NCBI GenBank assembly: GCA_021647315.1 | Contig: JAKIUY010000025.1 | Span: 1 to 44,413, forward strand | Length of the DNA: 44,413 bases | Direction of reading: 5' to 3' | From: Victivallaceae bacterium | GTDB taxonomy: Bacteria; Verrucomicrobiota; Lentisphaeria; Victivallales; Victivallaceae | Shown here: one piece after another, positions 1-44,413 of the stretch | How the letters are laid out: the number at the start of each line of letters is the position of its first letter | Position numbering within the stretch: position 1 is the first letter of the stretch | Made by a program: the position numbers and the translations under genes | Notes under the pieces: generated by a model | What the model was told of the DNA's origin: nothing | Database searches by the model: none | Seen by the model: the letters and a program-made list of their open reading frames with translations, nothing else

Positions 1-47
1 ATAACCATTATAAAACTTATATTTAAAACTTTACTTCTCATGTCAAA

Positions 48-111
48 CTAAACGCACACTATACTTTAAGATATACTAAACGCACGGAATATTTTTTTGA
101 GTGTGCGTTTA
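48..111. promoter_or_regulatory. Three copies of TAAACGCAC (two direct, one inverted); copies 2 and 3 form an AAACGCAC/GTGCGTTT stem around a T-rich loop
   Basis: Read directly: TAAACGCACAC at 48-58, TAAACGCACGG at 79-89, GTGTGCGTTTA at 101-111. Function unknown; could be an operator or terminator upstream of the yqiJ-like gene. Confidence 0.25.
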
Positions 112-198
112 ACTTTTCAATTAACATATATAAAAGAGTAATGAATTTATGAGGTTGCACATTGCAATAACAGTTTTTGTGGTATATAATAGAATCTA

Positions 199-212
199 CA
201 GACGTTCGTCTG
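199..212. promoter_or_regulatory. 14-bp near-palindrome CAGACGTTCGTCTG; the same motif recurs at 25040-25053
   Basis: Read directly. Both copies lie less than 150 nt upstream of a start codon (yqiJ-like gene and AraC at 25065). Confidence 0.3.
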
Positions 213-218
213 GCTATA

Positions 219-256
219 CTGCTTCAAACTTCGCGACTGTGTCGCTACGGAAGCAG
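219..256 (-). repeat. Family-B structured repeat, copy 1 (two-stem hairpin CTGCTTC..GCGAC-tgt-GTCGC..GAAGCAG), inverted relative to the other copies
   Basis: Reverse complement aligns with 20080-20117 and 32511-32548. Outer and inner stems differ between copies by compensatory changes. Confidence 0.5.
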
Positions 257-339
257 AAAAGTAAATTATGTCGAAAGTTTTGTTCATATTAGGTACTAAG
301 TGCCTAGGTGAAAATGATTTAATCTTGAAGAGGTGAGTT

Positions 340-924
340 ATGAGTGAGATGATCAGTAAAGTTGGGGAATATCTGTCTAATGCACATTCAGTTTATTGGT
401 TTTTTGCCGTTATTGGCAGTGTGGTATTTATTATCCAATTCCTGTTGACCTTAATGGGGTTCGATGATGGCGGCACGGATATTGATGGTGACGGTGATAT
501 TTCGTTCGGCGAACATGCCGATAGTGGTTTAGGTGATTTTCATATCTTTTCAGTGCGCTCGATTGTCGCATTTGTGATGTTTTTTGGTTGGGGGGGCATC
601 TTATGGGGACATCACGGTTGGTTAGGTTTTTTTGGTGCACTGCTGCTCGGAATTGGAATGATGGTGGTTACCGCGTTTATTCTCTTGGGAATGATGAGAA
701 TGCAACAGGAAAGCAATATTGGCTCCAAAGATATTGTTGGATGCAGTGGAATTGTCTATTTGCGTATTCCGGAAAATGAACAGGGGAAAGTGACGGTTAC
801 TGTTGCGGAATGCACCCGTGAAATCAAGGCAATTGCCGATGAAGAACTTAAAAAAGGGATTGCCGTAGATGTTATTAAACATATTAACGGTCGCCTCTAT
901 AAAGTTAAAAAGATTGAAAGTTAG
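340..924 (+). CDS. NfeD-like / YqiJ-family membrane protein: N-terminal DGDGD acidic stretch, transmembrane segments, C-terminal OB-fold
   Basis: GAGGTGA ribosome-binding site before the ATG. C-terminus GIVYLRIPE..GKVTVTV..GIAVDVI is typical of NfeD short homologues. It sits directly upstream of a flotillin gene, the classic yqiJ-yqiK arrangement. Confidence 0.65.
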   Translation: MSEMISKVGEYLSNAHSVYWFFAVIGSVVFIIQFLLTLMGFDDGGTDIDGDGDISFGEHADSGLGDFHIFSVRSIVAFVMFFGWGGILWGHHGWLGFFGALLLGIGMMVVTAFILLGMMRMQQESNIGSKDIVGCSGIVYLRIPENEQGKVTVTVAECTREIKAIADEELKKGIAVDVIKHINGRLYKVKKIES

Positions 925-1025
925 ACTATTTTTAGTATTTAGTATATAACAAAAAACGGAAACAGGTTGTCGTCGACGAGGGGTCGAACTGGCAATAGTT
1001 TCCACATTAACAAAAGGAGTATATT

Positions 1026-2498
1026 ATGCCGCTTATTTTCGCAATTTCAACAGGAGCAACCGCAGTTATCTTAGTGGTAATAGCTGTTGTATTTATGTTG
1101 GGAACATTCATGGCTGTAGCCGCCAGGTATCGTAAATGTCCATCGGATAAGATTATGGTTATTTACGGTAAAACCGGTGGCGGGAAAGCGGCACAAACCA
1201 TTCATGGCGGGGCTAAATTTGTCTGGCCGGTTTTTCAGGATTACGGCTACTTGAGTTTGCGTCCAATGCAGATTGAAGTGAATCTGGATAACGCATTGTG
1301 TAATCAGAATATCCGGATCAATGTGCCATCGATTTTTACGGTTGGAATCAGTACTCAACTGGCAATTATGGGTAATGCGGCTGAAAGACTTTTCGGTCAG
1401 CATCCGGATGCCATCGCCGATCTGGCTAAAGATATTATTTTCGGTCAGTTGCGTCTGGTTATCGCTTCGATGACCATTGAGGAAATCAACGCCGACCGTG
1501 AAACATTCCTGCGCAATGTTGAACAGAACGTAACCGATGAGCTGAATAAAATCGGCCTTCAGTTGCTTAATGTTAATATTACCGACATCACTGATGAAAG
1601 CGGCTATATTGAAGCTATCGGTAAAAAAGCGGCTTCAGAAGCGATAAATCAGGCAAAAATAGCGGTAGCGGATGAAGTGCGGAAAGGGAGTATTGGTGAA
1701 GCTGATGCACGGAGGATTCAACGTATTGCGGTTTCAAAGGCCGATGCTGAAGCCCAAGTGGGTGAAGCAAATGCTGACCGTGATCGTCGTGTTGCAATTA
1801 AACAGGCTGATGCGACTGCTACTGAAGGTGAAAATATCTCTGCGGTTGAAATTGCTAAATCAAATGCAATTCGTATGGAACAGGAAGCGGAAGCTTTCCG
1901 TAAATCTGAAACGGCGAAAAAAGTTGCGGGAGCTGAAATCGAACGGGCTGAATTTGAAGCTGAAAGGGTTGCTCAGACAGCCAGAGCAGGTATGGAAACT
2001 GAAAAACAGCATGCTGACACCATTGTTCCGGCAGAAATTCATAAACAACAGGTTGAAATCATGGCTGAAGCGCAGGCGGAAAAAATGCGGCGTGAGGCGA
2101 AAGGTGAAGCCGATGCGATTTATGCCCGCCTTGAAGCTAAAGCTCGCGGTAACTTTGAAATACTGAAAGCCAAAGGAACCGGTTTCAGTGAAATTATTAC
2201 TGCTTGTAATAAAGATGCTGATGCAGCAGCTAAGATGTTGATGATTGAAAAAATCCAGGAAATTGTCAAACTGCAGACTGAAGCGATCAAGAATATCAAG
2301 ATTGATAAAGTTACAGTTTGGGAAGGTGGACAGAATGGTGACGGTAAAACCTCTACCGCTAATTTTCTCAGTGGCATGATGCAGAGTTTACCGCCGATTC
2401 ATGACTTGGCTGGAATGGCTGGTGTTGAACTGCCGGATTATCTCGGTAAAGTAAAAGGCGAGGATGTCGTTGAAGCTCAACCAGCAGCTAAGGCGTAA
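1026..2498 (+). CDS. Flotillin-like SPFH/band-7 protein (YqiK/FloT-like)
   Basis: N-terminal transmembrane anchor, an SPFH-like domain, then a long Ala/Glu/Lys-rich coiled-coil repeat region. AAAGGAG ribosome-binding site. Partner of the upstream NfeD-like gene. Confidence 0.8.
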   Translation: MPLIFAISTGATAVILVVIAVVFMLGTFMAVAARYRKCPSDKIMVIYGKTGGGKAAQTIHGGAKFVWPVFQDYGYLSLRPMQIEVNLDNALCNQNIRINVPSIFTVGISTQLAIMGNAAERLFGQHPDAIADLAKDIIFGQLRLVIASMTIEEINADRETFLRNVEQNVTDELNKIGLQLLNVNITDITDESGYIEAIGKKAASEAINQAKIAVADEVRKGSIGEADARRIQRIAVSKADAEAQVGEANADRDRRVAIKQADATATEGENISAVEIAKSNAIRMEQEAEAFRKSETAKKVAGAEIERAEFEAERVAQTARAGMETEKQHADTIVPAEIHKQQVEIMAEAQAEKMRREAKGEADAIYARLEAKARGNFEILKAKGTGFSEIITACNKDADAAAKMLMIEKIQEIVKLQTEAIKNIKIDKVTVWEGGQNGDGKTSTANFLSGMMQSLPPIHDLAGMAGVELPDYLGKVKGEDVVEAQPAAKA

Positions 2499-2518
2499 TC
2501 AATAGTTTTCTTCTCCTC

Positions 2519-2560
2519 GGGTTGTCAGCTGGAATATATCCAGCAGGCAACCCTTTTTTT
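2519..2560 (+). terminator. Rho-independent terminator after the flotillin gene
   Basis: GGGTTGTCAGCTGG-aatatat-CCAGCAGGCAACCC followed by T7. Confidence 0.6.
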
Positions 2561-2580
2561 ATCTTTTTTTGAATCCAATA

Positions 2581-2745
2581 GGAAATTATTTCATCTGTAG
2601 CTGCGCTCGTGTAGGTATTTTTGACAGGACAACAGGATAAAACAGGATAAAATAAAAAATATTTGTGTCTCCGTGGTTTTCTTTTTCCTCAAAATACCTA
2701 CCCGAACGCAGTGACAGATGAAGCGTAGCGTAATAATTTCCATTA
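2581..2745. mobile_element. MITE-like element of about 165 bp with imperfect terminal inverted repeats of about 50 bp and a central ACAGGATAAAACAGGATAAAA box
   Basis: Left arm 2581-2628 (GGAAATTATT..TCATCTGTAGCTGCGCTCGTGTAGGTATTTTTGACAGG) matches the reverse complement of 2685-2740 (GGAAATTATTACGCTACGCTTCATCTGTCACTGCGTTCGGGTAGGTATTTTGAGG). A second, truncated copy is at 6121-6210. Confidence 0.45.
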
Positions 2746-2913
2746 GGTCAAGATAAGTGAACAAACCAAACAACTGGTACTTGATGGTAGTAATAGTCTT
2801 GGTTATCGTCGTAACGAGATCGCCCGTTCGATGGTAACCAAATCAGTCCCACCATATACCATTGTCGGTGGTAATCCCGCCAAGATCATCAAAACAATAG
2901 AACATGAGAATTG
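2746..2913 (+). pseudogene. 3' remnant of a hexapeptide-repeat O-acetyltransferase (Mac/LacA-like), last ~55 codons only
   Basis: Translates to ..VLDGSNSLGYRRNEIARSMVTKSVPPYTIVGGNPAKIIKTIEHEN*, the usual C-terminus of maltose/galactoside acetyltransferases. There is no start and no upstream body; the fragment begins at the right inverted repeat of the MITE-like element. Confidence 0.55.
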
Positions 2914-3037
2914 AAGATTTTTTCATTAAACTGTTTGATGATTATAATATTGCTGATAAATTGCAGATGACTGAAAGATAACAATAAAAGCCTTTAATAT
3001 TGATTTTAAAATTTGTAATATAATCAGGAATATATTT

Positions 3038-5527
3038 ATGACAAAACCGACTGTTCATTTGATTTGTAATGCCCACCTCGATCCGGTCTGGCTCTGGGAA
3101 TGGGAAGAGGGAGCTGCTGAGGCAATTAGTACATTTAGAGTCGCTGCCGATTTCTGTGATGAATTCGATGGCTTTGTTTTTAATCATAACGAAGTTATTC
3201 TTTACGAATGGGTCGAAGATTACGAACCGGAATTGTTTGCCCGCATTCAGCGCTTGGTTAAAGCTGGCAAATGGCATATCATGGGTGGCTGGTACTTGCA
3301 GCCTGACTGTAATATGCCCAGCGGAGAATCTTTTGTCCGCCAAATCCTGCTTGGTCAAAACTATTTTCAGGATAAATTCGGGGTGTCACCAACGACTGCG
3401 ATCAACTTTGATCCGTTCGGTCACACTCAAGGGCTGGTGCAGATTCTGGCAAAAAGCGGTTATGATGCATATCTTTTCTGCCGCCCGGGTACTACTGATA
3501 TAACTCTGCCACGTGAAGAATTTATCTGGCAAGGTTATGATGGTTCACAGGTGTTGGCAACTCGCCTATTCGGCGCATATTTAAGTGCTCGTGGAAAAGC
3601 GGCGGAAAAAGTTGAAAATTTACTTAAAGAAAGAAAGGATTTCAACCATATCGCTGTCGCCTGGGGTGTCGGTAATCACGGCGGTGGACCATCAAAAATT
3701 GATCTGAAAAAACTCTCGGCATTGGCGGCAGAACGCGATGACTTGAATATTATTCACTCTACACCGGAAAAATATTTCGCTGAACTGAACAGTGAACGTG
3801 TTGACCTGCCGGTGCGTGATGATGATATTAACCCATGGTCAGTGGGTTGTTATACTTCACAGGTTAGATTGAAACAGCTGCATCGTCAAATTGAAAATGA
3901 ACTCTATAAAACAGAAAAAATGCTAACAAATGCTTGGCGTCAGGGCCGCATGGAGTATCCAGCTGAAAAAATGGCGGAAGCGATGCGTGATCTTTGCCAT
4001 GCGGAATTCCATGACATTCTGCCCGGCTCATCTATTCAGCCGGTCGAAGATACTTCAATTCGCCTGATGAATCATGGGCTGGAAATTCTTTCACGCCTCA
4101 AAGCCAAGGCATTTTTTGCCCTCGCAGCCGGACAGCCGAAAGCCGTTGAAGATACGATTCCTATCCTGGTATACAATCCACACCCCTATCCGATCACAAC
4201 GACAGTTGAATGCGAATTTCAATTGGCCGATCAGAATTGGGATGGTGATTTTACCCTTTGTCAGGTAAAAAATAGTTCAGAAAAACTGCCAACCCAGCTT
4301 GAACAGGAAGATAGCCATCTAAATCTCGACTGGCGCAAAAAAGTTGTCTTCAACGCCACCTTGGCACCGTCACAGATGAACCGTTTTGACTGCGATCTGA
4401 TAAAAGTGGACAAACGACCCCTGCCCGATCTTAAGCCGCTCAATGGAGGTTATACTATTGATAATGGCGAGCTTAAAGTCAGGATAAACAGCCGAACCGG
4501 GCTCCTTGACTGTTATGAAGTTGCCGGGAAAAATATTCTGGCCCGTCAAGCATTCAAACCACTGGTTATGGCTGATAATGAAGATCCATGGGGTATGAAA
4601 ACGACAAAGTTCCGCAAAAAAGCTGGAGCATTCAAATTGATGTCAAAACAGGCCAGCGCAGAACATACCGGCATTAAAGCAACTGAAATTTCTTCGGTGC
4701 GGGTGATTGAATATGGTACGGTAAGAACTGTTATTGAAGCATCGTTATGTTATAATAATTCATTTATGCTGATCTCCTATAAAATTCCGGCAACCGGGAC
4801 TGAACTCGAAGTTGAAGTGCGGGTGACCTGGAATGAAAAAGATAAAATGCTCAAACTCTCATTGCCACTGGCTTTTGAGGCGTCAAACAGTCATGCTCAA
4901 ACCGCCTACGGTTTTCATGCATTGCCGATGAACGGCGATGAGGCTATCGCACAAAAATGGCTAACCGCAAGCTCTACGACTACAGATAATGCGTTACTGG
5001 TAATTGATGACAGCACCTATGGTTGTGATGTAACAAACAAAGAACTGCGTTTGAGTCTGTTACGTTCTTCAGCCTACAGCGGGCACCCGATTAATGACCG
5101 GGATATTGTGCCGCAGGATCGTTTTACCGCCAGAATAGATCAGGGCGAGCGTATCTTTAAATTCTGGATTAATGGTGGTTCCGTTGCGAAAATAAGCCAG
5201 CATGCTGAACGAGCGGCATTGAACAAAAACGAGCAGCCGGTAGCACTGTCATTCTTCCCCAGCGGGCACGGACAACCGGTCAGTCAGGGGCCGGTATTGC
5301 ATGGCGATCATACCATTATCATGACCGCCTGCAAGAAAGCTGAAACTGAAGATGCACTTATTATCAGATTATATAATGGCTCTGCAAAAACAGCACAGAC
5401 TGCGTTGACCATAGCGGAGACCAATATATTATCAACTGAAATCTCTTTCAATAAGTTTGAAGTAAAAACCCTGAAAGTAGATTTGTCAACAGGAACCGTG
5501 CAGGAATGCAACATGATGGAAAAATAA
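3038..5527 (+). CDS. Glycoside hydrolase family 38 alpha-mannosidase (MngB-like)
   Basis: N-terminus HLICNAHLDPVWLW matches the GH38 HxHxDxxW signature. Length 829 aa. Confidence 0.8.
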   Translation: MTKPTVHLICNAHLDPVWLWEWEEGAAEAISTFRVAADFCDEFDGFVFNHNEVILYEWVEDYEPELFARIQRLVKAGKWHIMGGWYLQPDCNMPSGESFVRQILLGQNYFQDKFGVSPTTAINFDPFGHTQGLVQILAKSGYDAYLFCRPGTTDITLPREEFIWQGYDGSQVLATRLFGAYLSARGKAAEKVENLLKERKDFNHIAVAWGVGNHGGGPSKIDLKKLSALAAERDDLNIIHSTPEKYFAELNSERVDLPVRDDDINPWSVGCYTSQVRLKQLHRQIENELYKTEKMLTNAWRQGRMEYPAEKMAEAMRDLCHAEFHDILPGSSIQPVEDTSIRLMNHGLEILSRLKAKAFFALAAGQPKAVEDTIPILVYNPHPYPITTTVECEFQLADQNWDGDFTLCQVKNSSEKLPTQLEQEDSHLNLDWRKKVVFNATLAPSQMNRFDCDLIKVDKRPLPDLKPLNGGYTIDNGELKVRINSRTGLLDCYEVAGKNILARQAFKPLVMADNEDPWGMKTTKFRKKAGAFKLMSKQASAEHTGIKATEISSVRVIEYGTVRTVIEASLCYNNSFMLISYKIPATGTELEVEVRVTWNEKDKMLKLSLPLAFEASNSHAQTAYGFHALPMNGDEAIAQKWLTASSTTTDNALLVIDDSTYGCDVTNKELRLSLLRSSAYSGHPINDRDIVPQDRFTARIDQGERIFKFWINGGSVAKISQHAERAALNKNEQPVALSFFPSGHGQPVSQGPVLHGDHTIIMTACKKAETEDALIIRLYNGSAKTAQTALTIAETNILSTEISFNKFEVKTLKVDLSTGTVQECNMMEK

Positions 5528-5529
5528 AA

Positions 5530-5720
5530 TTATTTTGACATGCCAACCTGTCTGGCTATTTTTTCTAAACTCCAGTTATGCGTAAATTTATCTTCCAGCA
5601 AAGTTATGACTTTACTTGTTTTAAGCAAAGCTTTACCATTGCTGCTGCTGGTTGTACTATATTGCCGTGCCAGAAAGACCATAAGTTCCAGCAAAAGGGC
5701 AATTAGCCGTGCTTCATATC
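5530..5720 (-). pseudogene. Internal fragment of an AraC-family regulator (linker plus first HTH helix), truncated at both ends
   Basis: ..RLIALLLELMVFLARQ..WSLEKIARQVGMSK* ends with TAA right after the first HTH helix. An upstream in-frame stop at 5872-5874 shows there is no N-terminal sensing domain. Confidence 0.45.
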
Positions 5721-5808
5721 CCGGAGGTCTGTTTTGGCTTTCTTGCTCCATGGACTTTACTACTTCTACACATCTGGAGAGTGCTGCACGGTCAAGATGA
5801 AGGCGGCT

Positions 5809-6119
5809 GCAATTTTGATGCCAAACTGCGGCGTGGTTCAACTGATCTCAATGATCTTTTTTACGGTCATATCGGGGCAATGGATACCTTCGCAAAAGGA
5901 CTATTACTTGCTGATAAAATAATTAGTGATGGCATTATTGATAATGTCGTTGATGAGCGTTATATTAGCTACAAAGAGGAAATCTGAGTTGATATAATGA
6001 ACAGTTCAACTGATTTGGATGCGCTTGAAAAATACACCAGACAAAACGGTGAACATGAACAATTAGGCGGCAGGCAGGAGCACCTTGAAAATATCATAAA
6101 CAGTTATATTTTAACCTAA
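5809..6119 (+). pseudogene. xylA: xylA (xylose isomerase) 3' remnant, last ~100 codons, interrupted by an in-frame TGA at 5985-5987
   Basis: [34 protein letters not shown]...ERYISYKEEI*VDIMNSSTDLDALEKYTRQNGEHEQLGGRQEHLENIINSYILT* aligns with the XylA C-terminus ([31 protein letters not shown]...SGRQEQLENLVNHYL). The N-terminal ~330 codons are missing. Confidence 0.7.
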
Positions 6120-6120
6120 T

Positions 6121-6210
6121 AGGAAATTATTACGCCACGCTTCATCTGTCACTGCGTTCGGGTAGGTATTTTGACAGGATAACAGGATAAAACAGGATAA
6201 AATAAAAAAT
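6121..6210. repeat. Truncated second copy of the MITE-like element (one inverted-repeat arm plus central ACAGGAT box), continuing into an imperfect ~26-bp palindrome
   Basis: GGAAATTATTACGCCACGCTTCATCTGTCACTGCGTTCGGGTAGGTATTTTGACAGGATAACAGGATAAAACAGGATAAAATAAAAAATCCTGTTAATCTTGTTCATCCTGTC. ACAGGAT occurs twice and ATCCTGT twice around an A-rich centre. Confidence 0.45.
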
Positions 6211-6244
6211 CCTGTTAATCTTGTTCATCCTGTCTGAAAAAGTT

Positions 6245-6261
6245 CCGGCAAAGCCGGTTAT
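6245..6261 (+). promoter_or_regulatory. Family-A motif CCGGCAAAGCCGG-TTAT, 30 nt upstream of xylB
   Basis: A 5-3-5 palindrome followed by TTAT. Identical cores at 17088-17104, 42939-42955 and 43666-43682, all in the + orientation and all upstream of + strand genes. Confidence 0.4.
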
Positions 6262-6290
6262 GTTCTAAAGTAAAATCAAAAGGCAATATT

Positions 6291-7859
6291 ATGAGTTTAT
6301 ATTTAGGATTAGACAGCAGTACTCAAGGGCTTAAGGCAATAATTATTGATCCGGTACCGGGTGAGATTGTTTATTCAGAACAGGTCAATTACAGCCAAGA
6401 TCTGCCTGAATACAATTGTCCTGATGGGGTATTGGATAACTCGGATCCATTAATTAAACATGCCTCGCCATTAATGTGGGCTGCGGCGCTTGATCTGCTT
6501 TTGGAAAAAATGTACCAGAATGGTGCTCCACTGAGCAGTATCGGTGCTATCAGCGGTTCAGGACAGCAACATGGTTCGGTTTATCTTAATGATAAATTTA
6601 CCGATATGCTGGCAAAACTTAATCCGATAGAAAACTTGGCTACTCAAATTGCACCGACGTTATCCCGGACAACTTCACCGATTTGGATGGATAGTTCAAC
6701 TTCAGCTGAATGCGAAGAGTTGATGGAAAAATTCGGCAAAAGAGTACAGCTTGAGACCGGTTCGCCAGCAATAGAACGTTTTACCGGCCCGCAAATTAGC
6801 AAATTTTTCAAAGAACAGCCTGAACATTATGCCGCCACCGCGACTATTCATCTGGTCAGCTCATTTATGGCATCACTATTATGCGGTGCTACTGCACCGA
6901 TTGATTACGGTGACGGAGCAGGCATGAATCTATTGAATCTTAAAACCCGGCAATGGGATGATGAAATTGTCGAATTTACCGCACCCGATTTATTGAATAA
7001 ACTACCTCCGGTAGTTCCGTCAGCGACGGTTGCCGGACAGCTTCACCCCTATTTTGCAAAATATGGACTATGCAGTGGAATACCAATCGTTAGCTGGTCA
7101 GGCGATAATCCATGTAGTCTGACCGGCAGCGGAGCCGCTAAACCGGGTTTAGCGGTAATAAGTTTTGGCACTAGCGATACATTTTTTGCGGTAATGGATG
7201 AGTTTAAAGTTGATCCTCAAGGTTATGGTCACCTGTTCGGTAATCAGGCTGGTGGTTTTATGAGTCTGATCTGTTTTAAAAATGGTTCATTAGCCCGTGA
7301 AAAAATAAAAGCTGATTATGGCGTTGACTGGGACTGGTTCGGCAATGAGGCATTTGAATTGACCCCACCAGGCAATAACGGTAATATGCTGTTGCCATAT
7401 TTCGTCCCAGAGATTACACCATTAATCCTTGCCCCTGGAGTCAGACGTCGCGGGACAGAACAGTTCTGTTCCGGCAGCGGCAGGGCCGCTGAAAATATTC
7501 GTGCGGTCGTTGAAGCCCAGATTATGAATATTAAATTGCATTCACAATGGATTGGCGACAAGTTCAATACCATTAGAGTCACCGGTGGAGCTTCGCAGAG
7601 CCGAGGATTATGCCAAACAGTAGCCGATATCTTTCAGACCAAAGTAGAAAAAATCTTAATCCCGGATTCAGCCGCCTTAGGCAGTGCCATGTGGGCCGCT
7701 ACTGCGGCTGGAAATATTGAACTAAGTGAATTGAACGATAAATTCACCAAAGCCACCGAAGTCATCATGCCAAATATTCAAACCGCATCAGTATATGCAA
7801 CAATGACCAAACAATTCGTTACCTTCCAATTTATCTCTTCAGCTACGCTCCAGGCCTAA
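6291..7859 (+). CDS. xylB: Xylulokinase, eukaryote-type (XK-1 / XYLB-like) FGGY kinase
   Basis: MSLYLGLDSSTQGLKAIIID, PLMWAAALDLLLEKM, SGSGQQHGSVY, PIWMDSST, ERFTGPQISK, PIDYGDGAGMNLL, SWSGDNPCSL and GTSDT all match human XYLB and Bacteroidetes xylulokinases. Confidence 0.85.
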   Translation: MSLYLGLDSSTQGLKAIIIDPVPGEIVYSEQVNYSQDLPEYNCPDGVLDNSDPLIKHASPLMWAAALDLLLEKMYQNGAPLSSIGAISGSGQQHGSVYLNDKFTDMLAKLNPIENLATQIAPTLSRTTSPIWMDSSTSAECEELMEKFGKRVQLETGSPAIERFTGPQISKFFKEQPEHYAATATIHLVSSFMASLLCGATAPIDYGDGAGMNLLNLKTRQWDDEIVEFTAPDLLNKLPPVVPSATVAGQLHPYFAKYGLCSGIPIVSWSGDNPCSLTGSGAAKPGLAVISFGTSDTFFAVMDEFKVDPQGYGHLFGNQAGGFMSLICFKNGSLAREKIKADYGVDWDWFGNEAFELTPPGNNGNMLLPYFVPEITPLILAPGVRRRGTEQFCSGSGRAAENIRAVVEAQIMNIKLHSQWIGDKFNTIRVTGGASQSRGLCQTVADIFQTKVEKILIPDSAALGSAMWAATAAGNIELSELNDKFTKATEVIMPNIQTASVYATMTKQFVTFQFISSATLQA

Positions 7860-7887
7860 ATATGCAGTGCTGAGCCCTTGACGTTTT

Positions 7888-9528
7888 TTATCTGTTCAAT
7901 AAATTATAGCGAACAGCTCTTTTTAGCAGACTTTTGCTGGACCAGAATTTATTGAATGCCTGATTGAATTTTTTCATATCAACTCCGCGCCAGGCAATTA
8001 TTGTCGCCTGCTTTGCATTGCTGGTTTTCAATATTGCCTGATAATATTTTAATGGAATTTCGCTATAACTGTTTTTATATTTTCCTTTCATTACCCGAGC
8101 CCCTTTCTGCAGAAAAAACATCAACCCATAAGCTAAAATATAGTTTTGTTGTTTATTGATGCCATAGAATTCATTATTGCTCATGGTAAGCAGTTTTTCA
8201 ATGTTGGCTGAGCTTGCGAGGTCTGGTACTTTTTCTGTTCGATAGGTTGTTTCAATAACGGCATTTTTACCTTTGAATTCGATGCCCTCAAAAAATGTGG
8301 CATTACCTTCATTAAACCATACTGCGGTATGCTGTTCGCCAGTAGCAAAATAGATATATTGATGAAATCCTTCATGCTGAATGACATCGACCAGCATTTT
8401 TCTCCGGGTGCGTGCTGAACCGAAATTCATCGGTGAAACTACCAGTTCTTTTTTATCGGCCATCCAGAGCCCCCCGGTCCATTCATACTGTTTGCCGATA
8501 TAGGCGATATACTCTTTCCTGGTCTCAAAGGCTTTGACCACACTGACGGCTTTTAATGGTTCTTTAATGGGATAGATCTGCATAAAAACAGTGCGAGATT
8601 TTTCAAGTCCGGCTTTCAGTTCTTTAACGGTTTTTCTATTATCAATGTTGGCCACCACGATAAAATTATCGGTTTCCAGATACCACCAATCGTCAAGGTT
8701 TTTAATATTATTGATAACCCGTTCACGGCTGGCAATATACTGTGGTGACCAATCTTTTTTCGCGGTAAGTTTTTTTCTAGAGATAATCCGTTTTTTTTCA
8801 TCTTTTTTGAGCCTTGCCGGCGGGGAAAAGCTGATAGATGAGAGACATCTTTTAATGGTTCTAAGACTTTTTTTACGTTCAAGCTGTGGTGCCAGTTTGA
8901 ACTGAATCGCCAGGTGGCGAATAGGAGCTGTTTGTGACGTTACGATATAAACTAAATTTTCGGCATTAAGGGAGTTTGATTCCGCATAGTAGGTGATCGC
9001 TGTTCGGGAAAAATTCTTTTGGGTTAATTTGATGTTTGCATTTGACCCATCCGGCAACAGATATTTGAGCCATGATCGCATTTTTTCTTTGTTCCATTTT
9101 ACTGGTTTCTGAGCATCAAGCCATTGTTCATAGACAGATTTGAAAACAAAAGTATGTCCGGGTTGTTTAAATACAGTTTTCACGGCAGTAGGTGCAGGCA
9201 GGCGCATCTCATACACACTGACCATGAACTTTGTATTGCCATAACTACCGCTTAACTGATCGCGAAGCCATAGTTCTTCCAGCAGACAAACATCAATTTT
9301 TCGGGTTTCTGTACCACGGTGCTGAACCAGAGTTTTCACTGTTAACGATTTTGCTGGATTGGGCTTGGCGTACTTCGGCATCTTCATTTTCAGTCCTATG
9401 GAAGGAATGGTAACAGTGCGCCCGGATTTCAGATAAGGTTTCCGCGCCCAGGTTTGTTGTCCTAATCCAAGCAACACGATTGCAATCGCATAACGCGAGA
9501 TATTTAATAGTCGATAATATTTATTCAT
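7888..9528 (-). CDS. Secreted protein with an HExxH zinc-metallopeptidase motif (HEGFHQ..NEGNATFFE; possibly DUF1570-like)
   Basis: The start is placed at the internal MNKYYRLLNISRYAIAIVLLGLG signal peptide (ATG rc at 9526-9528). It is preceded by the conserved family-D ribosome-binding element AAAAATCAGGAAAAGTTT. The longer ORF that reaches 9570 is less likely. Confidence 0.55.
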   Translation of the reverse strand: MNKYYRLLNISRYAIAIVLLGLGQQTWARKPYLKSGRTVTIPSIGLKMKMPKYAKPNPAKSLTVKTLVQHRGTETRKIDVCLLEELWLRDQLSGSYGNTKFMVSVYEMRLPAPTAVKTVFKQPGHTFVFKSVYEQWLDAQKPVKWNKEKMRSWLKYLLPDGSNANIKLTQKNFSRTAITYYAESNSLNAENLVYIVTSQTAPIRHLAIQFKLAPQLERKKSLRTIKRCLSSISFSPPARLKKDEKKRIISRKKLTAKKDWSPQYIASRERVINNIKNLDDWWYLETDNFIVVANIDNRKTVKELKAGLEKSRTVFMQIYPIKEPLKAVSVVKAFETRKEYIAYIGKQYEWTGGLWMADKKELVVSPMNFGSARTRRKMLVDVIQHEGFHQYIYFATGEQHTAVWFNEGNATFFEGIEFKGKNAVIETTYRTEKVPDLASSANIEKLLTMSNNEFYGINKQQNYILAYGLMFFLQKGARVMKGKYKNSYSEIPLKYYQAILKTSNAKQATIIAWRGVDMKKFNQAFNKFWSSKSLLKRAVRYNLLNR

Positions 9529-9628
9529 AACTAAACTTTTCCTGATTTTTGTGTGCGGGTAAATCTTCATCTAAGTTACAGTTCAAAACATTTCTCTGCA
9601 ATCTCATCTGTAAAAAAACAGAAAAACT
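9529..9628 (-). promoter_or_regulatory. Family-D conserved 5' region, copy D2
   Basis: Distal box TTTTTCTGTTTTTTT, core GAGATTGCAGAG, TAACTT 17 nt downstream, and proximal box CAAAAATCAGGAAAAGTTT immediately before the ATG. The proximal box is the reverse complement of the distal box. Confidence 0.45.
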
Positions 9629-9789
9629 TTAGGTGAACTGAAATGTTTTCGGCAGAAAGAGTGAATTCAACGCAATTTTTATTTTAATATTGACTTTAGG
9701 CTATTTTCGATTAGATTAATCACACATATTTTAAATGTAATTAGGGAAATTCTCATGAATCTAAAATCAATTTGGCAGGGATTTAATCA

Positions 9790-9948
9790 ATGGCGGCGAC
9801 GTGGTATGTGCCGTTTCGCGTAACAGTGCTTTTGTTAATCGGAATTTATTTTGCAAATTTTAAGCAATTGACCAAAACTGAAAAAATCGTTAATAGCGCG
9901 ATGCTGATTGCTATATTGGTTGTTTTTGGTCAAATTATCTTTGTTTGA
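9790..9948 (+). CDS. Candidate small membrane protein, 53 aa, two predicted transmembrane helices (MAATWYVPFRVTVLLLIGIYFANFKQLTKTEKIVNSAMLIAILVVFGQIIFV)
   Basis: ORF below the 60-aa track cutoff. An AGGGA sequence lies 9 nt upstream. It sits in a 457-bp intergenic region immediately before the left hairpin of the IS200-like unit. Speculative. Confidence 0.2.
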   Translation: MAATWYVPFRVTVLLLIGIYFANFKQLTKTEKIVNSAMLIAILVVFGQIIFV

Positions 9949-11020
9949 CCCCCCTTTGACCTTGTGTCAGAGGATGCAAAGATCAAAACTCGCCAAAATA
10001 TGAATCCCTGAACCTGAAAGGTGCATCATGTCTCATCGACTCTCCCATGAAGATATCGCCCAACTTTCGTTTGAAGATGCATTAGAGACATTGAAAACTG
10101 AGTTGACCCCACTTTATACTCTGGAGAATACCACCTGTGTTCATGCATTGCACTATTCATGGGCCGGTTGGCGCAGCCAAGGTGTGCCATTGCCTACTTC
10201 CATTGGTCAGGCTGTTGAACAGTGTTCGTCACTCTGGCAACAGGATGGATTTCAGTTGGGAAAACAGTCTATCAAAGCTGATATGGTTCAGTGTCTATTT
10301 GCAGTTGCTCCAGAAATCGCTCCGGTAAAATTTACGCAAAGAGTAAAGGGACGCCTTGACCATCAATTGCGTCAGCAAGGTGATGCCATAAAATTTTCAC
10401 GCAAAGTCGGCTTTAGATGCCTCGGTGAAAATATTCGCGAAACGGTCAATAATTATGTGCATAAACAGGTTTGTAAAAGTGATTATATTGATTCGCGTTA
10501 TAAACAGTTCCTGAGTCAATTTACGGTTGCTGATGATAGCAATGATTTAGCGATTCCGGTGGCAAAATCACATGGCAGATATTGGTATAATATTCATTTG
10601 GTGATTGTAGTTGCGGATCGCAATTTTCCAATCAAAGCTGAAGATAAGCTAGAGCAAATCAGAGCTTATATTCCCAGAATTGCTCAAAAAAAAGGGTGTG
10701 AGATTGCCCATTTTTCCATTTTGCCGGATCATATTCATATCGCACTGAAAGGGAATCCGGAGCTGTCGCCGTATGAGATAGGATTGAGCTTTATGAATAA
10801 TTTATCGTATGTGCTGGGATTTAACTGGACGTGGAGTAATGAGTTTTATGTCGGCACCTTCAGTGAATATGCTCTTTCGAAGTTGAGATGAACCGTGAAC
10901 TTTAATTCCATCGAGGTAAACTCGATAGGAATTGAATGTTCCTTAGCCAAACTTGTTTTTCACCTGATTTTGAACTATTAAATTAATTCCCCATCCGACC
11001 TTGTGTCGGGTGAAAAATAT
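9940..11020 (+). mobile_element. Putative IS200/IS605-like unit: a Y1 HUH-like gene flanked by same-orientation subterminal hairpins that share the loop CTTGT
   Basis: Left hairpin TTTGACC..TGACcttgtGTCAGAGG at 9957-9976. Right hairpin CAtCCGACcttgtGTCGGgTG at 10994-11011. An extra 12-bp hairpin AATTCCATCGAG-gtaaa-CTCGATAGGAATT at 10903-10932. Boundaries are approximate. Confidence 0.35.
10028..10891 (+). CDS. Tandem two-domain IS200-like (Y1 HUH transposase-fold) protein. The N-domain lacks HuH but keeps the Tyr helix; the C-domain keeps HuH (DHIHIAL) but lacks the Tyr helix
   Basis: C-terminal half: YWYNIHLVIVVADRNF, ILPDHIHIAL, WSNEFYVGTFSE, aligned by eye to IS608 TnpA. N-terminal half: HALHYSWAGW, ADMVQCLFAV (the HuH position, no His), VKFTQRVKGRLDHQLRQQ, IRETVNNYVHKQ (the catalytic Tyr-Gln helix). 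Confidence 0.55.
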   Translation: MSHRLSHEDIAQLSFEDALETLKTELTPLYTLENTTCVHALHYSWAGWRSQGVPLPTSIGQAVEQCSSLWQQDGFQLGKQSIKADMVQCLFAVAPEIAPVKFTQRVKGRLDHQLRQQGDAIKFSRKVGFRCLGENIRETVNNYVHKQVCKSDYIDSRYKQFLSQFTVADDSNDLAIPVAKSHGRYWYNIHLVIVVADRNFPIKAEDKLEQIRAYIPRIAQKKGCEIAHFSILPDHIHIALKGNPELSPYEIGLSFMNNLSYVLGFNWTWSNEFYVGTFSEYALSKLR

Positions 11021-11038
11021 TAGTCTGGTAACCCACAA

Positions 11039-12310
11039 CTAGACTGTCTGGCCGAAACGGCGTTCGGTTATTAAATAAACTTTATCGTTGGGTCTGACTT
11101 TTTCCGGAATGATAAATGACACGGTACTGCCTTTGGCAGCTTCAGTGACAACTTTGCCATCCAGGCGCAGTTCATTTACTATAGTTCTGACCGTGCCGGT
11201 GGTTGGACCGATAATCAAAATTTCATTGCCAGTTTTCAAATCACCTGCCGGTAAGGCAATTTCGGCCACTTTTATTTTGGTGAAATATTTATTTACTTTG
11301 CCGATATGATGTTTGGTTTCGGTCGCTCGGTTACAACTATAGCCGGTCCATTCACCGAGTTTTTCGCCAAGATAATAACCGCCCATCCAAAAACCGCGAT
11401 TGAAGACGGTTTCAAGCCGGGGAAGCCATTGATCGATATGTGCCTGATCAAATGTGCCGTCGAACCAGGATTCAATAGCTTCACGGTAAACTGCAGTTAC
11501 TGTTGAAACATAATCGGCTGAACGTCCCCGTCCCTCGATTTTGAAAATAGTGACGCCGGTTTCAAGCAGTCGGTCAATAATATTTATCGTACAGATATCT
11601 TTGGGTGACATCACATATTTATTGTCAATGACCAGTTCTTCGCCAGTCTCTTCATCGGTAACCCGGTAGGCACGGCGACAGGTTTGAAAACAGGCACCGC
11701 GATTGGCTGAAGAGTTGTAATTTCCCAGACTCATATAACATTTACCTGATACCGCCACGCACAGCGCCCCATGGGCAAAGAGTTCAATCTTAATTTTTTC
11801 ACCTGACGGGCCGGTGATATTTTCCTGTTCAATTGCTTGGATTATTTCATCTATCTGGGGCAGGGTGAGTTCACGGGCTAGTACTATCACCTCTACGAAA
11901 TTTGCAAAGAATTTGACTGCTTCGATATTTGAGACATTAGCCTGAACTGAAATATGAACCGGCAGGCCGATACTGGAGGCATATTGGATGACTGCAATAT
12001 CGGCGGCGATTACAGCATCAATGCCAGCCACCAAAGCAGTATCGCAAGTTGTTTTCATCAACTCAAGTTCATCTCCATAGATAATAGTATTCATGGTTAG
12101 ATAGCTTTTAACCTCAGCTTTACGGCAAATCGAGGCTATTTCTGTCAAATCATCTAGGGAAAAATTTGCCGATGAACGTGAACGCATATTCATGGTTCCG
12201 GCCCCGAAGTAGACTGAGTCTGCGCCAGCATTGATTGCGGCGGCAAGGGCTTCAAACGAACCCGCCGGAGCCATTATTTCTATATCTTTTCTTGCTATTT
12301 TGTTTTTCAT
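11039..12310 (-). CDS. Peptidase U32 family protein (PrtC / collagenase-like)
   Basis: IEIMAPAGSFEALAAAINAGADSVYFG is a typical U32 N-terminus. The start is set at the internal MKNKIARK codon, which has a GGAGAA ribosome-binding site 9 nt upstream; the ORF track extends to 12364. Confidence 0.8.
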   Translation of the reverse strand: MKNKIARKDIEIMAPAGSFEALAAAINAGADSVYFGAGTMNMRSRSSANFSLDDLTEIASICRKAEVKSYLTMNTIIYGDELELMKTTCDTALVAGIDAVIAADIAVIQYASSIGLPVHISVQANVSNIEAVKFFANFVEVIVLARELTLPQIDEIIQAIEQENITGPSGEKIKIELFAHGALCVAVSGKCYMSLGNYNSSANRGACFQTCRRAYRVTDEETGEELVIDNKYVMSPKDICTINIIDRLLETGVTIFKIEGRGRSADYVSTVTAVYREAIESWFDGTFDQAHIDQWLPRLETVFNRGFWMGGYYLGEKLGEWTGYSCNRATETKHHIGKVNKYFTKIKVAEIALPAGDLKTGNEILIIGPTTGTVRTIVNELRLDGKVVTEAAKGSTVSFIIPEKVRPNDKVYLITERRFGQTV

Positions 12311-12431
12311 AATATTTTTTCTTTTGTTCTCCCCGTTTCTCCAGTTCCTTGTCGCTCCATTCATAATTCGTAAGTGACGCTACGCTCTGGCGTTCCGCCA
12401 GCCTCTACGGCTTCGCCTCCGTCATAATTAC

Positions 12432-12866
12432 CTACTCTCTATGATATTTGCTGCCTTTGATAATTGATATCGCCCGGTAAATTTGTTCGGTCAGGAACAT
12501 TCTTGCCATTTCATGAGTGAAGGTCATTTGGGACAGTGCCATTAGAGTATCTGCCTGTTGCTTCAATTCATCTGAGATGCCATCCGGCCCGCCGATGACA
12601 AAAATCATTTTTTTGTCGATGCGTTTGATATGTTCAGCAAACCCTTGGGACGAGAACTCTTTGCCATGTTCATCCATAACAAACAGGTAGCCATTCTCAC
12701 GGATAGCGGCCTCAAGCTGCCTGGCACTCGCTACACTTTTACCGCAATCCTTTAGCTCGGTAACTTCCAGCTTGGCATGACCGCTGATCCATTTCTGGAA
12801 CTCATTTATTTTACTCAGCAATAGTTTATTTTTAACTTTGCCGATAACAATTAATTTAATTAACAC
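12432..12866 (-). CDS. rlmH: 23S rRNA (pseudouridine1915-N3)-methyltransferase RlmH (SPOUT family)
   Basis: 144 aa. MLIKLIVIGKVKNK..FVIGGPDGIS..YHRE* is collinear with E. coli RlmH, including the C-terminal YHRE. Confidence 0.85.
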   Translation of the reverse strand: MLIKLIVIGKVKNKLLLSKINEFQKWISGHAKLEVTELKDCGKSVASARQLEAAIRENGYLFVMDEHGKEFSSQGFAEHIKRIDKKMIFVIGGPDGISDELKQQADTLMALSQMTFTHEMARMFLTEQIYRAISIIKGSKYHRE

Positions 12867-13026
12867 TGTATTTTCTCATTTCATATACCCATTATGGGTA
12901 GTTTTTAGTTCACTTATTTGGCTCTTCTAACTCAATGAATGGAATTAAAGTTAATATTTCAGCCTAATCAGGTATAAAATCATCTATTTCTCTTATAATA
13001 TACTCTATGAGAAATAAATAACAATA

Positions 13027-15315
13027 CTATTGCCGAGTTGATGGATTCCTCACATAGCATATTGCCAGCAGACAGATTAGCAGTTCGCGGTTCTGGTCAG
13101 TTTTTGCGTTTGCACAAAATGTGTTTATTGCACTGAAAAGTTTATCTTGTGGACCGGCGTCCGGCGCGTCCTCTTCAAGTGCTGCCAAATTCAGGAATGT
13201 TTTTTTGTGCTTTTTTGTATCATCTTTTTTGACTTTTTTAGGTAACTCAGAACAAGGACTGTTTAACCATTTAGCCATTATGGTAAGAATTTCCGCATTG
13301 CTGTTTTCATTGTCAAGGATAGGTTGAAGTTCATGCAAATTGCTGGTATCTGTTGATGTGGAGCTTAATGCTTCAAACAGATCAAGTTCATTGCTGGTAT
13401 CTTCATCGCCCGGTTTGAGAAATTTGTAAAACTCACTACTGATGTCGCCCAGTTCGGCGATGGCAATGATTATTTCCCGGCGGACTTGACGGGGCAGTTC
13501 TGCTTGATTTGCTTTATTAATCATGGCAGTAATGGCTTCAACTGAACCGATATTGGTCAATGCGGTTGCACCGTTGATAATCAGTCTGGGATTATTAGCC
13601 TGATTGAATATTTCGATAATCTCCGCATAGCTATTGCGTTGTTTCAACTGTGTCAATGCGACCATTGCATGGCCTTTTAAGCGCAGATCCGCAGACGACA
13701 GTGCCGTTTTTAATGCCGGTGCCGCTTCGGTAATTTTTCTGACCCCGAGAATATGAGCCGCAATATTGGCGGTTGAGAATAGTCCGTCGGTAAGTTCATT
13801 TATCAGGCGCTGGCGGCCGTTATCACTGAGTGGAATATTAATCAATGACCAAATGGCATGATAACGCAATTCATATTTAGGTGAATCCATAAAATTGAGC
13901 AGTTCCTGTTCAGACAGCCCTGAACGCAGCAGCCCTAGTTTTTTTATTTTATCTTTTTCACTTTCAAGAGTAACTAATGAGCGGTTCATTTTATTGAGAA
14001 ACATCATGGTACGGATGTCGCGTGGGGCGAAAAAGAGGCCGATAACCTGTTTAACTTCCCAGTCTTTAATTTTTTTCAGCCGCATGATGACGACCAGTCC
14101 GAGTAGTGCAAAGCCAATATTGATGATAAAATAATTTTGATAGATGGTGTATACATCAGCATGAAAATATGGTATAATTTTGATCAACGCGGTACTTATG
14201 CCACCGCCTAGTGCACCAGCACATAATCCGGCAAGAACAGCGATAACTAATGAGATGCCGACACTCTGTTTAGGCGGGACGGCATTCTGAAAATAGTGTG
14301 TTAATGAAAGTGGAATTCCCATACCACCAAGCCCGATGAGAAAAAATGTGGCGGCGATATAAAGCCAGTTGAATTTTACCGGTGCCATGATCCACAGCAA
14401 ACAGACCATGATTAGAGCGCTGTAGTATAGAATAACTAACGGACGCGGACCTGAATGGGCTGAAATGATTTTGCTGACATAGGATACTGCAATAGTTCCA
14501 CCTATTTGAATGAGAATAAAAATCATGGCAGTTTCATCGGAGACCAGGTATATTTTTTTTAGGGCAAGCAGGGAAACCGGGGCAGTCATGACCGTTATAG
14601 TATAGGCAGCACAATTGGCAAATAAAAGTCGTTTAAGTCTTTCAGTCTGCCAGACATTTCTAAAGGCCTCCATAATGGGTTGACGTGAAGATATTCGAGG
14701 AGTTTGGGTCTCGATCATGCGTGATACAAACCAGGTACCGATAATACCAGCCAGTGCACCAATGACGTAGATGAATTGATAGGTGTTAATTGAGGCATAG
14801 TGACGCATTACCAGCACTATTGTACCCATTGTCAGCAATACGAACAAGCTGAAGTTTTGAAAAATTGATGCAATATATTTTCCACAGTTCTTTGGGGTGG
14901 TTATTTCATGGTAGATGGCCTGAGTTGTTACAATACCAGCTGAACGTGACAGGTAAAATATCAGAGCACCAATCAAAATCGTTGCGCTGCCTAACGAAGG
15001 AGATATTTTTGCACTGAATGGAGCTGTTGCAATAAACGCACCAGCAAGGTTACGAATTACCCAGACGCGCCATAACGTTCCCGTAGCACCACAACTACTG
15101 ACCATTTTTTTACCGACCGGCATGCCAATATTACCAAGAAACATTAGTGACCCGAGAATTGTTATTATATATGCCGGACTACCAAGAGCCAGAGCAAAGA
15201 GGTAGAGAATATTTTCACCGAGACAGCCGAATGAGATGGCGTTGAAAATATTAAACCGCGAAAAATAGCTGCGATCCTTACTCTGTTCTTTAGTTGTCAG
15301 TTTCTCTTTATGCAT
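13027..15315 (-). CDS. MFS-type transporter (about 12 transmembrane helices) fused to a C-terminal HEAT/PBS-lyase-like repeat domain
   Basis: Hydrophobic helices run through about aa 430. After that come helical repeats with recurring AL..LG....A...L motifs. The start is set at MHKEKLTTKEQ (internal Met of the 785-aa ORF). Confidence 0.6.
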   Translation of the reverse strand: MHKEKLTTKEQSKDRSYFSRFNIFNAISFGCLGENILYLFALALGSPAYIITILGSLMFLGNIGMPVGKKMVSSCGATGTLWRVWVIRNLAGAFIATAPFSAKISPSLGSATILIGALIFYLSRSAGIVTTQAIYHEITTPKNCGKYIASIFQNFSLFVLLTMGTIVLVMRHYASINTYQFIYVIGALAGIIGTWFVSRMIETQTPRISSRQPIMEAFRNVWQTERLKRLLFANCAAYTITVMTAPVSLLALKKIYLVSDETAMIFILIQIGGTIAVSYVSKIISAHSGPRPLVILYYSALIMVCLLWIMAPVKFNWLYIAATFFLIGLGGMGIPLSLTHYFQNAVPPKQSVGISLVIAVLAGLCAGALGGGISTALIKIIPYFHADVYTIYQNYFIINIGFALLGLVVIMRLKKIKDWEVKQVIGLFFAPRDIRTMMFLNKMNRSLVTLESEKDKIKKLGLLRSGLSEQELLNFMDSPKYELRYHAIWSLINIPLSDNGRQRLINELTDGLFSTANIAAHILGVRKITEAAPALKTALSSADLRLKGHAMVALTQLKQRNSYAEIIEIFNQANNPRLIINGATALTNIGSVEAITAMINKANQAELPRQVRREIIIAIAELGDISSEFYKFLKPGDEDTSNELDLFEALSSTSTDTSNLHELQPILDNENSNAEILTIMAKWLNSPCSELPKKVKKDDTKKHKKTFLNLAALEEDAPDAGPQDKLFSAINTFCANAKTDQNRELLICLLAICYVRNPSTRQ

Positions 15316-15432
15316 TGTTATTGCTTGTTTTGTTGTTATAACAGTAATTTTTCGTAAATCTAACCTCATCTGTATAATATACAAGCAGGCAAACGGAGTT
15401 TAAATCTAATAAAATATTTTTTAAAAATACCT

Positions 15433-15523
15433 AAATTTTCCTGTTTTTTCAAATATGAGATTGCAGGATGGGTTCTAAACGGTAAATTAGAATTTATAAT
15501 TCACCCAAAAACAGGAAAATTTA
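15433..15523 (+). promoter_or_regulatory. Family-D conserved 5' region, copy D1, upstream of the GspF-like gene
   Basis: AAATTTTCCTGTTTTTT (15433-15449), TGAGATTGCAGGA (15456-15468), TAAATT (15483-15488, 16-nt spacer after TTGCAG), and AAAAACAGGAAAATTT (15507-15522). The last box is the exact reverse complement of the first over 16-17 nt. Confidence 0.45.
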
Positions 15524-16522
15524 GTGGGTAACTTAAAAGCAAAAATAAATTTTTACCGTTCAATGGCAACGATGATTGATGCCGGCGTGCCGGTCGCGAA
15601 AGCATTACGCCATAACTATCAGGCTCCGTTTACCCGAGTTGGTCATGCGATGGCTGATGAGATCGAAGAGCAGGGTGGTTCATTAGCGGATGGGGCAGCA
15701 CTTTTCCCCCGGATTATTGAGCCTTATGAACGCCGTTTAATCAATGCCGGTGAATTTACGGGGCATCTTGAGACAATTTTAATATCATTAGCCGAACGCC
15801 ATGAAAAAACTTTACAGTCGAAGAAAAAAATAATTGGTCAATTGATCTATCCATTATTCCTCTACCATTTTGCCGCTATGGCTATTCCAATGATAAAAGC
15901 GTTAATCAGTGGTGGCGGAATTAAAGGAATAACAGGCAGCTTGGCAATTCCCATTCTTATTGCCTGGGCAATGCCCTATTTAATCTATTTTGGTGGTAAA
16001 GCTCTATTGCGCATTTCAGCATCAATGTCTGAAAATGGCGTCTCTATGTTCGACAGTTTTCTGCTTTATATGCCAATTGTTGGCGGATTGATCAGAAAAT
16101 TAAATTATACCAGATTTTTTGATGCATTCAGTATGGCAGCCAATGCAGGAATGAGAATGACAGATTCGGTCTCACTCGGTGCTTCGGTGTGCAAAAATAA
16201 TTTTATTAAAAACTCATTTAAGCGCAGTGCGGAATATATTGAAGAAAACAACTGTCCACTCTATGGAGCTCTGAGCCATTTTATCTTTCCACGTGATCGT
16301 GATTCGGTAATTTTAACCATGTTGGAGACGGGGGAAATGACTGGTAAAACTGCTGAAGTTGCCGCTAAGATTTCATCACAATGCGAAGAGGAAGCCGATT
16401 ACGCTATGGGAATTGTCGCCAATCTGGTCCCAAAAATAATCTACATCTGCATTGTCATCTATATCGCCTTCGCGATTCTCGGAGCCTGGGAAAAAATGGC
16501 GTCAAGGATGACCTCAATTTAG
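15524..16522 (+). CDS. Type II secretion / type IV pilus platform protein F-like (GspF/PilC family), two T2SSF domains, GTG start
   Basis: Two repeats of the T2SSF pattern (FYRSMATMIDAGVPVAKALRH...GGSLADGAALFP...GEFTGHLETIL and FFDAFSMAANAGMRMTDSVSL...LSHFIFPRDRDSVILTMLETGEMTGK), with hydrophobic helices after each. No GspE/GspD partners lie in the window. Confidence 0.6.
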   Translation: MGNLKAKINFYRSMATMIDAGVPVAKALRHNYQAPFTRVGHAMADEIEEQGGSLADGAALFPRIIEPYERRLINAGEFTGHLETILISLAERHEKTLQSKKKIIGQLIYPLFLYHFAAMAIPMIKALISGGGIKGITGSLAIPILIAWAMPYLIYFGGKALLRISASMSENGVSMFDSFLLYMPIVGGLIRKLNYTRFFDAFSMAANAGMRMTDSVSLGASVCKNNFIKNSFKRSAEYIEENNCPLYGALSHFIFPRDRDSVILTMLETGEMTGKTAEVAAKISSQCEEEADYAMGIVANLVPKIIYICIVIYIAFAILGAWEKMASRMTSI

Positions 16523-16666
16523 ACACATGTAATAAAATTCATTTTGTTTCCTCTTAAATGTTTAGCTCAGGTGTGCTATTTTTAGTTCACATGTAATTAG
16601 GTCCTGTTAGAAAATCTTTAACTTCTGCGAGGCGGAAAATCTAAAGGCTTTTCGAATACCGTCTAA

Positions 16667-16915
16667 TTAATAAACTGGTGTCCGGCCATTTTCTGGGTAT
16701 ACTATGGTATCTTCATAAATCCGACAGGTGTATGAGAAAAATTCTGCGGTTTTCCCAGGATCTTTTTTATCGACATATCTGCCGTTGAGAATTTCAAAAG
16801 CTAAAATTTCATTTGCACTATTCATTACCACCATATCCACAACATCAGCAAAATCAGCTAAGTTATTTTTATAGATATTAACAATAAAAATACCGCTAGG
16901 TAGGGTATAAATCAA
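16667..16915 (-). CDS. Hypothetical small protein (82 aa)
   Basis: ORF only. No recognisable motif. Confidence 0.25.
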   Translation of the reverse strand: MIYTLPSGIFIVNIYKNNLADFADVVDMVVMNSANEILAFEILNGRYVDKKDPGKTAEFFSYTCRIYEDTIVYPENGRTPVY

Positions 16916-16991
16916 TATTGTTGAGGATAAAATATAAACTTGCTTTATATTACATTTTTAATATATTTATCTAAATAGAAAATTGTATTTA

Positions 16992-17104
16992 GCCACGAAT
17001 GCACTAATTTAAAAGTTCGCGCATTCGCGGCTGAAAGATTTGTTTTTATTCGTGCATTCGTGGCTAACGTTTTTATCTTTATTAGTCCCGGCAAAGCCGG
17101 TTAT
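16992..17104 (+). repeat. Composite repeat: three 13-mer GC boxes (GCCACGAATGCAC inverted; GCGCATTCGCGGC; GTGCATTCGTGGC), each followed by T-rich tracts, ending in the family-A CCGGCAAAGCCGG-TTAT motif
   Basis: 16992-17004 is the exact reverse complement of 17052-17064. 17019-17031 is a C/T variant. The unit GCGCATTCGCGGCTAACGTTTTT..TTTATTCGT(T/C)CCGGCAAAGCCGGTTAT recurs at 42902-42955. Confidence 0.5.
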
Positions 17105-17117
17105 ATCTATAAATTAA

Positions 17118-19829
17118 ATGAGAAATATGATTGTTGAACTTTTACTGACCCCAAAGGGGCATCTGCGGCTTGAAACTACTCAGAACAACGAAGACTGGAA
17201 GGTTCCAGCGAAGGTAGCTGAACAACTGAAGGCTGGGTTTGCGGGCGATAATGGCGATGGCCTGATAATGTTGCTTCATGACGAGCTACCAGTCGGTATG
17301 CCGGCAATGTTTCAATATTTCCGAAAATTTACTAAGGAGTTTGTGACCAGACTCTGCCACCTGCCGGAACCTGAAAACGAAGAACTTACCGTTCTATTTG
17401 ATAGTATGCGCCCCAATTTAGCCTATTTCGGTTTTGAGGCATTGGAAATTCCCCCAATGCGCGGAGCTGAATATTTCAATGCCGAAACTTTACTTGCGCT
17501 ATGGCAACAGCTGGAGCTACATGTTCAAACTGCATTCAAGGGCTATTCCGGCAGTTTTTGCGAATGCGTGCGGCAATTCAACCCGGTCTGGAAACAGGTC
17601 GGTAAAGTTAGTTTTCATCTGGCAGAGAACAAACAGGATGTGGACGGTAACCATCCATTCGCATTTATGGCGACCTTTATTCATCGACTATCAGAAAGTG
17701 ATCAACCTAAACATCTGCCGTTAGGTACCGCCCTGAAAGCATATGCAAATGATCGCAATGCCCTGCTTACCTTGTTAAAACCGGTACAGGCGGCAGGTGA
17801 ACGCAGTGAGCTTATTCAAAAAATGGTGGACAACAAAACAATTTTTCGTCCCGCTGCCTGGTCGTCTCTTGAAGCATATAATTTCCTGCAGGATGTTGCG
17901 GCATTGGAAGAGAGCGGGATTATCGTTCGGATTGCCAAGTTATGGAAAACGTCAAAACCGTCAAAAGTTCAGGTCGCAGTCAATATCGATATTAAAAAAG
18001 GGCAGAAGATGGGCATTAATGCCCTGTTAAACTTTTCATGGAAAGTTAGTCTGGATGGCGTTTATCTGACGAAAGCTGAACTGGAAGAGATGTTTAATTC
18101 CGACGGCGGTTTAGTCCGAATCAAAGGGCAATGGGTTGAAGCTGATCCAGATAGAATTAAACAGTTATTGGCACAGTGGGATGACGCTAATCGCATGGCT
18201 GGCGACGGCTTTTCTTTTGTTCAGGGGCTGAAGCTGCTGGCTGGAGCACAGTTGCAGGGCAAGGATGGCGAACTGCCGGATATTGATCGCGATTTCAGTT
18301 CAATTAATGCCGTTGGTGAAATGAAAAAACTGCTGGATGAACTGAATAGTCCGTCACAAATTGCTTTACCTAAAATATCTAAGTTTCTCCAGCGAACGCT
18401 ACGGCCCTATCAATTGGATGGCGTTAAATGGCTCTGGCGCATGACTGAACTGGGTCTTGGGGGCTGTCTGGCCGACGATATGGGGCTGGGAAAAACCTTG
18501 CAGGTACTGACAATGCTGTCACTGCTCAAACAGCGTGGTGATACGGCAAAAATTCCGGCTCTATTAATTGCCCCGGCATCATTACTGAAAAACTGGGAAC
18601 AGGAATCCGCTAAATTTACTCCGGAACTGCGTTTCGGTATCCTGCACCCGATGGCAATGGAGCGTGCAGAACTGGCTGAACCGGAACTGTTATTAGGTAA
18701 ATTTGATGCTTTAGTCACCACGTATGGCATGGCAACGCGACTGAAACAACTGAGCAAAATTGAATGGACTGCGATAATTATTGATGAAGCGCAGGCGATT
18801 AAAAATCCATCATCACAACAGAGCAGGGCAGTACGTTCATTGCGAAGCTCACGCAAATTGGCTCTAACCGGAACTCCGGTCGAAAACCGTTTAACTGACC
18901 TTTGGTCTATTTTTGACTATATTTCTCCAGGACTGTTGGGGAATATCAACGGGTTTAAAACTTTTGTGAAAAAACTGACTGATGATGCTGGCGGGGTTAA
19001 TTATGCCCCATTGCGACGCTTGACCAAACCATATATCATGCGGCGGTTGAAAACTGATAAACATATTATTTCCGACCTGCCGGATAAGACAGAGATGAAA
19101 GTATATTGTTCTCTGACCAAACAACAGGCGACGTTGTACCAGCAGGCAGTTAGCAATATGGCTCGCGAGCTGAAAGAACTTGATGATATTCAGCGGCGCG
19201 GTCTGGTGTTTAAATACTTAATGGCGTTTAAACAGATCTGTAATCATCCGGCACAATTTGACGGCAGTGGTGATTTTAACGCAGCCGCTGGGGGTAAATT
19301 TCAGCGGATCACGGCTATTGTTGAAGAGATCAATTCACGTCAGGAGAAGGTCTTGATCTTTACCCAGTTCAGAGAGATGATTGAACCGCTGCATGAACAT
19401 TTAGCGAGCTGTTTTGGGCGTCCGGGCTTGATGCTGCATGGTGGAACTTCGATAAAAAAACGACAGCAGTTAGTCGAAGAGTTTCAACGTGAATCAGGTC
19501 CGCCATTTTTTATTTTATCGCTTAAAGCTGCCGGTACTGGTCTCAATTTAACTGCAGCCAATCATGTGATCCATTTTGACCGCTGGTGGAATCCTGCGGT
19601 GGAAAATCAGGCAACCGATCGCGCCTACCGTATCGGACAACATCGCAATGTCTTAGCCCACAAATTTATCTGTAAAGGGACGATTGAAGAAAAAATTGAT
19701 GCACTAATTGATGATAAACGCGAACTATCCGACTCGCTAATTGAAGGCAGTACGGAAAAAATGTTAACCGATATGAATAACAACGAATTACTCGACTTCG
19801 TCGCCCTTGATGTAAATACAGTGATATAA
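17118..19829 (+). CDS. SNF2-family DNA-dependent ATPase/helicase with an N-terminal extension of about 400 aa
   Basis: Helicase motifs DDMGLGKTLQ (I), DEAQAIKN (II), LTGTPVENRL (III), and LSLKAAGTGLNLTAANHVIHFDRWWNPAVENQATDRAYRIGQ (V-VI). Confidence 0.9.
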   Translation: MRNMIVELLLTPKGHLRLETTQNNEDWKVPAKVAEQLKAGFAGDNGDGLIMLLHDELPVGMPAMFQYFRKFTKEFVTRLCHLPEPENEELTVLFDSMRPNLAYFGFEALEIPPMRGAEYFNAETLLALWQQLELHVQTAFKGYSGSFCECVRQFNPVWKQVGKVSFHLAENKQDVDGNHPFAFMATFIHRLSESDQPKHLPLGTALKAYANDRNALLTLLKPVQAAGERSELIQKMVDNKTIFRPAAWSSLEAYNFLQDVAALEESGIIVRIAKLWKTSKPSKVQVAVNIDIKKGQKMGINALLNFSWKVSLDGVYLTKAELEEMFNSDGGLVRIKGQWVEADPDRIKQLLAQWDDANRMAGDGFSFVQGLKLLAGAQLQGKDGELPDIDRDFSSINAVGEMKKLLDELNSPSQIALPKISKFLQRTLRPYQLDGVKWLWRMTELGLGGCLADDMGLGKTLQVLTMLSLLKQRGDTAKIPALLIAPASLLKNWEQESAKFTPELRFGILHPMAMERAELAEPELLLGKFDALVTTYGMATRLKQLSKIEWTAIIIDEAQAIKNPSSQQSRAVRSLRSSRKLALTGTPVENRLTDLWSIFDYISPGLLGNINGFKTFVKKLTDDAGGVNYAPLRRLTKPYIMRRLKTDKHIISDLPDKTEMKVYCSLTKQQATLYQQAVSNMARELKELDDIQRRGLVFKYLMAFKQICNHPAQFDGSGDFNAAAGGKFQRITAIVEEINSRQEKVLIFTQFREMIEPLHEHLASCFGRPGLMLHGGTSIKKRQQLVEEFQRESGPPFFILSLKAAGTGLNLTAANHVIHFDRWWNPAVENQATDRAYRIGQHRNVLAHKFICKGTIEEKIDALIDDKRELSDSLIEGSTEKMLTDMNNNELLDFVALDVNTVI

Positions 19830-20011
19830 GAGGCAATTTCAAAACTCTCCGTGGCAGATTTTTGATTTTTGACGGCATCTTTTGATTTTGAGCTCATTCG
19901 CATACCTGCAGGTATGTTCAATCGCTAAAAAATCAAAATCTACTCGCCAAAAACAGTAAAAATCATGCTCACGTTGGACTTTTGAAATCACCTCATAAAA
20001 AAGAAAAGAGT

Positions 20012-20076
20012 TTAGCCCTTGATAATGCAATTTTTAATTGCATTATCAAGGGCTAACAAGTTTTTGTTTTTTATTG
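20012..20076 (+). terminator. Strong Rho-independent terminator after the SNF2 gene
   Basis: Perfect 21-bp stem TTAGCCCTTGATAATGCAATT-ttt-AATTGCATTATCAAGGGCTAA, followed by CAAGTTTTTGTTTTTTATTG. Confidence 0.7.
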
Positions 20077-20079
20077 TTT

Positions 20080-20155
20080 CCGCTTCCGTAGCGACGAAGG
20101 AGCGGAGTTTGAAGCGGCATCTGCTTTCAGGTGCCACCTGATTAGGAAATATATT
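20080..20155 (+). repeat. Family-B structured repeat, copy 2, ending at the ATG of the SWIM gene
   Basis: CCGCTTCCGTAGCGACGAAGGAGCGGAGTTTGAAGCGGCATCTGCTTTCAGGTGCCACCTGATTAGGAAATATATT-ATG. About 85% identical to 32511-32586. Confidence 0.5.
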
Positions 20156-21106
20156 ATGTCAAGATATTATGATGATTATCCGGCTTATGTTTCGGTTGCG
20201 GAACGTAAACACCAGATTCAGCAGAAAATGGTCAAACTACGCAAACAGGGGCAAGAACTTTCGCCAGTGGTGATTGAAGGCCGTCTTATTGCCAGAACCT
20301 TCTGGGGCAAAGCATGGTGTACCAATATTGAGTCATACCATGATTATTCGAATCGCCTGCCACGCGCTCGTAGTTACGTCAAACATGGTGCGGTGGTTGA
20401 TCTGAAAATCGAGACCGGTAAAATTACCGCATTGGTTCAGGGCTCTGAACTTTATAATGTCGATATTACAATAGAAAAACTCAATACAAATCGTTGGGAG
20501 AAAATTAAACAGGAATGTGCCGGAAAAATTAATTCACTGATTGATCTGATTCAGGGCAAACTTTCTGATGAGGTTATTGCTCTACTTTGTCGCCACGATG
20601 AAGGACTGTTCCCTGCACCGAATGAAATTAGATTGGACTGCGATTGCCCGGACTGGGCGGATCTATGCAAACACCTAGCGGCAGTTCTTTATGGAATCGG
20701 TGCCCGACTGGATCATGAACCTGAACTTTTTTTCCTGTTGCGCGGTGTCGATCAGCATGAACTTTTCACTGCCGGTTTGACGGACAACCTGACCGGTACA
20801 GATGTCGAATCAGATATTGCAGACGATGCTCTAGGTGACATCTTTGGTATTGATTTAGATGAGTTGGATGATATCATGCCTGAACCATCTCCGGTAAAAG
20901 AAGTAGCTAAGCCCAAAAAACAGACCGCTAAGGCTAAATCAACCAAGGCAACCCCTAGAGTCAAGAAGGTGACAAAAAAAAGTGTAGTAGCCAAAAGCAC
21001 TGTGGTAAAAAAGCCAAGCAAGTCAAAGTCACAGCCCATAGAGGTGAAAGTCACTAAAGTTAAAGAGAAAAAGGCAGGGCGTTCAATGCGCCGTGGCAAA
21101 AAATAA
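20156..21106 (+). CDS. SWIM zinc-finger protein with a C-terminal histone-H1-like Lys/Ala/Pro-rich tail
   Basis: CDCPDWADLCKHLAAVLY matches the SWIM CxCx(n)CxH signature. The tail reads KEVAKPKKQTAKAKSTKATPRVKKVTKKSVVAKSTVVKKPSKSKS.. The bacterial SNF2 plus SWIM pairing is established in the literature. Confidence 0.8.
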   Translation: MSRYYDDYPAYVSVAERKHQIQQKMVKLRKQGQELSPVVIEGRLIARTFWGKAWCTNIESYHDYSNRLPRARSYVKHGAVVDLKIETGKITALVQGSELYNVDITIEKLNTNRWEKIKQECAGKINSLIDLIQGKLSDEVIALLCRHDEGLFPAPNEIRLDCDCPDWADLCKHLAAVLYGIGARLDHEPELFFLLRGVDQHELFTAGLTDNLTGTDVESDIADDALGDIFGIDLDELDDIMPEPSPVKEVAKPKKQTAKAKSTKATPRVKKVTKKSVVAKSTVVKKPSKSKSQPIEVKVTKVKEKKAGRSMRRGKK

Positions 21107-21164
21107 AAGAGATATTCAGGCATTATTTAGCCACTGATCTACACTAATGAGCACAAATCTTTTT

Positions 21165-21200
21165 ATTCGCAGTTTTTGCGAATGAAATGCTTTTATTTTA
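21165..21200 (+). terminator. Hairpin ATTCGCA-gttttt-TGCGAAT followed by a T-rich tract, between the converging SWIM and AraC genes
   Basis: Perfect 7-bp stem, then GAAATGCTTTTATTTTA. Confidence 0.4.
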
Positions 21201-21232
21201 TACAATTTGCAAAGAGCAAAACCAGTGCTGTT

Positions 21233-22117
21233 TTACAATGGCATATTGCCGGTTTCGGCGACGTAGAGGCGTAGCTTTCTTGGCGTTGTATTGGTATGGG
21301 ATTTGAATACCAGATAGAAATAGCCGAGGTTGCTGAAGCCGCAAGCTGTGGCTATTGCATGGATCGGTTGATTGGTTCTGGTCAGCAGTTTTATCGCTTG
21401 ACCTGTTCTGACTGATAAAATATATTCCACCAAACTCATTCCGGTCTGTCGTCTGAAATTCCTGGCAAATAGACTGCGTGACATTCCGGTTTTTTCTGCC
21501 GCTGCGTCCAATGAAAGTTCAGCTTGTGGATGGGCATTCAGCCAATTGCACAGTGATGTTAATTTTGCCGAATAATCAGATGATTCAAGCTCAGTATTAG
21601 CGGCAAAGCTTCTTGAATGGTTTATTATCAGTTGCGCAAGCAAGGTTCCTGCCATCGTTTGACTTAGTGGACTATGGTGATCTAATTCCTGCTGGATTTG
21701 CCTGGCTAGTTTAATATTTTGATCAGCTGGATTACTAGTATAGGGCAGGGATGCATATTGTCTGTTTTTTATAATATCAACAATCATAGTTCGCAATGCT
21801 GGCGTGATATTGGCGATATCAGTATGGAGATCAAAACAGATAAAAGCTATCTCGGCAGGCGTTTCAGTTGAGCCGATTGCCTGATGTGGAACCGTCGCAG
21901 GGAGAAAAAAAGTTCTACCTTTTGAAACCTTATAGCTTTTGCCCGCAATCGTATGTTGTCCGGTATCACTAAGACATACCACAAACTCATTCATCTGGTG
22001 TTGATGCGTTGCAATTATGTTTGATTTTGTAACTTTTACTATATTTCCCCAGAACATAATCAATCCTTTTTTGTCCGATAGTGTAATTATTATATCCGAA
22101 ACTATAAGATATTGCAA
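21233..22117 (-). CDS. AraC-family transcriptional regulator (N-terminal cupin sensor, C-terminal double HTH)
   Basis: C-terminus LSLDAAAEKTGMSRSLFARNFRRQTGMSLVEYI...GFSNLGYFYLVFK. Diverges from the URO-D-like gene. Confidence 0.8.
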   Translation of the reverse strand: MQYLIVSDIIITLSDKKGLIMFWGNIVKVTKSNIIATHQHQMNEFVVCLSDTGQHTIAGKSYKVSKGRTFFLPATVPHQAIGSTETPAEIAFICFDLHTDIANITPALRTMIVDIIKNRQYASLPYTSNPADQNIKLARQIQQELDHHSPLSQTMAGTLLAQLIINHSRSFAANTELESSDYSAKLTSLCNWLNAHPQAELSLDAAAEKTGMSRSLFARNFRRQTGMSLVEYILSVRTGQAIKLLTRTNQPIHAIATACGFSNLGYFYLVFKSHTNTTPRKLRLYVAETGNMPL

Positions 22118-22233
22118 CTCTTATCTATTATATTGTAGTATAAATTTTTTATAGGAAAAAGAAGTCAGCCGCGAATACGTTAATAAAAAAAATATTAGGT
22201 GTCTCAGCAACGGAAATTCAGGAGAAATATATT

Positions 22234-23325
22234 ATGGGTTGTTCATGGAAAAAAGATTGGGAAGAGACTAAGGAACGTTTTAACAGCTGGTGGCACCAGG
22301 ATGGCCTGTTAGTCAGTAGTGGTTTTGGTGCTTTGCAAACGAATGGTACTCCACGTGATGATATTGCTAAACCTGAGTCGAAGAGTGAGCGTGAAGAGGA
22401 ATATACTGACATCGAGTGGCGGGCTGATTATAATCATTACATAATGGCAAATAGTGAGTTTTACCTTGATTCGCTACCGGTAACTTATGCAAATTACGGC
22501 CCCGGCACGCTGGCAATGTTTCTCGGTTCAAAACCCGGCTTTGAAAAAGGTACAATCTGGTTTTATCCCACTATGAAATCAGAACTGGAACCGGAAAAGC
22601 TACCGCCATTGACTTTTGATCCGGGAAACTACTGGTGGAAGGTTATTAGTGCTACTTTGCAGAAAAATGCTGATATGGGACGGGGTAGATACTTGACCGG
22701 CTGCCCTGATCTGGTAGAAAATATTGATGTCCTGGCTTCATTGCGGGATTCTCAGACGTTGCTGATGGATATGATTGAACGTCCTAAATGGGTAAAAGAA
22801 AAGGTCTTTGAGATTAACCAGGTATGGTTTGAAGCTTATAATCGAATTTATGATATTATCAAGGATGAAGATGGCAGTTCCGCTTTCTGGGCGTTCGGTC
22901 TGTGGGCTCCGGGAAAAACTGCCAAAGTACAATGTGACGCGTCGGCAATGTTCTCCCCGGATATGTTCAGGGAATTTGTCGTTCCAGCCCTGACTGAACA
23001 GTGCGAATGGTTGGATTATTCAATGTTTCACCTTGATGGTCACCAGTGCATCTGTCAGCTTGATCATTTACTTGAAATTGACGCATTGGATGCGATAGAA
23101 TGGACCCCGGATCCAATGGTACCGTCAGGCGGCAGCTCTGAATGGTATGCCATGTACAAACGTATTCTTAACGCCGGAAAATCAATTCAGGCGATTGGTA
23201 TTAAACACGACGAAATCAAACCGCTACTTGATGCCGTCGGTCCCGAAGGAGTATATATTTTTACCGATATAACCAACGAAGCCGACGCAGAAAAAGTAGC
23301 CAAAATAATCGAACCGTATCGTTAA
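22234..23325 (+). CDS. Uroporphyrinogen-decarboxylase (URO-D)-like family protein, of the type common in carbohydrate-utilisation loci
   Basis: 363 aa. The family was assigned by eye (..PDPMVPSGGSSEWY..). Uncertain. Confidence 0.4.
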   Translation: MGCSWKKDWEETKERFNSWWHQDGLLVSSGFGALQTNGTPRDDIAKPESKSEREEEYTDIEWRADYNHYIMANSEFYLDSLPVTYANYGPGTLAMFLGSKPGFEKGTIWFYPTMKSELEPEKLPPLTFDPGNYWWKVISATLQKNADMGRGRYLTGCPDLVENIDVLASLRDSQTLLMDMIERPKWVKEKVFEINQVWFEAYNRIYDIIKDEDGSSAFWAFGLWAPGKTAKVQCDASAMFSPDMFREFVVPALTEQCEWLDYSMFHLDGHQCICQLDHLLEIDALDAIEWTPDPMVPSGGSSEWYAMYKRILNAGKSIQAIGIKHDEIKPLLDAVGPEGVYIFTDITNEADAEKVAKIIEPYR

Positions 23326-23374
23326 TAAAATCTATGGCAAAAACATTTGTCCAGCAATGATTAAGAAGTTACAG

Positions 23375-24718
23375 CTAAAATGCAGTGATGAATTTTTTAT
23401 GGGCTTTTAACAGCTTATTGCCCATCGCTTCAACCTCTTTACCACTTAGTTTGCTACAGAGTGGATCAATGTGCAGAGCCTGCATGGCTAGTTTTTTATC
23501 GTGGTTGAAACAGGCATCAACCTGCATTTTGAAAACTTTGGCCCATGGTGCACACATCGCCTGAACTGCGTCCGGCAGTGGGCCGAAGGTTATGGGTGCA
23601 AAGCCGTTGCGATCCACACGGATGGCGGTTTCTACAACGACATCTTGTGGTAGGTTGGCGACTTGACCGATATTGGGCAGATTGCCGACGTCGATAAAAA
23701 CTTCACCTTGCGAATGGGCATTGATAATATCGGCCGCCGTCTCACGACTGCGTTCCAGATAAATTTTGTCAATATTAATTTTACCGGAAAGCATGTCCTG
23801 TAATTTATCGGCACGCTCTTTGAAGCTTTTTCGGCGGTCATCGATGCTGGTGCGTTTGATTTTATAACGCTTCATAGTCTGTTTATTGGTGATGTATTGC
23901 GGGAAACATTCACAGATGTGGCGGTCTCCTAGGTATGGCATTACACCGGTGATACGAAATAGTTCAGTTGCCACTTCACGCTCCGATTTGAAGCCCATCG
24001 GATCTTCGTGAATTGTTTTCAGCAAGGTGGTCAATGAGGTTTTCTTTAATTTCTTGGTTAGTTCCGTAATAACATCATGTTTTCCGGCACGTGCCTCGGT
24101 AATCCAGAAAAAATGATTTAATCCGGCATATTTGACAGCAATATCCTCTTCGCCCTTCAGTTTATATAAATCTTTGATAAAACTCAGATTTTCAAACAGT
24201 CCATGACAGAGTCCGACGACGGAGCCGGTACAGATTCTGGACAGGACATCGGTCAGCGTTGTCATAGGATTTGTATAATTCAAGACCATGGCACTAGGTG
24301 CGTAACGGTTGATGGCATCTGCCAGGTTGATAAAAATATCGAAGTTACGGATAAGCCGTGCCCAGCCGCCGGGACCGGTCGTGTCGCCGACGGTGTGATA
24401 GATGCCGTACTCTTCAGGAATAGCCAGGTCGTGCGCCATTGCATCCAGTCCACCGGTTGAGATGGTGATAATGATATAATTCGCTCCGGTGAGTGCTGCC
24501 TGTTGATTGTCAGTCGCAATAATATTTGCTTTTAGTCCAAGCTGTCCGGCTACTTTGCCCAGAAATTTTTTATTGGTTTCAGCCGTCGTCAGATCAATAT
24601 CGAACAGGACATATTCCGCTTTACTGATGCCGGGCGTGAGTAACATATCTTTTACGATATTAGGTGTCCAGGCATTGCTGCCACCACCGACAATAACAAT
24701 TTTATTCTTTTTAGCCAT
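23375..24718 (-). CDS. Glycoside hydrolase family 4 (NAD+/Mn2+-dependent alpha-glucosidase or 6-phospho-glycosidase)
   Basis: MAKKNKIVIVGGGSNAWTPNIV (Rossmann fold), MVLNYTNPMTTLTD, GLCHG, GLNHFFWITE. Confidence 0.85.
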   Translation of the reverse strand: MAKKNKIVIVGGGSNAWTPNIVKDMLLTPGISKAEYVLFDIDLTTAETNKKFLGKVAGQLGLKANIIATDNQQAALTGANYIIITISTGGLDAMAHDLAIPEEYGIYHTVGDTTGPGGWARLIRNFDIFINLADAINRYAPSAMVLNYTNPMTTLTDVLSRICTGSVVGLCHGLFENLSFIKDLYKLKGEEDIAVKYAGLNHFFWITEARAGKHDVITELTKKLKKTSLTTLLKTIHEDPMGFKSEREVATELFRITGVMPYLGDRHICECFPQYITNKQTMKRYKIKRTSIDDRRKSFKERADKLQDMLSGKINIDKIYLERSRETAADIINAHSQGEVFIDVGNLPNIGQVANLPQDVVVETAIRVDRNGFAPITFGPLPDAVQAMCAPWAKVFKMQVDACFNHDKKLAMQALHIDPLCSKLSGKEVEAMGNKLLKAHKKFITAF

Positions 24719-24756
24719 AACTTTAATTCCTGTTTTTTATAAAAATCAATGATCTG

Positions 24757-24830
24757 TTACACAGAGCACCATAAAGGATGCACAGAGTTTCACGAAGCAA
24801 AATCTTTGTGTAACTCTGTTAATACTTTGC
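24757..24830. promoter_or_regulatory. GTAAC-containing inverted and direct repeats (GTTACACAGAG / TTTGTGTAACTCTG / TTGCGTAACTTTGTGAC) in the divergent GH4-AraC intergenic region
   Basis: Read directly. Candidate operator or activator sites. Confidence 0.25.
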
Positions 24831-25064
24831 GTAACTTTGTGACATAACTTCATTTTTCTCAAGTTCTCAGCACCAAGCACCAAGTATCAAATATATCCCG
24901 AAAATATCTGCTATCAATAGCCGATATGATTTTAAAAGTTCTCAATATGATGTTTATTAAGAGTGTAATGAATATATAAAACCGTTGGAGCACAGATTTT
25001 TTGTCTGCTTTCCGTTCATTTTTTGTACGATATTAGTTCAGACGAACGTCTGTTAAGGAAACTG

Positions 25065-25889
25065 ATGAATTTAAATTATAAAGTTGAAACAGTGCCGGTG
25101 ACAGAGCTGGTATTTGTGACTCATAAGGCGAAACGCCGTGATTTTGAATTATCGCAGCACGCTCACTGTTATCATGAAATTATTTATGTTGATTATGGGA
25201 GTGTGCTGTTGGAAATGGAATCGCTGGATACAGTCATTAACCCGGGTTATATTATCTTTATTGCCAATGGCAAATCACACAAATTTCATGGGATAGCCGG
25301 AGCACCGTTTGATTTTCTCAATATATGTTATAATGGACTATTACCTGAATCAATCGCCGATAGACCGTTAAAAATAGGGGCCGCTGAACGTAATTTGCTG
25401 AAACGGATTAAAGATGAGGGGAACAGTGATTTGCCATACAGTAAAGATATCGCGGTAACGCTATTGAGTGAATTGATTTTTATATTGTGCCGTCAGGGAG
25501 AAATTGCGACACCCGCCCCACAGTATACGGCTAGAAACAGTGAACTTTATCATGCGGCAGTTGTTCAGCGGTGTATGGAGTTTATTGAAGAACATTTTGC
25601 TGAAAGCGGGTTGTTGGATAGAGCCTGTAAAAAAGCGGGGTTGAGCAAATCATACCTGCGAGCTCTGGTAAAAAAAGAAACTGGGTCTAGTTTTGGCTGT
25701 CATATTCAACAGTTCAGAGTTGGTGCCGCTCGAAAAATGTTATTGGAATCGACATTAAGCCTGAAAGAAATCGTCAACCATGTCGGTTATCAGTCCCTAC
25801 CGTTTTTCTTCAAGATCTTTCGGCGCTCCATTGGTATGAGCCCGATGGAATACGCCAAATCGCTGGGCATACCGGATGATACAAATTAA
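25065..25889 (+). CDS. AraC-family transcriptional regulator
   Basis: HTH ..LLDRACKKAGLSKSYLRALVKKETGSSF..GYQSLPFFFKIFRRSIGMSPMEY. The start is set at MNLNYK, which has an AAGGAAA ribosome-binding site. The ORF-track start at 25023 would include the CAGACGAACGTCTG palindrome. Confidence 0.8.
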   Translation: MNLNYKVETVPVTELVFVTHKAKRRDFELSQHAHCYHEIIYVDYGSVLLEMESLDTVINPGYIIFIANGKSHKFHGIAGAPFDFLNICYNGLLPESIADRPLKIGAAERNLLKRIKDEGNSDLPYSKDIAVTLLSELIFILCRQGEIATPAPQYTARNSELYHAAVVQRCMEFIEEHFAESGLLDRACKKAGLSKSYLRALVKKETGSSFGCHIQQFRVGAARKMLLESTLSLKEIVNHVGYQSLPFFFKIFRRSIGMSPMEYAKSLGIPDDTN

Positions 25890-25921
25890 GTCTACAGCTG
25901 ACTCCCCAAAAATGTTAAATG

Positions 25922-27160
25922 CTAGTCGCTGTCACTGTTAACCGTCCCGTCTTTGGTGTCGAATGATGGTTCGGCACTTAGTACGCAGAGAATTTCGCTG
26001 CTGACTGGGGGGCATCCTTTGACGTAGATACCGCGATCACGATGGCGCACGGTGCAGTTGCCAATGCATAAAGTGCCGAGTGGAATCTTTTTATGCCCTT
26101 TGCCGATGGCTATGTGGACATTTTCAGTTTCAAAATAGTCAAATATCTTTTCACCATAACGTTTCAGGAACAGTAACAGGGTGGATTGACAGGCACTGCA
26201 TGAATTTTCATCCAGTACTGTAATGTTGGGAAAGTTAATTGCCATATTGCTTGGCGGTGGAGCAAAAGGAACGGCAAATTCCTGCCAATTATCCGGCGAA
26301 ACAGTAATTTTATCCAGATCAATCACTCCGTAACCGCGAGCTGCGGCTAGATAAAGATGGGGAACTGCTTCGGCTTTGGTACTCATTAGTCGACAGGCGA
26401 CAGCATCGGTGGCAAATGGATCTGCGCCAACAACTATCACACCAAGTTGTTTAGCATCACCGGCACTCGGCCCCATACCTTCCATGCCGACGGTACCGTC
26501 AATAATGGAGAGGTGGGGACGGAGAATATCTGACATATCGGCAATGGCGATATTGATCGGTTTTTCATCGTAGCCTTCGACCGGTGGCAGCATGTGCAGT
26601 TGAACTTTTGTTCGACGCCACAAACCGCCTTTCATATTCTTTATTGCCAGCGTTACGCCGGTATGCATGTGCATTTTCATCACCGGAATAGAGACAATGA
26701 TGTCATATTCAAATATTTCAGGACAGACAAACAGCCGGTTGATGGCAAGGCCATCCGGTACCGCGACCTGAACCGGATGATTAACATCCATATCAATTAA
26801 AGGACAGTTGCGTTCTCTGGCGACTGCGGCAATACCGGTCGCTTCGAATGCTTCAAGGGTATTAATGCCGGAAATCGGACTTTCGCCGATAGCAACTTCC
26901 GCACCAGCGGCATTAAAGGCATCAATCGCGGCCGCGACCACCTGGGGATCTGTTGTTACCGCCGCGCCGGGAGCGGCTAGCCGTCCGGCATTAGGTTTGA
27001 GCAGAACACGTTTACCCCGCACCGGGCTCAGATCAATATTAGCTAATGCCGCCATGGTATTGGCGTAGGCACCCTGTCCATTGGCAACCCATACTTCCGG
27101 CTTGCCAGTATCCTTTATAAACGGACTGGGTGATAATTTTTTTATCGTTTTAGTTGTCAC
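25922..27160 (-). CDS. DUF362-family protein with a Cys-rich C-terminus
   Basis: RVLLKPNAGR..TTDPQVVAAAIDAFNAAGAEVAIGESP is the DUF362 N-terminal pattern. C-terminal CSACQS...CIGNCT...GCPP cysteines. Confidence 0.55.
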   Translation of the reverse strand: MTTKTIKKLSPSPFIKDTGKPEVWVANGQGAYANTMAALANIDLSPVRGKRVLLKPNAGRLAAPGAAVTTDPQVVAAAIDAFNAAGAEVAIGESPISGINTLEAFEATGIAAVARERNCPLIDMDVNHPVQVAVPDGLAINRLFVCPEIFEYDIIVSIPVMKMHMHTGVTLAIKNMKGGLWRRTKVQLHMLPPVEGYDEKPINIAIADMSDILRPHLSIIDGTVGMEGMGPSAGDAKQLGVIVVGADPFATDAVACRLMSTKAEAVPHLYLAAARGYGVIDLDKITVSPDNWQEFAVPFAPPPSNMAINFPNITVLDENSCSACQSTLLLFLKRYGEKIFDYFETENVHIAIGKGHKKIPLGTLCIGNCTVRHRDRGIYVKGCPPVSSEILCVLSAEPSFDTKDGTVNSDSD

Positions 27161-27355
27161 AATATTTCCAGTTTTTTCAATTATGCCTTAGAGAATGATT
27201 TTTTATTTTTATTAATGTATAGTTGACTGGTGAATGTTCAATCTGTATTACAGTATTTTTTATATAAGCAAATTTTAAATTTGCTTTTTCGTAAAACCTA
27301 GTTATATTAAAACCAACTGTTTAGTTTCTTTTTAAAGAATTAAGTAAAAGGTGAA

Positions 27356-28390
27356 GTGATGAAAATTCCTGTGATTGAGAATGAAATAGAGCTCGATGAA
27401 CTGCTGTCGCAGCCCGATGCTGCTGCGATCGCAATGATACGTCGACTTGAAGGGGATATTATTATCCTCGGTATTGGTGGCAAAATGGGGATGACTCTTG
27501 GACGGCTGGCGGTCAATGCAATCAAAGCTGCCGGAGTGAAAAAACGGGTAGTCGGGGTATCGCGGTTCAGTAACCCGGATGCCCGTGCTCAGTTGGACGC
27601 ATGGGGTATTGAAACAATCAGCTGTGATTTGCTTGACCGTGATGCGGTTGATGCATTGCCTGACGTGGCGAATGTGATTTTCATGGCGGGTCGTAAGTTT
27701 GGTACCGGAGGATCTGAAGAGCTGACCTGGGTAATGAATACTTTGGTGCCGGGGAATGTTGGCATGAAATTTAAAAACAGCCGTATTGTAGTTTTTTCTA
27801 CCGGTTGTGTTTATCCGTTGGTTGAGGTTGAGAGTGGTGGGTGCAGTGAATTGACGCCGGTTGCTCCGACAGGCGAATATGCTCAGTCATGTCTGGGACG
27901 TGAACGGGTTTTTGAATATTACGCGAAAATTTTTAAGACACCGGTAACCTTGTTCAGGCTTAATTATGCCATTGATCTGCGTTATGGTGTTCTGCATGAT
28001 ATTGCGAGTCAGATATGGCATGGTGAACCGGTAAATAACAGTGTCGGACAGTTTAACCTGATCTGGCAGGGTGATGCTAATCGGCGGGCGTTGCTCTGTC
28101 TTGAACATTGTGAATCTCCCGCGTCAATAATGAATATTACCGGTCCGGAAACGGTAACGGTCAGTTATGTGGCTGAAGCATTCGGCAAAATTATGAATAA
28201 GTCGGTTAACTATTCAGGCGAAGCCGGGAAACGCTGTTACCTTAATAATGCAGCAAAATCATTTGCTGAGTTTGGCTATCCTTCTGTTTCGATTGACGAA
28301 ATGATCAATGCTCAGGCTCAATGGATAATGGTGGATAATCGTTCACTCGGCAAGCCGACTCATTTTGAAGTAAATAACGGGAAGTTTTGA
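27356..28390 (+). CDS. NAD-dependent epimerase/dehydratase family protein (extended SDR)
   Basis: Glycine-rich IIILGIGGKMG dinucleotide-binding motif. 344 aa. The family call is tentative. Confidence 0.45.
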   Translation: MMKIPVIENEIELDELLSQPDAAAIAMIRRLEGDIIILGIGGKMGMTLGRLAVNAIKAAGVKKRVVGVSRFSNPDARAQLDAWGIETISCDLLDRDAVDALPDVANVIFMAGRKFGTGGSEELTWVMNTLVPGNVGMKFKNSRIVVFSTGCVYPLVEVESGGCSELTPVAPTGEYAQSCLGRERVFEYYAKIFKTPVTLFRLNYAIDLRYGVLHDIASQIWHGEPVNNSVGQFNLIWQGDANRRALLCLEHCESPASIMNITGPETVTVSYVAEAFGKIMNKSVNYSGEAGKRCYLNNAAKSFAEFGYPSVSIDEMINAQAQWIMVDNRSLGKPTHFEVNNGKF

Positions 28391-28425
28391 TCGAGTTGAC
28401 GCGGTGGACTGGGTGGACGTGAAAA

Positions 28426-29529
28426 ATGGCAATTAAACGATGGAGAATTATGATGAAGATATCTGATATACCTAGTAGTATTTTGGAGGATTTCAGACGT
28501 GGTATGGTGATCCCGGCAATGCCGTTGGCGTTGGACGAACAACGTAATTTCTTAAAACAGAATCAGCGTGCACTGGCGCGTTATTATATTGATGCGGGGG
28601 CAGGGGGGATTGCGGTCGGGGTTCATTCAACCCAGTTTGAAATTCGTGATCCTGAAATAAACCTTTTTGAACCGGTATTGTCATCAACGTCGCAATATAT
28701 TGATGAATGGTGCGCGGAAACTGGGCGTGAGATTTTGAAAGTTGCCGGAGTATGTGGCAAAACAGCACAAGCGATAGCGGAAGCACAGTTTGCGGTGGCT
28801 AATGGCTACCATGCCTGTTTGCTGAGTATGTCGGCGTTTAAAGCTGACAGTGAAGCCGCGATGCTGGAACATTGCCGGGCGCTCGCAGATGTCATTCCGG
28901 TAATCGGCTTTTATCTGCAGCCAAGTGTTGGAGGTCGTATTCTTAAATATTCATTTTGGCGTGAATTCGCTAAAATTGAAAATATACTGGCAATAAAAAT
29001 GGCGCCGTTTAATCGTTATCAGACTCTGGATGTGGTCAGAGCATTGGCTGATTCCGGTCATGCTGACCACATAATGCTTTATACCGGCAATGATGATAAT
29101 ATAATCATTGATTTGCTGAGTGAATATAAAATTCAGACCGTTGGCGGTGAAAAAAAATTGCGGATTAGAGGTGGTTTGCTTGGGCATTGGTGTGTGTGGA
29201 CCAAGCGGGCAGTTGAGTTATTGAATGAAATTCATGAACTATTGGATTCCGGTGATGAAATACCGGCAGAAATGCTTTCGCGCAATATCGCGGTTACTGA
29301 CAGTAATGCTGCACTGTTTGACCCGGAGAATGATTTTGCCGGCTGTATTCCCGGTATTCATGAAGTATTGCGGCGGCAGGGACTGTTACCGGGTACCTGG
29401 TGTCTCAATCTAAATGAGGTATTGTCGCCTGGTCAGTCGGAGGAGCTTGATCGGGTCTATAATAGTTACCCCAAGCTTAATGATGATGAATTTGTCAAGA
29501 CGAACTTGCCGAGGTGGATGGCTGAGTGA
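28426..29529 (+). CDS. Dihydrodipicolinate synthase / N-acetylneuraminate lyase (DapA) family protein
   Basis: VIPAMPLALDEQRNFLKQNQRALARYYIDAGAGGIAVGVHSTQFE is a TIM-barrel class I aldolase DapA-like N-terminus. The true start is probably the second ATG (MMKIS) after a GGAG. Confidence 0.6.
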   Translation: MAIKRWRIMMKISDIPSSILEDFRRGMVIPAMPLALDEQRNFLKQNQRALARYYIDAGAGGIAVGVHSTQFEIRDPEINLFEPVLSSTSQYIDEWCAETGREILKVAGVCGKTAQAIAEAQFAVANGYHACLLSMSAFKADSEAAMLEHCRALADVIPVIGFYLQPSVGGRILKYSFWREFAKIENILAIKMAPFNRYQTLDVVRALADSGHADHIMLYTGNDDNIIIDLLSEYKIQTVGGEKKLRIRGGLLGHWCVWTKRAVELLNEIHELLDSGDEIPAEMLSRNIAVTDSNAALFDPENDFAGCIPGIHEVLRRQGLLPGTWCLNLNEVLSPGQSEELDRVYNSYPKLNDDEFVKTNLPRWMAE

Positions 29530-29560
29530 GTGGACTGGGTGAATCGAGATGATCGAGTGG

Positions 29561-29650
29561 ACTGATGGGACTGATGGGACTGATGGGACTGATGGGACTG
29601 ATGGGACTGATGGGACTGATGGGACTGATGGGACTGATGGGACTGATGGT
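29561..29650. repeat. Perfect tandem array of the 9-bp unit ACTGATGGG (9 exact copies plus 1 variant)
   Basis: Read directly. It lies just downstream of the DapA-like stop codon and 170 nt upstream of the TetR gene. Related GTGGACTGGGTG direct repeats sit at 28404-28415 and 29530-29541. Confidence 0.9.
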
Positions 29651-29822
29651 GGGCGGTAATCTGCTTTGTAGCGATGTCAGTTACTGGTACTTTTTTTTGA
29701 TTCGGTGGCTTGCCATCACATAGGTCTCATTTGCCTCATTAGACCCATTCTTTCAGTGGCTTTACAGAACGACTCTATCGGGTCAGAACGCAAAACAGGA
29801 ATGAAAACAGGGGATAAACTTC

Positions 29823-30422
29823 ATGCAGGAACGTGCTAAAAAAACTCGTGAATTAATCATGTCAACCGCACTTGCGATGTTTGCTGAGAAAGGATTTCAC
29901 GGGACAAAAGTTGATGCTATTGCCACGGCGGCAAAGGTCAATAAACAGCGGATCTATGCCTACTTCGGCAGTAAGAGTGGACTGTTTGAACAGTGTTTGG
30001 TGACGGTGTTTGCTGAAGTTAACCGTTTTGAACGCGAAACACTGGGCCTGAATATTGATAATATTTTCTGTTTAAGTGAGGTTCTGTTGCGTGAATATAT
30101 GGATTTGCATGACAAATATCCGCAGTTTCAACGCATGTTGACTTGGGCAAATCTTGAAGGAACAGAATTTGTCGATAAACTACTGGATATTAAAAGTGAG
30201 AATTTTAAAAAGGTCAGAGTGTTTTTTGTCGCAGCACAGCAAAATGGTTTTGTTCGGCAGGATATTATTTTTGAAACCTATATATTTAATATTATGGCTG
30301 CAGCCTGGTTTTATCATTCAAACCGCTTAACTCTATCCCGTACTTTATCCGATAAACTGTTCACGGTAGATGGGCGTGAACAGTTCATACGTGAAGCAGC
30401 AAATCAGTTGAGTGGTATATAG
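29823..30422 (+). CDS. TetR/AcrR-family transcriptional regulator
   Basis: N-terminal HTH TRELIMSTALAMFAEKGFHGTKVDAIATAAKVNKQRIYAYFGSKSGLFEQC. Confidence 0.8.
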   Translation: MQERAKKTRELIMSTALAMFAEKGFHGTKVDAIATAAKVNKQRIYAYFGSKSGLFEQCLVTVFAEVNRFERETLGLNIDNIFCLSEVLLREYMDLHDKYPQFQRMLTWANLEGTEFVDKLLDIKSENFKKVRVFFVAAQQNGFVRQDIIFETYIFNIMAAAWFYHSNRLTLSRTLSDKLFTVDGREQFIREAANQLSGI

Positions 30423-30449
30423 AATACCCTGTACTCTGTGGCTGTTGGT

Positions 30450-31742
30450 CTATTCAATAATAACCTTGCGGATATTTTTCTTGCCGGCTTTGAGGACGGC
30501 AAACCCCTCTTGGAAGTCGGCAGTTGTGATATTTGCTTTAATATCAGTTATGCGTTGGTCATTGATGTAGGCACCCCCGCCCTGGATTAAACGCCTGGCA
30601 TCACTGTTTGATTTGCATAGTCCTGACAGCGAGAACAGTTTGGCAACCCAGATTCCTTCTTCGGTAAATTCACTTGCCGGAATGGTGGCGGTTGGCAGAT
30701 TATCTGCGGCAGCACTGCTGTCTGCTTTTATTTTTGAGATTGAACTTGAGGTCGCAATTTTACCCTCTTTATCGGCAAAGCCGAATTTACTGCCGGCTGC
30801 CAGATAGGCTTTGGTTGCTTCAGCTTCTCCATGAGCCAGTTTTGTTGCTTCAAATGCCAGGATTTCTTTGGCACGATTGATTGCAGGAGCTTCCAGTTGG
30901 CCCAGTTCTGCAATTTCTGCGACTGGGAGCTCGGTGAACAACCCAAGTAGACGTTTGACATCAGTATCTTCACTATTACGCCAGAACTGATAGTAATCAA
31001 AGACTGAGGTGCGTGATCTGTCAAGCCAGACGCCTTCGCCACCGGCAGTTTTGCCGAATTTTTCACCGCTGCTGTTGAGCAGTAACGGGAAGGTGAGGGC
31101 GAATACTTCATTGCGTGACATTCTTCTGACAAGTTCTGTGCCGGCAACGATATTACCCCATTGATCCTGACCGCCAAACTGCATCTTGCAATCCAGGTCA
31201 CGGTTGAGGATATAAAAATCATAGGCCTGAAGAATTGAATAGTTAAATTCAAGAAAAGATAGCCCGGTTTCGAGGCGCATTTTTACCGATTCAGCTGACA
31301 GCATGCGGTTGACACTGAATTTACTGCCGACATCCCGCAGGAAATCAATATATTTGATACCTTCAAACCAGTCGATATTATTAACAAATTCAGCATTTTC
31401 AGGCGAGATAAAACGGCAAATTTGCTGCTTGAGTGCTTCGGCATTAGCTGCAACTTCTGCTTTACTTATAATAGGCCGGGATGTCTGTTTGCCGGACGGG
31501 TCACCAATCAGGGCGGTAGCGCCGCCAACTAGAACAATTGGTAAATGCCCGGCTTTTTGCAATAACCGCATTCCCATAATTGGCAACAGGTGTCCGACAT
31601 GAAGCGAACTTCCGGTTGGATCAAAGCCGACATAAAAAGAGATTTTTTCAGTTGCCAGGGTTTTATTGATGTTTTCACTGTCGGTAGCCTGATAGATAAA
31701 GCCACGTGCCTCAAGTTCACTGTAGGCGTTGTTGTTTGTCAT
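30450..31742 (-). CDS. tyrS: Tyrosine--tRNA ligase
   Basis: HIGH motif (PTGSSLHVGHL) and KMSKS motif (KFGKT). C-terminal S4 domain. Confidence 0.95.
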   Translation of the reverse strand: MTNNNAYSELEARGFIYQATDSENINKTLATEKISFYVGFDPTGSSLHVGHLLPIMGMRLLQKAGHLPIVLVGGATALIGDPSGKQTSRPIISKAEVAANAEALKQQICRFISPENAEFVNNIDWFEGIKYIDFLRDVGSKFSVNRMLSAESVKMRLETGLSFLEFNYSILQAYDFYILNRDLDCKMQFGGQDQWGNIVAGTELVRRMSRNEVFALTFPLLLNSSGEKFGKTAGGEGVWLDRSRTSVFDYYQFWRNSEDTDVKRLLGLFTELPVAEIAELGQLEAPAINRAKEILAFEATKLAHGEAEATKAYLAAGSKFGFADKEGKIATSSSISKIKADSSAAADNLPTATIPASEFTEEGIWVAKLFSLSGLCKSNSDARRLIQGGGAYINDQRITDIKANITTADFQEGFAVLKAGKKNIRKVIIE

Positions 31743-31891
31743 ATTTTATATTCCATTTTATAATTATTTTCGTGCAAACCATAAAGTGTACACGGTTAGT
31801 TTTGCAACCTATAATCTAGCGGAATAAACGGAATAATCAAACGGTTGTATCAGTTTCGATGAAACTGATATATTATAAGATGGAGATAACT

Positions 31892-32299
31892 CTATGCCGG
31901 CTGTTTGGCATCATCTAGAATGTTACGGATTGCCTGAGCCATTTCTGACAGACGATGTGGTTTGGCCAAGAAGCCTCTTGCTCCCTTGTCCAATAGATCT
32001 TTGACCTCTTCTTCAGAGACATAGCCACTGGACAGCAGAATGTTTGCATAAGGGTCAATCTCTTTGATTTTGTAAAAGGTCTGATGACCACCCTGTTTAG
32101 GCATAACCATATCAAGCAGTACCAAATCAATTTCAGACGGATTGTCTTCATAGATCTGAACCGCATCAAGACCGTTTTCTGCCAGCAGAACGGAATAACC
32201 CAATTCCTGCAAAGCGTCAATCAGGAAATCCCAAATTGTTTCCTGATCATCAACAATTAATATAGTTTCGCTGCCTGTCGGCAATGCTTTAGCTGTCAT
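31892..32299 (-). CDS. Stand-alone response-regulator receiver (CheY-like) domain protein
   Basis: ILIVDDQETIWDF..VLLDMVMPKQGG..LLSSGY. Confidence 0.85.
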   Translation of the reverse strand: MTAKALPTGSETILIVDDQETIWDFLIDALQELGYSVLLAENGLDAVQIYEDNPSEIDLVLLDMVMPKQGGHQTFYKIKEIDPYANILLSSGYVSEEEVKDLLDKGARGFLAKPHRLSEMAQAIRNILDDAKQPA

Positions 32300-32418
32300 T
32301 TTTAACTCCAGTCATTCAACTAACCTAAATAGATATTCAATCAATCTTCCTGTATTGAGTATAGCAAAAGAAGAGTAAAAAAGCAAGTAAAAATAACAAA
32401 ACTCTTCAGATACTTTTT

Positions 32419-32460
32419 CAGTTGCGGAGTTTGAAGCGGTAATCTGCCTTCAGGTGCCAC
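32419..32460 (+). repeat. Family-B repeat, partial copy (right half only), a 42-nt exact duplicate of 32529-32570
   Basis: CAGTTGCGGAGTTTGAAGCGGTAATCTGCCTTCAGGTGCCAC is identical in both places. Confidence 0.6.
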
Positions 32461-32510
32461 TTGTTTTGTAATATCCTGTTATTTTTTGGCAGAATATTTG
32501 ATTTCTTACT

Positions 32511-32586
32511 CCGCTTCCGTAGCAACGCAGTTGCGGAGTTTGAAGCGGTAATCTGCCTTCAGGTGCCACCTGATTAGGAGATTATG
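32511..32586 (+). repeat. Family-B structured repeat, copy 3 (CCGCTTC-cgta-GCAAC-gca-GTTGC-ggag-ttt-GAAGCGG ... GGTGCCACCTGATTAGGAGATT-ATG)
   Basis: The inner stem GCAAC/GTTGC is compensatory relative to GCGAC/GTCGC in copy 1. The 3' end carries an RBS-like AGGAG and an ATG, but here it overlaps the stop codon of the opposite-strand dus gene. Confidence 0.5.
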
Positions 32587-33583
32587 GTTGCAGACGACGT
32601 TCGGCATCTGGATATTTTTTCAGCCAACTCCAATAACGTTGCCCCGGCTTTGCTTCAGCCACCAGTTGCATGAAATTATTAAAATCATCAACTGTTTTCA
32701 AAAATGAAACCTGAGCTTTCAGAGTGCCGTTGAAACCTCGCCCTTTCAGGTAATCAAGAATGATTTTTCTGGATACTTTCATCGCCAGTTCTTCTCCGTA
32801 AAAAACGACCATCTCCAACACATGGCATTGCAATTCTTCCAGTAGTTCATTAACGGCCGGCGGTCTATAATTTTCAGGTGAACTGAGTTCCTGGAATAAC
32901 CATGGATTGCCCATGGCACCGCGTGCGACCATTACGGTATCACAACCGCTTTTTTCGCGCATTTCATTACATGAGAGGTGACTCGTGACATTGCCATTGC
33001 CGATAATTTGAATATTGCATGTTTCACGTACTGCGGCAATTACATGATAATGAACCGAGCCGGCATAGAAATGTCTTCGTATACGGCCATGAATGGTTAT
33101 AGCCTGTGCGCCGGCATCTACCAATTTTTTTACCAGTGTAATTGTCGGAGTTGGATCATTTTCATCCTGAATTCTTATTTTTGCGGTAACCGGGAATTTA
33201 GATTTCCGGGCAATAAGTTCCATTAATTGAGCTGCTTTGTCACAATCTTGTCCCAATACGGCACCTGCGCCTTTACGGGCAACCTTCGGTGCCGGACAGC
33301 CAAGATTGAAATCAAGAACATCAAAATTATGCCGGTTTAATATATCCAGAGCTTTGTCAATTCTATCAGCATGGCAGCCGACCAGTTGCACCCCAAGCCA
33401 GCTGTCAGCGGGGGAACGTCGCAGCATAATTTCAGTGCGTTCACTGCCGTAAGCCAGTGAGCTGGCATCAACCATTTCAGTAAATGCGAATGTACAGCCG
33501 TGCCGCCAAGCTGAGTTGCGATATGGCATATCGGTAAAGCCTGATAAAGGTGCCAGAATAATACTGTTCTTCGGGTAAATCAT
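32582..33583 (-). CDS. tRNA-dihydrouridine synthase (Dus family, DusB-like)
   Basis: IILAPLSGFTDMPYRNSAWRHGCTFAFTEMV and a TIM-barrel FMN pattern. Preceded by the family-D leader. Confidence 0.85.
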   Translation of the reverse strand: MIYPKNSIILAPLSGFTDMPYRNSAWRHGCTFAFTEMVDASSLAYGSERTEIMLRRSPADSWLGVQLVGCHADRIDKALDILNRHNFDVLDFNLGCPAPKVARKGAGAVLGQDCDKAAQLMELIARKSKFPVTAKIRIQDENDPTPTITLVKKLVDAGAQAITIHGRIRRHFYAGSVHYHVIAAVRETCNIQIIGNGNVTSHLSCNEMREKSGCDTVMVARGAMGNPWLFQELSSPENYRPPAVNELLEELQCHVLEMVVFYGEELAMKVSRKIILDYLKGRGFNGTLKAQVSFLKTVDDFNNFMQLVAEAKPGQRYWSWLKKYPDAERRLQP

Positions 33584-33690
33584 AAGTTGCTGAACTTTTC
33601 CTGTTTTTTAAAGAACTACTAAACTATCATTTAATTTACTATTCCAATTTAACTCCTGCAATCTCACATGACAAAAAACAGGAAAAATTA
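33584..33690 (-). promoter_or_regulatory. Family-D conserved 5' region, copy D3, upstream of dus
   Basis: Reverse complement reads AATTTTTCCTGTTTTTTG..TGAGATTGCAGGAG..(17 nt)..TAAATT....TTAAAAAACAGGAAAAGTTCAGCAACTT-ATG. Confidence 0.45.
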
Positions 33691-33751
33691 CCGGTTCCTG
33701 AAATCCTGCTTGAATTACGTATGCAGTACAAACCGGGGTCAAATGGGAAGC

Positions 33752-34990
33752 TTAAGCTAAGTCGGTTACAAGATGTTTAAAATGTTCGCCGCGTTGCCGG
33801 TAGTTTTCAAAACAGTCCATGCTTGCACAGCCGGGCGAGAGCAGGATAATATCACCCGGCTGAGCCTCATTACAGGCAGTTTCAACTGCATTATCGAAAT
33901 CAGCGATAACCGTTCTTTTTACCATGCTGTCAAGTGCAGAGGATGTCTTATCCCGGCATGCTCCGGTAATGTAAGCTTTCTTCAACATGCCCGCAATTAT
34001 GTTGAGTTCAGAAAAATCCATTGCTTTATCCAGACCACCAAGAATTATTCTGATATTTCCGCTCTTATGCAGAGTAGTTACTGCGGCAATCACCGCTGCG
34101 GGATTGGTTGCCTTTGAATCATCAATATAGCGGATGCCATTTCTACATAGAAACTGATCCAGTCGATGAGCACCGGGAGTAAAAGATTTTATTGCTGTGA
34201 TAAGCTCAACTGATTGCATTTTTTCTTCAGGCACTATGGTTTTTACCAAACTTAACGCCACTGACAGATTTTCTATATTATGCGAGGCGGATAATGAGGT
34301 CATTGCTGGATCAATTATTGGCGGCAGCGGTTTGGCACAGCTGGCTTTCAGTGCATCCGATAGTAGTGGATTGTTAATCAATGATGTGCCGATAATACGT
34401 CTTTCGGGAAGGCTGATATTATCGAATATTTTCAGTTTAGTTTTCAGATATTTATCAATACTGCCATCATAACGTTCCAGATGGTCCGAGGCTATATTTA
34501 ACAGAGCTGCTGCATGCGGGGCAAATTTATGACATAGTTCAAGCTGAAAAGAGCTTACTTCTACGACGAGGACAGTTTCTGGAGTGGCGGTAATGACGGC
34601 TTCGCTCAATGCCGTGCCAATATTTCCGGCTGGTCGAGCATCAATACCACATGCCTTCAGGAGATGAACGGTAAGTTCAGTTGTCGTCGTTTTGCCGTTA
34701 GTGCCGGTTATTGCCAATATTCTGCATGGTGTATGACGGGTGGCAAATTCTAGTTCACTGACCATTTCAACGCCGGTTGTTATGGCTGCTTGATAAAGCG
34801 AAGATGACGGCGGCAGTCCCGGGCTGACGATAAACATTTCGCTGTCGGAGAAGTTATCTGGAAGTGGATCATGGTCACTTGCTATTATTGTGCAGTTTAT
34901 ATTCAGGCTGCGACAAAGCTTTTCCGCTGCCCTGCCACTGATCCCATACCCGAGAATTGTTACGTTATTGATTAGTTTGCTATTATTCAC
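33752..34990 (-). CDS. murD: UDP-N-acetylmuramoylalanine--D-glutamate ligase
   Basis: ILGYGISGRAA..ITGTNGKTTTTEL..DDSKATN, a Mur ligase. It lies outside any dcw cluster. The start overlaps the upstream prepilin-like gene stop (ATGA). Confidence 0.85.
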   Translation of the reverse strand: MNNSKLINNVTILGYGISGRAAEKLCRSLNINCTIIASDHDPLPDNFSDSEMFIVSPGLPPSSSLYQAAITTGVEMVSELEFATRHTPCRILAITGTNGKTTTTELTVHLLKACGIDARPAGNIGTALSEAVITATPETVLVVEVSSFQLELCHKFAPHAAALLNIASDHLERYDGSIDKYLKTKLKIFDNISLPERRIIGTSLINNPLLSDALKASCAKPLPPIIDPAMTSLSASHNIENLSVALSLVKTIVPEEKMQSVELITAIKSFTPGAHRLDQFLCRNGIRYIDDSKATNPAAVIAAVTTLHKSGNIRIILGGLDKAMDFSELNIIAGMLKKAYITGACRDKTSSALDSMVKRTVIADFDNAVETACNEAQPGDIILLSPGCASMDCFENYRQRGEHFKHLVTDLA

Positions 34991-35688
34991 TTTTGTCTAT
35001 TTCTATCGGCATTGTCCCAGACTTTGTCAATTGATTCCGCTGTTTCGTCAGAGATAAACAGGCCATCTCCGGCGGCGGTAAAACGCTTGCCGCCTGAGGA
35101 ATCGTTATATTCGTTATCGACATGACCATCACTGAACAGAATATTAGTTTTAATAAAACTGTGAGCTATCTCTTCAGTTGTGCCGTCAGTTTTTATCAGG
35201 CTAAAATCCATGACTATGGCTTTACCGCCATTAGAGGGATGGCTGAGGATTTCATTGAAATCATTATCGGTTTCACGATAGAGATAGGCACTTTTCGTTT
35301 CACCGCCAGCTTCCCAGTCTGTAACAACCTGTTTAGGGAGCCGGGGATGATGTAGTAAACAACCGAACATTCGGTACCGGATATTATAATCAGCAGTAAT
35401 AAATGCTGATAAACCCAGCTTTTTACCGGTGGCATCTTTAACTATATTTGAACTTACCCGCTGGTAGCGTGCTCCTATATCATGCGGGGGGATTTTTTCC
35501 TGATTATCGTTGGAGTACAGTGCCATCGCCAGGCTGAACAGTTTTAAATTATTGGCACACTCTGCCTCTTTTGCCCGGTTTCGTGCACTGGTTAATGCCG
35601 GCATGATAATTGCGGCCAGAATGGCAATTATCGATATCACTATTAGCAGTTCGATTAAGGTGAAGCATCTTTTTTTGCCTGTTTTCAT
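34987..35688 (-). CDS. Prepilin-type N-terminal cleavage/methylation domain protein with a DUF1559 / H-X9-DG C-terminus
   Basis: KRCFTLIELLIVISIIAILAAIIMPAL..FSDGHVDNEYNDSSGG. This family is hugely expanded in Lentisphaerota, Planctomycetota and Verrucomicrobiota. Confidence 0.8.
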   Translation of the reverse strand: MKTGKKRCFTLIELLIVISIIAILAAIIMPALTSARNRAKEAECANNLKLFSLAMALYSNDNQEKIPPHDIGARYQRVSSNIVKDATGKKLGLSAFITADYNIRYRMFGCLLHHPRLPKQVVTDWEAGGETKSAYLYRETDNDFNEILSHPSNGGKAIVMDFSLIKTDGTTEEIAHSFIKTNILFSDGHVDNEYNDSSGGKRFTAAGDGLFISDETAESIDKVWDNADRNRQK

Positions 35689-35819
35689 AACATTATTCTT
35701 TCTGTTTCTACTCGTTAGTTTATTCCCTTAGTTTCTATTATAGCTTATATTTATCTTAATAACAAGTTATATAATACCTTTTTAGTGTTATTTTGATAAA
35801 TCTTTACTGGAATGGAATT

Positions 35820-38807
35820 TTATTTGCCGCAGCACTTTTTGTATTTTCTGCCACTGCCGCACGGACACGGATCATTGCGTCCTACTTTCGGCATCTCGCG
35901 GCGGAAGGTAATTTGAATCTGTTCATCGCCGAATATTTCGTCATCCTCTGGCTCAAACCCTTCGGTATTGACTGATGCATCCTCGAACTGATCAAATGAT
36001 TGATGGACAAGTTCCTGAGGTATATTGTCAAGCATCTGTTCAAGCTCTTCCAAAGTTGCAATTGAAGCCCGGAACATATTGAACAGTACACCGTTATAAA
36101 TCTGCGACATCAGTGTTTCAAAAACCTTGAATGCTTCATTTTTATACTCAATCAGCGGATCCTTCTGAGCATAAGCCCGTAAACTAATGCTTGAACGCAG
36201 ATAATCCATTTCGTGGAGATGCTCTTGCCACCGCTGGTCAATAGCTTCGATAATAATATGACGTTCCAGCCACATTTTCTGATCATCTTCTTCGCCGGAT
36301 TCACGCTGCTTGTAAGCATCATGAATCGTTCGCATAATATCACTAAATAACTGTTCATGGCTTTCAGGTTCCCCGGTTTCCGCATTAAGTCTCAGTTTAT
36401 GCTCCTGGAAATTAAGCGGGAAAGTCGTATTAAGCCAAGTCAACAGCATATCAGAATTGAATGTTTTTTGTCCACTCTCTTCAACAGGCGGCATCGTTGC
36501 CTGGGCAATCGCGTTATCAACTTCCTGTTCGACAATATTAAAAATAACCGCTTTGGGCTTATCTGACAACAGGGCGCTTTTACGCAGTCCGTAAACTATT
36601 TCACGCTGTTTATTCATTACATCATCATATTCAAGGGTACGCTTACGCACCGCAAAATGTTGCTGCTCAACTCGTTTCTGAGCGGTTTCAATTGAACGGT
36701 TCAACCATGGATGCTGCAACTCTTCCCCTTCCTCAAGGCCGAATCTTTCCATGATTTTGACAATGCGGTCTGAGCCGAACAGGCGCATCAGATTATCTTC
36801 AAGTGATACATAGAATTTTGATGAGCCCGGATCGCCTTGACGCGAACAGCGTCCGCGCAACTGACGGTCAATACGTCTGGCATCATGCCTGGCACTGGCG
36901 ATAACATGCAGTCCACCGATATCTGCAATGCCATCACCCAATTTAATATCTGTTCCGCGCCCTGCCATATTGGTTGCCACGGTTACCGCACCAAGCTGAC
37001 CAGCCTGAGCAATGATTTCCGATTCCCGTTGGTGGTTTTTGGCGTTAAGAACATTATGCGGTATATTTTTACGTTTAAGGAAACGGCTGATCAGTTCTGA
37101 ATCATCGACTGAAACCGTTCCCAACAGTATCGGCTGCCCTGCCGCATGACGTTCTGTTACCTCTTCAACTATAGCATTATATTTTTCCCGTTTGGTCTTG
37201 AAGATCGAGTCATTGTCATCAATCCGTTGGCACGGTTTATTGGTTGGGATAACAATCACATCCAATTTGTAAATCTGATGGAATTCATTAGCTTCAGTTT
37301 CAGCTGTTCCGGTCATTCCCGAGAGTTTTTCATACATTCTGAAATAGTTCTGAATTGTAATTGATGCCAGCGTCTGGGTTTCACGTTCGATTTTAACCCC
37401 TTCCTTGGCTTCCAGGGCTTGGTGAAGACCGTCACTGAAGCGGCGACCTGCCATCAAGCGTCCGGTGTGTTCATCTACAATCATCACTTTATTTTGCTGA
37501 ACGACATAATGAACATCTTTTTCAAACAGACAATATGCTTTTAACAGCTGGGAAATATTATGTAAGCGTTCGCTTTTAACACTGAAATCTTCCTGGAACT
37601 GTTGTTTTTTCGCAATTTTACCTTCAAACTCAAGTGTGTCATCTTCATCGATTTCCTGCAGACCGACCACCAGGTCAGGCATAATAAATGCATCTGGGTC
37701 GTCAGGTGAGATTTCAATTCGTCCATTTTCGGTCAGATCCGCTTCGTTATTGCGTTCATCAATAGCAAAATAGAGTATTGACTGGACTTGCTGCAACATG
37801 CCGCGATTATTATCGCTGCGTACTTTCATTTCCAGCTTTTCCAGCTCCTTGAGGATCGAACCATCTTCCAGTATATGCATCAACTGTTTATGCGTCGGCA
37901 TCCCGAATTTAACCTGAATCAGCTTGGTTAATGCATCGTTAAATTGTTCCTGTGACGGCTCTTCCATCGCCAGAACTTCGCGTGCTTCACGAATCAACCG
38001 TGAACATAAATGGCTCTGCTTACTGAACAGGGTGGCGATTAGCGGCTGGATTTTATCAAACTGATGGGTGGAGATATTTACCGGACCGGAAATAATCAGC
38101 GGAGTTCTGGCTTCATCAATCAGAATACTGTCAATTTCGTCAATTATTACATAAAAATGATCACGCTGCACCATCTCTTCCGCACTGTTTGCCATACCCA
38201 TATCACGCAGATAATCGAAGCCGAATTCACTGTTTGTACCATAGGTTATATCACATGCATACTGTTCACGGCGTTGTGGAGGAGGCATCATGTTTTCCAG
38301 ACAGCCGACGGTTAAGCCCAGAAATTTATAAACTGTGCCCATCCAATCAGCATCCCGGCTGGCCAGAAAGTCATTAACTGTTACCAACTGGACATTGCGT
38401 CCGGTTAAAGCATTTAGATAGAGTGGCATTGTGGCTACCAGAGTTTTCCCTTCACCGGTTGCCATTTCAGCAATATTGCCGCGATGCAGGGCAACTCCAC
38501 CGATAAGCTGAACATCATACGGAATCATATCCCAGACCATCTGGTGTTCACTGACTGTTATTTCCTGTCCCATCAATCGCCGGCAGGCATTTTTCACCGT
38601 CGCGAAGGCTTCGCACATAATATCATCAGTTGTTTCACCGTTTTTCAAACGTTCTCTGAACTCAACGGTTTTAGCTTTCAGCTCAGTATCGGACAGTTTC
38701 TGATATTCTTCTTCAAAAGCATTTATCTCACCTACCAGCGGTAGCATCTTTTTCAGATCGCGATCTGATTTCGTACCGAAGATTTTTTTCAAAAAATAAC
38801 TGATCAT
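35820..38807 (-). CDS. secA: Preprotein translocase ATPase SecA (with the C-terminal zinc finger [14 protein letters not shown])
   Basis: 995 aa. DEAD-like motor motifs and the C-terminal Zn-binding tail. Confidence 0.97.
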
Positions 38808-38907
38808 AATTAACTCTTTTTCTTAATTGACTATAGAAAATTGTATTTATTATTTATTCGATATTTAACGTTTTACATTCAATACCGGCGATGTTCAAAC
38901 CGAAGTC

Positions 38908-39477
38908 TTATGATTTTGACCCAGGTGTATCAATCTGTAACCCTGCTTTACACAACGCACACTCTGCAGGATTATAAGTTTCAAGTTCCAGTTTTATTAA
39001 ACTTTTGTGCGGAATATCAAATGTTGCCTGCCCGCCGCTACGGTCAACCAGAACTCCGATGCCGACAACTTCAGCCCCAAGCGAACGCACTAGGTCAATG
39101 GTCTGCTGAACTCTGCCGCCACGGGTGATAACATCTTCAGCGATCAATACTTTTTCGCCAGGCTTGAATTTAAAACCACGTTTAAGCACCAGCTCATCAT
39201 TAACTTTATCGGCAAAAATAGCTCTGACTTTAAGCGCCCGACCCATTTCCTGACCCACAATCAGTCCGCCGACTGCCGGTGAAATTACCGTCTCAATTTT
39301 GACGTCTGCAAACTGTTTGGCAAGCTCAACACAGACCTGTTCAGCCAAGTTAGGGTACTGCAACAGCAATGCCGCCTGAAAGAAACGGTTGCTGTGTAAG
39401 CCGCTACGCAGTTTGAAATGTCCCTCAAGCAGAGCTTTTGAATTCTGGAAAATCTTGATTATCTCTTCGTTAGTCAT
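38908..39477 (-). CDS. pyrE: Orotate phosphoribosyltransferase
   Basis: 189 aa. PRPP-binding motif VLIAEDVITRGG. Confidence 0.9.
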   Translation of the reverse strand: MTNEEIIKIFQNSKALLEGHFKLRSGLHSNRFFQAALLLQYPNLAEQVCVELAKQFADVKIETVISPAVGGLIVGQEMGRALKVRAIFADKVNDELVLKRGFKFKPGEKVLIAEDVITRGGRVQQTIDLVRSLGAEVVGIGVLVDRSGGQATFDIPHKSLIKLELETYNPAECALCKAGLQIDTPGSKS

Positions 39478-39538
39478 TTTTTTATCCTATTTTATGTAAG
39501 AGCGCAGTTAAATTTGTTTTCGCGCTATTGTTTATTGG

Positions 39539-39934
39539 TTATCTGAATGTATCCGGTGATGATGGCTCAACCCAGAGATGGAAATCAACCTGTTTGCCAC
39601 TGAGATTCAGGGTGATTAAGGTATTCAGGCGTGTCAGCAGCAGAGCATAAGGAATTTTCACATCACCGCCAGCAACATTTACCGAAACATTGGCGTCGCC
39701 AAGAATATCTTCAGCCTGACGGATTGCACTGATTAGGTTATGCATTCTCAACAGTTTATCTCTCAAATCGCCATCTATAGAGTAGGAGTTGTGGCATTTT
39801 TCACACACCGCGGCAAAATTCTTTGCCGTTACATCAACTAAATCAAATTTTATTATTCCGTTGCAGTCATCCGCCAGACAGTTGAAATCAATCTGTGCTT
39901 TCGCTGTAACTGCATTATCTTTATTGGTAGCCAT
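39539..39934 (-). CDS. Hypothetical protein with an N-terminal Cys4 zinc-ribbon-like motif (C..DC...C..C)
   Basis: ORF co-oriented with and immediately upstream of pyrE and secA. No family recognised. Confidence 0.4.
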   Translation of the reverse strand: MATNKDNAVTAKAQIDFNCLADDCNGIIKFDLVDVTAKNFAAVCEKCHNSYSIDGDLRDKLLRMHNLISAIRQAEDILGDANVSVNVAGGDVKIPYALLLTRLNTLITLNLSGKQVDFHLWVEPSSPDTFR

Positions 39935-40273
39935 GGTCTTTTACCTGTATATTTTATTAAATAATTTAATGAGCTATTTTGCCTGTTGTAAACTCAAAAT
40001 ATAGGCTCTTTTAGATAAAATACAAACGATGAAGCAATTATCAGTGAGCTGTTATCCAGAACTCCGCTCCAACCTGCTTAGAGCGTAAATAAAAAGTCCA
40101 AATAGAACTCCATTGTTTTGCGTGTTTAAAGCGGTGGAAATTTACTCAAAAAGATTAATGCATTACCATACTCCATTTGGAGTGCGAAAATTCTTTTCCG
40201 CGTAGCCTTTTCGACTCGGCTGGAGTGATATATTGATAGATTTTAGTACCTGTTTCATTGTCGTTTTCTGCTT

Positions 40274-40320
40274 CCTCGTCAACAGTAAGCTGGTTTCCTG
40301 TTGACGACGAGTTATTTTTG
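40274..40320 (+). terminator. Terminator-like hairpin (CTCGTCAACAG / CTGTTGACGACGAG) followed by TTATTTTTGT on the + strand
   Basis: It lies 10 nt downstream of the minus-strand DUF386 gene's stop, but the U-tract is on the + strand. It may end an unannotated + strand transcript from 39960-40273, or act as a bidirectional terminator. Confidence 0.35.
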
Positions 40321-40328
40321 TGTAGTTT

Positions 40329-40802
40329 TTAAGCTAGCAGGCTACGATGAATTTTAACTACCGCTTTTTTGACTGTAGTGACTTGGTTGGTGATCAGGCC
40401 CGGCGCATGGCCCTCTTCTGTCAGGAAGATGGCAAAAAGCCCCGGAACCAGTTTGACCGTTGAACTTTCAGTTGCATTGTAGGCGTGAAACGCAATATCA
40501 TTGTCTGAATTGTAAGCCACTGTCTCTGGAGTTAATTCTGGTAGCGCCCAGCCGATGGTCTCTTCTCCTGCAAGTAAAACTTGAATATCAATATATTCAC
40601 GATGATATTCAAGTTGTGCTTCGTTAGCCGCTTTTGTTTCGTAGGATGCTACCATACAGAACATATTATCGCCGTCAATATCGTAACGTTGTTCTGTTGA
40701 ATTAGCATCAAGTTTTCCTAGCAGTTCAAATGCTGGACGCAGTTTATCGGCGATTGCGCTTGAGAAGTAATTTTCCCAGTTGGTTGTTTTATCAAAAATC
40801 AT
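40329..40802 (-). CDS. YhcH/YjgK/YiaL-family (DUF386) protein
   Basis: RYDIDGDNMFCMV..EYHREYIDIQVLLAGEE..LVPGLFAIFLTEEGHAPG..VKKAVVKI is collinear with E. coli YhcH (YELQGDNIFMNV..HEQYIDIQLLLNGEE..LKPGMFAVFMPGEPHKPG..IKKVVVKV). Confidence 0.75.
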   Translation of the reverse strand: MIFDKTTNWENYFSSAIADKLRPAFELLGKLDANSTEQRYDIDGDNMFCMVASYETKAANEAQLEYHREYIDIQVLLAGEETIGWALPELTPETVAYNSDNDIAFHAYNATESSTVKLVPGLFAIFLTEEGHAPGLITNQVTTVKKAVVKIHRSLLA

Positions 40803-41159
40803 CTTGTTTTCCTTTGGGTTTAAGTTAAGTGGCTCCTGAAAGTAGCAGGCTTCTTAATTCTTCATGACTGTCAATGAGAAGAGCAGTCCGCAGTCCGCAG
40901 CCCATCGGCCTATTGTGTCCGTCCGTCCAACAGTCCAACTTCTCAACGCGCAGGCTCAAGTCCATTAGTCAATCACACGCAGTTGTGCACTACTGTGTCT
41001 GTGTCGCTAAGGACGCAGAGAGCCCTTTTAAATTAAAAATACAGAAAAAGAGGGAATATACAAGTTTTTTATAAAGATATATTTAAGAATTGAAAAAAAC
41101 ATGAAGGTGATTATTGTATAGCAACAGTACTAGGGTTAGACAAAAAAAGGAATATCAAT

Positions 41160-42131
41160 ATGAAAATTATGGTTTGCGGCGGTGCCGGTTATATCGGTAG
41201 CGCATGTACTGAATATTTATTGGATAATGGACATGAAGTGGTAGTTTTTGATTCATTGGTTACCGGACATGAGGCGGCAATTGACCCGCGTGCCGGTTTT
41301 ATCAAGGGCGATCTTGGCAACCGTGACCTGTTGATGCAGAGTGTCAAGGACGGTCAATTCGAAGCTATTATGCATTTTGCGGCATTTTCACTGGTTGGTG
41401 AATCAATGCAGGATCCTGGAAAATATTTTCGCAACAACCTCTGTAATGCCATCAATATGGCTGACGCGGCAGTAGCCGGTGGTGTCCGGACGATTGTTTT
41501 TTCAAGCACTGCGGCGACTTTCGGCGAACCGGATGAAATCCCGATTCGCGAAACTACTACCCAATGTCCGATTAATCCTTATGGCGAATCAAAACTCTGT
41601 TTCGAGAAAGTTCTTTACTGGTATAATAAAGTTCATGGCTTGCAATATGCGGCATTGCGTTACTTTAATGCCGCCGGTGCAACCGAAAACTTCGGTGAAG
41701 ACCATAATCCTGAAACTCATCTGATCCCGATTATTCTTCAGGTTGCCCAGGGTAAACGTGAGAAAATTATGATTTACGGCGATGATTATGATACTCCGGA
41801 CGGCACCTGTGTCCGTGACTATATCCATATCCTGGATCTGGCTCAGGCTCACATGCTGGCACTGAATGCCCCGGAAAGCGGTCATTACAATCTCGGTACC
41901 GGCAACGGTCTGAGTGTCAAGGAAATTATTGAGGCTGCCCGCAAGGTTACTGGACATGAAATCCCGGCTGAAATTGCCCCACGCCGTGCCGGTGATCCAC
42001 CGCGCTTGATTGCCTGTTCTGATCTGATCAAGAAAAAACTGGGCTGGCAACCGCAGTTTGAGGATGCTGAAACAATTATTGAATCAGTCTGGAAATGGAT
42101 TCAGAAGAATCCAGATGGCTATGATGATTAA
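41160..42131 (+). CDS. galE: UDP-glucose 4-epimerase
   Basis: MKIMVCGGAGYIGSACTEYLLDNGHEVVVFD, the YxxxK context, 323 aa. Confidence 0.9.
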   Translation: MKIMVCGGAGYIGSACTEYLLDNGHEVVVFDSLVTGHEAAIDPRAGFIKGDLGNRDLLMQSVKDGQFEAIMHFAAFSLVGESMQDPGKYFRNNLCNAINMADAAVAGGVRTIVFSSTAATFGEPDEIPIRETTTQCPINPYGESKLCFEKVLYWYNKVHGLQYAALRYFNAAGATENFGEDHNPETHLIPIILQVAQGKREKIMIYGDDYDTPDGTCVRDYIHILDLAQAHMLALNAPESGHYNLGTGNGLSVKEIIEAARKVTGHEIPAEIAPRRAGDPPRLIACSDLIKKKLGWQPQFEDAETIIESVWKWIQKNPDGYDD

Positions 42132-42188
42132 TGGTTAATGGTTGCGAAAAATGAAATTGTAGGGGTGTCCCTTGCGGGTACCTGAAAT

Positions 42189-42800
42189 ATGGAGAATATA
42201 ATGAAAAAGATTTTTGTGATGATTTTTGTGCTGGGAATGGTTGTTAATCTGTCAGCAACAACAGTTGAATTAGCTAAAAAGATTGATTTGGTTAATAAAT
42301 TGATGAAGGTAACAAAAGTTGAAGAGCAGATGATGAATTCGCTTAAGATGGTTAAAAATATGCAAAAAAATATGATTAACCAGCTAACTGGCAATATTAA
42401 AGATCGTGAATCTGCGCTTAAAATTCAACAGAAAAGTTTTGAGCTGGTGATGAAAGAATTCAGTTGGAATAAATTTCAGGATGATTTTGCTAAGATTTAT
42501 GCTGAAGTTTTTTCAGTGAAGGAGCTCGAAGGATTAATTGCATTCTATAAATCAGATCTGGGTCAGACTGTGATCAATAAAATGCCATTAATTCAGCAGA
42601 AACTAATGCCATTAATTCAGAAAAAGGTAATGCAATTGATACCAAAGCTGAAAAAAGCGGTTGAAAAAATGGTTGCCAAAGAAAAGGCAAAAGCCGTAGC
42701 ACGCAAACAAGCGGCGACTAAACAGCAAGTTTCGGTAAAAACCGACAAGAAGAGCAATCCTAAACCCGATCAGAAAACCGGTGCAACGCCGAAAAAATAG
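42189..42800 (+). CDS. Secreted DUF2059-like protein with a Lys-rich C-terminal tail
   Basis: Signal peptide MKKIFVMIFVLGMVVNLSA (the start may be 42201). LEGLIAFYKSDLGQ resembles the DUF2059 FYxSPxGQK motif. Confidence 0.5.
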   Translation: MENIMKKIFVMIFVLGMVVNLSATTVELAKKIDLVNKLMKVTKVEEQMMNSLKMVKNMQKNMINQLTGNIKDRESALKIQQKSFELVMKEFSWNKFQDDFAKIYAEVFSVKELEGLIAFYKSDLGQTVINKMPLIQQKLMPLIQKKVMQLIPKLKKAVEKMVAKEKAKAVARKQAATKQQVSVKTDKKSNPKPDQKTGATPKK

Positions 42801-42901
42801 TCAGACTGCTGTGTGACCAGTAGTTTGCGAAAACAGTCCAGAGCCGTTTCATGCTATAGCAAAAGTGTTTTGATAATAAGCTTCTTATAGCTTTTAAATC
42901 A

Positions 42902-42955
42902 GCGCATTCGCGGCTAACGTTTTTTGTTTTTATTCGTTCCGGCAAAGCCGGTTAT
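42902..42955 (+). repeat. Composite family-A repeat (GCGCATTCGCGGC box, T-rich tract, then CCGGCAAAGCCGG-TTAT), 19 nt upstream of the dnaQ-like gene
   Basis: Near-identical to 17052-17104. Confidence 0.5.
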
Positions 42956-42973
42956 GTTTATGGATTTTAATTA

Positions 42974-43537
42974 ATGGAGAGAGCGTTGAGTAAGATTTGG
43001 TATGAACTTGGACCGTTTACGGTTTTTGATGTGGAAACGACCGGAATGAGTCCGGCTCGCGATCGCATGGTCGAGATTGCCGCCGTCAGAATTGAGACGG
43101 ATGGTGAAATTAGCCGTTGGCAAACCCTGTTGAATCCTGGATGTCTGATCCCTTATGCTGCGACCAGAGTTCATCGCATAACAGATGAAATGGTTAGCGA
43201 TGCTCCGAGTTTCAGCGATGCCGGATTTGAATTTCTGGACTTTGCCTGTGACTCAACGCTTGTGGCGCACAATGCCCGTTTTGACCTTGGTTTTTTGCAG
43301 GAAAGCTTGGCGCGGCATGGTCTTGAACTGTGGCGTGGCAAGACTATGGATACGATACGATTGATGAAGCAGGCCTATGCCGGGTTGCCCAGTTACAGTT
43401 TACAGAATCTGCGTCAGGCGTTTCAACTCGATGATTATGATGGACAGCAGGCGCATCGTGCCGCAGCTGATGTTGAATGGACTATTCAGATATTACAGAT
43501 TGCCCTGACTGCACTAATGAAGACTTGCCGATCCTAA
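42974..43537 (+). CDS. DnaQ-like 3'-5' exonuclease domain protein (DEDDh, DNA polymerase III epsilon family)
   Basis: Exo I FDVETTG, Exo II LVAHNARFDLGFL, Exo III HRAAADVEWT. An alternative TTG start at 42986 follows GGAGAGAG. Confidence 0.8.
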   Translation: MERALSKIWYELGPFTVFDVETTGMSPARDRMVEIAAVRIETDGEISRWQTLLNPGCLIPYAATRVHRITDEMVSDAPSFSDAGFEFLDFACDSTLVAHNARFDLGFLQESLARHGLELWRGKTMDTIRLMKQAYAGLPSYSLQNLRQAFQLDDYDGQQAHRAAADVEWTIQILQIALTALMKTCRS

Positions 43538-43665
43538 AGTAGCATTATCAGGGCGTAAAAAAGTTAAGATTTCAAGTGTTTGAATGTATAGGCGGCAAGT
43601 GCTTAATCCCTCGTTGTGGATTATCTGCCTATGCGCTTGGAAATCGCAGGGTACTGTTTTTAGTT

Positions 43666-43682
43666 CCGGCAAAGCCGGTTAT
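43666..43682 (+). promoter_or_regulatory. Family-A motif CCGGCAAAGCCGG-TTAT, 180 nt upstream of rplU
   Basis: Exact core match to the other three copies. Confidence 0.4.
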
Positions 43683-43861
43683 GTGCAATTTGCTTCTACA
43701 GGCATTATGAATCATTACTTATAAATGCCATCTATTTGCTTTTTTCTCTTTTTTCGGGCTTGCATGATTCTCTAATTGTTATATATTATGCGTTCATGAA
43801 TATAATTTAAGAAGCTGAATGTTTTCAGCAAAGTCAATATATTAATTAGGAGTCATAGCTT

Positions 43862-44176
43862 ATGTATGCAGTATTAGCCACAGGTGGCAAACAGTATAAG
43901 GTCAAGGAAGAAGACCTTATTGATATTGAAAGAATTGTTGGCGATGTCGGCAGTGAAATAACTTTTTCCGAAATTGTTGCTGTTGGCGAAGAGGGTGGAG
44001 AACTGAAAGCTGGTACTCCGACTGTTGCAGGAGCTAATGTCACGGCCGAAATTATTGACCAGTACCGCGGTAAAAAACTGGTTGTCTTCAAAATGAAGAA
44101 ACGCAAAGGTTATCGTCGCAAAAAAGGTCATCGTCAGGAACTTACCAGAGTTAAAATATCTGCTATTAGTGCCTAG
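43862..44176 (+). CDS. rplU: 50S ribosomal protein L21
   Basis: MYAVLATGGKQYKV...GHRQELTRVKISAI is collinear with E. coli L21. AGGAG ribosome-binding site. Confidence 0.95.
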   Translation: MYAVLATGGKQYKVKEEDLIDIERIVGDVGSEITFSEIVAVGEEGGELKAGTPTVAGANVTAEIIDQYRGKKLVVFKMKKRKGYRRKKGHRQELTRVKISAISA

Positions 44177-44202
44177 CAGTACTTTTTGTTTCGATTTTTA
44201 TG

Positions 44203-44235
44203 ATGCGGCGACCTTATGGTTGGCCGCATTTTTTA
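44203..44235 (+). terminator. Rho-independent terminator after rplU
   Basis: ATGCGGC..GCCGCAT stem followed by T5. No rpmA follows within the window. Confidence 0.5.
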
Positions 44236-44413
44236 TACCCATAATGATAAATTTGAGATTGTGTTTTAGAATTTAACCTTATAAATGGTAGTGTCAAAAG
44301 CGGCATGAAAAAAGATGAAAGTTTTTCTGGTGTCTTTTAAATGATGTTGAGTATCATTTCGCAGTCATAATTCAAGCGGAAAATCAGCATAAACCGCTCG
44401 CAGGCTCGCTATT

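What the first reader, a model, noticed from the sequence alone, without database searches (positions are those of the whole stretch)
9940..11020. Single-chain tandem IS200/IS605-type (Y1 HUH) protein with complementary loss of the HuH and Tyr motifs, flanked by same-orientation hairpins
The 287-aa product of 10028-10891 aligns by eye to two consecutive TnpA_IS200 folds.
- The C-terminal domain has the beta1 strand (YWYNIHLVIVVADRNF, cf. YHIVWCPKYRR), an intact HuH (ILPDHIHIAL, cf. DHIHIL) and WSNEFYVGTFSE (cf. WTNSCFISTVGG). It ends before the catalytic tyrosine helix.
- The N-terminal domain has the same fold markers (HALHYSWAGW; VKFTQRVKGRLDHQLRQQ, cf. MKFIKTAKGRSSRILRQE). The HuH position reads ADMVQCLFAV, with no histidines, but the Tyr helix is retained: IRETVNNYVHKQ (cf. 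VKQYIENQ, which holds the catalytic Tyr and Gln).
IS200/IS605 TnpA is an obligate dimer. Each active site is built in trans from the HuH of one monomer and the Tyr of the other. A fused pseudo-dimer in which one half keeps only Tyr and the other only HuH would have exactly one composite active site. That could mean a strand-specific single-cut enzyme or a domesticated nickase.
The gene is bracketed by hairpins with an identical loop in the same orientation, as IS200/IS605 left and right ends are: TGAC-CTTGT-GTCA at 9962-9974 and CAtCCGAC-CTTGT-GTCGGgTG at 10994-11011. There is a further 12-bp hairpin at 10903-10932. I do not recognise this architecture as a described family.
Basis: partly seen in the sequence, partly recalled or inferred. 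Interest (0 to 1): 0.75.

Follow-up and report, generated by a model that had tools for sequence, protein, structure and literature searches.

The report
Fused two-domain IS200-type nuclease with cognate hairpins
This gene fuses two copies of a small DNA-cutting transposase domain, one keeping only the metal-binding half of the active site and the other only the catalytic tyrosine. Across a whole bacterial superphylum it sits inside clusters of a matching DNA hairpin repeat, which makes it look like a previously undescribed domesticated transposase and repeat partnership.

Summary
The ORF at 10028-10891 encodes a 287-aa protein made of two IS200/IS605-type Y1 HUH domains.

- **N domain:** it has lost the HuH motif (M86-V-Q88) but keeps the catalytic Y143 and the metal ligand Q147.
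- **C domain:** it keeps D234-H235-I-H237 and stops two residues before the tyrosine position.
- **Conservation:** these residues are near-invariant in about 200 homologues. Both halves are under strong purifying selection (dN/dS 0.04-0.13).
- **Distribution:** the family has about 264 clusters at 50% identity and is almost confined to the PVC superphylum. It occurs at 1-2 divergent copies per genome, and the locus is syntenic in close relatives.

The flanking hairpins are real but are not simple IS200 ends. They are copies of a ~43-nt structured repeat: a CGMCC foot, an 8-bp covarying stem, a CTYGY loop, a 3-bp covarying lower stem and an AAGWT tail.
- The repeat is about 60-fold enriched within 500 nt of the gene in 85 loci.
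- The usual arrangement is "+ gene −", often as arrays.
- Orphan inverted doublets also occur away from any such gene.

Best reading: a domesticated, REP/RAYT-like system built on a single-chain pseudo-dimer with one composite active site. The geometry of that site and any catalysis are inferred, not shown.

I found no prior description. I rate it a new variant of a known kind.

The parts
9945..9987 (+). Upstream copy of the 43-nt structured repeat. It has a GACCCC foot, the stem-loop CCTTTGAC-CTTGT-GTCAGAGG at 9953-9973, and the tail ATGCAAAGAT.
   Evidence: Model R1 scores it 36.6 bits, E 2e-7; this sequence was in the model's training set. It is conserved in L003 and absent from L001/L002. 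The DNA fold is weak: -4.2 kcal/mol, z -1.3.
10028..10891 (+). Gene for the 287-aa single-chain tandem Y1 HUH protein (stop codon at 10889-10891).
   Evidence: ORF. Pfam and NCBIfam Y1_Tnp / transpos_IS200 hits. It is 100% identical to a 'Victivallaceae bacterium' transposase entry. dN/dS is 0.06-0.10 against the orthologues in L001 and L003.
10103..10543 (+). N-terminal Y1 domain (residues 26-172). The HuH position is degenerate (M86-V87-Q88). It retains K107-G108-R109, the catalytic Y143 (codon 10454-10456) and Q147 (codon 10466-10468).
   Evidence: The N-half profile matches PDB TnpA structures at E about 1e-7, with Y143 aligned to the catalytic Tyr. Y143 and Q147 are each present in 201 of 202 homologues. 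The F123-to-Y143 spacing of +20 residues equals my count in the IS608 chain's alignment from the Trp aligned to F123 to the Tyr of YIENQ.
10544..10888 (+). C-terminal Y1 domain (residues 173-287). The HuH motif is intact: D234, H235 (codon 10730-10732), I236, H237 (codon 10736-10738). It is truncated two residues before the tyrosine position. The conserved aromatic Y281 lies in this domain.
   Evidence: The C-half profile matches 2f4f at E 7e-15 and ends at ...SSEVIK, before the KY. Among sequences without a gap at the position, H235 is present in 194 of 196 and H237 in 190 of 196. Y281 is Y in 180 and F in 6 of 202 homologues.
10894..10936 (-). Inverted copy of the repeat, starting 3 nt after the stop codon. 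Read on the minus strand it has an AATTCC foot, the stem-loop TATCGAG-TTTAC-CTCGATGG, and the tail AATTAAAGTT. It corresponds to the family-typical minus-strand copy nearest the stop codon.
   Evidence: Model R1 scores it 19.3 bits, E 0.006, and it was not in the training set. It is conserved in L001, L002 and L003. The DNA fold is -9.1 kcal/mol, z -4.4. The copy nearest the stop codon is '-' in 34 of 45 loci.
10984..11026 (+). Second downstream copy, in plus orientation. It has a TTCCCC foot and the stem-loop CATCCGAC-CTTGT-GTCGGGTG at 10992-11012.
   Evidence: Model R1 scores it 30.4 bits, E 8e-6; this sequence was in the model's training set. It is conserved in L001 (two copies), L002 and L003. 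The DNA fold is -5.9 kcal/mol, z -2.7.

Best explanation
The gene encodes a single-chain pseudo-dimer of the IS200/IS605-type Y1 HUH nuclease fold. It has been kept as a low-copy, vertically inherited host gene throughout the PVC superphylum.

**Proposed active site.** Canonical TnpA is a homodimer with two active sites. Each site is built in trans from the HuH histidines of one subunit and the Tyr helix of the other. Here the two subunits are fused and have decayed in complementary ways, leaving one site. H235 and H237 (C domain) plus Q147 (N domain) would hold the metal. Y143 (N domain) would be the nucleophile.

**Proposed substrate.** The substrate is a cognate ~43-nt single-strand DNA element:
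- a CGMCC foot;
- an 8-bp stem;
- a CTYGY loop;
- a 3-bp lower stem;
- an AAGWT tail.

This element brackets the gene, usually as '+ gene -' and often in arrays. It also occurs elsewhere as REPIN-like inverted doublets.

**Proposed activity.** The protein most likely binds these hairpins when the DNA is single-stranded. It would nick next to them through a 5'-phosphotyrosyl intermediate and rejoin the strand, and so mobilise or maintain the repeats. This is the role RAYT enzymes are thought to play for REP/REPIN sequences.

**Shown:** the domain architecture, the motif pattern and its conservation, purifying selection, and the repeat, its structure and its association with the gene.

**Inferred:** the trans geometry of the site, hairpin binding, cleavage and rejoining, and mobilisation of the repeats.
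For: **Architecture.**
- Both halves are Y1 domains.
- The AlphaFold2 model is confident, with pLDDT 94.6 and pTM 0.89.
- The N and C profiles align in register at E 0.002-0.003.

**Complementary, conserved catalytic set.**
- K107, G108, G133, Y143, Q147, D234, H235, H237 and Y281 are invariant in 103 sequences.
- Y143 and Q147 each occur in 201 of 202 sequences. H235 occurs in 194 of 196 and H237 in 190 of 196.
- The N-domain HuH is replaced by x-u-Q, with vestigial H-u-Q or H-u-H in a few members.
- The C domain ends just before the Tyr position.

**Selection.** dN/dS is 0.04-0.13 for each half.

**Host-gene behaviour.**
- The downstream peptidase U32 and SPOUT methyltransferase genes are shared with relatives at 86-88% identity.
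- Genomes carry 1-2 copies, and paralogues are 49-82% identical.
- Taxonomy follows the PVC phyla.

**Repeat.**
- Upstream and downstream flanks share an exact repeat of 11 nt or more in direct orientation in 34 of 61 loci and in inverted orientation in 31 of 61. A mismatched-locus control gives 4.
- Hairpin density is 3.4-3.8 per kb near the gene against 0.06-0.08 per kb further away.
- Stems covary between loci. The lower stem, which was not used to select the hairpins, has a covariation score of 0.505 against 0.176 when shuffled and at most 0.18 when slid.
- The window has exactly 3 copies, all at the gene.
- Paralogues in one genome sit among different stems.

**Dispersal.**
- Orphan doublets and arrays occur in contigs with no family gene.
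- Copies lie 2.7-4.8 kb from the gene in at least 7 gene loci.
Against: - No coordinates were available, so the distance from Y143 to H235/H237 was never measured. The trans composite site rests on sequence logic.
- No biochemical data exist for any member.
- Genome-wide copy number of the repeat in a genome that carries the gene is unknown. The window has none in the other ~43 kb, so the repeat may be much rarer than classical REPs.
- The upstream window copy folds weakly (z -1.3).
- Most hits of the metagenome motif scan were chance 15-mers.
- A few hits come from MAGs labelled Myxococcales, Bradymonadales or Armatimonadetes. This could be mis-binning or horizontal transfer.
Confidence: 0.6

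Rival explanations
1. It is an autonomous IS200/IS605-family insertion sequence. Its transposase happens to be a fused TnpA, and the flanking hairpins are its left and right ends. The whole ~1.1-kb unit would transpose by peel-and-paste.
For: - The domains resemble class 1 TnpA, with DH[IV]H and Y-x3-Q motifs.
- NCBIfam transpos_IS200 scores 58.8 bits against a cutoff of 55.
- Two plus-strand hairpins bracket the gene in the window and in L003.
- Some genomes have two copies.
- Distant homologues lie in unrelated neighbourhoods.
Against: - The locus is syntenic in three relatives at 86-100% identity.
- Paralogues within a genome are only 49-82% identical. IS200 copies within a genome are about 99% identical (Table 1 of PMC6006769).
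- The family-typical bracket is inverted (+ gene -), and copies form arrays of up to 6.
- In L001 and L002 the upstream copy is absent while the gene is intact.
- Both halves are under strong purifying selection.
- One active site cannot make the two coordinated cuts that the IS608 mechanism uses. This last point rests on established knowledge, not on a test made here.
Confidence: 0.15
2. It is a host nickase or DNA-binding factor with a cellular role unrelated to repeat mobility, for example in replication, repair or gene regulation. The flanking hairpins would be its own operators, terminators or mRNA-stabilising elements.
For: - The gene is single-copy, vertically inherited and strongly constrained.
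- Hairpins sit close to the start codon (median -65 nt) and the stop codon (median +50 nt from the end of the alignment).
- In L004 the gene follows recC/recB-like genes.
Against: - No gene neighbour is conserved across phyla.
- The same element occurs as orphan doublets and arrays in intergenic DNA with no family gene nearby. Self-regulation does not explain this.
- The hairpins lack T-tracts: the terminator scan finds no terminator-like site at any of them.
- PADLOC gives no defence-system match.
Confidence: 0.15
3. The protein is catalytically dead: a structural or DNA-binding relic. On this reading the motif pattern reflects decay, not a composite site.
For: - One HuH and one Tyr helix have been lost.
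- No activity data exist.
Against: - The full catalytic set of a single TnpA site (two His, the Gln metal ligand and the Tyr at canonical spacing) is retained in about 97-99% of roughly 200 diverse homologues.
- The paired N-domain HuH positions drift freely.
- dN/dS is about 0.1 or lower in both halves.
Confidence: 0.05

Closest known systems
IS200/IS605 TnpA (Y1 HUH transposase, class 1; for example IS608 and ISDra2; PDB 2A6M, 2VJV, 2XM3)
   Same: - The motif flavour is class 1: D-H-[IV]-H and Y-x3-Q.
- Subterminal DNA hairpins lie next to the gene.
- The composite-site logic matches: HuH from one unit, Tyr from the other.
   Different: - TnpA is a ~150-aa homodimer with two active sites. 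This protein is one 260-300-aa chain with one retained site.
- Copy number is low and paralogues are divergent.
- The locus is syntenic in relatives.
- The hairpins come in arrays and mostly in inverted orientation.
- No tnpB gene is adjacent.
RAYT / TnpA_REP with REP/REPIN sequences (class 2 Y1; PDB 4ER8)
   Same: - The gene is single- or low-copy, vertically inherited and under selection.
- It is embedded between structured palindromic repeats that have a conserved 5' foot.
- Orphan inverted doublets resembling REPINs lie in intergenic DNA.
- There is one active site per polypeptide.
   Different: - RAYTs are single-domain with NH[VL]H and Y-x3-NP motifs and a cis tyrosine. NF047646 scores only 18.8 bits against a cutoff of 80.
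- The repeat has a CGMCC foot and a CTYGY loop, not a GTAG or CGTC tag.
- The abundance of the repeat per genome is unknown and may be low.
Class 3 TnpA_Y1 of Quentin et al. 2018 (Planctomycetes, Acidobacteria, Proteobacteria)
   Same: - It is found partly in Planctomycetes.
- It is low-copy.
- It is flanked by atypical secondary structures with a conserved 5' foot.
   Different: Class 3 proteins are 178-aa single-domain proteins with NHVH, Y-x4-Q and a CnGA foot. This family is a tandem protein with DHIH, Y-x3-Q and a CGMCC foot.

Membership tests
IS200/IS605 TnpA (Pfam PF01797 / NCBIfam NF033573) | Y1_Tnp (HUH) fold detectable by the family model | tested here: met
   - Whole protein: 60.9 bits against a cutoff of 23.
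- NF033573: 58.8 bits against a cutoff of 55.
- Both halves match solved TnpA structures.
IS200/IS605 TnpA (Pfam PF01797 / NCBIfam NF033573) | HuH and catalytic Tyr in the same ~150-aa domain, forming a homodimer with two trans active sites | tested here: not met
   HuH is present only in the C domain and Tyr/Gln only in the N domain of one chain.
IS200/IS605 TnpA (Pfam PF01797 / NCBIfam NF033573) | Multi-copy insertion sequence with near-identical copies and one left-end and one right-end hairpin in direct orientation | tested here: not met
   - 1-2 copies per genome, 49-82% identical.
- Syntenic locus in relatives.
- Hairpins in arrays, with inverted brackets predominant.
RAYT / TnpA_REP (NCBIfam NF047646) | Class 2 sequence signature (NH[VL]H, Y-x3-NP) reaching the family model cutoff | tested here: not met
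   NF047646 scores 18.8-20 bits against a cutoff of 80. The motifs are DHIH and Y-x3-Q.
RAYT / TnpA_REP (NCBIfam NF047646) | Low-copy, vertically inherited gene flanked by its cognate palindromic repeats | tested here: met
   - Synteny.
- PVC-restricted distribution.
- Repeats within 500 nt in 52 of 63 loci by strict pattern, and in more by the covariance model.
RAYT / TnpA_REP (NCBIfam NF047646) | Cognate repeats dispersed in many copies across the same genome (REP/REPIN population) | tested here: inconclusive
   - Orphan doublets and arrays exist without a gene nearby.
- Copies lie 2.7-4.8 kb from the gene in at least 7 loci.
- No whole genome could be scanned, and the window has none in the other ~43 kb.
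RAYT / TnpA_REP (NCBIfam NF047646) | REP with a 5' GTAG or CGTC tetranucleotide tag | tested here: not met
   The consensus foot is C-G-[A/C]-C-C. The GTAG/CGTC survey reports GTAG and CGTC repeats in Planctomycetes and Verrucomicrobia, but the passages returned for those phylum terms describe no repeat with a CGMCC foot or CTYGY loop.
Class 3 TnpA_Y1 (Quentin et al. 2018) | ~178-aa single domain with NHVH, Y-x4-Q and a CnGA foot on the flanking structures | tested here: not met
   Compared with the paper's Table 1: length, motifs and foot all differ.
HUH endonuclease superfamily (functional) | Metal-dependent ssDNA cleavage through a 5'-phosphotyrosine intermediate | not testable with these tools
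   The catalytic residues are conserved. No biochemistry or model coordinates were available.

The most novel reading that the evidence does not exclude
This would be an independent, PVC-wide domestication of a class 1 IS200-type transposase, and the first natural single-chain HUH pseudo-dimer. It would have one trans-type composite active site and possibly two hairpin-binding faces. It would have co-evolved for hundreds of millions of years with its own REPIN-like family of structured ssDNA repeats. On this reading it is a second, convergent origin of the RAYT-REPIN type of host-repeat partnership. It is also a compact enzyme that would make sequence- and structure-specific covalent links to ssDNA.
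Probability: 0.45. Interest if true: 0.78.

Novelty: new variant of a known kind. Interest (0 to 1): 0.68.

Why it matters
**A natural test of the TnpA mechanism.** TnpA of IS200/IS605 is the textbook case of an obligate dimer whose active sites are assembled in trans. A natural fusion in which each half has lost the complementary motif asks whether one composite site is enough for a biological function. It also gives a monomeric, asymmetric version for structural and mechanistic work.

**A possible second origin of a transposase-repeat partnership.** The tight, phylum-spanning association with a new structured repeat would add a second, independently evolved example of the domesticated-transposase-plus-repeat partnership known from RAYT and REPIN. 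The covarying stems, the conserved loop, foot and tail, and the REPIN-like orphan doublets all point this way. It would be in a superphylum where such systems are little studied.

**Annotation.** About 264 protein clusters (at 50% identity) now labelled 'transposase' or 'RayT' would be reclassified.

**Tool potential.** A single-chain Y1 enzyme with a defined hairpin target could serve as a covalent ssDNA tag.

Tried and rejected
- **Foot-tail pairing.** I tested simple Watson-Crick pairing between the 5' foot and the 3' tail at several offsets by eye and by mutual information. Only the 3-bp lower stem (-15..-13 with +12..+14) held up. 'Type A' copies (GA...GA) do not pair canonically there. 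A tandem sheared G·A is only a guess.
- **Locus search.** `search for related loci` with the 103-sequence alignment failed because no stretch was conserved enough. A 32-sequence alignment worked.
- **AlphaFold database search.** `afdb50` was unavailable, so I could not see UniProt names for full-length structural matches.
- **Metagenome motif scan**. Most of the 120 hits were chance 15-mers in unrelated DNA, and none carried the gene. Only about 14 loci held true elements.
- **Rfam.** No family matched at the locus. **PADLOC:** no match. **Terminator scan:** no terminator-like site at any of the three hairpins; its single hit lies inside the gene.
- **Literature.** Searches for tandem or pseudo-dimeric HUH/TnpA found no precedent. 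The one 'two HUH domains' hit concerns separate viral proteins.
- **Y281 as a second nucleophile: rejected.** It aligns to the linker, not the Tyr position. It is Phe in 6 otherwise intact homologues.
- **Apparent 'in-gene' hairpins: rejected.** They were artefacts of over-extended ORF calls.
- **Gene-fusion artefact or pseudogene: rejected.** The same architecture occurs in more than 200 sequences and is under purifying selection.
Full report
**What is at the locus.** The window carries an ATG-initiated ORF at 10028-10891 on the plus strand. The identical protein is on record as a 'transposase' from a Victivallaceae bacterium MAG. The first stem-loop is at 9957-9969 (extended stem 9953-9973), the second at 10992-11012, and the third at about 10904-10933 with one bulged T. 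The tyrosine is residue 143, not ~150.

**Two Y1 HUH domains, complementary in what they keep.**
- Pfam Y1_Tnp hits the whole protein at E 1.7e-16. The C half alone scores 7.5e-11. The N half alone scores 1.7e-4, which is 22.2 bits and just below the 23-bit cutoff. NCBIfam transpos_IS200 is just above its cutoff. The RAYT model is far below its own.
- A profile of 35 N halves matches full-length ISDra2, IS608 and Sulfolobus TnpA structures at E 1.6e-7 to 8e-6 over the whole domain. Y143-x3-Q147 aligns to the catalytic Y-I-E-[SN]-Q. A 'k-v-Q' aligns to the D-H-V-H of the structures. On their own, 26 of 35 N halves hit Y1_Tnp.
- A profile of C halves hits the Sulfolobus IS200 transposase at E 7e-15. 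The family's C terminus aligns to '...GNVSSEVIK', so the chain stops one or two residues before the catalytic K-Y.
- The N and C profiles align to each other in register over 72-85 columns at E 0.002-0.003. Each half is closer to canonical TnpA than to the other half.

**The pattern defines a family.**
- A search of 5.8 billion proteins returned 112 clusters of 256-300 aa. An exhaustive profile search of 1.84 billion representatives found 264 clusters at E ≤ 1e-30.
- K107, G108, G133, Y143, Q147, D234, H235, H237 and Y281 are invariant in 103 sequences.
- In 202 near-full-length sequences, Y143 and Q147 are each present in 201. H235 is present in 194 of 196 and H237 in 190 of 196. Most exceptions look like fragments or frameshifts.
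- The N-domain positions equivalent to the two histidines are variable at the first and mostly Gln at the second. A few members keep H-u-Q, and one keeps a full H-u-H. These look like vestiges of decay.
- Y281 aligns to the linker before the Tyr helix, not to the Tyr. It is Phe in six otherwise intact homologues. I read it as structural.
- Against the orthologues in L001 and L003, dN/dS is 0.06-0.10 overall and 0.04-0.13 for each half. The N domain is therefore not a decaying remnant.

**The hairpins belong to a conserved structured repeat.**
- In the two closest relatives with enough sequence, the downstream CTTGT-loop hairpin and the hairpin just after the stop codon are conserved. One relative has two copies of the former. 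The upstream copy is present in one relative and absent from the other.
- I fetched 80 further loci from GTDB species representatives. In 61 loci with both flanks, the 350 nt upstream and downstream share an exact repeat of 11 nt or more in direct orientation in 34 loci and in inverted orientation in 31. A control pairing mismatched loci gives 4.
- The shared sequence is always a hairpin. A uniform pattern search (5-nt C-Y-Y-G-Y loop (one run also allowed G at the third position), stem of at least 6 bp) finds 3.4-3.8 per kb within 400-500 nt of the gene and 0.06-0.08 per kb further out in the same loci.
- From 238 instances the consensus is 5'-C-G-[A/C]-C-C, an 8-bp stem, C-T-Y-G-Y, the return stem, W, G-[A/C]-R, n, A-A-G-W-T.
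- Stem sequences differ between loci with compensatory changes. The upper stem was selected for pairing by the finder, so its pairing is not independent evidence. The 3-bp lower stem was not selected. It has a covariation score of 0.505, against 0.176 when shuffled and at most 0.18 when the partners are slid.
- A covariance model built from 79 instances finds exactly three matches with E<0.01 in the whole 44-kb window with filters off: 9945-9987 (+), 10984-11026 (+) and 10894-10936 (-). The two plus-strand copies were in the training set. The last was not, and it has a divergent TTTAC loop.
- No Rfam family matches the locus.

**Arrangement.** Across the family, the copy nearest the start codon is '+' in 42 of 49 loci. 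The copy nearest the stop codon is '-' in 34 of 45. Each side can hold up to 5-6 copies. In the arrays whose spacing I read off, the period is about 60-90 nt. The tails (AAGWT) therefore face the gene and the feet face outward, giving an inverted bracket. The window shows '+ gene - +', one of the commoner patterns.

**Dispersal away from the gene.**
- A metagenome scan for CCGACCTTGYGTCGG returned 120 loci. None encodes a family protein by tblastn, while the positive control recovered 85 of 85.
- Most of those hits are chance 15-mers. The covariance model finds 28 significant elements in about 14 loci.
- These include convergent (+,-) pairs 130-160 nt apart and a six-copy array with a second cluster 11.4 kb away.
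- Two such doublets (L180, L183) are long imperfect palindromes with conserved GATTGACAACTAC arms and a GC-rich central palindrome. The L180 doublet lies just downstream of a 592-aa ORF. This is the anatomy of a REPIN.
- In at least 7 gene loci there are also good copies 2.7-4.8 kb from the gene.
- I could not scan a whole genome, so abundance is unknown. The window has no copy in its other ~43 kb.

**Not an ordinary insertion sequence.**
- The downstream neighbours (peptidase U32, SPOUT methyltransferase) are the same in the window and in relatives at 88% and 86% protein identity.
- Genomes carry one or two copies. Paralogues are 49-82% identical and sit among different hairpin stems. IS200 copies within a genome are about 99% identical (Table 1 of PMC6006769).
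- Nearly all hits are from Lentisphaerota, Kiritimatiellota, Verrucomicrobiota and Planctomycetota (including Brocadiia). Identity to the query falls broadly in that order.
- No tnpB gene is adjacent, and no neighbour is conserved across phyla.

**How it most likely works.**
- *From established knowledge of IS608 and ISDra2:* TnpA is a dimer. Each active site combines the HuH histidines of one subunit with the Tyr helix, and the Gln metal ligand four residues after the Tyr, of the other subunit. Each subunit binds one subterminal ssDNA hairpin. Quentin et al. restate the role of the Gln.
- *Shown here:* exactly one such set survives, and it is split across the two fused domains. The F123-to-Y143 spacing (+20) equals my count in the IS608 chain's alignment from the Trp aligned to F123 to the Tyr of YIENQ.
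- *Inferred:* there is one trans-type composite site. The protein recognises the CTYGY hairpins in single-stranded DNA. It nicks next to them through a 5'-phosphotyrosyl link and rejoins the strand. In this way it mobilises or maintains the repeats, as RAYTs are proposed to do for REP/REPINs.
- The conserved foot and tail, and the strong statistical dependence between position -13 and positions +11 and +13, recall the guide and cleavage-site pairing of IS608. I could not define a cleavage site.

**Comparison with what is known.**
- The large survey of Y1 TnpA proteins lists classes with median lengths of 148-325 aa. It discarded unexpectedly long proteins as fusions or errors and describes no tandem class.
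- Its class 3, partly from Planctomycetes, is a 178-aa single domain with NHVH, Y-x4-Q and a CnGA foot.
- The GTAG/CGTC REP survey reports GTAG and CGTC repeats in Planctomycetes and Verrucomicrobia. The passages I retrieved mention no repeat like this one.
- Full-text searches for tandem or pseudo-dimeric HUH/TnpA found no precedent. The library lacks most subscription journals and ISfinder, so an earlier description cannot be excluded.
- I file this as a new variant of a known kind. By fold and motifs it descends from class 1 IS200-type TnpA. In genomic behaviour it works like a RAYT-REPIN system. It fails defining features of both families.

**Limits.**
- Model coordinates are not exposed, so the Tyr-to-HuH geometry was not measured.
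- No biochemistry exists for any member.
- Repeat abundance per genome is unknown.
- Most loci are MAG contigs.
- Two of the three window copies fold only weakly or moderately as DNA (z -1.3 and -2.7) in this AT-rich genome.

Noticed in passing
window 9790-9948 (+): A 52-aa hydrophobic small ORF ends 5 nt before the stem of the upstream hairpin (its stop codon overlaps the repeat's foot). The DNA of its 3' part is conserved in L001, L002 and L003, where it likewise ends at a stop codon (TGA or TAA) just upstream of the gene.
   Followed up: no
L001 9057-9592; L003 5492-6093; window about 12867-13026: Both close relatives have a PhdYeFM-type antitoxin gene, plus a PIN-domain gene in L003, just beyond the SPOUT methyltransferase. 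The window has only ~160 nt of intergenic DNA at the same place. This is an indel between relatives.
   Followed up: no
homologues P0136, P0151, P0169, P0180 and others: The long low-complexity C-terminal tails of some homologues carry recurring motifs such as HRDKPGG and TDTGS. These look like read-through translation of the downstream hairpin arrays, not extra domains.
   Followed up: partly
homologues P0168; P0021, P0022, P0026, P0047, P0145: P0168 keeps a full H-V-H at the N-domain HuH position. Five others keep H-u-Q. These look like intermediate stages in the decay of the second active site.
   Followed up: partly
L180 1888-2060; L183 1278-1461: These are orphan inverted doublets of the repeat with conserved GATTGACAACTAC arms and a GC-rich central palindrome. 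The L180 doublet lies just downstream of a 592-aa ORF, and neither contig encodes a family protein. Their anatomy is REPIN-like.
   Followed up: partly
L107 20-451 and 11829-12005: There are six tandem copies of the repeat at a 64-nt period, followed by one inverted copy of a different subtype. A second cluster lies 11.4 kb away in the same contig, with no family gene between the two.
   Followed up: partly
repeat positions -14/-13 and +12/+13 (alignment A6): The commonest subtype (foot GACC, tail TGAA) has G-A opposite A-G where other subtypes have Watson-Crick pairs in the lower stem. This may be a tandem sheared G·A pair.
   Followed up: no
L004 1-7623: In one Victivallales-like genome (1.47-Mb contig) the gene lies directly downstream of recC- and recB-like genes. 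This is not seen at other loci, so it is probably coincidental.
   Followed up: no
window residues 1-25 (10028-10102): A short N-terminal two-helix extension is present in only about a third of homologues, including the query's closest relatives (P0002-P0004). Most others start near residue 26.
   Followed up: no

What the first reader, a model, noticed from the sequence alone, without database searches (positions are those of the whole stretch)
15433..15523. Conserved ~100-nt 5' region shared by three unrelated genes, in which a distal T-rich box is the reverse complement of the Shine-Dalgarno region
Three genes carry the same ordered set of elements upstream of their starts, all in gene orientation: the GspF-like gene (15433-15523, +), the HExxH secreted protein (9529-9628, -) and dus (33584-33690, -).
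- Box 1: (A)ATTTTTCCTGTTTTTT.
- Core: (A)TGAGATTGCAG(G/A)AG, 5-7 nt downstream.
- A TAAATT or TAACTT hexamer, 16-17 nt after TTGCAG.
- Box 2: AAAAA(A/T)CAGGAAAAGTT, 4-9 nt before the start codon.
Box 2 contains the ribosome-binding site. It is the reverse complement of box 1: 16-17 nt perfect in D1, 14 in D3, and 13 of 15 with a G.U-compatible change in D2.
There are two readings. (a) A cis-regulatory RNA leader in which box 1 sequesters the Shine-Dalgarno sequence (a fourU-like thermometer or an attenuator), with a conserved loop. (b) A sigma70-type promoter (TTGCAG -35, TAAATT -10) whose UP-like element happens to mirror the ribosome-binding site. The three genes are functionally unrelated (secretion platform, peptidase, tRNA modification), which argues for a general expression-control module.
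Basis: seen in the sequence. Interest (0 to 1): 0.65.

Follow-up and report, generated by a model that had tools for sequence, protein, structure and literature searches.

The report
Promoter module with anti-ribosome-site arm
Three unrelated genes of an uncultured Victivallales (Lentisphaerota) bacterium share a ~100-base promoter-plus-ribosome-site module whose upstream T-rich box is the exact mirror of the ribosome-binding site, so only transcripts that start outside the module would fold shut; this is a real, lineage-specific and partly portable control element, but its mechanism still needs a mapped transcription start.

Summary
TGAGATTGCAG occurs exactly three times in the window, each time in gene orientation, with box 1 exactly 6 nt upstream, a TAnnTT hexamer 16-17 nt after TTGCAG, and a box 2 that is complementary to box 1 over 13-17 exact bases (control maximum 12).

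Eleven family members were compared: the three copies, their orthologues in related metagenome contigs, and copies upstream of ftsB/DivIC and pyrH. The part common to all is a sigma70-type promoter, TTGnnn-N16/17-TAnnnT, with the T-rich box fixed 18 nt upstream of the -35. Box 2 is optional.

The arm complementarity is not accidental. One orthologue changed box 1, the -35 region and box 2 in concert.

A fourU-type thermometer is unlikely, because the 14-19 bp helix stays closed in silico to 55-65 C.

Best reading (confidence 0.4): a self-contained promoter/RBS unit. Its own transcripts lack box 1 and keep the SD open. Transcripts entering from upstream fold back and bury the SD, as in IS10/IS50 fold-back inhibition.

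The dus copy lies in a 166-bp segment absent from two relatives, so the unit can be gained.

Main rival: a bistable leader RNA transcribed from an upstream promoter. A mapped 5' end would decide between them.

The parts
15430..15449 (+). D1 box 1 (CCTAAATTTTCCTGTTTTTT), the upstream T-rich arm. It lies about -67 to -48 from the predicted start.
   Evidence: Its G is 18 nt from the -35 TTG, as in 10 of 11 family members.
15456..15468 (+). D1 core TGAGATTGCAGGA. TTGCAG (15461-15466) is the predicted -35. The core is also the 3' arm of a hairpin with box 1.
15483..15488 (+). D1 predicted -10 hexamer TAAATT, 16 nt after TTGCAG. The predicted transcription start is about 15495-15497.
   Evidence: The start position is inferred, not mapped.
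15507..15524 (+). D1 box 2 (AAAAACAGGAAAATTTAG). It is the reverse complement of box 1, contains the SD AGGA, and its last base is the G of the GTG start.
   Evidence: The start codon position is conserved in four orthologues and is ATG in L067.
15524..16522 (+). GspF/PilC-like gene (332 aa) served by D1.
9612..9633 (-). D2 box 1 (CCTAAAGTTTTTCTGTTTTTTT).
9591..9606 (-). D2 core TGAGATTGCAGAGAAA. The -35 TTGCAG is 9601-9596. CAGA is complementary to the TCTG variant of D2 box 1.
9573..9578 (-). D2 predicted -10 hexamer TAACTT, with a 17-nt spacer.
9531..9550 (-). D2 box 2 (AAAAATCAGGAAAAGTTTAG), 2 nt before the ATG at 9528.
7888..9528 (-). DUF1570/HExxH secreted protein gene served by D2.
33673..33692 (-). 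D3 box 1 (GGTAATTTTTCCTGTTTTTT).
33653..33666 (-). D3 core TGAGATTGCAGGAG. The -35 TTGCAG is 33661-33656.
33633..33638 (-). D3 predicted -10 hexamer TAAATT, with a 17-nt spacer.
33590..33609 (-). D3 box 2 (AAAAAACAGGAAAAGTTCAG), 6 nt before the ATG at 33583.
33598..33763 (-). 166-bp segment present in the window between the Mur-ligase-like gene and dus. It is absent from relatives L061 (Dus 97% identical) and L074 (82%). It carries the whole D3 module except the last bases of box 2.
32582..33583 (-). dus (tRNA-dihydrouridine synthase) served by D3.

Best explanation
The module is a lineage-specific sigma70-type promoter unit.

Anatomy: a T-rich upstream box (box 1) sits at a fixed 18 nt from a TTGCAG -35. 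A TAAATT-type -10 follows after 16-17 nt. Then comes a 29-43-nt A-rich leader whose Shine-Dalgarno region (box 2) is the reverse complement of box 1.

Mechanism: box 1 lies upstream of the predicted transcription start. Transcripts made from the module's own promoter therefore lack box 1 and have an accessible SD. Any transcript that enters from upstream (operon read-through or pervasive transcription) carries both arms and folds into a 14-19-bp helix that buries the SD and, in D1, the start codon. The unit would thus make translation of the downstream gene depend on its own promoter. This is the 'fold-back inhibition' logic described for IS10 and IS50 transposase genes.

What is shown: the anatomy; that it is more than chance; the conservation pattern of the promoter elements; the optional nature of box 2; the in-silico folding contrast; and the gain or loss of the unit at dus.

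What is inferred: the transcription start; that box 1 acts as an UP-like or activator element on DNA; and that read-through RNAs are the target of the pairing.
For: - Promoter. TTG and TA..TT are invariant, with a 16-17-nt spacer, in 11 family members upstream of five different genes. This includes L069 (GspF-like protein 72% identical), where both arms are gone, and ftsB/DivIC (L063, L065) and pyrH (L041), which have box 1, core and -10 but no box 2.
- Box 1 to -35 distance is rigid at 18 nt, whereas box 1 to box 2 varies from 69 to 76 nt. This fits a DNA-level promoter role for box 1 and a spacing-independent (pairing) relation to box 2.
- Folding. With box 1 in the RNA, the probability that the SD is unpaired is <=0.03 at 37 C. 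From the predicted start it is 0.62-0.88.
- The complementarity is specific to these genes. CAGGA is a minority SD context: 12 of 48 AGGA sites, half of them these copies.
- Complementarity was maintained in evolution. In L068, box 1 CCTG->CCTA is matched by box 2 CAGG->TAGG. In D2, the U in box 1 faces a G.
- Re-wiring at dus. In L061 the Mur-ligase stop overlaps the dus ATG (ATGA), and in L074 the gap is 6 nt. The window has 166 extra bp carrying the module, and no terminator lies upstream of it.
- No Rfam family matches.
Against: - No transcription start is mapped. TTGCAG/TAAATT match the E. coli consensus at only 7 of 12 positions, and the simple scanner does not call them.
- D1 and D2 have divergent upstream neighbours, so the source of read-through there is unclear.
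- The ftsB/DivIC copy in L065 has a co-directional upstream gene but no box 2. Box 2 therefore does not track read-through risk.
- Box 1 also pairs with the -35 region, with compensatory changes in D2 and L068. The fold-back model does not need this and it might even compete with it. It fits a two-state leader RNA better.
- The SD-to-start spacing of 15 nt in D3 is long for a working SD.
- Covariation rests on very few independent events.
Confidence: 0.4

Rival explanations
1. Cis-regulatory leader RNA with two states, transcribed from a promoter upstream of box 1.
- ON state: box 1 pairs with the core (TCCTGTTTTTTCA / TGAGATTGCAGGA), leaving the SD free.
- OFF state: box 1 pairs with box 2 and the SD is sequestered.
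- A protein, small RNA, RNase III or co-transcriptional kinetics chooses between the two.
For: - The box 1:core hairpin is more stable than shuffles (z -2.0 to -3.6) in D1 (window, L066, L068), D2, D3 and L069.
- In the six full copies, 100% of box 1:core cells pair. There are two compensatory pairs: C-G to U-A in D2 and G-C to A-U in L068. Only 5 of 500 shuffles reach this.
- L068 changed box 1, core and box 2 in concert.
- Non-Watson-Crick positions are mostly U.G on the sense strand.
- The forced ON fold is only 3-10 kcal/mol above the MFE.
- D1 has a conserved TATAAT/CATAAT block upstream, on the same strand.
- IS200 shows that a stable SD-sequestering 5'UTR helix can sit in a native transcript (PMC4513863).
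Against: - The invariant TTG would lie in an internal loop and the TA..TT in a loop, where RNA structure gives no reason for invariance.
- Family members without box 2, and some without the hairpin (L063, L041, L067; z about 0 or positive), keep the core and hexamer.
- No conserved promoter candidate lies upstream of box 1 in D2 or D3. The D2 candidate loses its A-11 in L066.
- The OFF helix is so stable that a trigger is needed, and none is evident.
- There is no Rfam match.
- With 11 sequences the covariation is only modest.
Confidence: 0.25
2. Dispersed, MITE-like or recombination-spread repeat: a 'promoter cassette' whose arms are terminal inverted repeats. The complementarity is a relic of how the DNA moves or arises, for example template switching in replication, and not a working RNA structure.
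For: - The arms look like 18-20-bp terminal inverted repeats (CTAAAnTTTTCCTGTTTTTT).
- The dus copy is a presence/absence polymorphism.
- The HExxH copy is seen only in the window and its nearest relative. L070 (80% identical) shares only the -10-to-RBS half.
- The window is full of other short dispersed repeat families, several of them directly upstream of start codons.
- An IS200-like Y1 transposase gene lies 400 nt from D2.
- Template switching is reported to create and maintain hairpins, with apparent compensatory changes arising in one step (PMC8794818).
Against: - There is no target-site duplication at the dus indel, and its right edge falls inside box 2.
- Copies are only 70-75% identical, with conserved blocks and free spacers. 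That is the pattern of selection on motifs, not of recent transposition.
- All 11 members point towards a start codon 40-55 nt downstream of the hexamer.
- Relatives keep the inner promoter without the arms (L069) or have only one arm (L067, ftsB, pyrH). A unit that moves as a whole would not leave this pattern.
- No further copy was found in 205 kb.
Confidence: 0.15
3. Regulon signature on DNA. Box 1, the CAGGA in the -35 region and box 2 are binding sites for one transcription factor (activator or looping repressor) that co-regulates these genes.
For: - Box 1 is at a fixed distance from the -35 in 10 of 11 members and is conserved across five unrelated genes.
- The motif is present in three copies per promoter in D1 and D3.
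Against: - The box 1-box 2 distance varies between 69 and 76 bp, more than half a helical turn, which is bad for looping.
- Site variants differ between promoters of one genome, and the paired sites change together within a promoter (D2: TCTG/CAGA; L068: CCTA/TAGG/TAGG). Meanwhile the ftsB promoter from the same sample as L068 keeps CCTG. A protein reads each site independently, so this pattern is not expected.
- Box 2 is missing at ftsB and pyrH.
Confidence: 0.1
4. Invertible promoter (phase-variation switch). The inverted repeats are recombinase sites and the promoter between them flips.
For: Inverted repeats of 14-20 bp flank a promoter-like segment, and the right repeat would regenerate the RBS after inversion.
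Against: - All copies and orthologues, from six different samples, are in the same orientation.
- Only ~55 bp lie between the arms, which is very short for synapsis (my own knowledge).
- There is no invertase gene beside any copy.
- Box 1 is kept at ftsB and pyrH without a partner.
Confidence: 0.03

Closest known systems
Fold-back inhibition ('protection from outside transcription') of IS10 and IS50 transposase mRNAs
   Same: A sequence upstream of the element's own transcription start is complementary to the ribosome-binding region. Only transcripts initiated outside therefore sequester the RBS, while the native short transcript is translatable. This description is from my own knowledge of the classical IS10/IS50 work. 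IS200's related devices are described in PMC4513863.
   Different: Here the unit serves ordinary chromosomal genes (GspF-like, peptidase, dus), not a transposase. The helix is longer (14-19 bp). The upstream arm doubles as a fixed-distance promoter-upstream box. No start site has been mapped.
IS200 left end: terminator hairpin plus 5'UTR stem-loop that sequesters the SD (PMC4513863)
   Same: There are two inverted-repeat structures around a weak promoter, one of them burying the SD. Both are small AT-rich modules.
   Different: In IS200 the anti-SD lies inside the native 5'UTR, and the first hairpin is a terminator. Here no terminator is predicted, and the anti-SD arm is upstream of the predicted -35.
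Sigma70 promoters with an UP element
   Same: TTGnnn-N16/17-TAnnnT, with a T-tract followed by an A-rich stretch at about -40 to -60 and at fixed distance.
   Different: Box 1 contains a conserved CCTG and extends beyond the usual UP region. It matches the UP consensus only in part and is complementary to the RBS. Binding of the alpha subunit is untested.
FourU / ROSE RNA thermometers
   Same: A U-rich stretch pairs with the AGGA of the SD.
   Different: Thermometers use short, imperfect helices that melt at 37-42 C and lie in the 5'UTR. This helix is 14-19 bp, stays closed to 55-65 C in silico, and its U-rich arm is probably not in the primary transcript.
Promoter-carrying MITEs such as Correia elements of Neisseria (from my own knowledge)
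   Same: About 100-150 bp, terminal inverted repeats, promoter activity, found next to genes, transcribed copies fold into hairpins.
   Different: Correia elements have TA target duplications and many near-identical copies in both orientations. Here there is no duplication, few diverged copies, a single orientation, and members with only one arm.

Membership tests
sigma70-type promoter | -35-like TTGnnn and -10-like TAnnnT hexamers separated by 16-18 bp, with the most conserved consensus positions kept | tested here: met
   All 11 members have TTG and TA..TT with a 16-17-bp spacer, and variation is confined to the weakly conserved hexamer positions. The E. coli consensus match is only 7 of 12.
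sigma70-type promoter | Transcription starts 6-9 nt downstream of the -10 | not testable with these tools
   No transcriptome or 5'-end data are available.
UP element | A/T-rich alpha-CTD binding tracts at -40 to -60, at fixed distance from the -35 | tested here: inconclusive
   There is a fixed 18-nt offset, with a T6 tract followed by CAAATA. But the conserved CCTG does not fit the consensus as I recall it.
RNA thermometer (fourU type) | Weak SD-masking helix that opens in the physiological temperature range | tested here: not met
   SD unpaired probability is <=0.03 from 25 to 55-65 C in D1 and D3, and 0.26 at 55 C in D2.
RNA thermometer / riboswitch / leader | The masking arm lies within the mRNA | not testable with these tools
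   This depends on the transcription start. Only D1 has a conserved promoter-like block upstream.
Known RNA families (Rfam 15) | Match to a curated covariance model | tested here: not met
   There are no hits at gathering score in the window, and only chance-level miRNA-precursor hits at E>1.
Leader-peptide attenuator | Conserved upstream ORF and a terminator/antiterminator pair | tested here: not met
   ATGAGATTGCAG could start MRLQ..., but the frame and length (3-29 codons) are not conserved and the start is absent in L067 and L069 (read). No terminator is predicted.
MITE | Terminal inverted repeats | tested here: met
   The arms are 14-20 bp.
MITE | Target-site duplication and clean presence/absence at empty sites | tested here: not met
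   The dus indel of 166 bp has no duplication and its right edge lies inside box 2.
MITE | Many similar copies in either orientation | tested here: not met
   There are three paralogues at 70-75% identity, all facing a start codon, and no more in 205 kb. The whole genome was not available.
REP/REPIN with RAYT | Palindromic REP units in inverted pairs, and a cognate REP-associated tyrosine transposase | tested here: not met
   The arms are not themselves palindromic. The neighbouring Y1 gene scores 18.8 bits against a RAYT cut-off of 80, and 58.8 bits against 55 for IS200.
Invertible promoter | Both orientations present in populations, and an adjacent invertase | tested here: not met
   There is one orientation in all contigs from six samples and no recombinase gene beside the copies.
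IS10/IS50-type fold-back inhibition | A segment upstream of the native start is complementary to the RBS, so that only longer transcripts are masked | tested here: inconclusive
   Complementarity and differential folding are shown in silico. The native start is inferred only.
IS10/IS50-type fold-back inhibition | Part of an insertion sequence controlling its transposase | tested here: not met
   The downstream genes are GspF-like, DUF1570/HExxH and dus.

The most novel reading that the evidence does not exclude
A previously undescribed class of portable bacterial expression unit. It is a ~115-bp promoter/RBS cassette that carries its own RNA-level insulator or two-state switch: box 1 pairs either with the -35 region or with the SD. 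Translation of the downstream gene would then depend on where the transcript started. The cassette can be gained in front of genes, re-wiring them out of operons, as at dus.
Probability: 0.2. Interest if true: 0.7.

Novelty: new variant of a known kind. Interest (0 to 1): 0.5.

Why it matters
Almost nothing is known about promoters and translational control in Lentisphaerota.

If the module works as proposed, it shows that the transposon trick of making translation depend on the transcript's origin has been taken up for ordinary chromosomal genes. It would also be a compact natural 'insulated promoter + RBS' part.

The dus locus is a natural before/after pair: translationally coupled to the upstream gene in two relatives, and autonomous in this genome.

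If instead box 1 is transcribed, the element is a new structured leader with three-way complementarity, controlling secretion, peptidase and tRNA-modification genes.

Either way, one 5'-end mapping experiment decides it.

Tried and rejected
- Public-collection scans with exact patterns. The genome-contig scan (box 1 + core) and the viral scan returned only chance hits or nothing. The metagenome scan (core + hexamer) gave 48 chance hits and one true relative, L041 (pyrH). The source genome is not in these collections, so no genome-wide count was possible.
- Exact look-up of the window's Dus protein: not on record.
- Thermometer reading: rejected on helix stability.
- Leader peptide (MRLQ...): rejected, because frame, length and start codon are not conserved (read).
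- Sigma54 promoter: there is no GG 10-11 nt upstream of the TTGC (read from the sequence).
- Box 1 as the RBS of a divergent small ORF: there is no conserved start codon after it on the other strand.
- Terminator upstream of box 1 in the dus insert or in D1/D2: none.
- Box 2 as the generic RBS of this organism: AAGGA is the common form. ACAGGAA occurs at 5 of 120 starts, and at least three of these are the module copies counted here.
- A similar anti-RBS match at tyrS (11 nt in L063) is within chance expectation, so I did not build on it.
- Search for the donor of the dus insert among the fetched loci: nothing found.
- The internal helix between the -35/-10 spacer and the early leader: only A/G transitions opposite U, and weak support.

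Full report
**Observation.**
- TGAGATTGCAG occurs exactly three times in the window, with no one-mismatch relatives.
- Each copy lies in the orientation of the gene downstream.
- Each copy has, in order: box 1 (CTAAAnTTTTCCTGTTTTTT) ending 6 nt upstream of the core; a GTAA(A/C)TTA block placing TAAATT/TAACTT 16-17 nt after TTGCAG; and box 2, the reverse complement of box 1, just before the start codon (coordinates).
- The box motif is over-represented: 18 hits against 4.1 expected, with 0 of 100 shuffles reaching 18.
- Among 120 gene starts of this lineage, exact complementarity of 13 nt or more between the RBS region and the upstream region is found only at these copies. Mismatched control pairs never exceed 12.
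- The paralogues are alignable over ~115 nt at 70-75% identity. The pattern is conserved blocks separated by variable spacers of conserved length.

**Organism and relatives.**
- Dus, GspF-like and DUF1570/HExxH homologues place the window in Lentisphaerota/Victivallales.
- The source genome is not in the searchable contig collections.
- I therefore fetched the orthologous loci of related metagenome genomes through the three proteins. These are L061/L062 (Dus 97%), L074 (82%), L063/L064 (88%), L065 (84%), L066-L069 (GspF-like 89, 92, 87 and 72%) and L070-L073 (HExxH 80, 74 and 68%).

**What is common to the family.** A loose pattern and a covariance model find 11 members:
- D1 and its orthologues in L066, L067, L068 and L069;
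- D2 and its orthologue in L066;
- D3;
- copies upstream of ftsB/DivIC in L063 and L065;
- a copy upstream of pyrH in the one true metagenome hit, L041.

All 11 keep TTG and TA..TT. The other hexamer positions vary (TTGCAG/TTGTAG/TTGCGG/TTGCGA; TAAATT/TAACTT/TAAGTT/TAGATT), and the spacer is 16-17 nt. This is the degeneracy pattern of sigma70 -35 and -10 hexamers. The hexamer lies 33-52 nt from the start codon.

- Box 1 lies 18 nt from the TTG in 10 of 11 members, whereas box 1 to box 2 varies from 69 to 76 nt.
- L069 keeps GATTGTAG-N16-GTAAATTA but has neither arm in recognisable form, and it uses a different RBS.
- The ftsB and pyrH copies have box 1, core and hexamer but no box 2.
- L067 has a decayed box 1 with box 2 intact.

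The constant part is therefore a promoter with a fixed upstream T-rich box, and box 2 is an optional addition. A clearly canonical promoter of the same lineage (TTGCTT-N17-TATACT, upstream of the response-regulator gene and conserved in five genomes) shows that the housekeeping consensus there is E. coli-like. By that standard the module's promoter is a moderate match: 7 of 12, not called by the simple scanner.

**The complementarity is real and maintained.**
- In the six full copies, 94% of box 1:box 2 cells pair, against 55-75% when the partner is slid.
- In L068, box 1 CCTG became CCTA and box 2 CAGG became TAGG at the paired position. In D2 the U of box 1 faces a G.
- Box 1 plus its spacer is also complementary to the core itself (TCCTGTTTTTTCA / TGAGATTGCAGGA). 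All cells pair in the six full copies, with two compensatory pairs (C-G to U-A in D2, G-C to A-U in L068). Only 5 of 500 shuffles reach this.
- The hairpin is more stable than shuffles (z -2.0 to -3.6) in D1 (three genomes), D2, D3 and L069, but not in L067, L063, L041 or D2 of L066.
- With all 11 members, 86% of cells pair against 47-56% for slid controls, and the covariation is modest.
- L068 thus changed box 1, the -35 region and box 2 in concert. Given one change in each block, I estimate the chance of that placement at about 10^-3 (my arithmetic).
- The ftsB promoter from the same sample as L068 keeps CCTG. This argues against a changed DNA-binding protein and for pairing or templated mutation.

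**Folding.**
- If box 1 is in the RNA, the SD is more than 97% paired at 37 C. In D1 and D3 it remains so at 55-65 C.
- From a start ~7 nt after the hexamer, the SD is 62-88% unpaired.
- A thermometer is therefore unlikely.
- Forcing the box 1:core hairpin costs 3-10 kcal/mol relative to the MFE, so a two-state RNA is conceivable.

**Evolutionary behaviour.**
- At dus: in L061 the Mur-ligase-like gene's stop overlaps the dus ATG, and in L074 the gap is 6 nt. L063 and L065 have another upstream gene and no module. The window has 166 extra bp (33763-33598) carrying the module. Gain in the window's lineage is the parsimonious reading.
- There is no target duplication at that indel, and its right edge falls inside box 2. 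The bases after it (AAGTT..AG) resemble both the relative's coding tail and the end of D2's box 2. The mechanism, and even the polarity, are therefore not certain.
- The HExxH copy is present only in the window and L066. L070 shares the -10-to-RBS half (~70% identity) but not box 1 or the core. L071 and L072 have nothing.
- The GspF-like copy is the oldest.
- No further copies occur in 205 kb of lineage DNA.

**Explanation.** I take the core and hexamer to be the promoter (about 0.7). Box 1 is then a DNA-level upstream element that is not in the primary transcript. The reading that uses all the anatomy is fold-back inhibition: only RNAs starting upstream contain box 1 and have their SD buried, as described for IS10/IS50. 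Related devices in IS200 are reviewed in PMC4513863. The dus locus fits this reading. A gene formerly coupled to its upstream neighbour now has its own promoter and RBS, and read-through RNA would be masked. No terminator is predicted in that insert.

Weak points of this explanation:
- D1 and D2 have divergent neighbours.
- The ftsB copy has a co-directional neighbour but no box 2.
- The box 1:core pairing is unexplained by this model.

**Main rival.** The main rival is a two-state leader RNA transcribed from upstream. It explains the three-way complementarity best. It does not explain the invariant TTG/TA..TT or the arm-less members, and it lacks conserved upstream promoters at D2 and D3.

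**Other rivals.**
- The arms may be relics of mobility or of template-switch mutation, which can create and maintain hairpins with apparent compensatory changes (PMC8794818). This is possible, but the motif-like conservation and the single orientation argue for function.
- A transcription-factor regulon and an invertible promoter are less likely (see the rival entries).

**Verdict.** This is a real, non-chance, lineage-specific promoter/leader module with an unusual anti-RBS upstream arm. It is a new variant of known principles, with the mechanism unresolved until a transcription start is mapped.

Noticed in passing
window 6245, 17088, 42939, 43666 (all + strand); also L066 about 8484-8502: A REP-like hairpin family, GT(T/C)CCGGCAAAGCCGGTTAT(G/A)T, occurs four times. 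Three copies lie 17-32 nt upstream of start codons (genes at 6291, 17118 and 42974), two of them with no obvious SD in between.
   Followed up: partly
window 17001(-), 17022, 17055, 42905 and 22157-22198: A second repeat, GCGCATTCGCGGCT(A/G)A followed by a T-run, often sits next to the CCGGCAAAGCCGG hairpin. Together they form a composite ~70-nt element upstream of the SNF2 helicase gene and the RNase T-like gene.
   Followed up: no
window 216-266 (inverted), 20077-20150, 32419-32473, 32501-32582: A third dispersed repeat (~75 nt) reads TCCGCTTCCGTAGC..GGAGTTTGAAGCGG..ATCTGCCTTCAGGTGCCACCTGATTAGGA. At 20156 its end supplies the RBS of a SWIM-domain gene. Two tandem copies lie just downstream of dus.
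   Followed up: no
window 2590-2741 and 6122-6210: 53-nt inverted repeats (98% complementary) and 42-nt direct repeats bracket the GH38 alpha-mannosidase gene (3038-5527). This may be a mobile or invertible 3.4-kb segment.
   Followed up: no
window 29515-29658: A tandem array of about 14 copies of the 9-mer GACTGATGG lies immediately after the DHDPS-family gene (28426-29529).
   Followed up: no
window 10028-10891 (+); L066 2322-3185: A 287-aa protein has an IS200-like Y1 transposase domain only in its C-terminal part (residues ~180-251). It is kept at the same syntenic position in the nearest relative. It passes the IS200 cut-off narrowly and is far below the RAYT cut-off, so it may be domesticated.
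   Followed up: partly
window 15352-15392; L066-L069 equivalents: A ~45-nt block (TTTTTCGTAAAnnTAACCTnAnnTGTATAATATACAAGCA) with a palindromic TGTATAATATACA is conserved between the divergent MFS/HEAT gene and the GspF-like gene in all five genomes. It reads as a -10 on both strands, so it may be a bidirectional promoter or an operator.
   Followed up: partly
window 31743-31850 (-); L063, L065 tyrS upstream: A conserved TTGATTATTCC(G/A)TTTA(T/C)TCC(G/A)CTA(G/A)ATTATAGG lies upstream of tyrS. It looks like TTGATT-N16-TAGATT and contains a 10-11-nt complement of the tyrS RBS AAATGGAATA, within chance expectation. The nearest relative, L061, lacks this block.
   Followed up: partly
window 15524-16522: The GspF/PilC-like gene is short (332 aa, first T2SSF domain from residue ~10). 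It stands alone without other secretion or pilus genes nearby, and this is so in all relatives. A prepilin-type N-methylation motif protein lies at 34987-35688.
   Followed up: no
window 33752-33770; L061 9985-10004; L074 9975-9994: The C-terminal tail of the Mur-ligase-like protein after ...LVT differs in each lineage (DLA*, KFTSL*, LYQE*). The junction with dus has therefore been remodelled repeatedly.
   Followed up: partly

What the first reader, a model, noticed from the sequence alone, without database searches (positions are those of the whole stretch)
20080..20155. Family-B dispersed two-stem hairpin element with compensatory base changes between copies; one copy supplies the ribosome-binding site and ATG of the SWIM gene
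Copies lie at 219-256 (inverted), 20080-20155, 32511-32586, and a partial exact duplicate at 32419-32460.
- The outer stem is CTGCTTC/GAAGCAG in copy 1 and CCGCTTC/GAAGCGG in copies 2 and 3. The T-to-C change is matched by A-to-G.
- The inner hairpin is GCGAC-tgt-GTCGC in copy 1 and GCAAC-gca-GTTGC in copy 3. The G-to-A change is matched by C-to-T.
Covariation that preserves pairing means selection acts on a folded nucleic acid. That fits a REP-like element, a small RNA, or a protein-recognised cruciform.
The 3' extension (TCTGCYTTCAGGTGCCACCTGATTAGGARAT-ATG) contains the near-palindrome GGTG-C-CACC. In copy 2 it runs straight into the SWIM start codon. In copy 3 the same AGGAG..ATG ends on the stop codon of dus on the opposite strand. 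The module is therefore portable and was copied independently of any ORF.
Basis: seen in the sequence. Interest (0 to 1): 0.55.

Follow-up and report, generated by a model that had tools for sequence, protein, structure and literature searches.

The report
Small mobile two-hairpin repeat of Victivallales
The repeat is real: a 60-75-base, two-hairpin DNA element that has inserted at different intergenic sites in one group of uncultured bacteria (Victivallales). It behaves like a small selfish mobile repeat of the REP/MITE kind and does not supply the start of the neighbouring gene.

Summary
They hold up in 45 distinct copies from the window, three Victivallales MAGs and metagenome contigs. 95% of cells are paired and none of 500 shuffles reaches the observed covariation.

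The anatomy is a 7-bp outer stem, a conserved asymmetric internal loop (CGUA / G-N-AGUUU), a 4-6-bp inner stem with a variable triloop, a linker, and a second hairpin typical of each lineage.

It is an insertion. Relatives lack copy 2 upstream of the SWIM gene and copy 3 downstream of dus. A 96%-identical relative shares copy 1 but with a mutated loop motif.

The SWIM ATG and its TAGGAA ribosome-binding site are native, so the claim that the element supplies them fails. Instead, the element sits immediately 5' of native TAGGA/TAGA.

I found no inverted terminal repeats, no clear target duplication, no fixed orientation to genes, no shared neighbour function and no Rfam match. Some Victivallales genomes also carry it as the 3' part of a roughly 245-nt mosaic repeat.

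Best reading: a new lineage-specific family of non-autonomous hairpin elements, probably moved as folded single-stranded DNA. The enzyme was not found.

The parts
20080..20117 (+). Copy 2, hairpin 1. Outer stem CCGCTTC (20080-86) pairs with GAAGCGG (20111-17). Internal loop is CGTA / GGAGTTT. The inner stem GCGAC-GAA-GGAGC is imperfect.
   Evidence: Model hit of 52.1 bits. Fold.
20127..20141 (+). Copy 2, hairpin 2 (TCAGGTG-C-CACCTGA). The insertion ends at 20141-20143. TAGGAA (20143-20148) and the ATG (20156) are native to the SWIM gene.
   Evidence: Empty sites in L030, L031 and L032. Conserved SWIM N-terminus.
32511..32548 (+). Copy 3, hairpin 1 (CCGCTTC ... GCAAC-GCA-GTTGC ... GAAGCGG).
   Evidence: 55.4 bits.
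32559..32573 (+). Copy 3, hairpin 2 (TCAGGTGCCACCTGA), followed by TTAGGAGAT. The dus stop codon (TTA on this strand) is at 32582-32584.
   Evidence: Four relatives lack the element downstream of dus.
32419..32466 (+). Partial copy. It is truncated at its 5' side within the inner-stem loop and has a degenerate hairpin 2 (CACTTGT). It lies 109 nt upstream of copy 3, and the junction shares 4 nt (CAGT/ACTG) with the flank.
   Evidence: D5, 96% over 48 nt. for the alignment boundary.
199..256 (-). Copy 1. Hairpin 1 is at 219-256 (CTGCTTC ... GCGAC-ACA-GTCGC ... GAAGCAG). Its own hairpin 2 is at 199-212 (CAGACG-AA-CGTCTG). It lies antisense in the 5' leader of ORF 340..924, just downstream of the promoter-like TTGCAA-17-TATAAT at 162-190.
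   Evidence: The copy is present but mutated in L051/L052 and absent in L053/L054.

Best explanation
This is a lineage-specific family of small, non-autonomous mobile DNA elements in Victivallales (the PVC group of bacteria). The minimal unit is 60-75 nt.

**Structure of the unit**
- Hairpin 1 has a 7-bp outer stem, a conserved asymmetric internal loop (CGTA on one side, G-N-AGTTT on the other) and a 4-6-bp inner stem with a 3-nt loop.
- A linker of about 10 nt follows.
- Hairpin 2 is a 5-7-bp stem that differs between lineages but is always paired.

**Shown**
- Copies are gained and lost between close relatives.
- They sit only in intergenic DNA, in either orientation to genes.
- The hairpin-2 end abuts a T(T/A)A or TAGGA-type sequence. 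That sequence pre-exists in two empty sites and is often the stop codon of a converging gene.
- There are no terminal inverted repeats, and no target duplication is recognisable.
- Each genome has its own subfamily.

**Inferred**
- The element is moved in trans as a folded single DNA strand by a hairpin-recognising (HUH/Y1-type or similar) transposase or nuclease, as REP/REPIN elements and IS200/IS605-derived PATEs are.
- The conserved internal loop would be the recognition or cleavage motif, and the stems would be needed only as structure.
- Any effect on neighbouring genes, such as hairpins in 5' leaders or just after stop codons, would be secondary.

**Confidence**
- About 0.8 that it is a mobile or selfish dispersed repeat.
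- About 0.35 for the single-strand HUH mechanism specifically.
For: **Insertion polymorphism**
- Three relatives have an uninterrupted T-run plus TAGGAAG where the window has copy 2.
- Four relatives, including one whose Dus protein is 97% identical, lack copy 3.
- Copy 1 is shared with the 96%-identical relative and absent from relatives at about 85%.
- The hairpin-1 model finds no copy in 122 kb of DNA from close relatives.

**Family size and spread**
- 26 exact-pattern copies in three Victivallales MAGs, one in a MAG labelled Acidobacteriota, and 7 in metagenome contigs.
- 47 model hits in all.

**No functional tie to genes**
- All four flank orientations occur.
- No Pfam family is shared by more than two of 91 neighbouring ORFs.
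- Downstream genes are diverse.

**One-sided conserved flank**
- The first base after hairpin 2 is T in about 26 of 30 copies.
- Window-type flanks read TTAGGAAAT, TTAGGAGAT, TTAGGAATT, CTAGGTTAT and TGTAGATTC.
- TAGGAA and TAGA are native in the empty sites.
- In 10 of the 15 copies whose gene on the hairpin-2 side converges on that end, the stop codon touches that end.

**Other features**
- Structure is preserved through compensatory changes.
- Subfamilies are specific to each genome, as with master-copy bursts.
- Individual copies decay.
- Copies cluster and form mosaics with other hairpin modules, including a repeated unit of about 245 nt.
- No Rfam family matches.

**Literature**
- IS200/IS605 elements insert next to a short adjacent motif without target duplication, depend on end hairpins in single-stranded DNA, and have gene-less PATE derivatives (PMC10055086).
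- GTAG-tagged REPs occur in the PVC superphylum (PMC3733652).
Against: - No transposase has been linked to the element. There is none among flanking ORFs in the part of the Pfam summary shown. That test is weak.
- The two hairpins are unlike each other, whereas IS200/IS605 left and right end hairpins are similar.
- The GTA(G) lies inside an internal loop, not at the outer foot of the palindrome as in GTAG REPs.
- Copy number per genome is modest: 5-13 exact-pattern copies in MAGs assembled into megabase-scale contigs.
- Copies are single or in tandem, not inverted pairs.
- Target duplication cannot be excluded, because the one clean empty site is a T-run.
- Non-Watson-Crick positions are mostly A.C on the strand as written (15 against 6 G.U). 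The reverse strand also folds about 1 kcal/mol better. That would also fit an RNA read from the opposite strand.
Confidence: 0.5

Rival explanations
1. It is a structured RNA module that works after transcription. Examples would be a 3'-end stabiliser or translation-termination modulator placed right after stop codons, as shown for some E. coli REPs, or a protein-binding motif within a small RNA. Under this reading, stem covariation and the conserved internal loop reflect selection on the RNA.
For: - Strong structure conservation around a conserved asymmetric purine-rich loop.
- In 10 copies the reverse strand would sit at the very 3' end of an mRNA, flush with the stop codon.
- A.C positions outnumber G.U by 15 to 6, so they would be G.U on the reverse strand. 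That strand folds about 1 kcal/mol better, Wilcoxon p=0.005 on copies that are not independent.
- Copy 1 lies within a transcribed leader, just after a promoter-like site that is conserved in relatives.
- The long form of about 245 nt lies in long gene-free stretches.
Against: - About half of the copies face the other way relative to the adjacent gene.
- Neighbouring genes share no function.
- There is no conserved promoter and no terminator.
- No Rfam family matches, including all known ribozyme classes.
- Copies are gained and lost between relatives with 96-97% protein identity, and individual copies lose the 'conserved' motif or suffer deletions.
Confidence: 0.2
2. It is a classical miniature inverted-repeat element (MITE) moved as double-stranded DNA by a DDE transposase, for example a TA-targeting IS630/Tc1 type as proposed for Neisseria Correia elements. 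The hairpins would be incidental.
For: - Small size and intergenic location.
- AT-rich or TA-containing flank at one end.
- Modular and internally deleted variants.
Against: - The two ends are not inverted repeats of each other.
- No TA or other duplication is visible at the SWIM site. The left flank is GTTT and the right flank is TTAGGA.
- Compensatory preservation of two internal stems is not expected for a DDE substrate.
Confidence: 0.1
3. It is a repeated binding site in double-stranded DNA, or an extruded cruciform, for a host protein such as a nucleoid-associated protein, a regulator or a topoisomerase. It would have spread by recombination.
For: - Hairpin 2 is a near-perfect 15-nt palindrome, typical of dimeric binding sites.
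Against: - The palindrome's sequence changes completely between lineages while pairing is kept: ATCCGT/ACGGAT, TCAGGTG/CACCTGA, CAGACG/CGTCTG, GCGGAT/ATCCGC. That argues for structure, not a sequence-specific operator.
- Neighbouring genes share no function.
Confidence: 0.07
4. It is a chance similarity, or a purely local duplication within this contig.
For: Only 3.5 copies occur in the window, and two of them are 109 nt apart.
Against: - Motif counts exceed every shuffle.
- Copies occur in at least four other genomes and in several metagenomes.
- True chance matches to the pattern lack the pairing.
Confidence: 0.01

Closest known systems
REP / REPIN / BIME elements (repetitive extragenic palindromes moved by RAYT, a Y1 HUH transposase), including the GTAG-tagged REP families described in PVC bacteria (PMC3733652)
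   Same: - An imperfect palindrome of about 38 nt with an internal loop.
- Strictly extragenic.
- Subfamilies specific to each genome, with complementary stem changes.
- Often right after stop codons.
- Clustering and mosaics with other small modules.
- A GTAG string next to a stem.
   Different: - GTA lies inside the internal loop, enclosed by the outer stem, and the final G is paired.
- The stem next to it is only 4-6 bp, against 6-13 bp.
- A second, unrelated hairpin always follows.
- There are tens, not hundreds, of copies.
- There are no inverted dimers.
- No RAYT gene has been identified.
PATEs, the gene-less derivatives of IS200/IS605 insertion sequences ('peel-and-paste' single-strand transposition; PMC10055086)
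   Same: - No terminal inverted repeats.
- A hairpin at each end.
- No evident target duplication.
- A short conserved motif flanking one end only, which is present in empty sites. Read on the reverse strand this is TCCTA/TTCTA for the window type and WTTWA-like for the other type. It resembles the adjacent motifs TTTAT, TTCAT and TTAC.
   Different: - The two hairpins are dissimilar.
- Hairpin 2 abuts the flank directly, without room for the usual guide and cleavage-site spacing.
- No TnpA, TnpB or IscB was found nearby.
- No orientation bias could be tested.
Modular intergenic repeats of unknown mobility, such as pneumococcal BOX elements and enterobacterial ERIC/IRU (from my own knowledge)
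   Same: - Built of modules that occur in variable combinations. The 245-nt unit comprises module 1, module 2, hairpin 1 and hairpin 2, with internally deleted and shortened forms.
- Stable predicted secondary structure.
- No coding capacity.
- The mobilising enzyme is unknown.
   Different: No sequence relation. The taxon is different. Here there is direct presence and absence evidence of recent insertion, and a preferred flank.

Membership tests
GTAG-type REP (RAYT-associated) | Short (20-40 bp) extragenic palindrome forming a stem-loop | tested here: met
   Hairpin 1 is a 38-nt imperfect palindrome. All real copies are intergenic.
GTAG-type REP (RAYT-associated) | Unpaired GTAG tag at one outer end of the stem-loop, with a stem of 6-13 bp (PMC3733652) | tested here: not met
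   GTA sits in the internal loop between the outer and inner stems. The G pairs in the inner stem, which is 4-6 bp.
GTAG-type REP (RAYT-associated) | High copy number, mostly as inverted dimers (REPINs/BIMEs) | tested here: not met
   There are 5-13 exact-pattern copies per MAG, each assembled into megabase-scale contigs. Copies are single or in direct tandem. This is a lower bound, because only exact pattern matches were counted.
GTAG-type REP (RAYT-associated) | A RAYT (Y1 transposase) gene in the genome flanked by the same repeats | not testable with these tools
   Whole genomes could not be scanned. No hit in about 0.6 Mb of held DNA with remembered RayT and TnpA sequences, which is weak.
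IS200/IS605-derived PATE | No terminal inverted repeats, and stem-loops at both ends | tested here: met
   Hairpin 1 and hairpin 2 lie at the two ends, and the ends are not complementary to each other.
IS200/IS605-derived PATE | Insertion next to a short specific motif at one end only, without target duplication | tested here: inconclusive
   Native TAGGAA (SWIM site) and TAGA (copy 1 site) abut the hairpin-2 end in empty and filled comparisons. The flank after hairpin 2 is T-W-R in most copies. No duplication is seen, but the one clean site is a T-run.
IS200/IS605-derived PATE | Left and right end hairpins similar in sequence, recognised by one TnpA | tested here: not met
   Hairpin 1 (two stems and an internal loop) and hairpin 2 (a simple 5-7-bp stem) share no sequence.
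Classical MITE (DDE transposase) | Terminal inverted repeats and a target-site duplication | tested here: not met
   The ends are not inverted repeats. No duplication is seen at the SWIM site.
Any Rfam RNA family (including Acido-Lenti-1 and the self-cleaving ribozyme classes) | Covariance-model match | tested here: not met
   - No match at gathering score in the window or in 13 loci.
- Nothing on the element at E<=10 in the copy 2 region (window 19980-20260).
- In L009 1-140 the only hit at E<=10 is a chance-level one overlapping the element (RF01842, E=7.7, 18.3 bits against a gathering score of 88).
Riboswitch or cis-regulatory leader | Fixed orientation upstream of a functionally coherent set of genes | tested here: not met
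   All four flank orientations occur. Neighbouring genes are unrelated.

The most novel reading that the evidence does not exclude
The conserved asymmetric internal loop (CGUA / G-N-AGUUU), held between two covarying stems, is kept across lineages in which hairpin 2 has been completely replaced. It could be the recognition or catalytic core of something not yet described. One option is the substrate of a new kind of single-strand DNA transposase or nuclease, distinct from RAYT and IS200 TnpA. The other is a functional RNA motif, protein-binding or self-cleaving, carried around the genome by a non-coding element of about 245 nt. The copies with shortened 5' ends but a common 3' end would then hint at copying from the 3' end.
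Probability: 0.12. Interest if true: 0.65.

Novelty: new member of a known kind. Interest (0 to 1): 0.35.

Why it matters
- It adds a small structured mobile repeat to a poorly studied, uncultured branch of the PVC bacteria. I found no such element described there: a full-text search for Victivallales repeats returned nothing relevant.
- Copies differ between genomes whose proteins are 96-97% identical. They are therefore usable strain markers and a source of regulatory change, because they land in 5' leaders, right before ribosome-binding sites and right after stop codons.
- For annotation: the SWIM gene's start is native and should not be re-interpreted.
- For RNA-motif hunters: covariation alone is not proof of a functional RNA here.
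- If the enzyme that moves it were found, the conserved internal loop would give a compact, defined substrate for studying single-strand hairpin recognition.

Tried and rejected
- **Known RNA families.** Rfam at gathering score on the window and 13 loci, and at E<=10 on two copies, gave nothing relevant. I suspected Acido-Lenti-1 because hits came from Lentisphaerota and an 'Acidobacteriota' MAG, but it did not match.
- **Kink-turn or sarcin-ricin reading of the internal loop.** I checked the registers by hand and they do not fit. No claim is made.
- **Group II intron domain V, integron attC and dif-like sites.** Considered from memory and rejected on architecture.
- **Gene association.** Pfam on 91 flanking ORFs and 10 downstream genes showed no enrichment and no IscB, TnpB or RT.
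- **Transposase search.** This is a weak test.
- **Promoter and terminator scans around long and short copies.** No conserved signal.
- **Public plasmid and phage collections and IMG/VR.**
  - The 245-nt unit has no match in plasmids or phages.
  - The element pattern has no match in IMG/VR.
  - Only the separate 12-bp module-1 hairpin occurs in two IMG/VR contigs.
- **A possible decayed copy at 40997-41020.** It has 2 mismatches to the 5' motif but was not recovered by the covariance model at E<=10. I do not count it.
- **An alternative helix CUCCGC/GCGGAG.** It is not kept in the AT-type copies, so I dropped it.
- **Strand of action.** The A.C against G.U counts and the folding-energy asymmetry lean toward the reverse strand, but the copies are not independent. 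This remains unresolved.

Full report
**1. What is in the window**

Oriented alike, the three hairpin-1 copies read:
- Copy 1 (219-256, minus strand): CTGCTTC-CGTA-GCGAC-ACA-GTCGC-GAAGTTT-GAAGCAG
- Copy 2 (20080-20117): CCGCTTC-CGTA-GCGAC-GAA-GGAGC-GGAGTTT-GAAGCGG
- Copy 3 (32511-32548): CCGCTTC-CGTA-GCAAC-GCA-GTTGC-GGAGTTT-GAAGCGG

Each is followed, after a linker of 6-10 nt, by a second hairpin.
- In copies 2 and 3 it is TCAGGTG-C-CACCTGA.

A 48-nt partial copy at 32419-32466 lacks the 5' half.

The motifs are far commoner than chance: 4 matches against 0.52 expected, and 7 against 0.99. Copy 2's inner stem has two central mismatches, and its best fold is an alternative one.

The window is a whole 44,413-nt contig of a MAG that NCBI names 'Victivallaceae bacterium'. 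A near-identical assembly differs at 20114, where G becomes T and one outer-stem pair breaks.

**2. It is a family**

I searched with a 21-base pattern that leaves the inner stem and the two outermost pairs free.
- It found 26 copies in three Victivallales species MAGs.
- It found one copy in a MAG labelled Acidobacteriota.
- It found one obvious chance hit inside a Sporosarcina gene.
- In metagenomes it found 7 real copies and 5 chance hits.

The chance hits show no inner hairpin, which makes them a built-in negative control.

I built a covariance model of hairpin 1. It recovers 47 copies in 313 kb of held DNA. It recovers none in 122 kb from close relatives of the window genome.

**3. Structure**

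Of 33 unique copies counted first:
- The free inner segment is a perfect hairpin in 31. Stems include GCGC/GCGC, GCAC/GTGC, GCGAC/GTCGC, GCAAC/GTTGC and GCAAAC/GTTTGC. Loops vary freely.
- The two free outer pairs are CC/GG (16 copies), AT/AT (5), AC/GT (2) and CT/AG (1).
- The next position outward is unpaired in 28 of 33, so the outer stem is 7 bp.

On the model alignment, none of 500 shuffles reaches any observed value, and slid controls score 0.073 or less:

| Measure | Observed | Shuffled |
|---|---|---|
| Cells paired | 95.1% | 87.7% |
| Double-sided changes | 40 | 13.4 |
| Covariation score | 0.213 | 0.096 |

Hairpin 2 keeps its pairing while its sequence turns over completely between lineages. 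Examples are ATCCGT/ACGGAT, GTCCGT/ACGGAC, GTCAGT/ACTGAC, GCGGAT/ATCCGC, TCAGGTG/CACCTGA, CAGACG/CGTCTG and ACGGGT/ACCCGT.

Three caveats apply.
- The pattern fixed 21 positions.
- The alignment is fitted to the model.
- Stem types follow genomes, so the double changes are a few subfamily-level events.

**4. It is an insertion, and the SWIM start is native**

*SWIM site (copy 2).*
- The SWIM N-terminus MSRYYDDYPAYVS is conserved in all 12 aligned homologues.
- Three relatives (L030-L032) have ...ATTCGTTTTTTTT-TAGGAAGAGTATATTATGTCAAG at that site.
- The window has ...ATTGTTT-[62-64 nt]-TTAGGAAATATATTATGTCAAG.
- The ribosome-binding site and ATG are therefore the gene's own.

*dus site (copy 3).*
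- Four relatives lack the element downstream of dus.
- The closest relative, with a Dus protein 97% identical, instead carries an unrelated sequence of about 210 nt between the same boundaries.

*Copy 1 site.*
- Relatives whose orthologue of the adjacent 194-aa protein (ORF 340..924) is 96% identical share the copy. Theirs has CCATTGC in place of CCGTAGC and one extra loop base.
- Relatives at 85-86% identity lack it.
- Contigs from the same metagenome samples as these copy-1-bearing contigs lack copies 2 and 3. If these contigs come from one population, which I infer from the shared samples, copies have been gained or lost within about 3-4% protein divergence.

**5. Where it lands**

Orientation relative to flanking genes is mixed: both flanks the same, both opposite, divergent and convergent all occur. 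Neighbouring genes are ordinary and unrelated, including GidA, aconitase, GatB, DnaB, ABC transporters, AraC regulators and dehydrogenases.

One end behaves specially.
- The base after hairpin 2 is T in about 26 of 30 copies, followed by T or A and then A or G.
- In 10 of the 15 copies whose gene on the hairpin-2 side converges on that end, its TAA, TAG or TGA touches or overlaps the last base of the hairpin.
- The window-type copies are followed by TTAGGAAAT, TTAGGAGAT, TTAGGAATT (L014), CTAGGTTAT (L042) and TGTAGATTC.
- In the two sites with usable empty alleles, TAGGAA and TAGA are native.

I see no terminal inverted repeats and no recognisable target duplication. The clean site is a T-run, so one or two duplicated T's cannot be excluded.

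**6. A longer form**

In several Victivallales loci, hairpins 1 and 2 are the 3' part of a conserved non-coding unit of about 245 nt.
- It starts AATAAAAATTTTGCTT.
- It contains a 12-bp hairpin, TATCCCCGATGC-AA-GCATCGGGGTAT.
- It contains a GCCGCAAAAT segment.

The unit is present at two or more loci of one MAG. Other copies are shortened from the 5' side, starting at profile positions 76, 109, 132 and 147-169. Others are internally deleted. Most, including all window copies, start at about position 180.

No Rfam family matches the unit. The 12-bp hairpin occurs on its own in two IMG/VR contigs, so the long unit looks like a mosaic of separate hairpin modules. One orthologous long copy has a 17-nt deletion that destroys the 12-bp hairpin. 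That argues against strong selection on the whole unit.

**7. Strand**

Non-Watson-Crick positions are mostly A.C as written (15 against 6 G.U). The reverse strand folds about 1 kcal/mol better on average. This leans toward the reverse strand being the folded one, as DNA or RNA. The copies are related, so it is not decisive.

**8. Interpretation**

The most likely identity is a new, lineage-specific family of non-autonomous hairpin elements of the REP / PATE / BOX kind. Several features are those of elements handled as folded single-stranded DNA by HUH-type enzymes:
- no inverted terminal repeats;
- no evident duplication;
- a short motif on one side that pre-exists in empty sites;
- structured ends kept by compensatory change;
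- subfamilies specific to each genome.

IS200/IS605 biology is summarised in PMC10055086. GTAG REPs in PVC bacteria are described in PMC3733652.

It fails defining tests for both families. The GTA is internal and not at the outer foot. The two hairpins are unlike each other. Copy number is low. There are no inverted dimers. No transposase has been found. I therefore say it works like them and do not file it as a member.

The main rival is a functional RNA module, for example one acting just after stop codons. The mixed orientation, the lack of gene association, the rapid gain and loss, and the decay of individual copies weaken it. It is not excluded.

**9. Verdict**

- The 'portable structured module' reading is supported.
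- The claim that it supplies the RBS and ATG is wrong.
- The inference from covariation to selection is overstated.
- This is an ordinary kind of element in an unexplored lineage. The unusually well-defined internal loop is the one feature worth a biochemist's attention.

Noticed in passing
window 19997-20071: Near-perfect palindrome with 36-nt arms between the SNF2 helicase gene and the SWIM gene. A-rich before and T-rich after, so it looks like a two-way terminator. Relatives keep it with a partly different sequence (L031) and flank it with inverted copies of another repeat.
   Followed up: partly
window 16989-17080 and 42893-42930; L030 4290-4460, L031 9840-9965, L032 1-60: A second dispersed repeat family, GTGCATTCGTGGCTAAC and its complement GTTAGCCACGAATGCAC. 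It often occurs as inverted pairs around other hairpins. In the relatives it occupies the very site where the window has copy 2.
   Followed up: partly
window 6227-6272, 17070-17115, 42921-42966, 43648-43693: A third repeat family with the core GTYCCGGCAAAGCCGGTTATRT, a small hairpin CCGGC-AAA-GCCGG. There are four copies in 44 kb.
   Followed up: no
window 9596-9644, 15432-15468 (inverted), 33654-33704: A fourth repeat family, CTGCAATCTCA...AAAAACAGGAAAA, present in both orientations near gene ends.
   Followed up: no
window 2590-2741 and 6122-6210: Inverted repeats of 53 nt (98% complementary), together with 42-nt and 32-nt direct repeats, bracket the 829-aa ORF at 3038..5527. This may be a bounded cassette or mobile unit.
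   Followed up: no
window 29515-29658: About 15 tandem copies of the 9-nt unit GACTGATGG, starting at the 3' end of ORF 28426..29529.
   Followed up: no
window 20114, against L001 2959: Two near-identical assemblies of this contig (44,413 and 44,434 nt) differ by G/T at this position inside the element. The T allele breaks an outer-stem pair. They also differ at 19440 and by an indel near 22192.
   Followed up: partly
L007 1523-1766, L025 1750-1991, L021 7123-7353, L041 1310-1553, L047 5092-5316, L050 7703-7934: A conserved non-coding unit of about 245 nt whose 3' end is the hairpin 1 plus hairpin 2 element. It has no Rfam match and is repeated within one MAG. Shortened and internally deleted derivatives occur elsewhere.
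   Followed up: partly
L033 11003-11215: The closest relative carries an unrelated insert of about 210 nt, with its own small hairpins, exactly where the window has copy 3 plus the partial copy. The dus 3' flank is a hot spot for insertions.
   Followed up: no
L055 1516-1538 and L056 106-128 (IMG/VR contigs): The 12-bp hairpin of the long unit (CCCCGATGC-AA-GCATCGGGG) occurs alone in two contigs classed as viral, without the rest of the unit.
   Followed up: partly
window 162-190: Promoter-like TTGCAA-17-TATAAT upstream of ORF 340..924, conserved in relatives. Copy 1 begins 9 nt after it, so the gene's leader would carry the element in reverse orientation.
   Followed up: partly
L014 (contig JAADJC010000105.1, labelled Acidobacteriota MAG): This contig carries a window-type copy, with inner stem GCAAC-GTA-GTTGC and flank TTAGGAATT. 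The contig may be mis-binned or the element may have been transferred. Not resolved.
   Followed up: no
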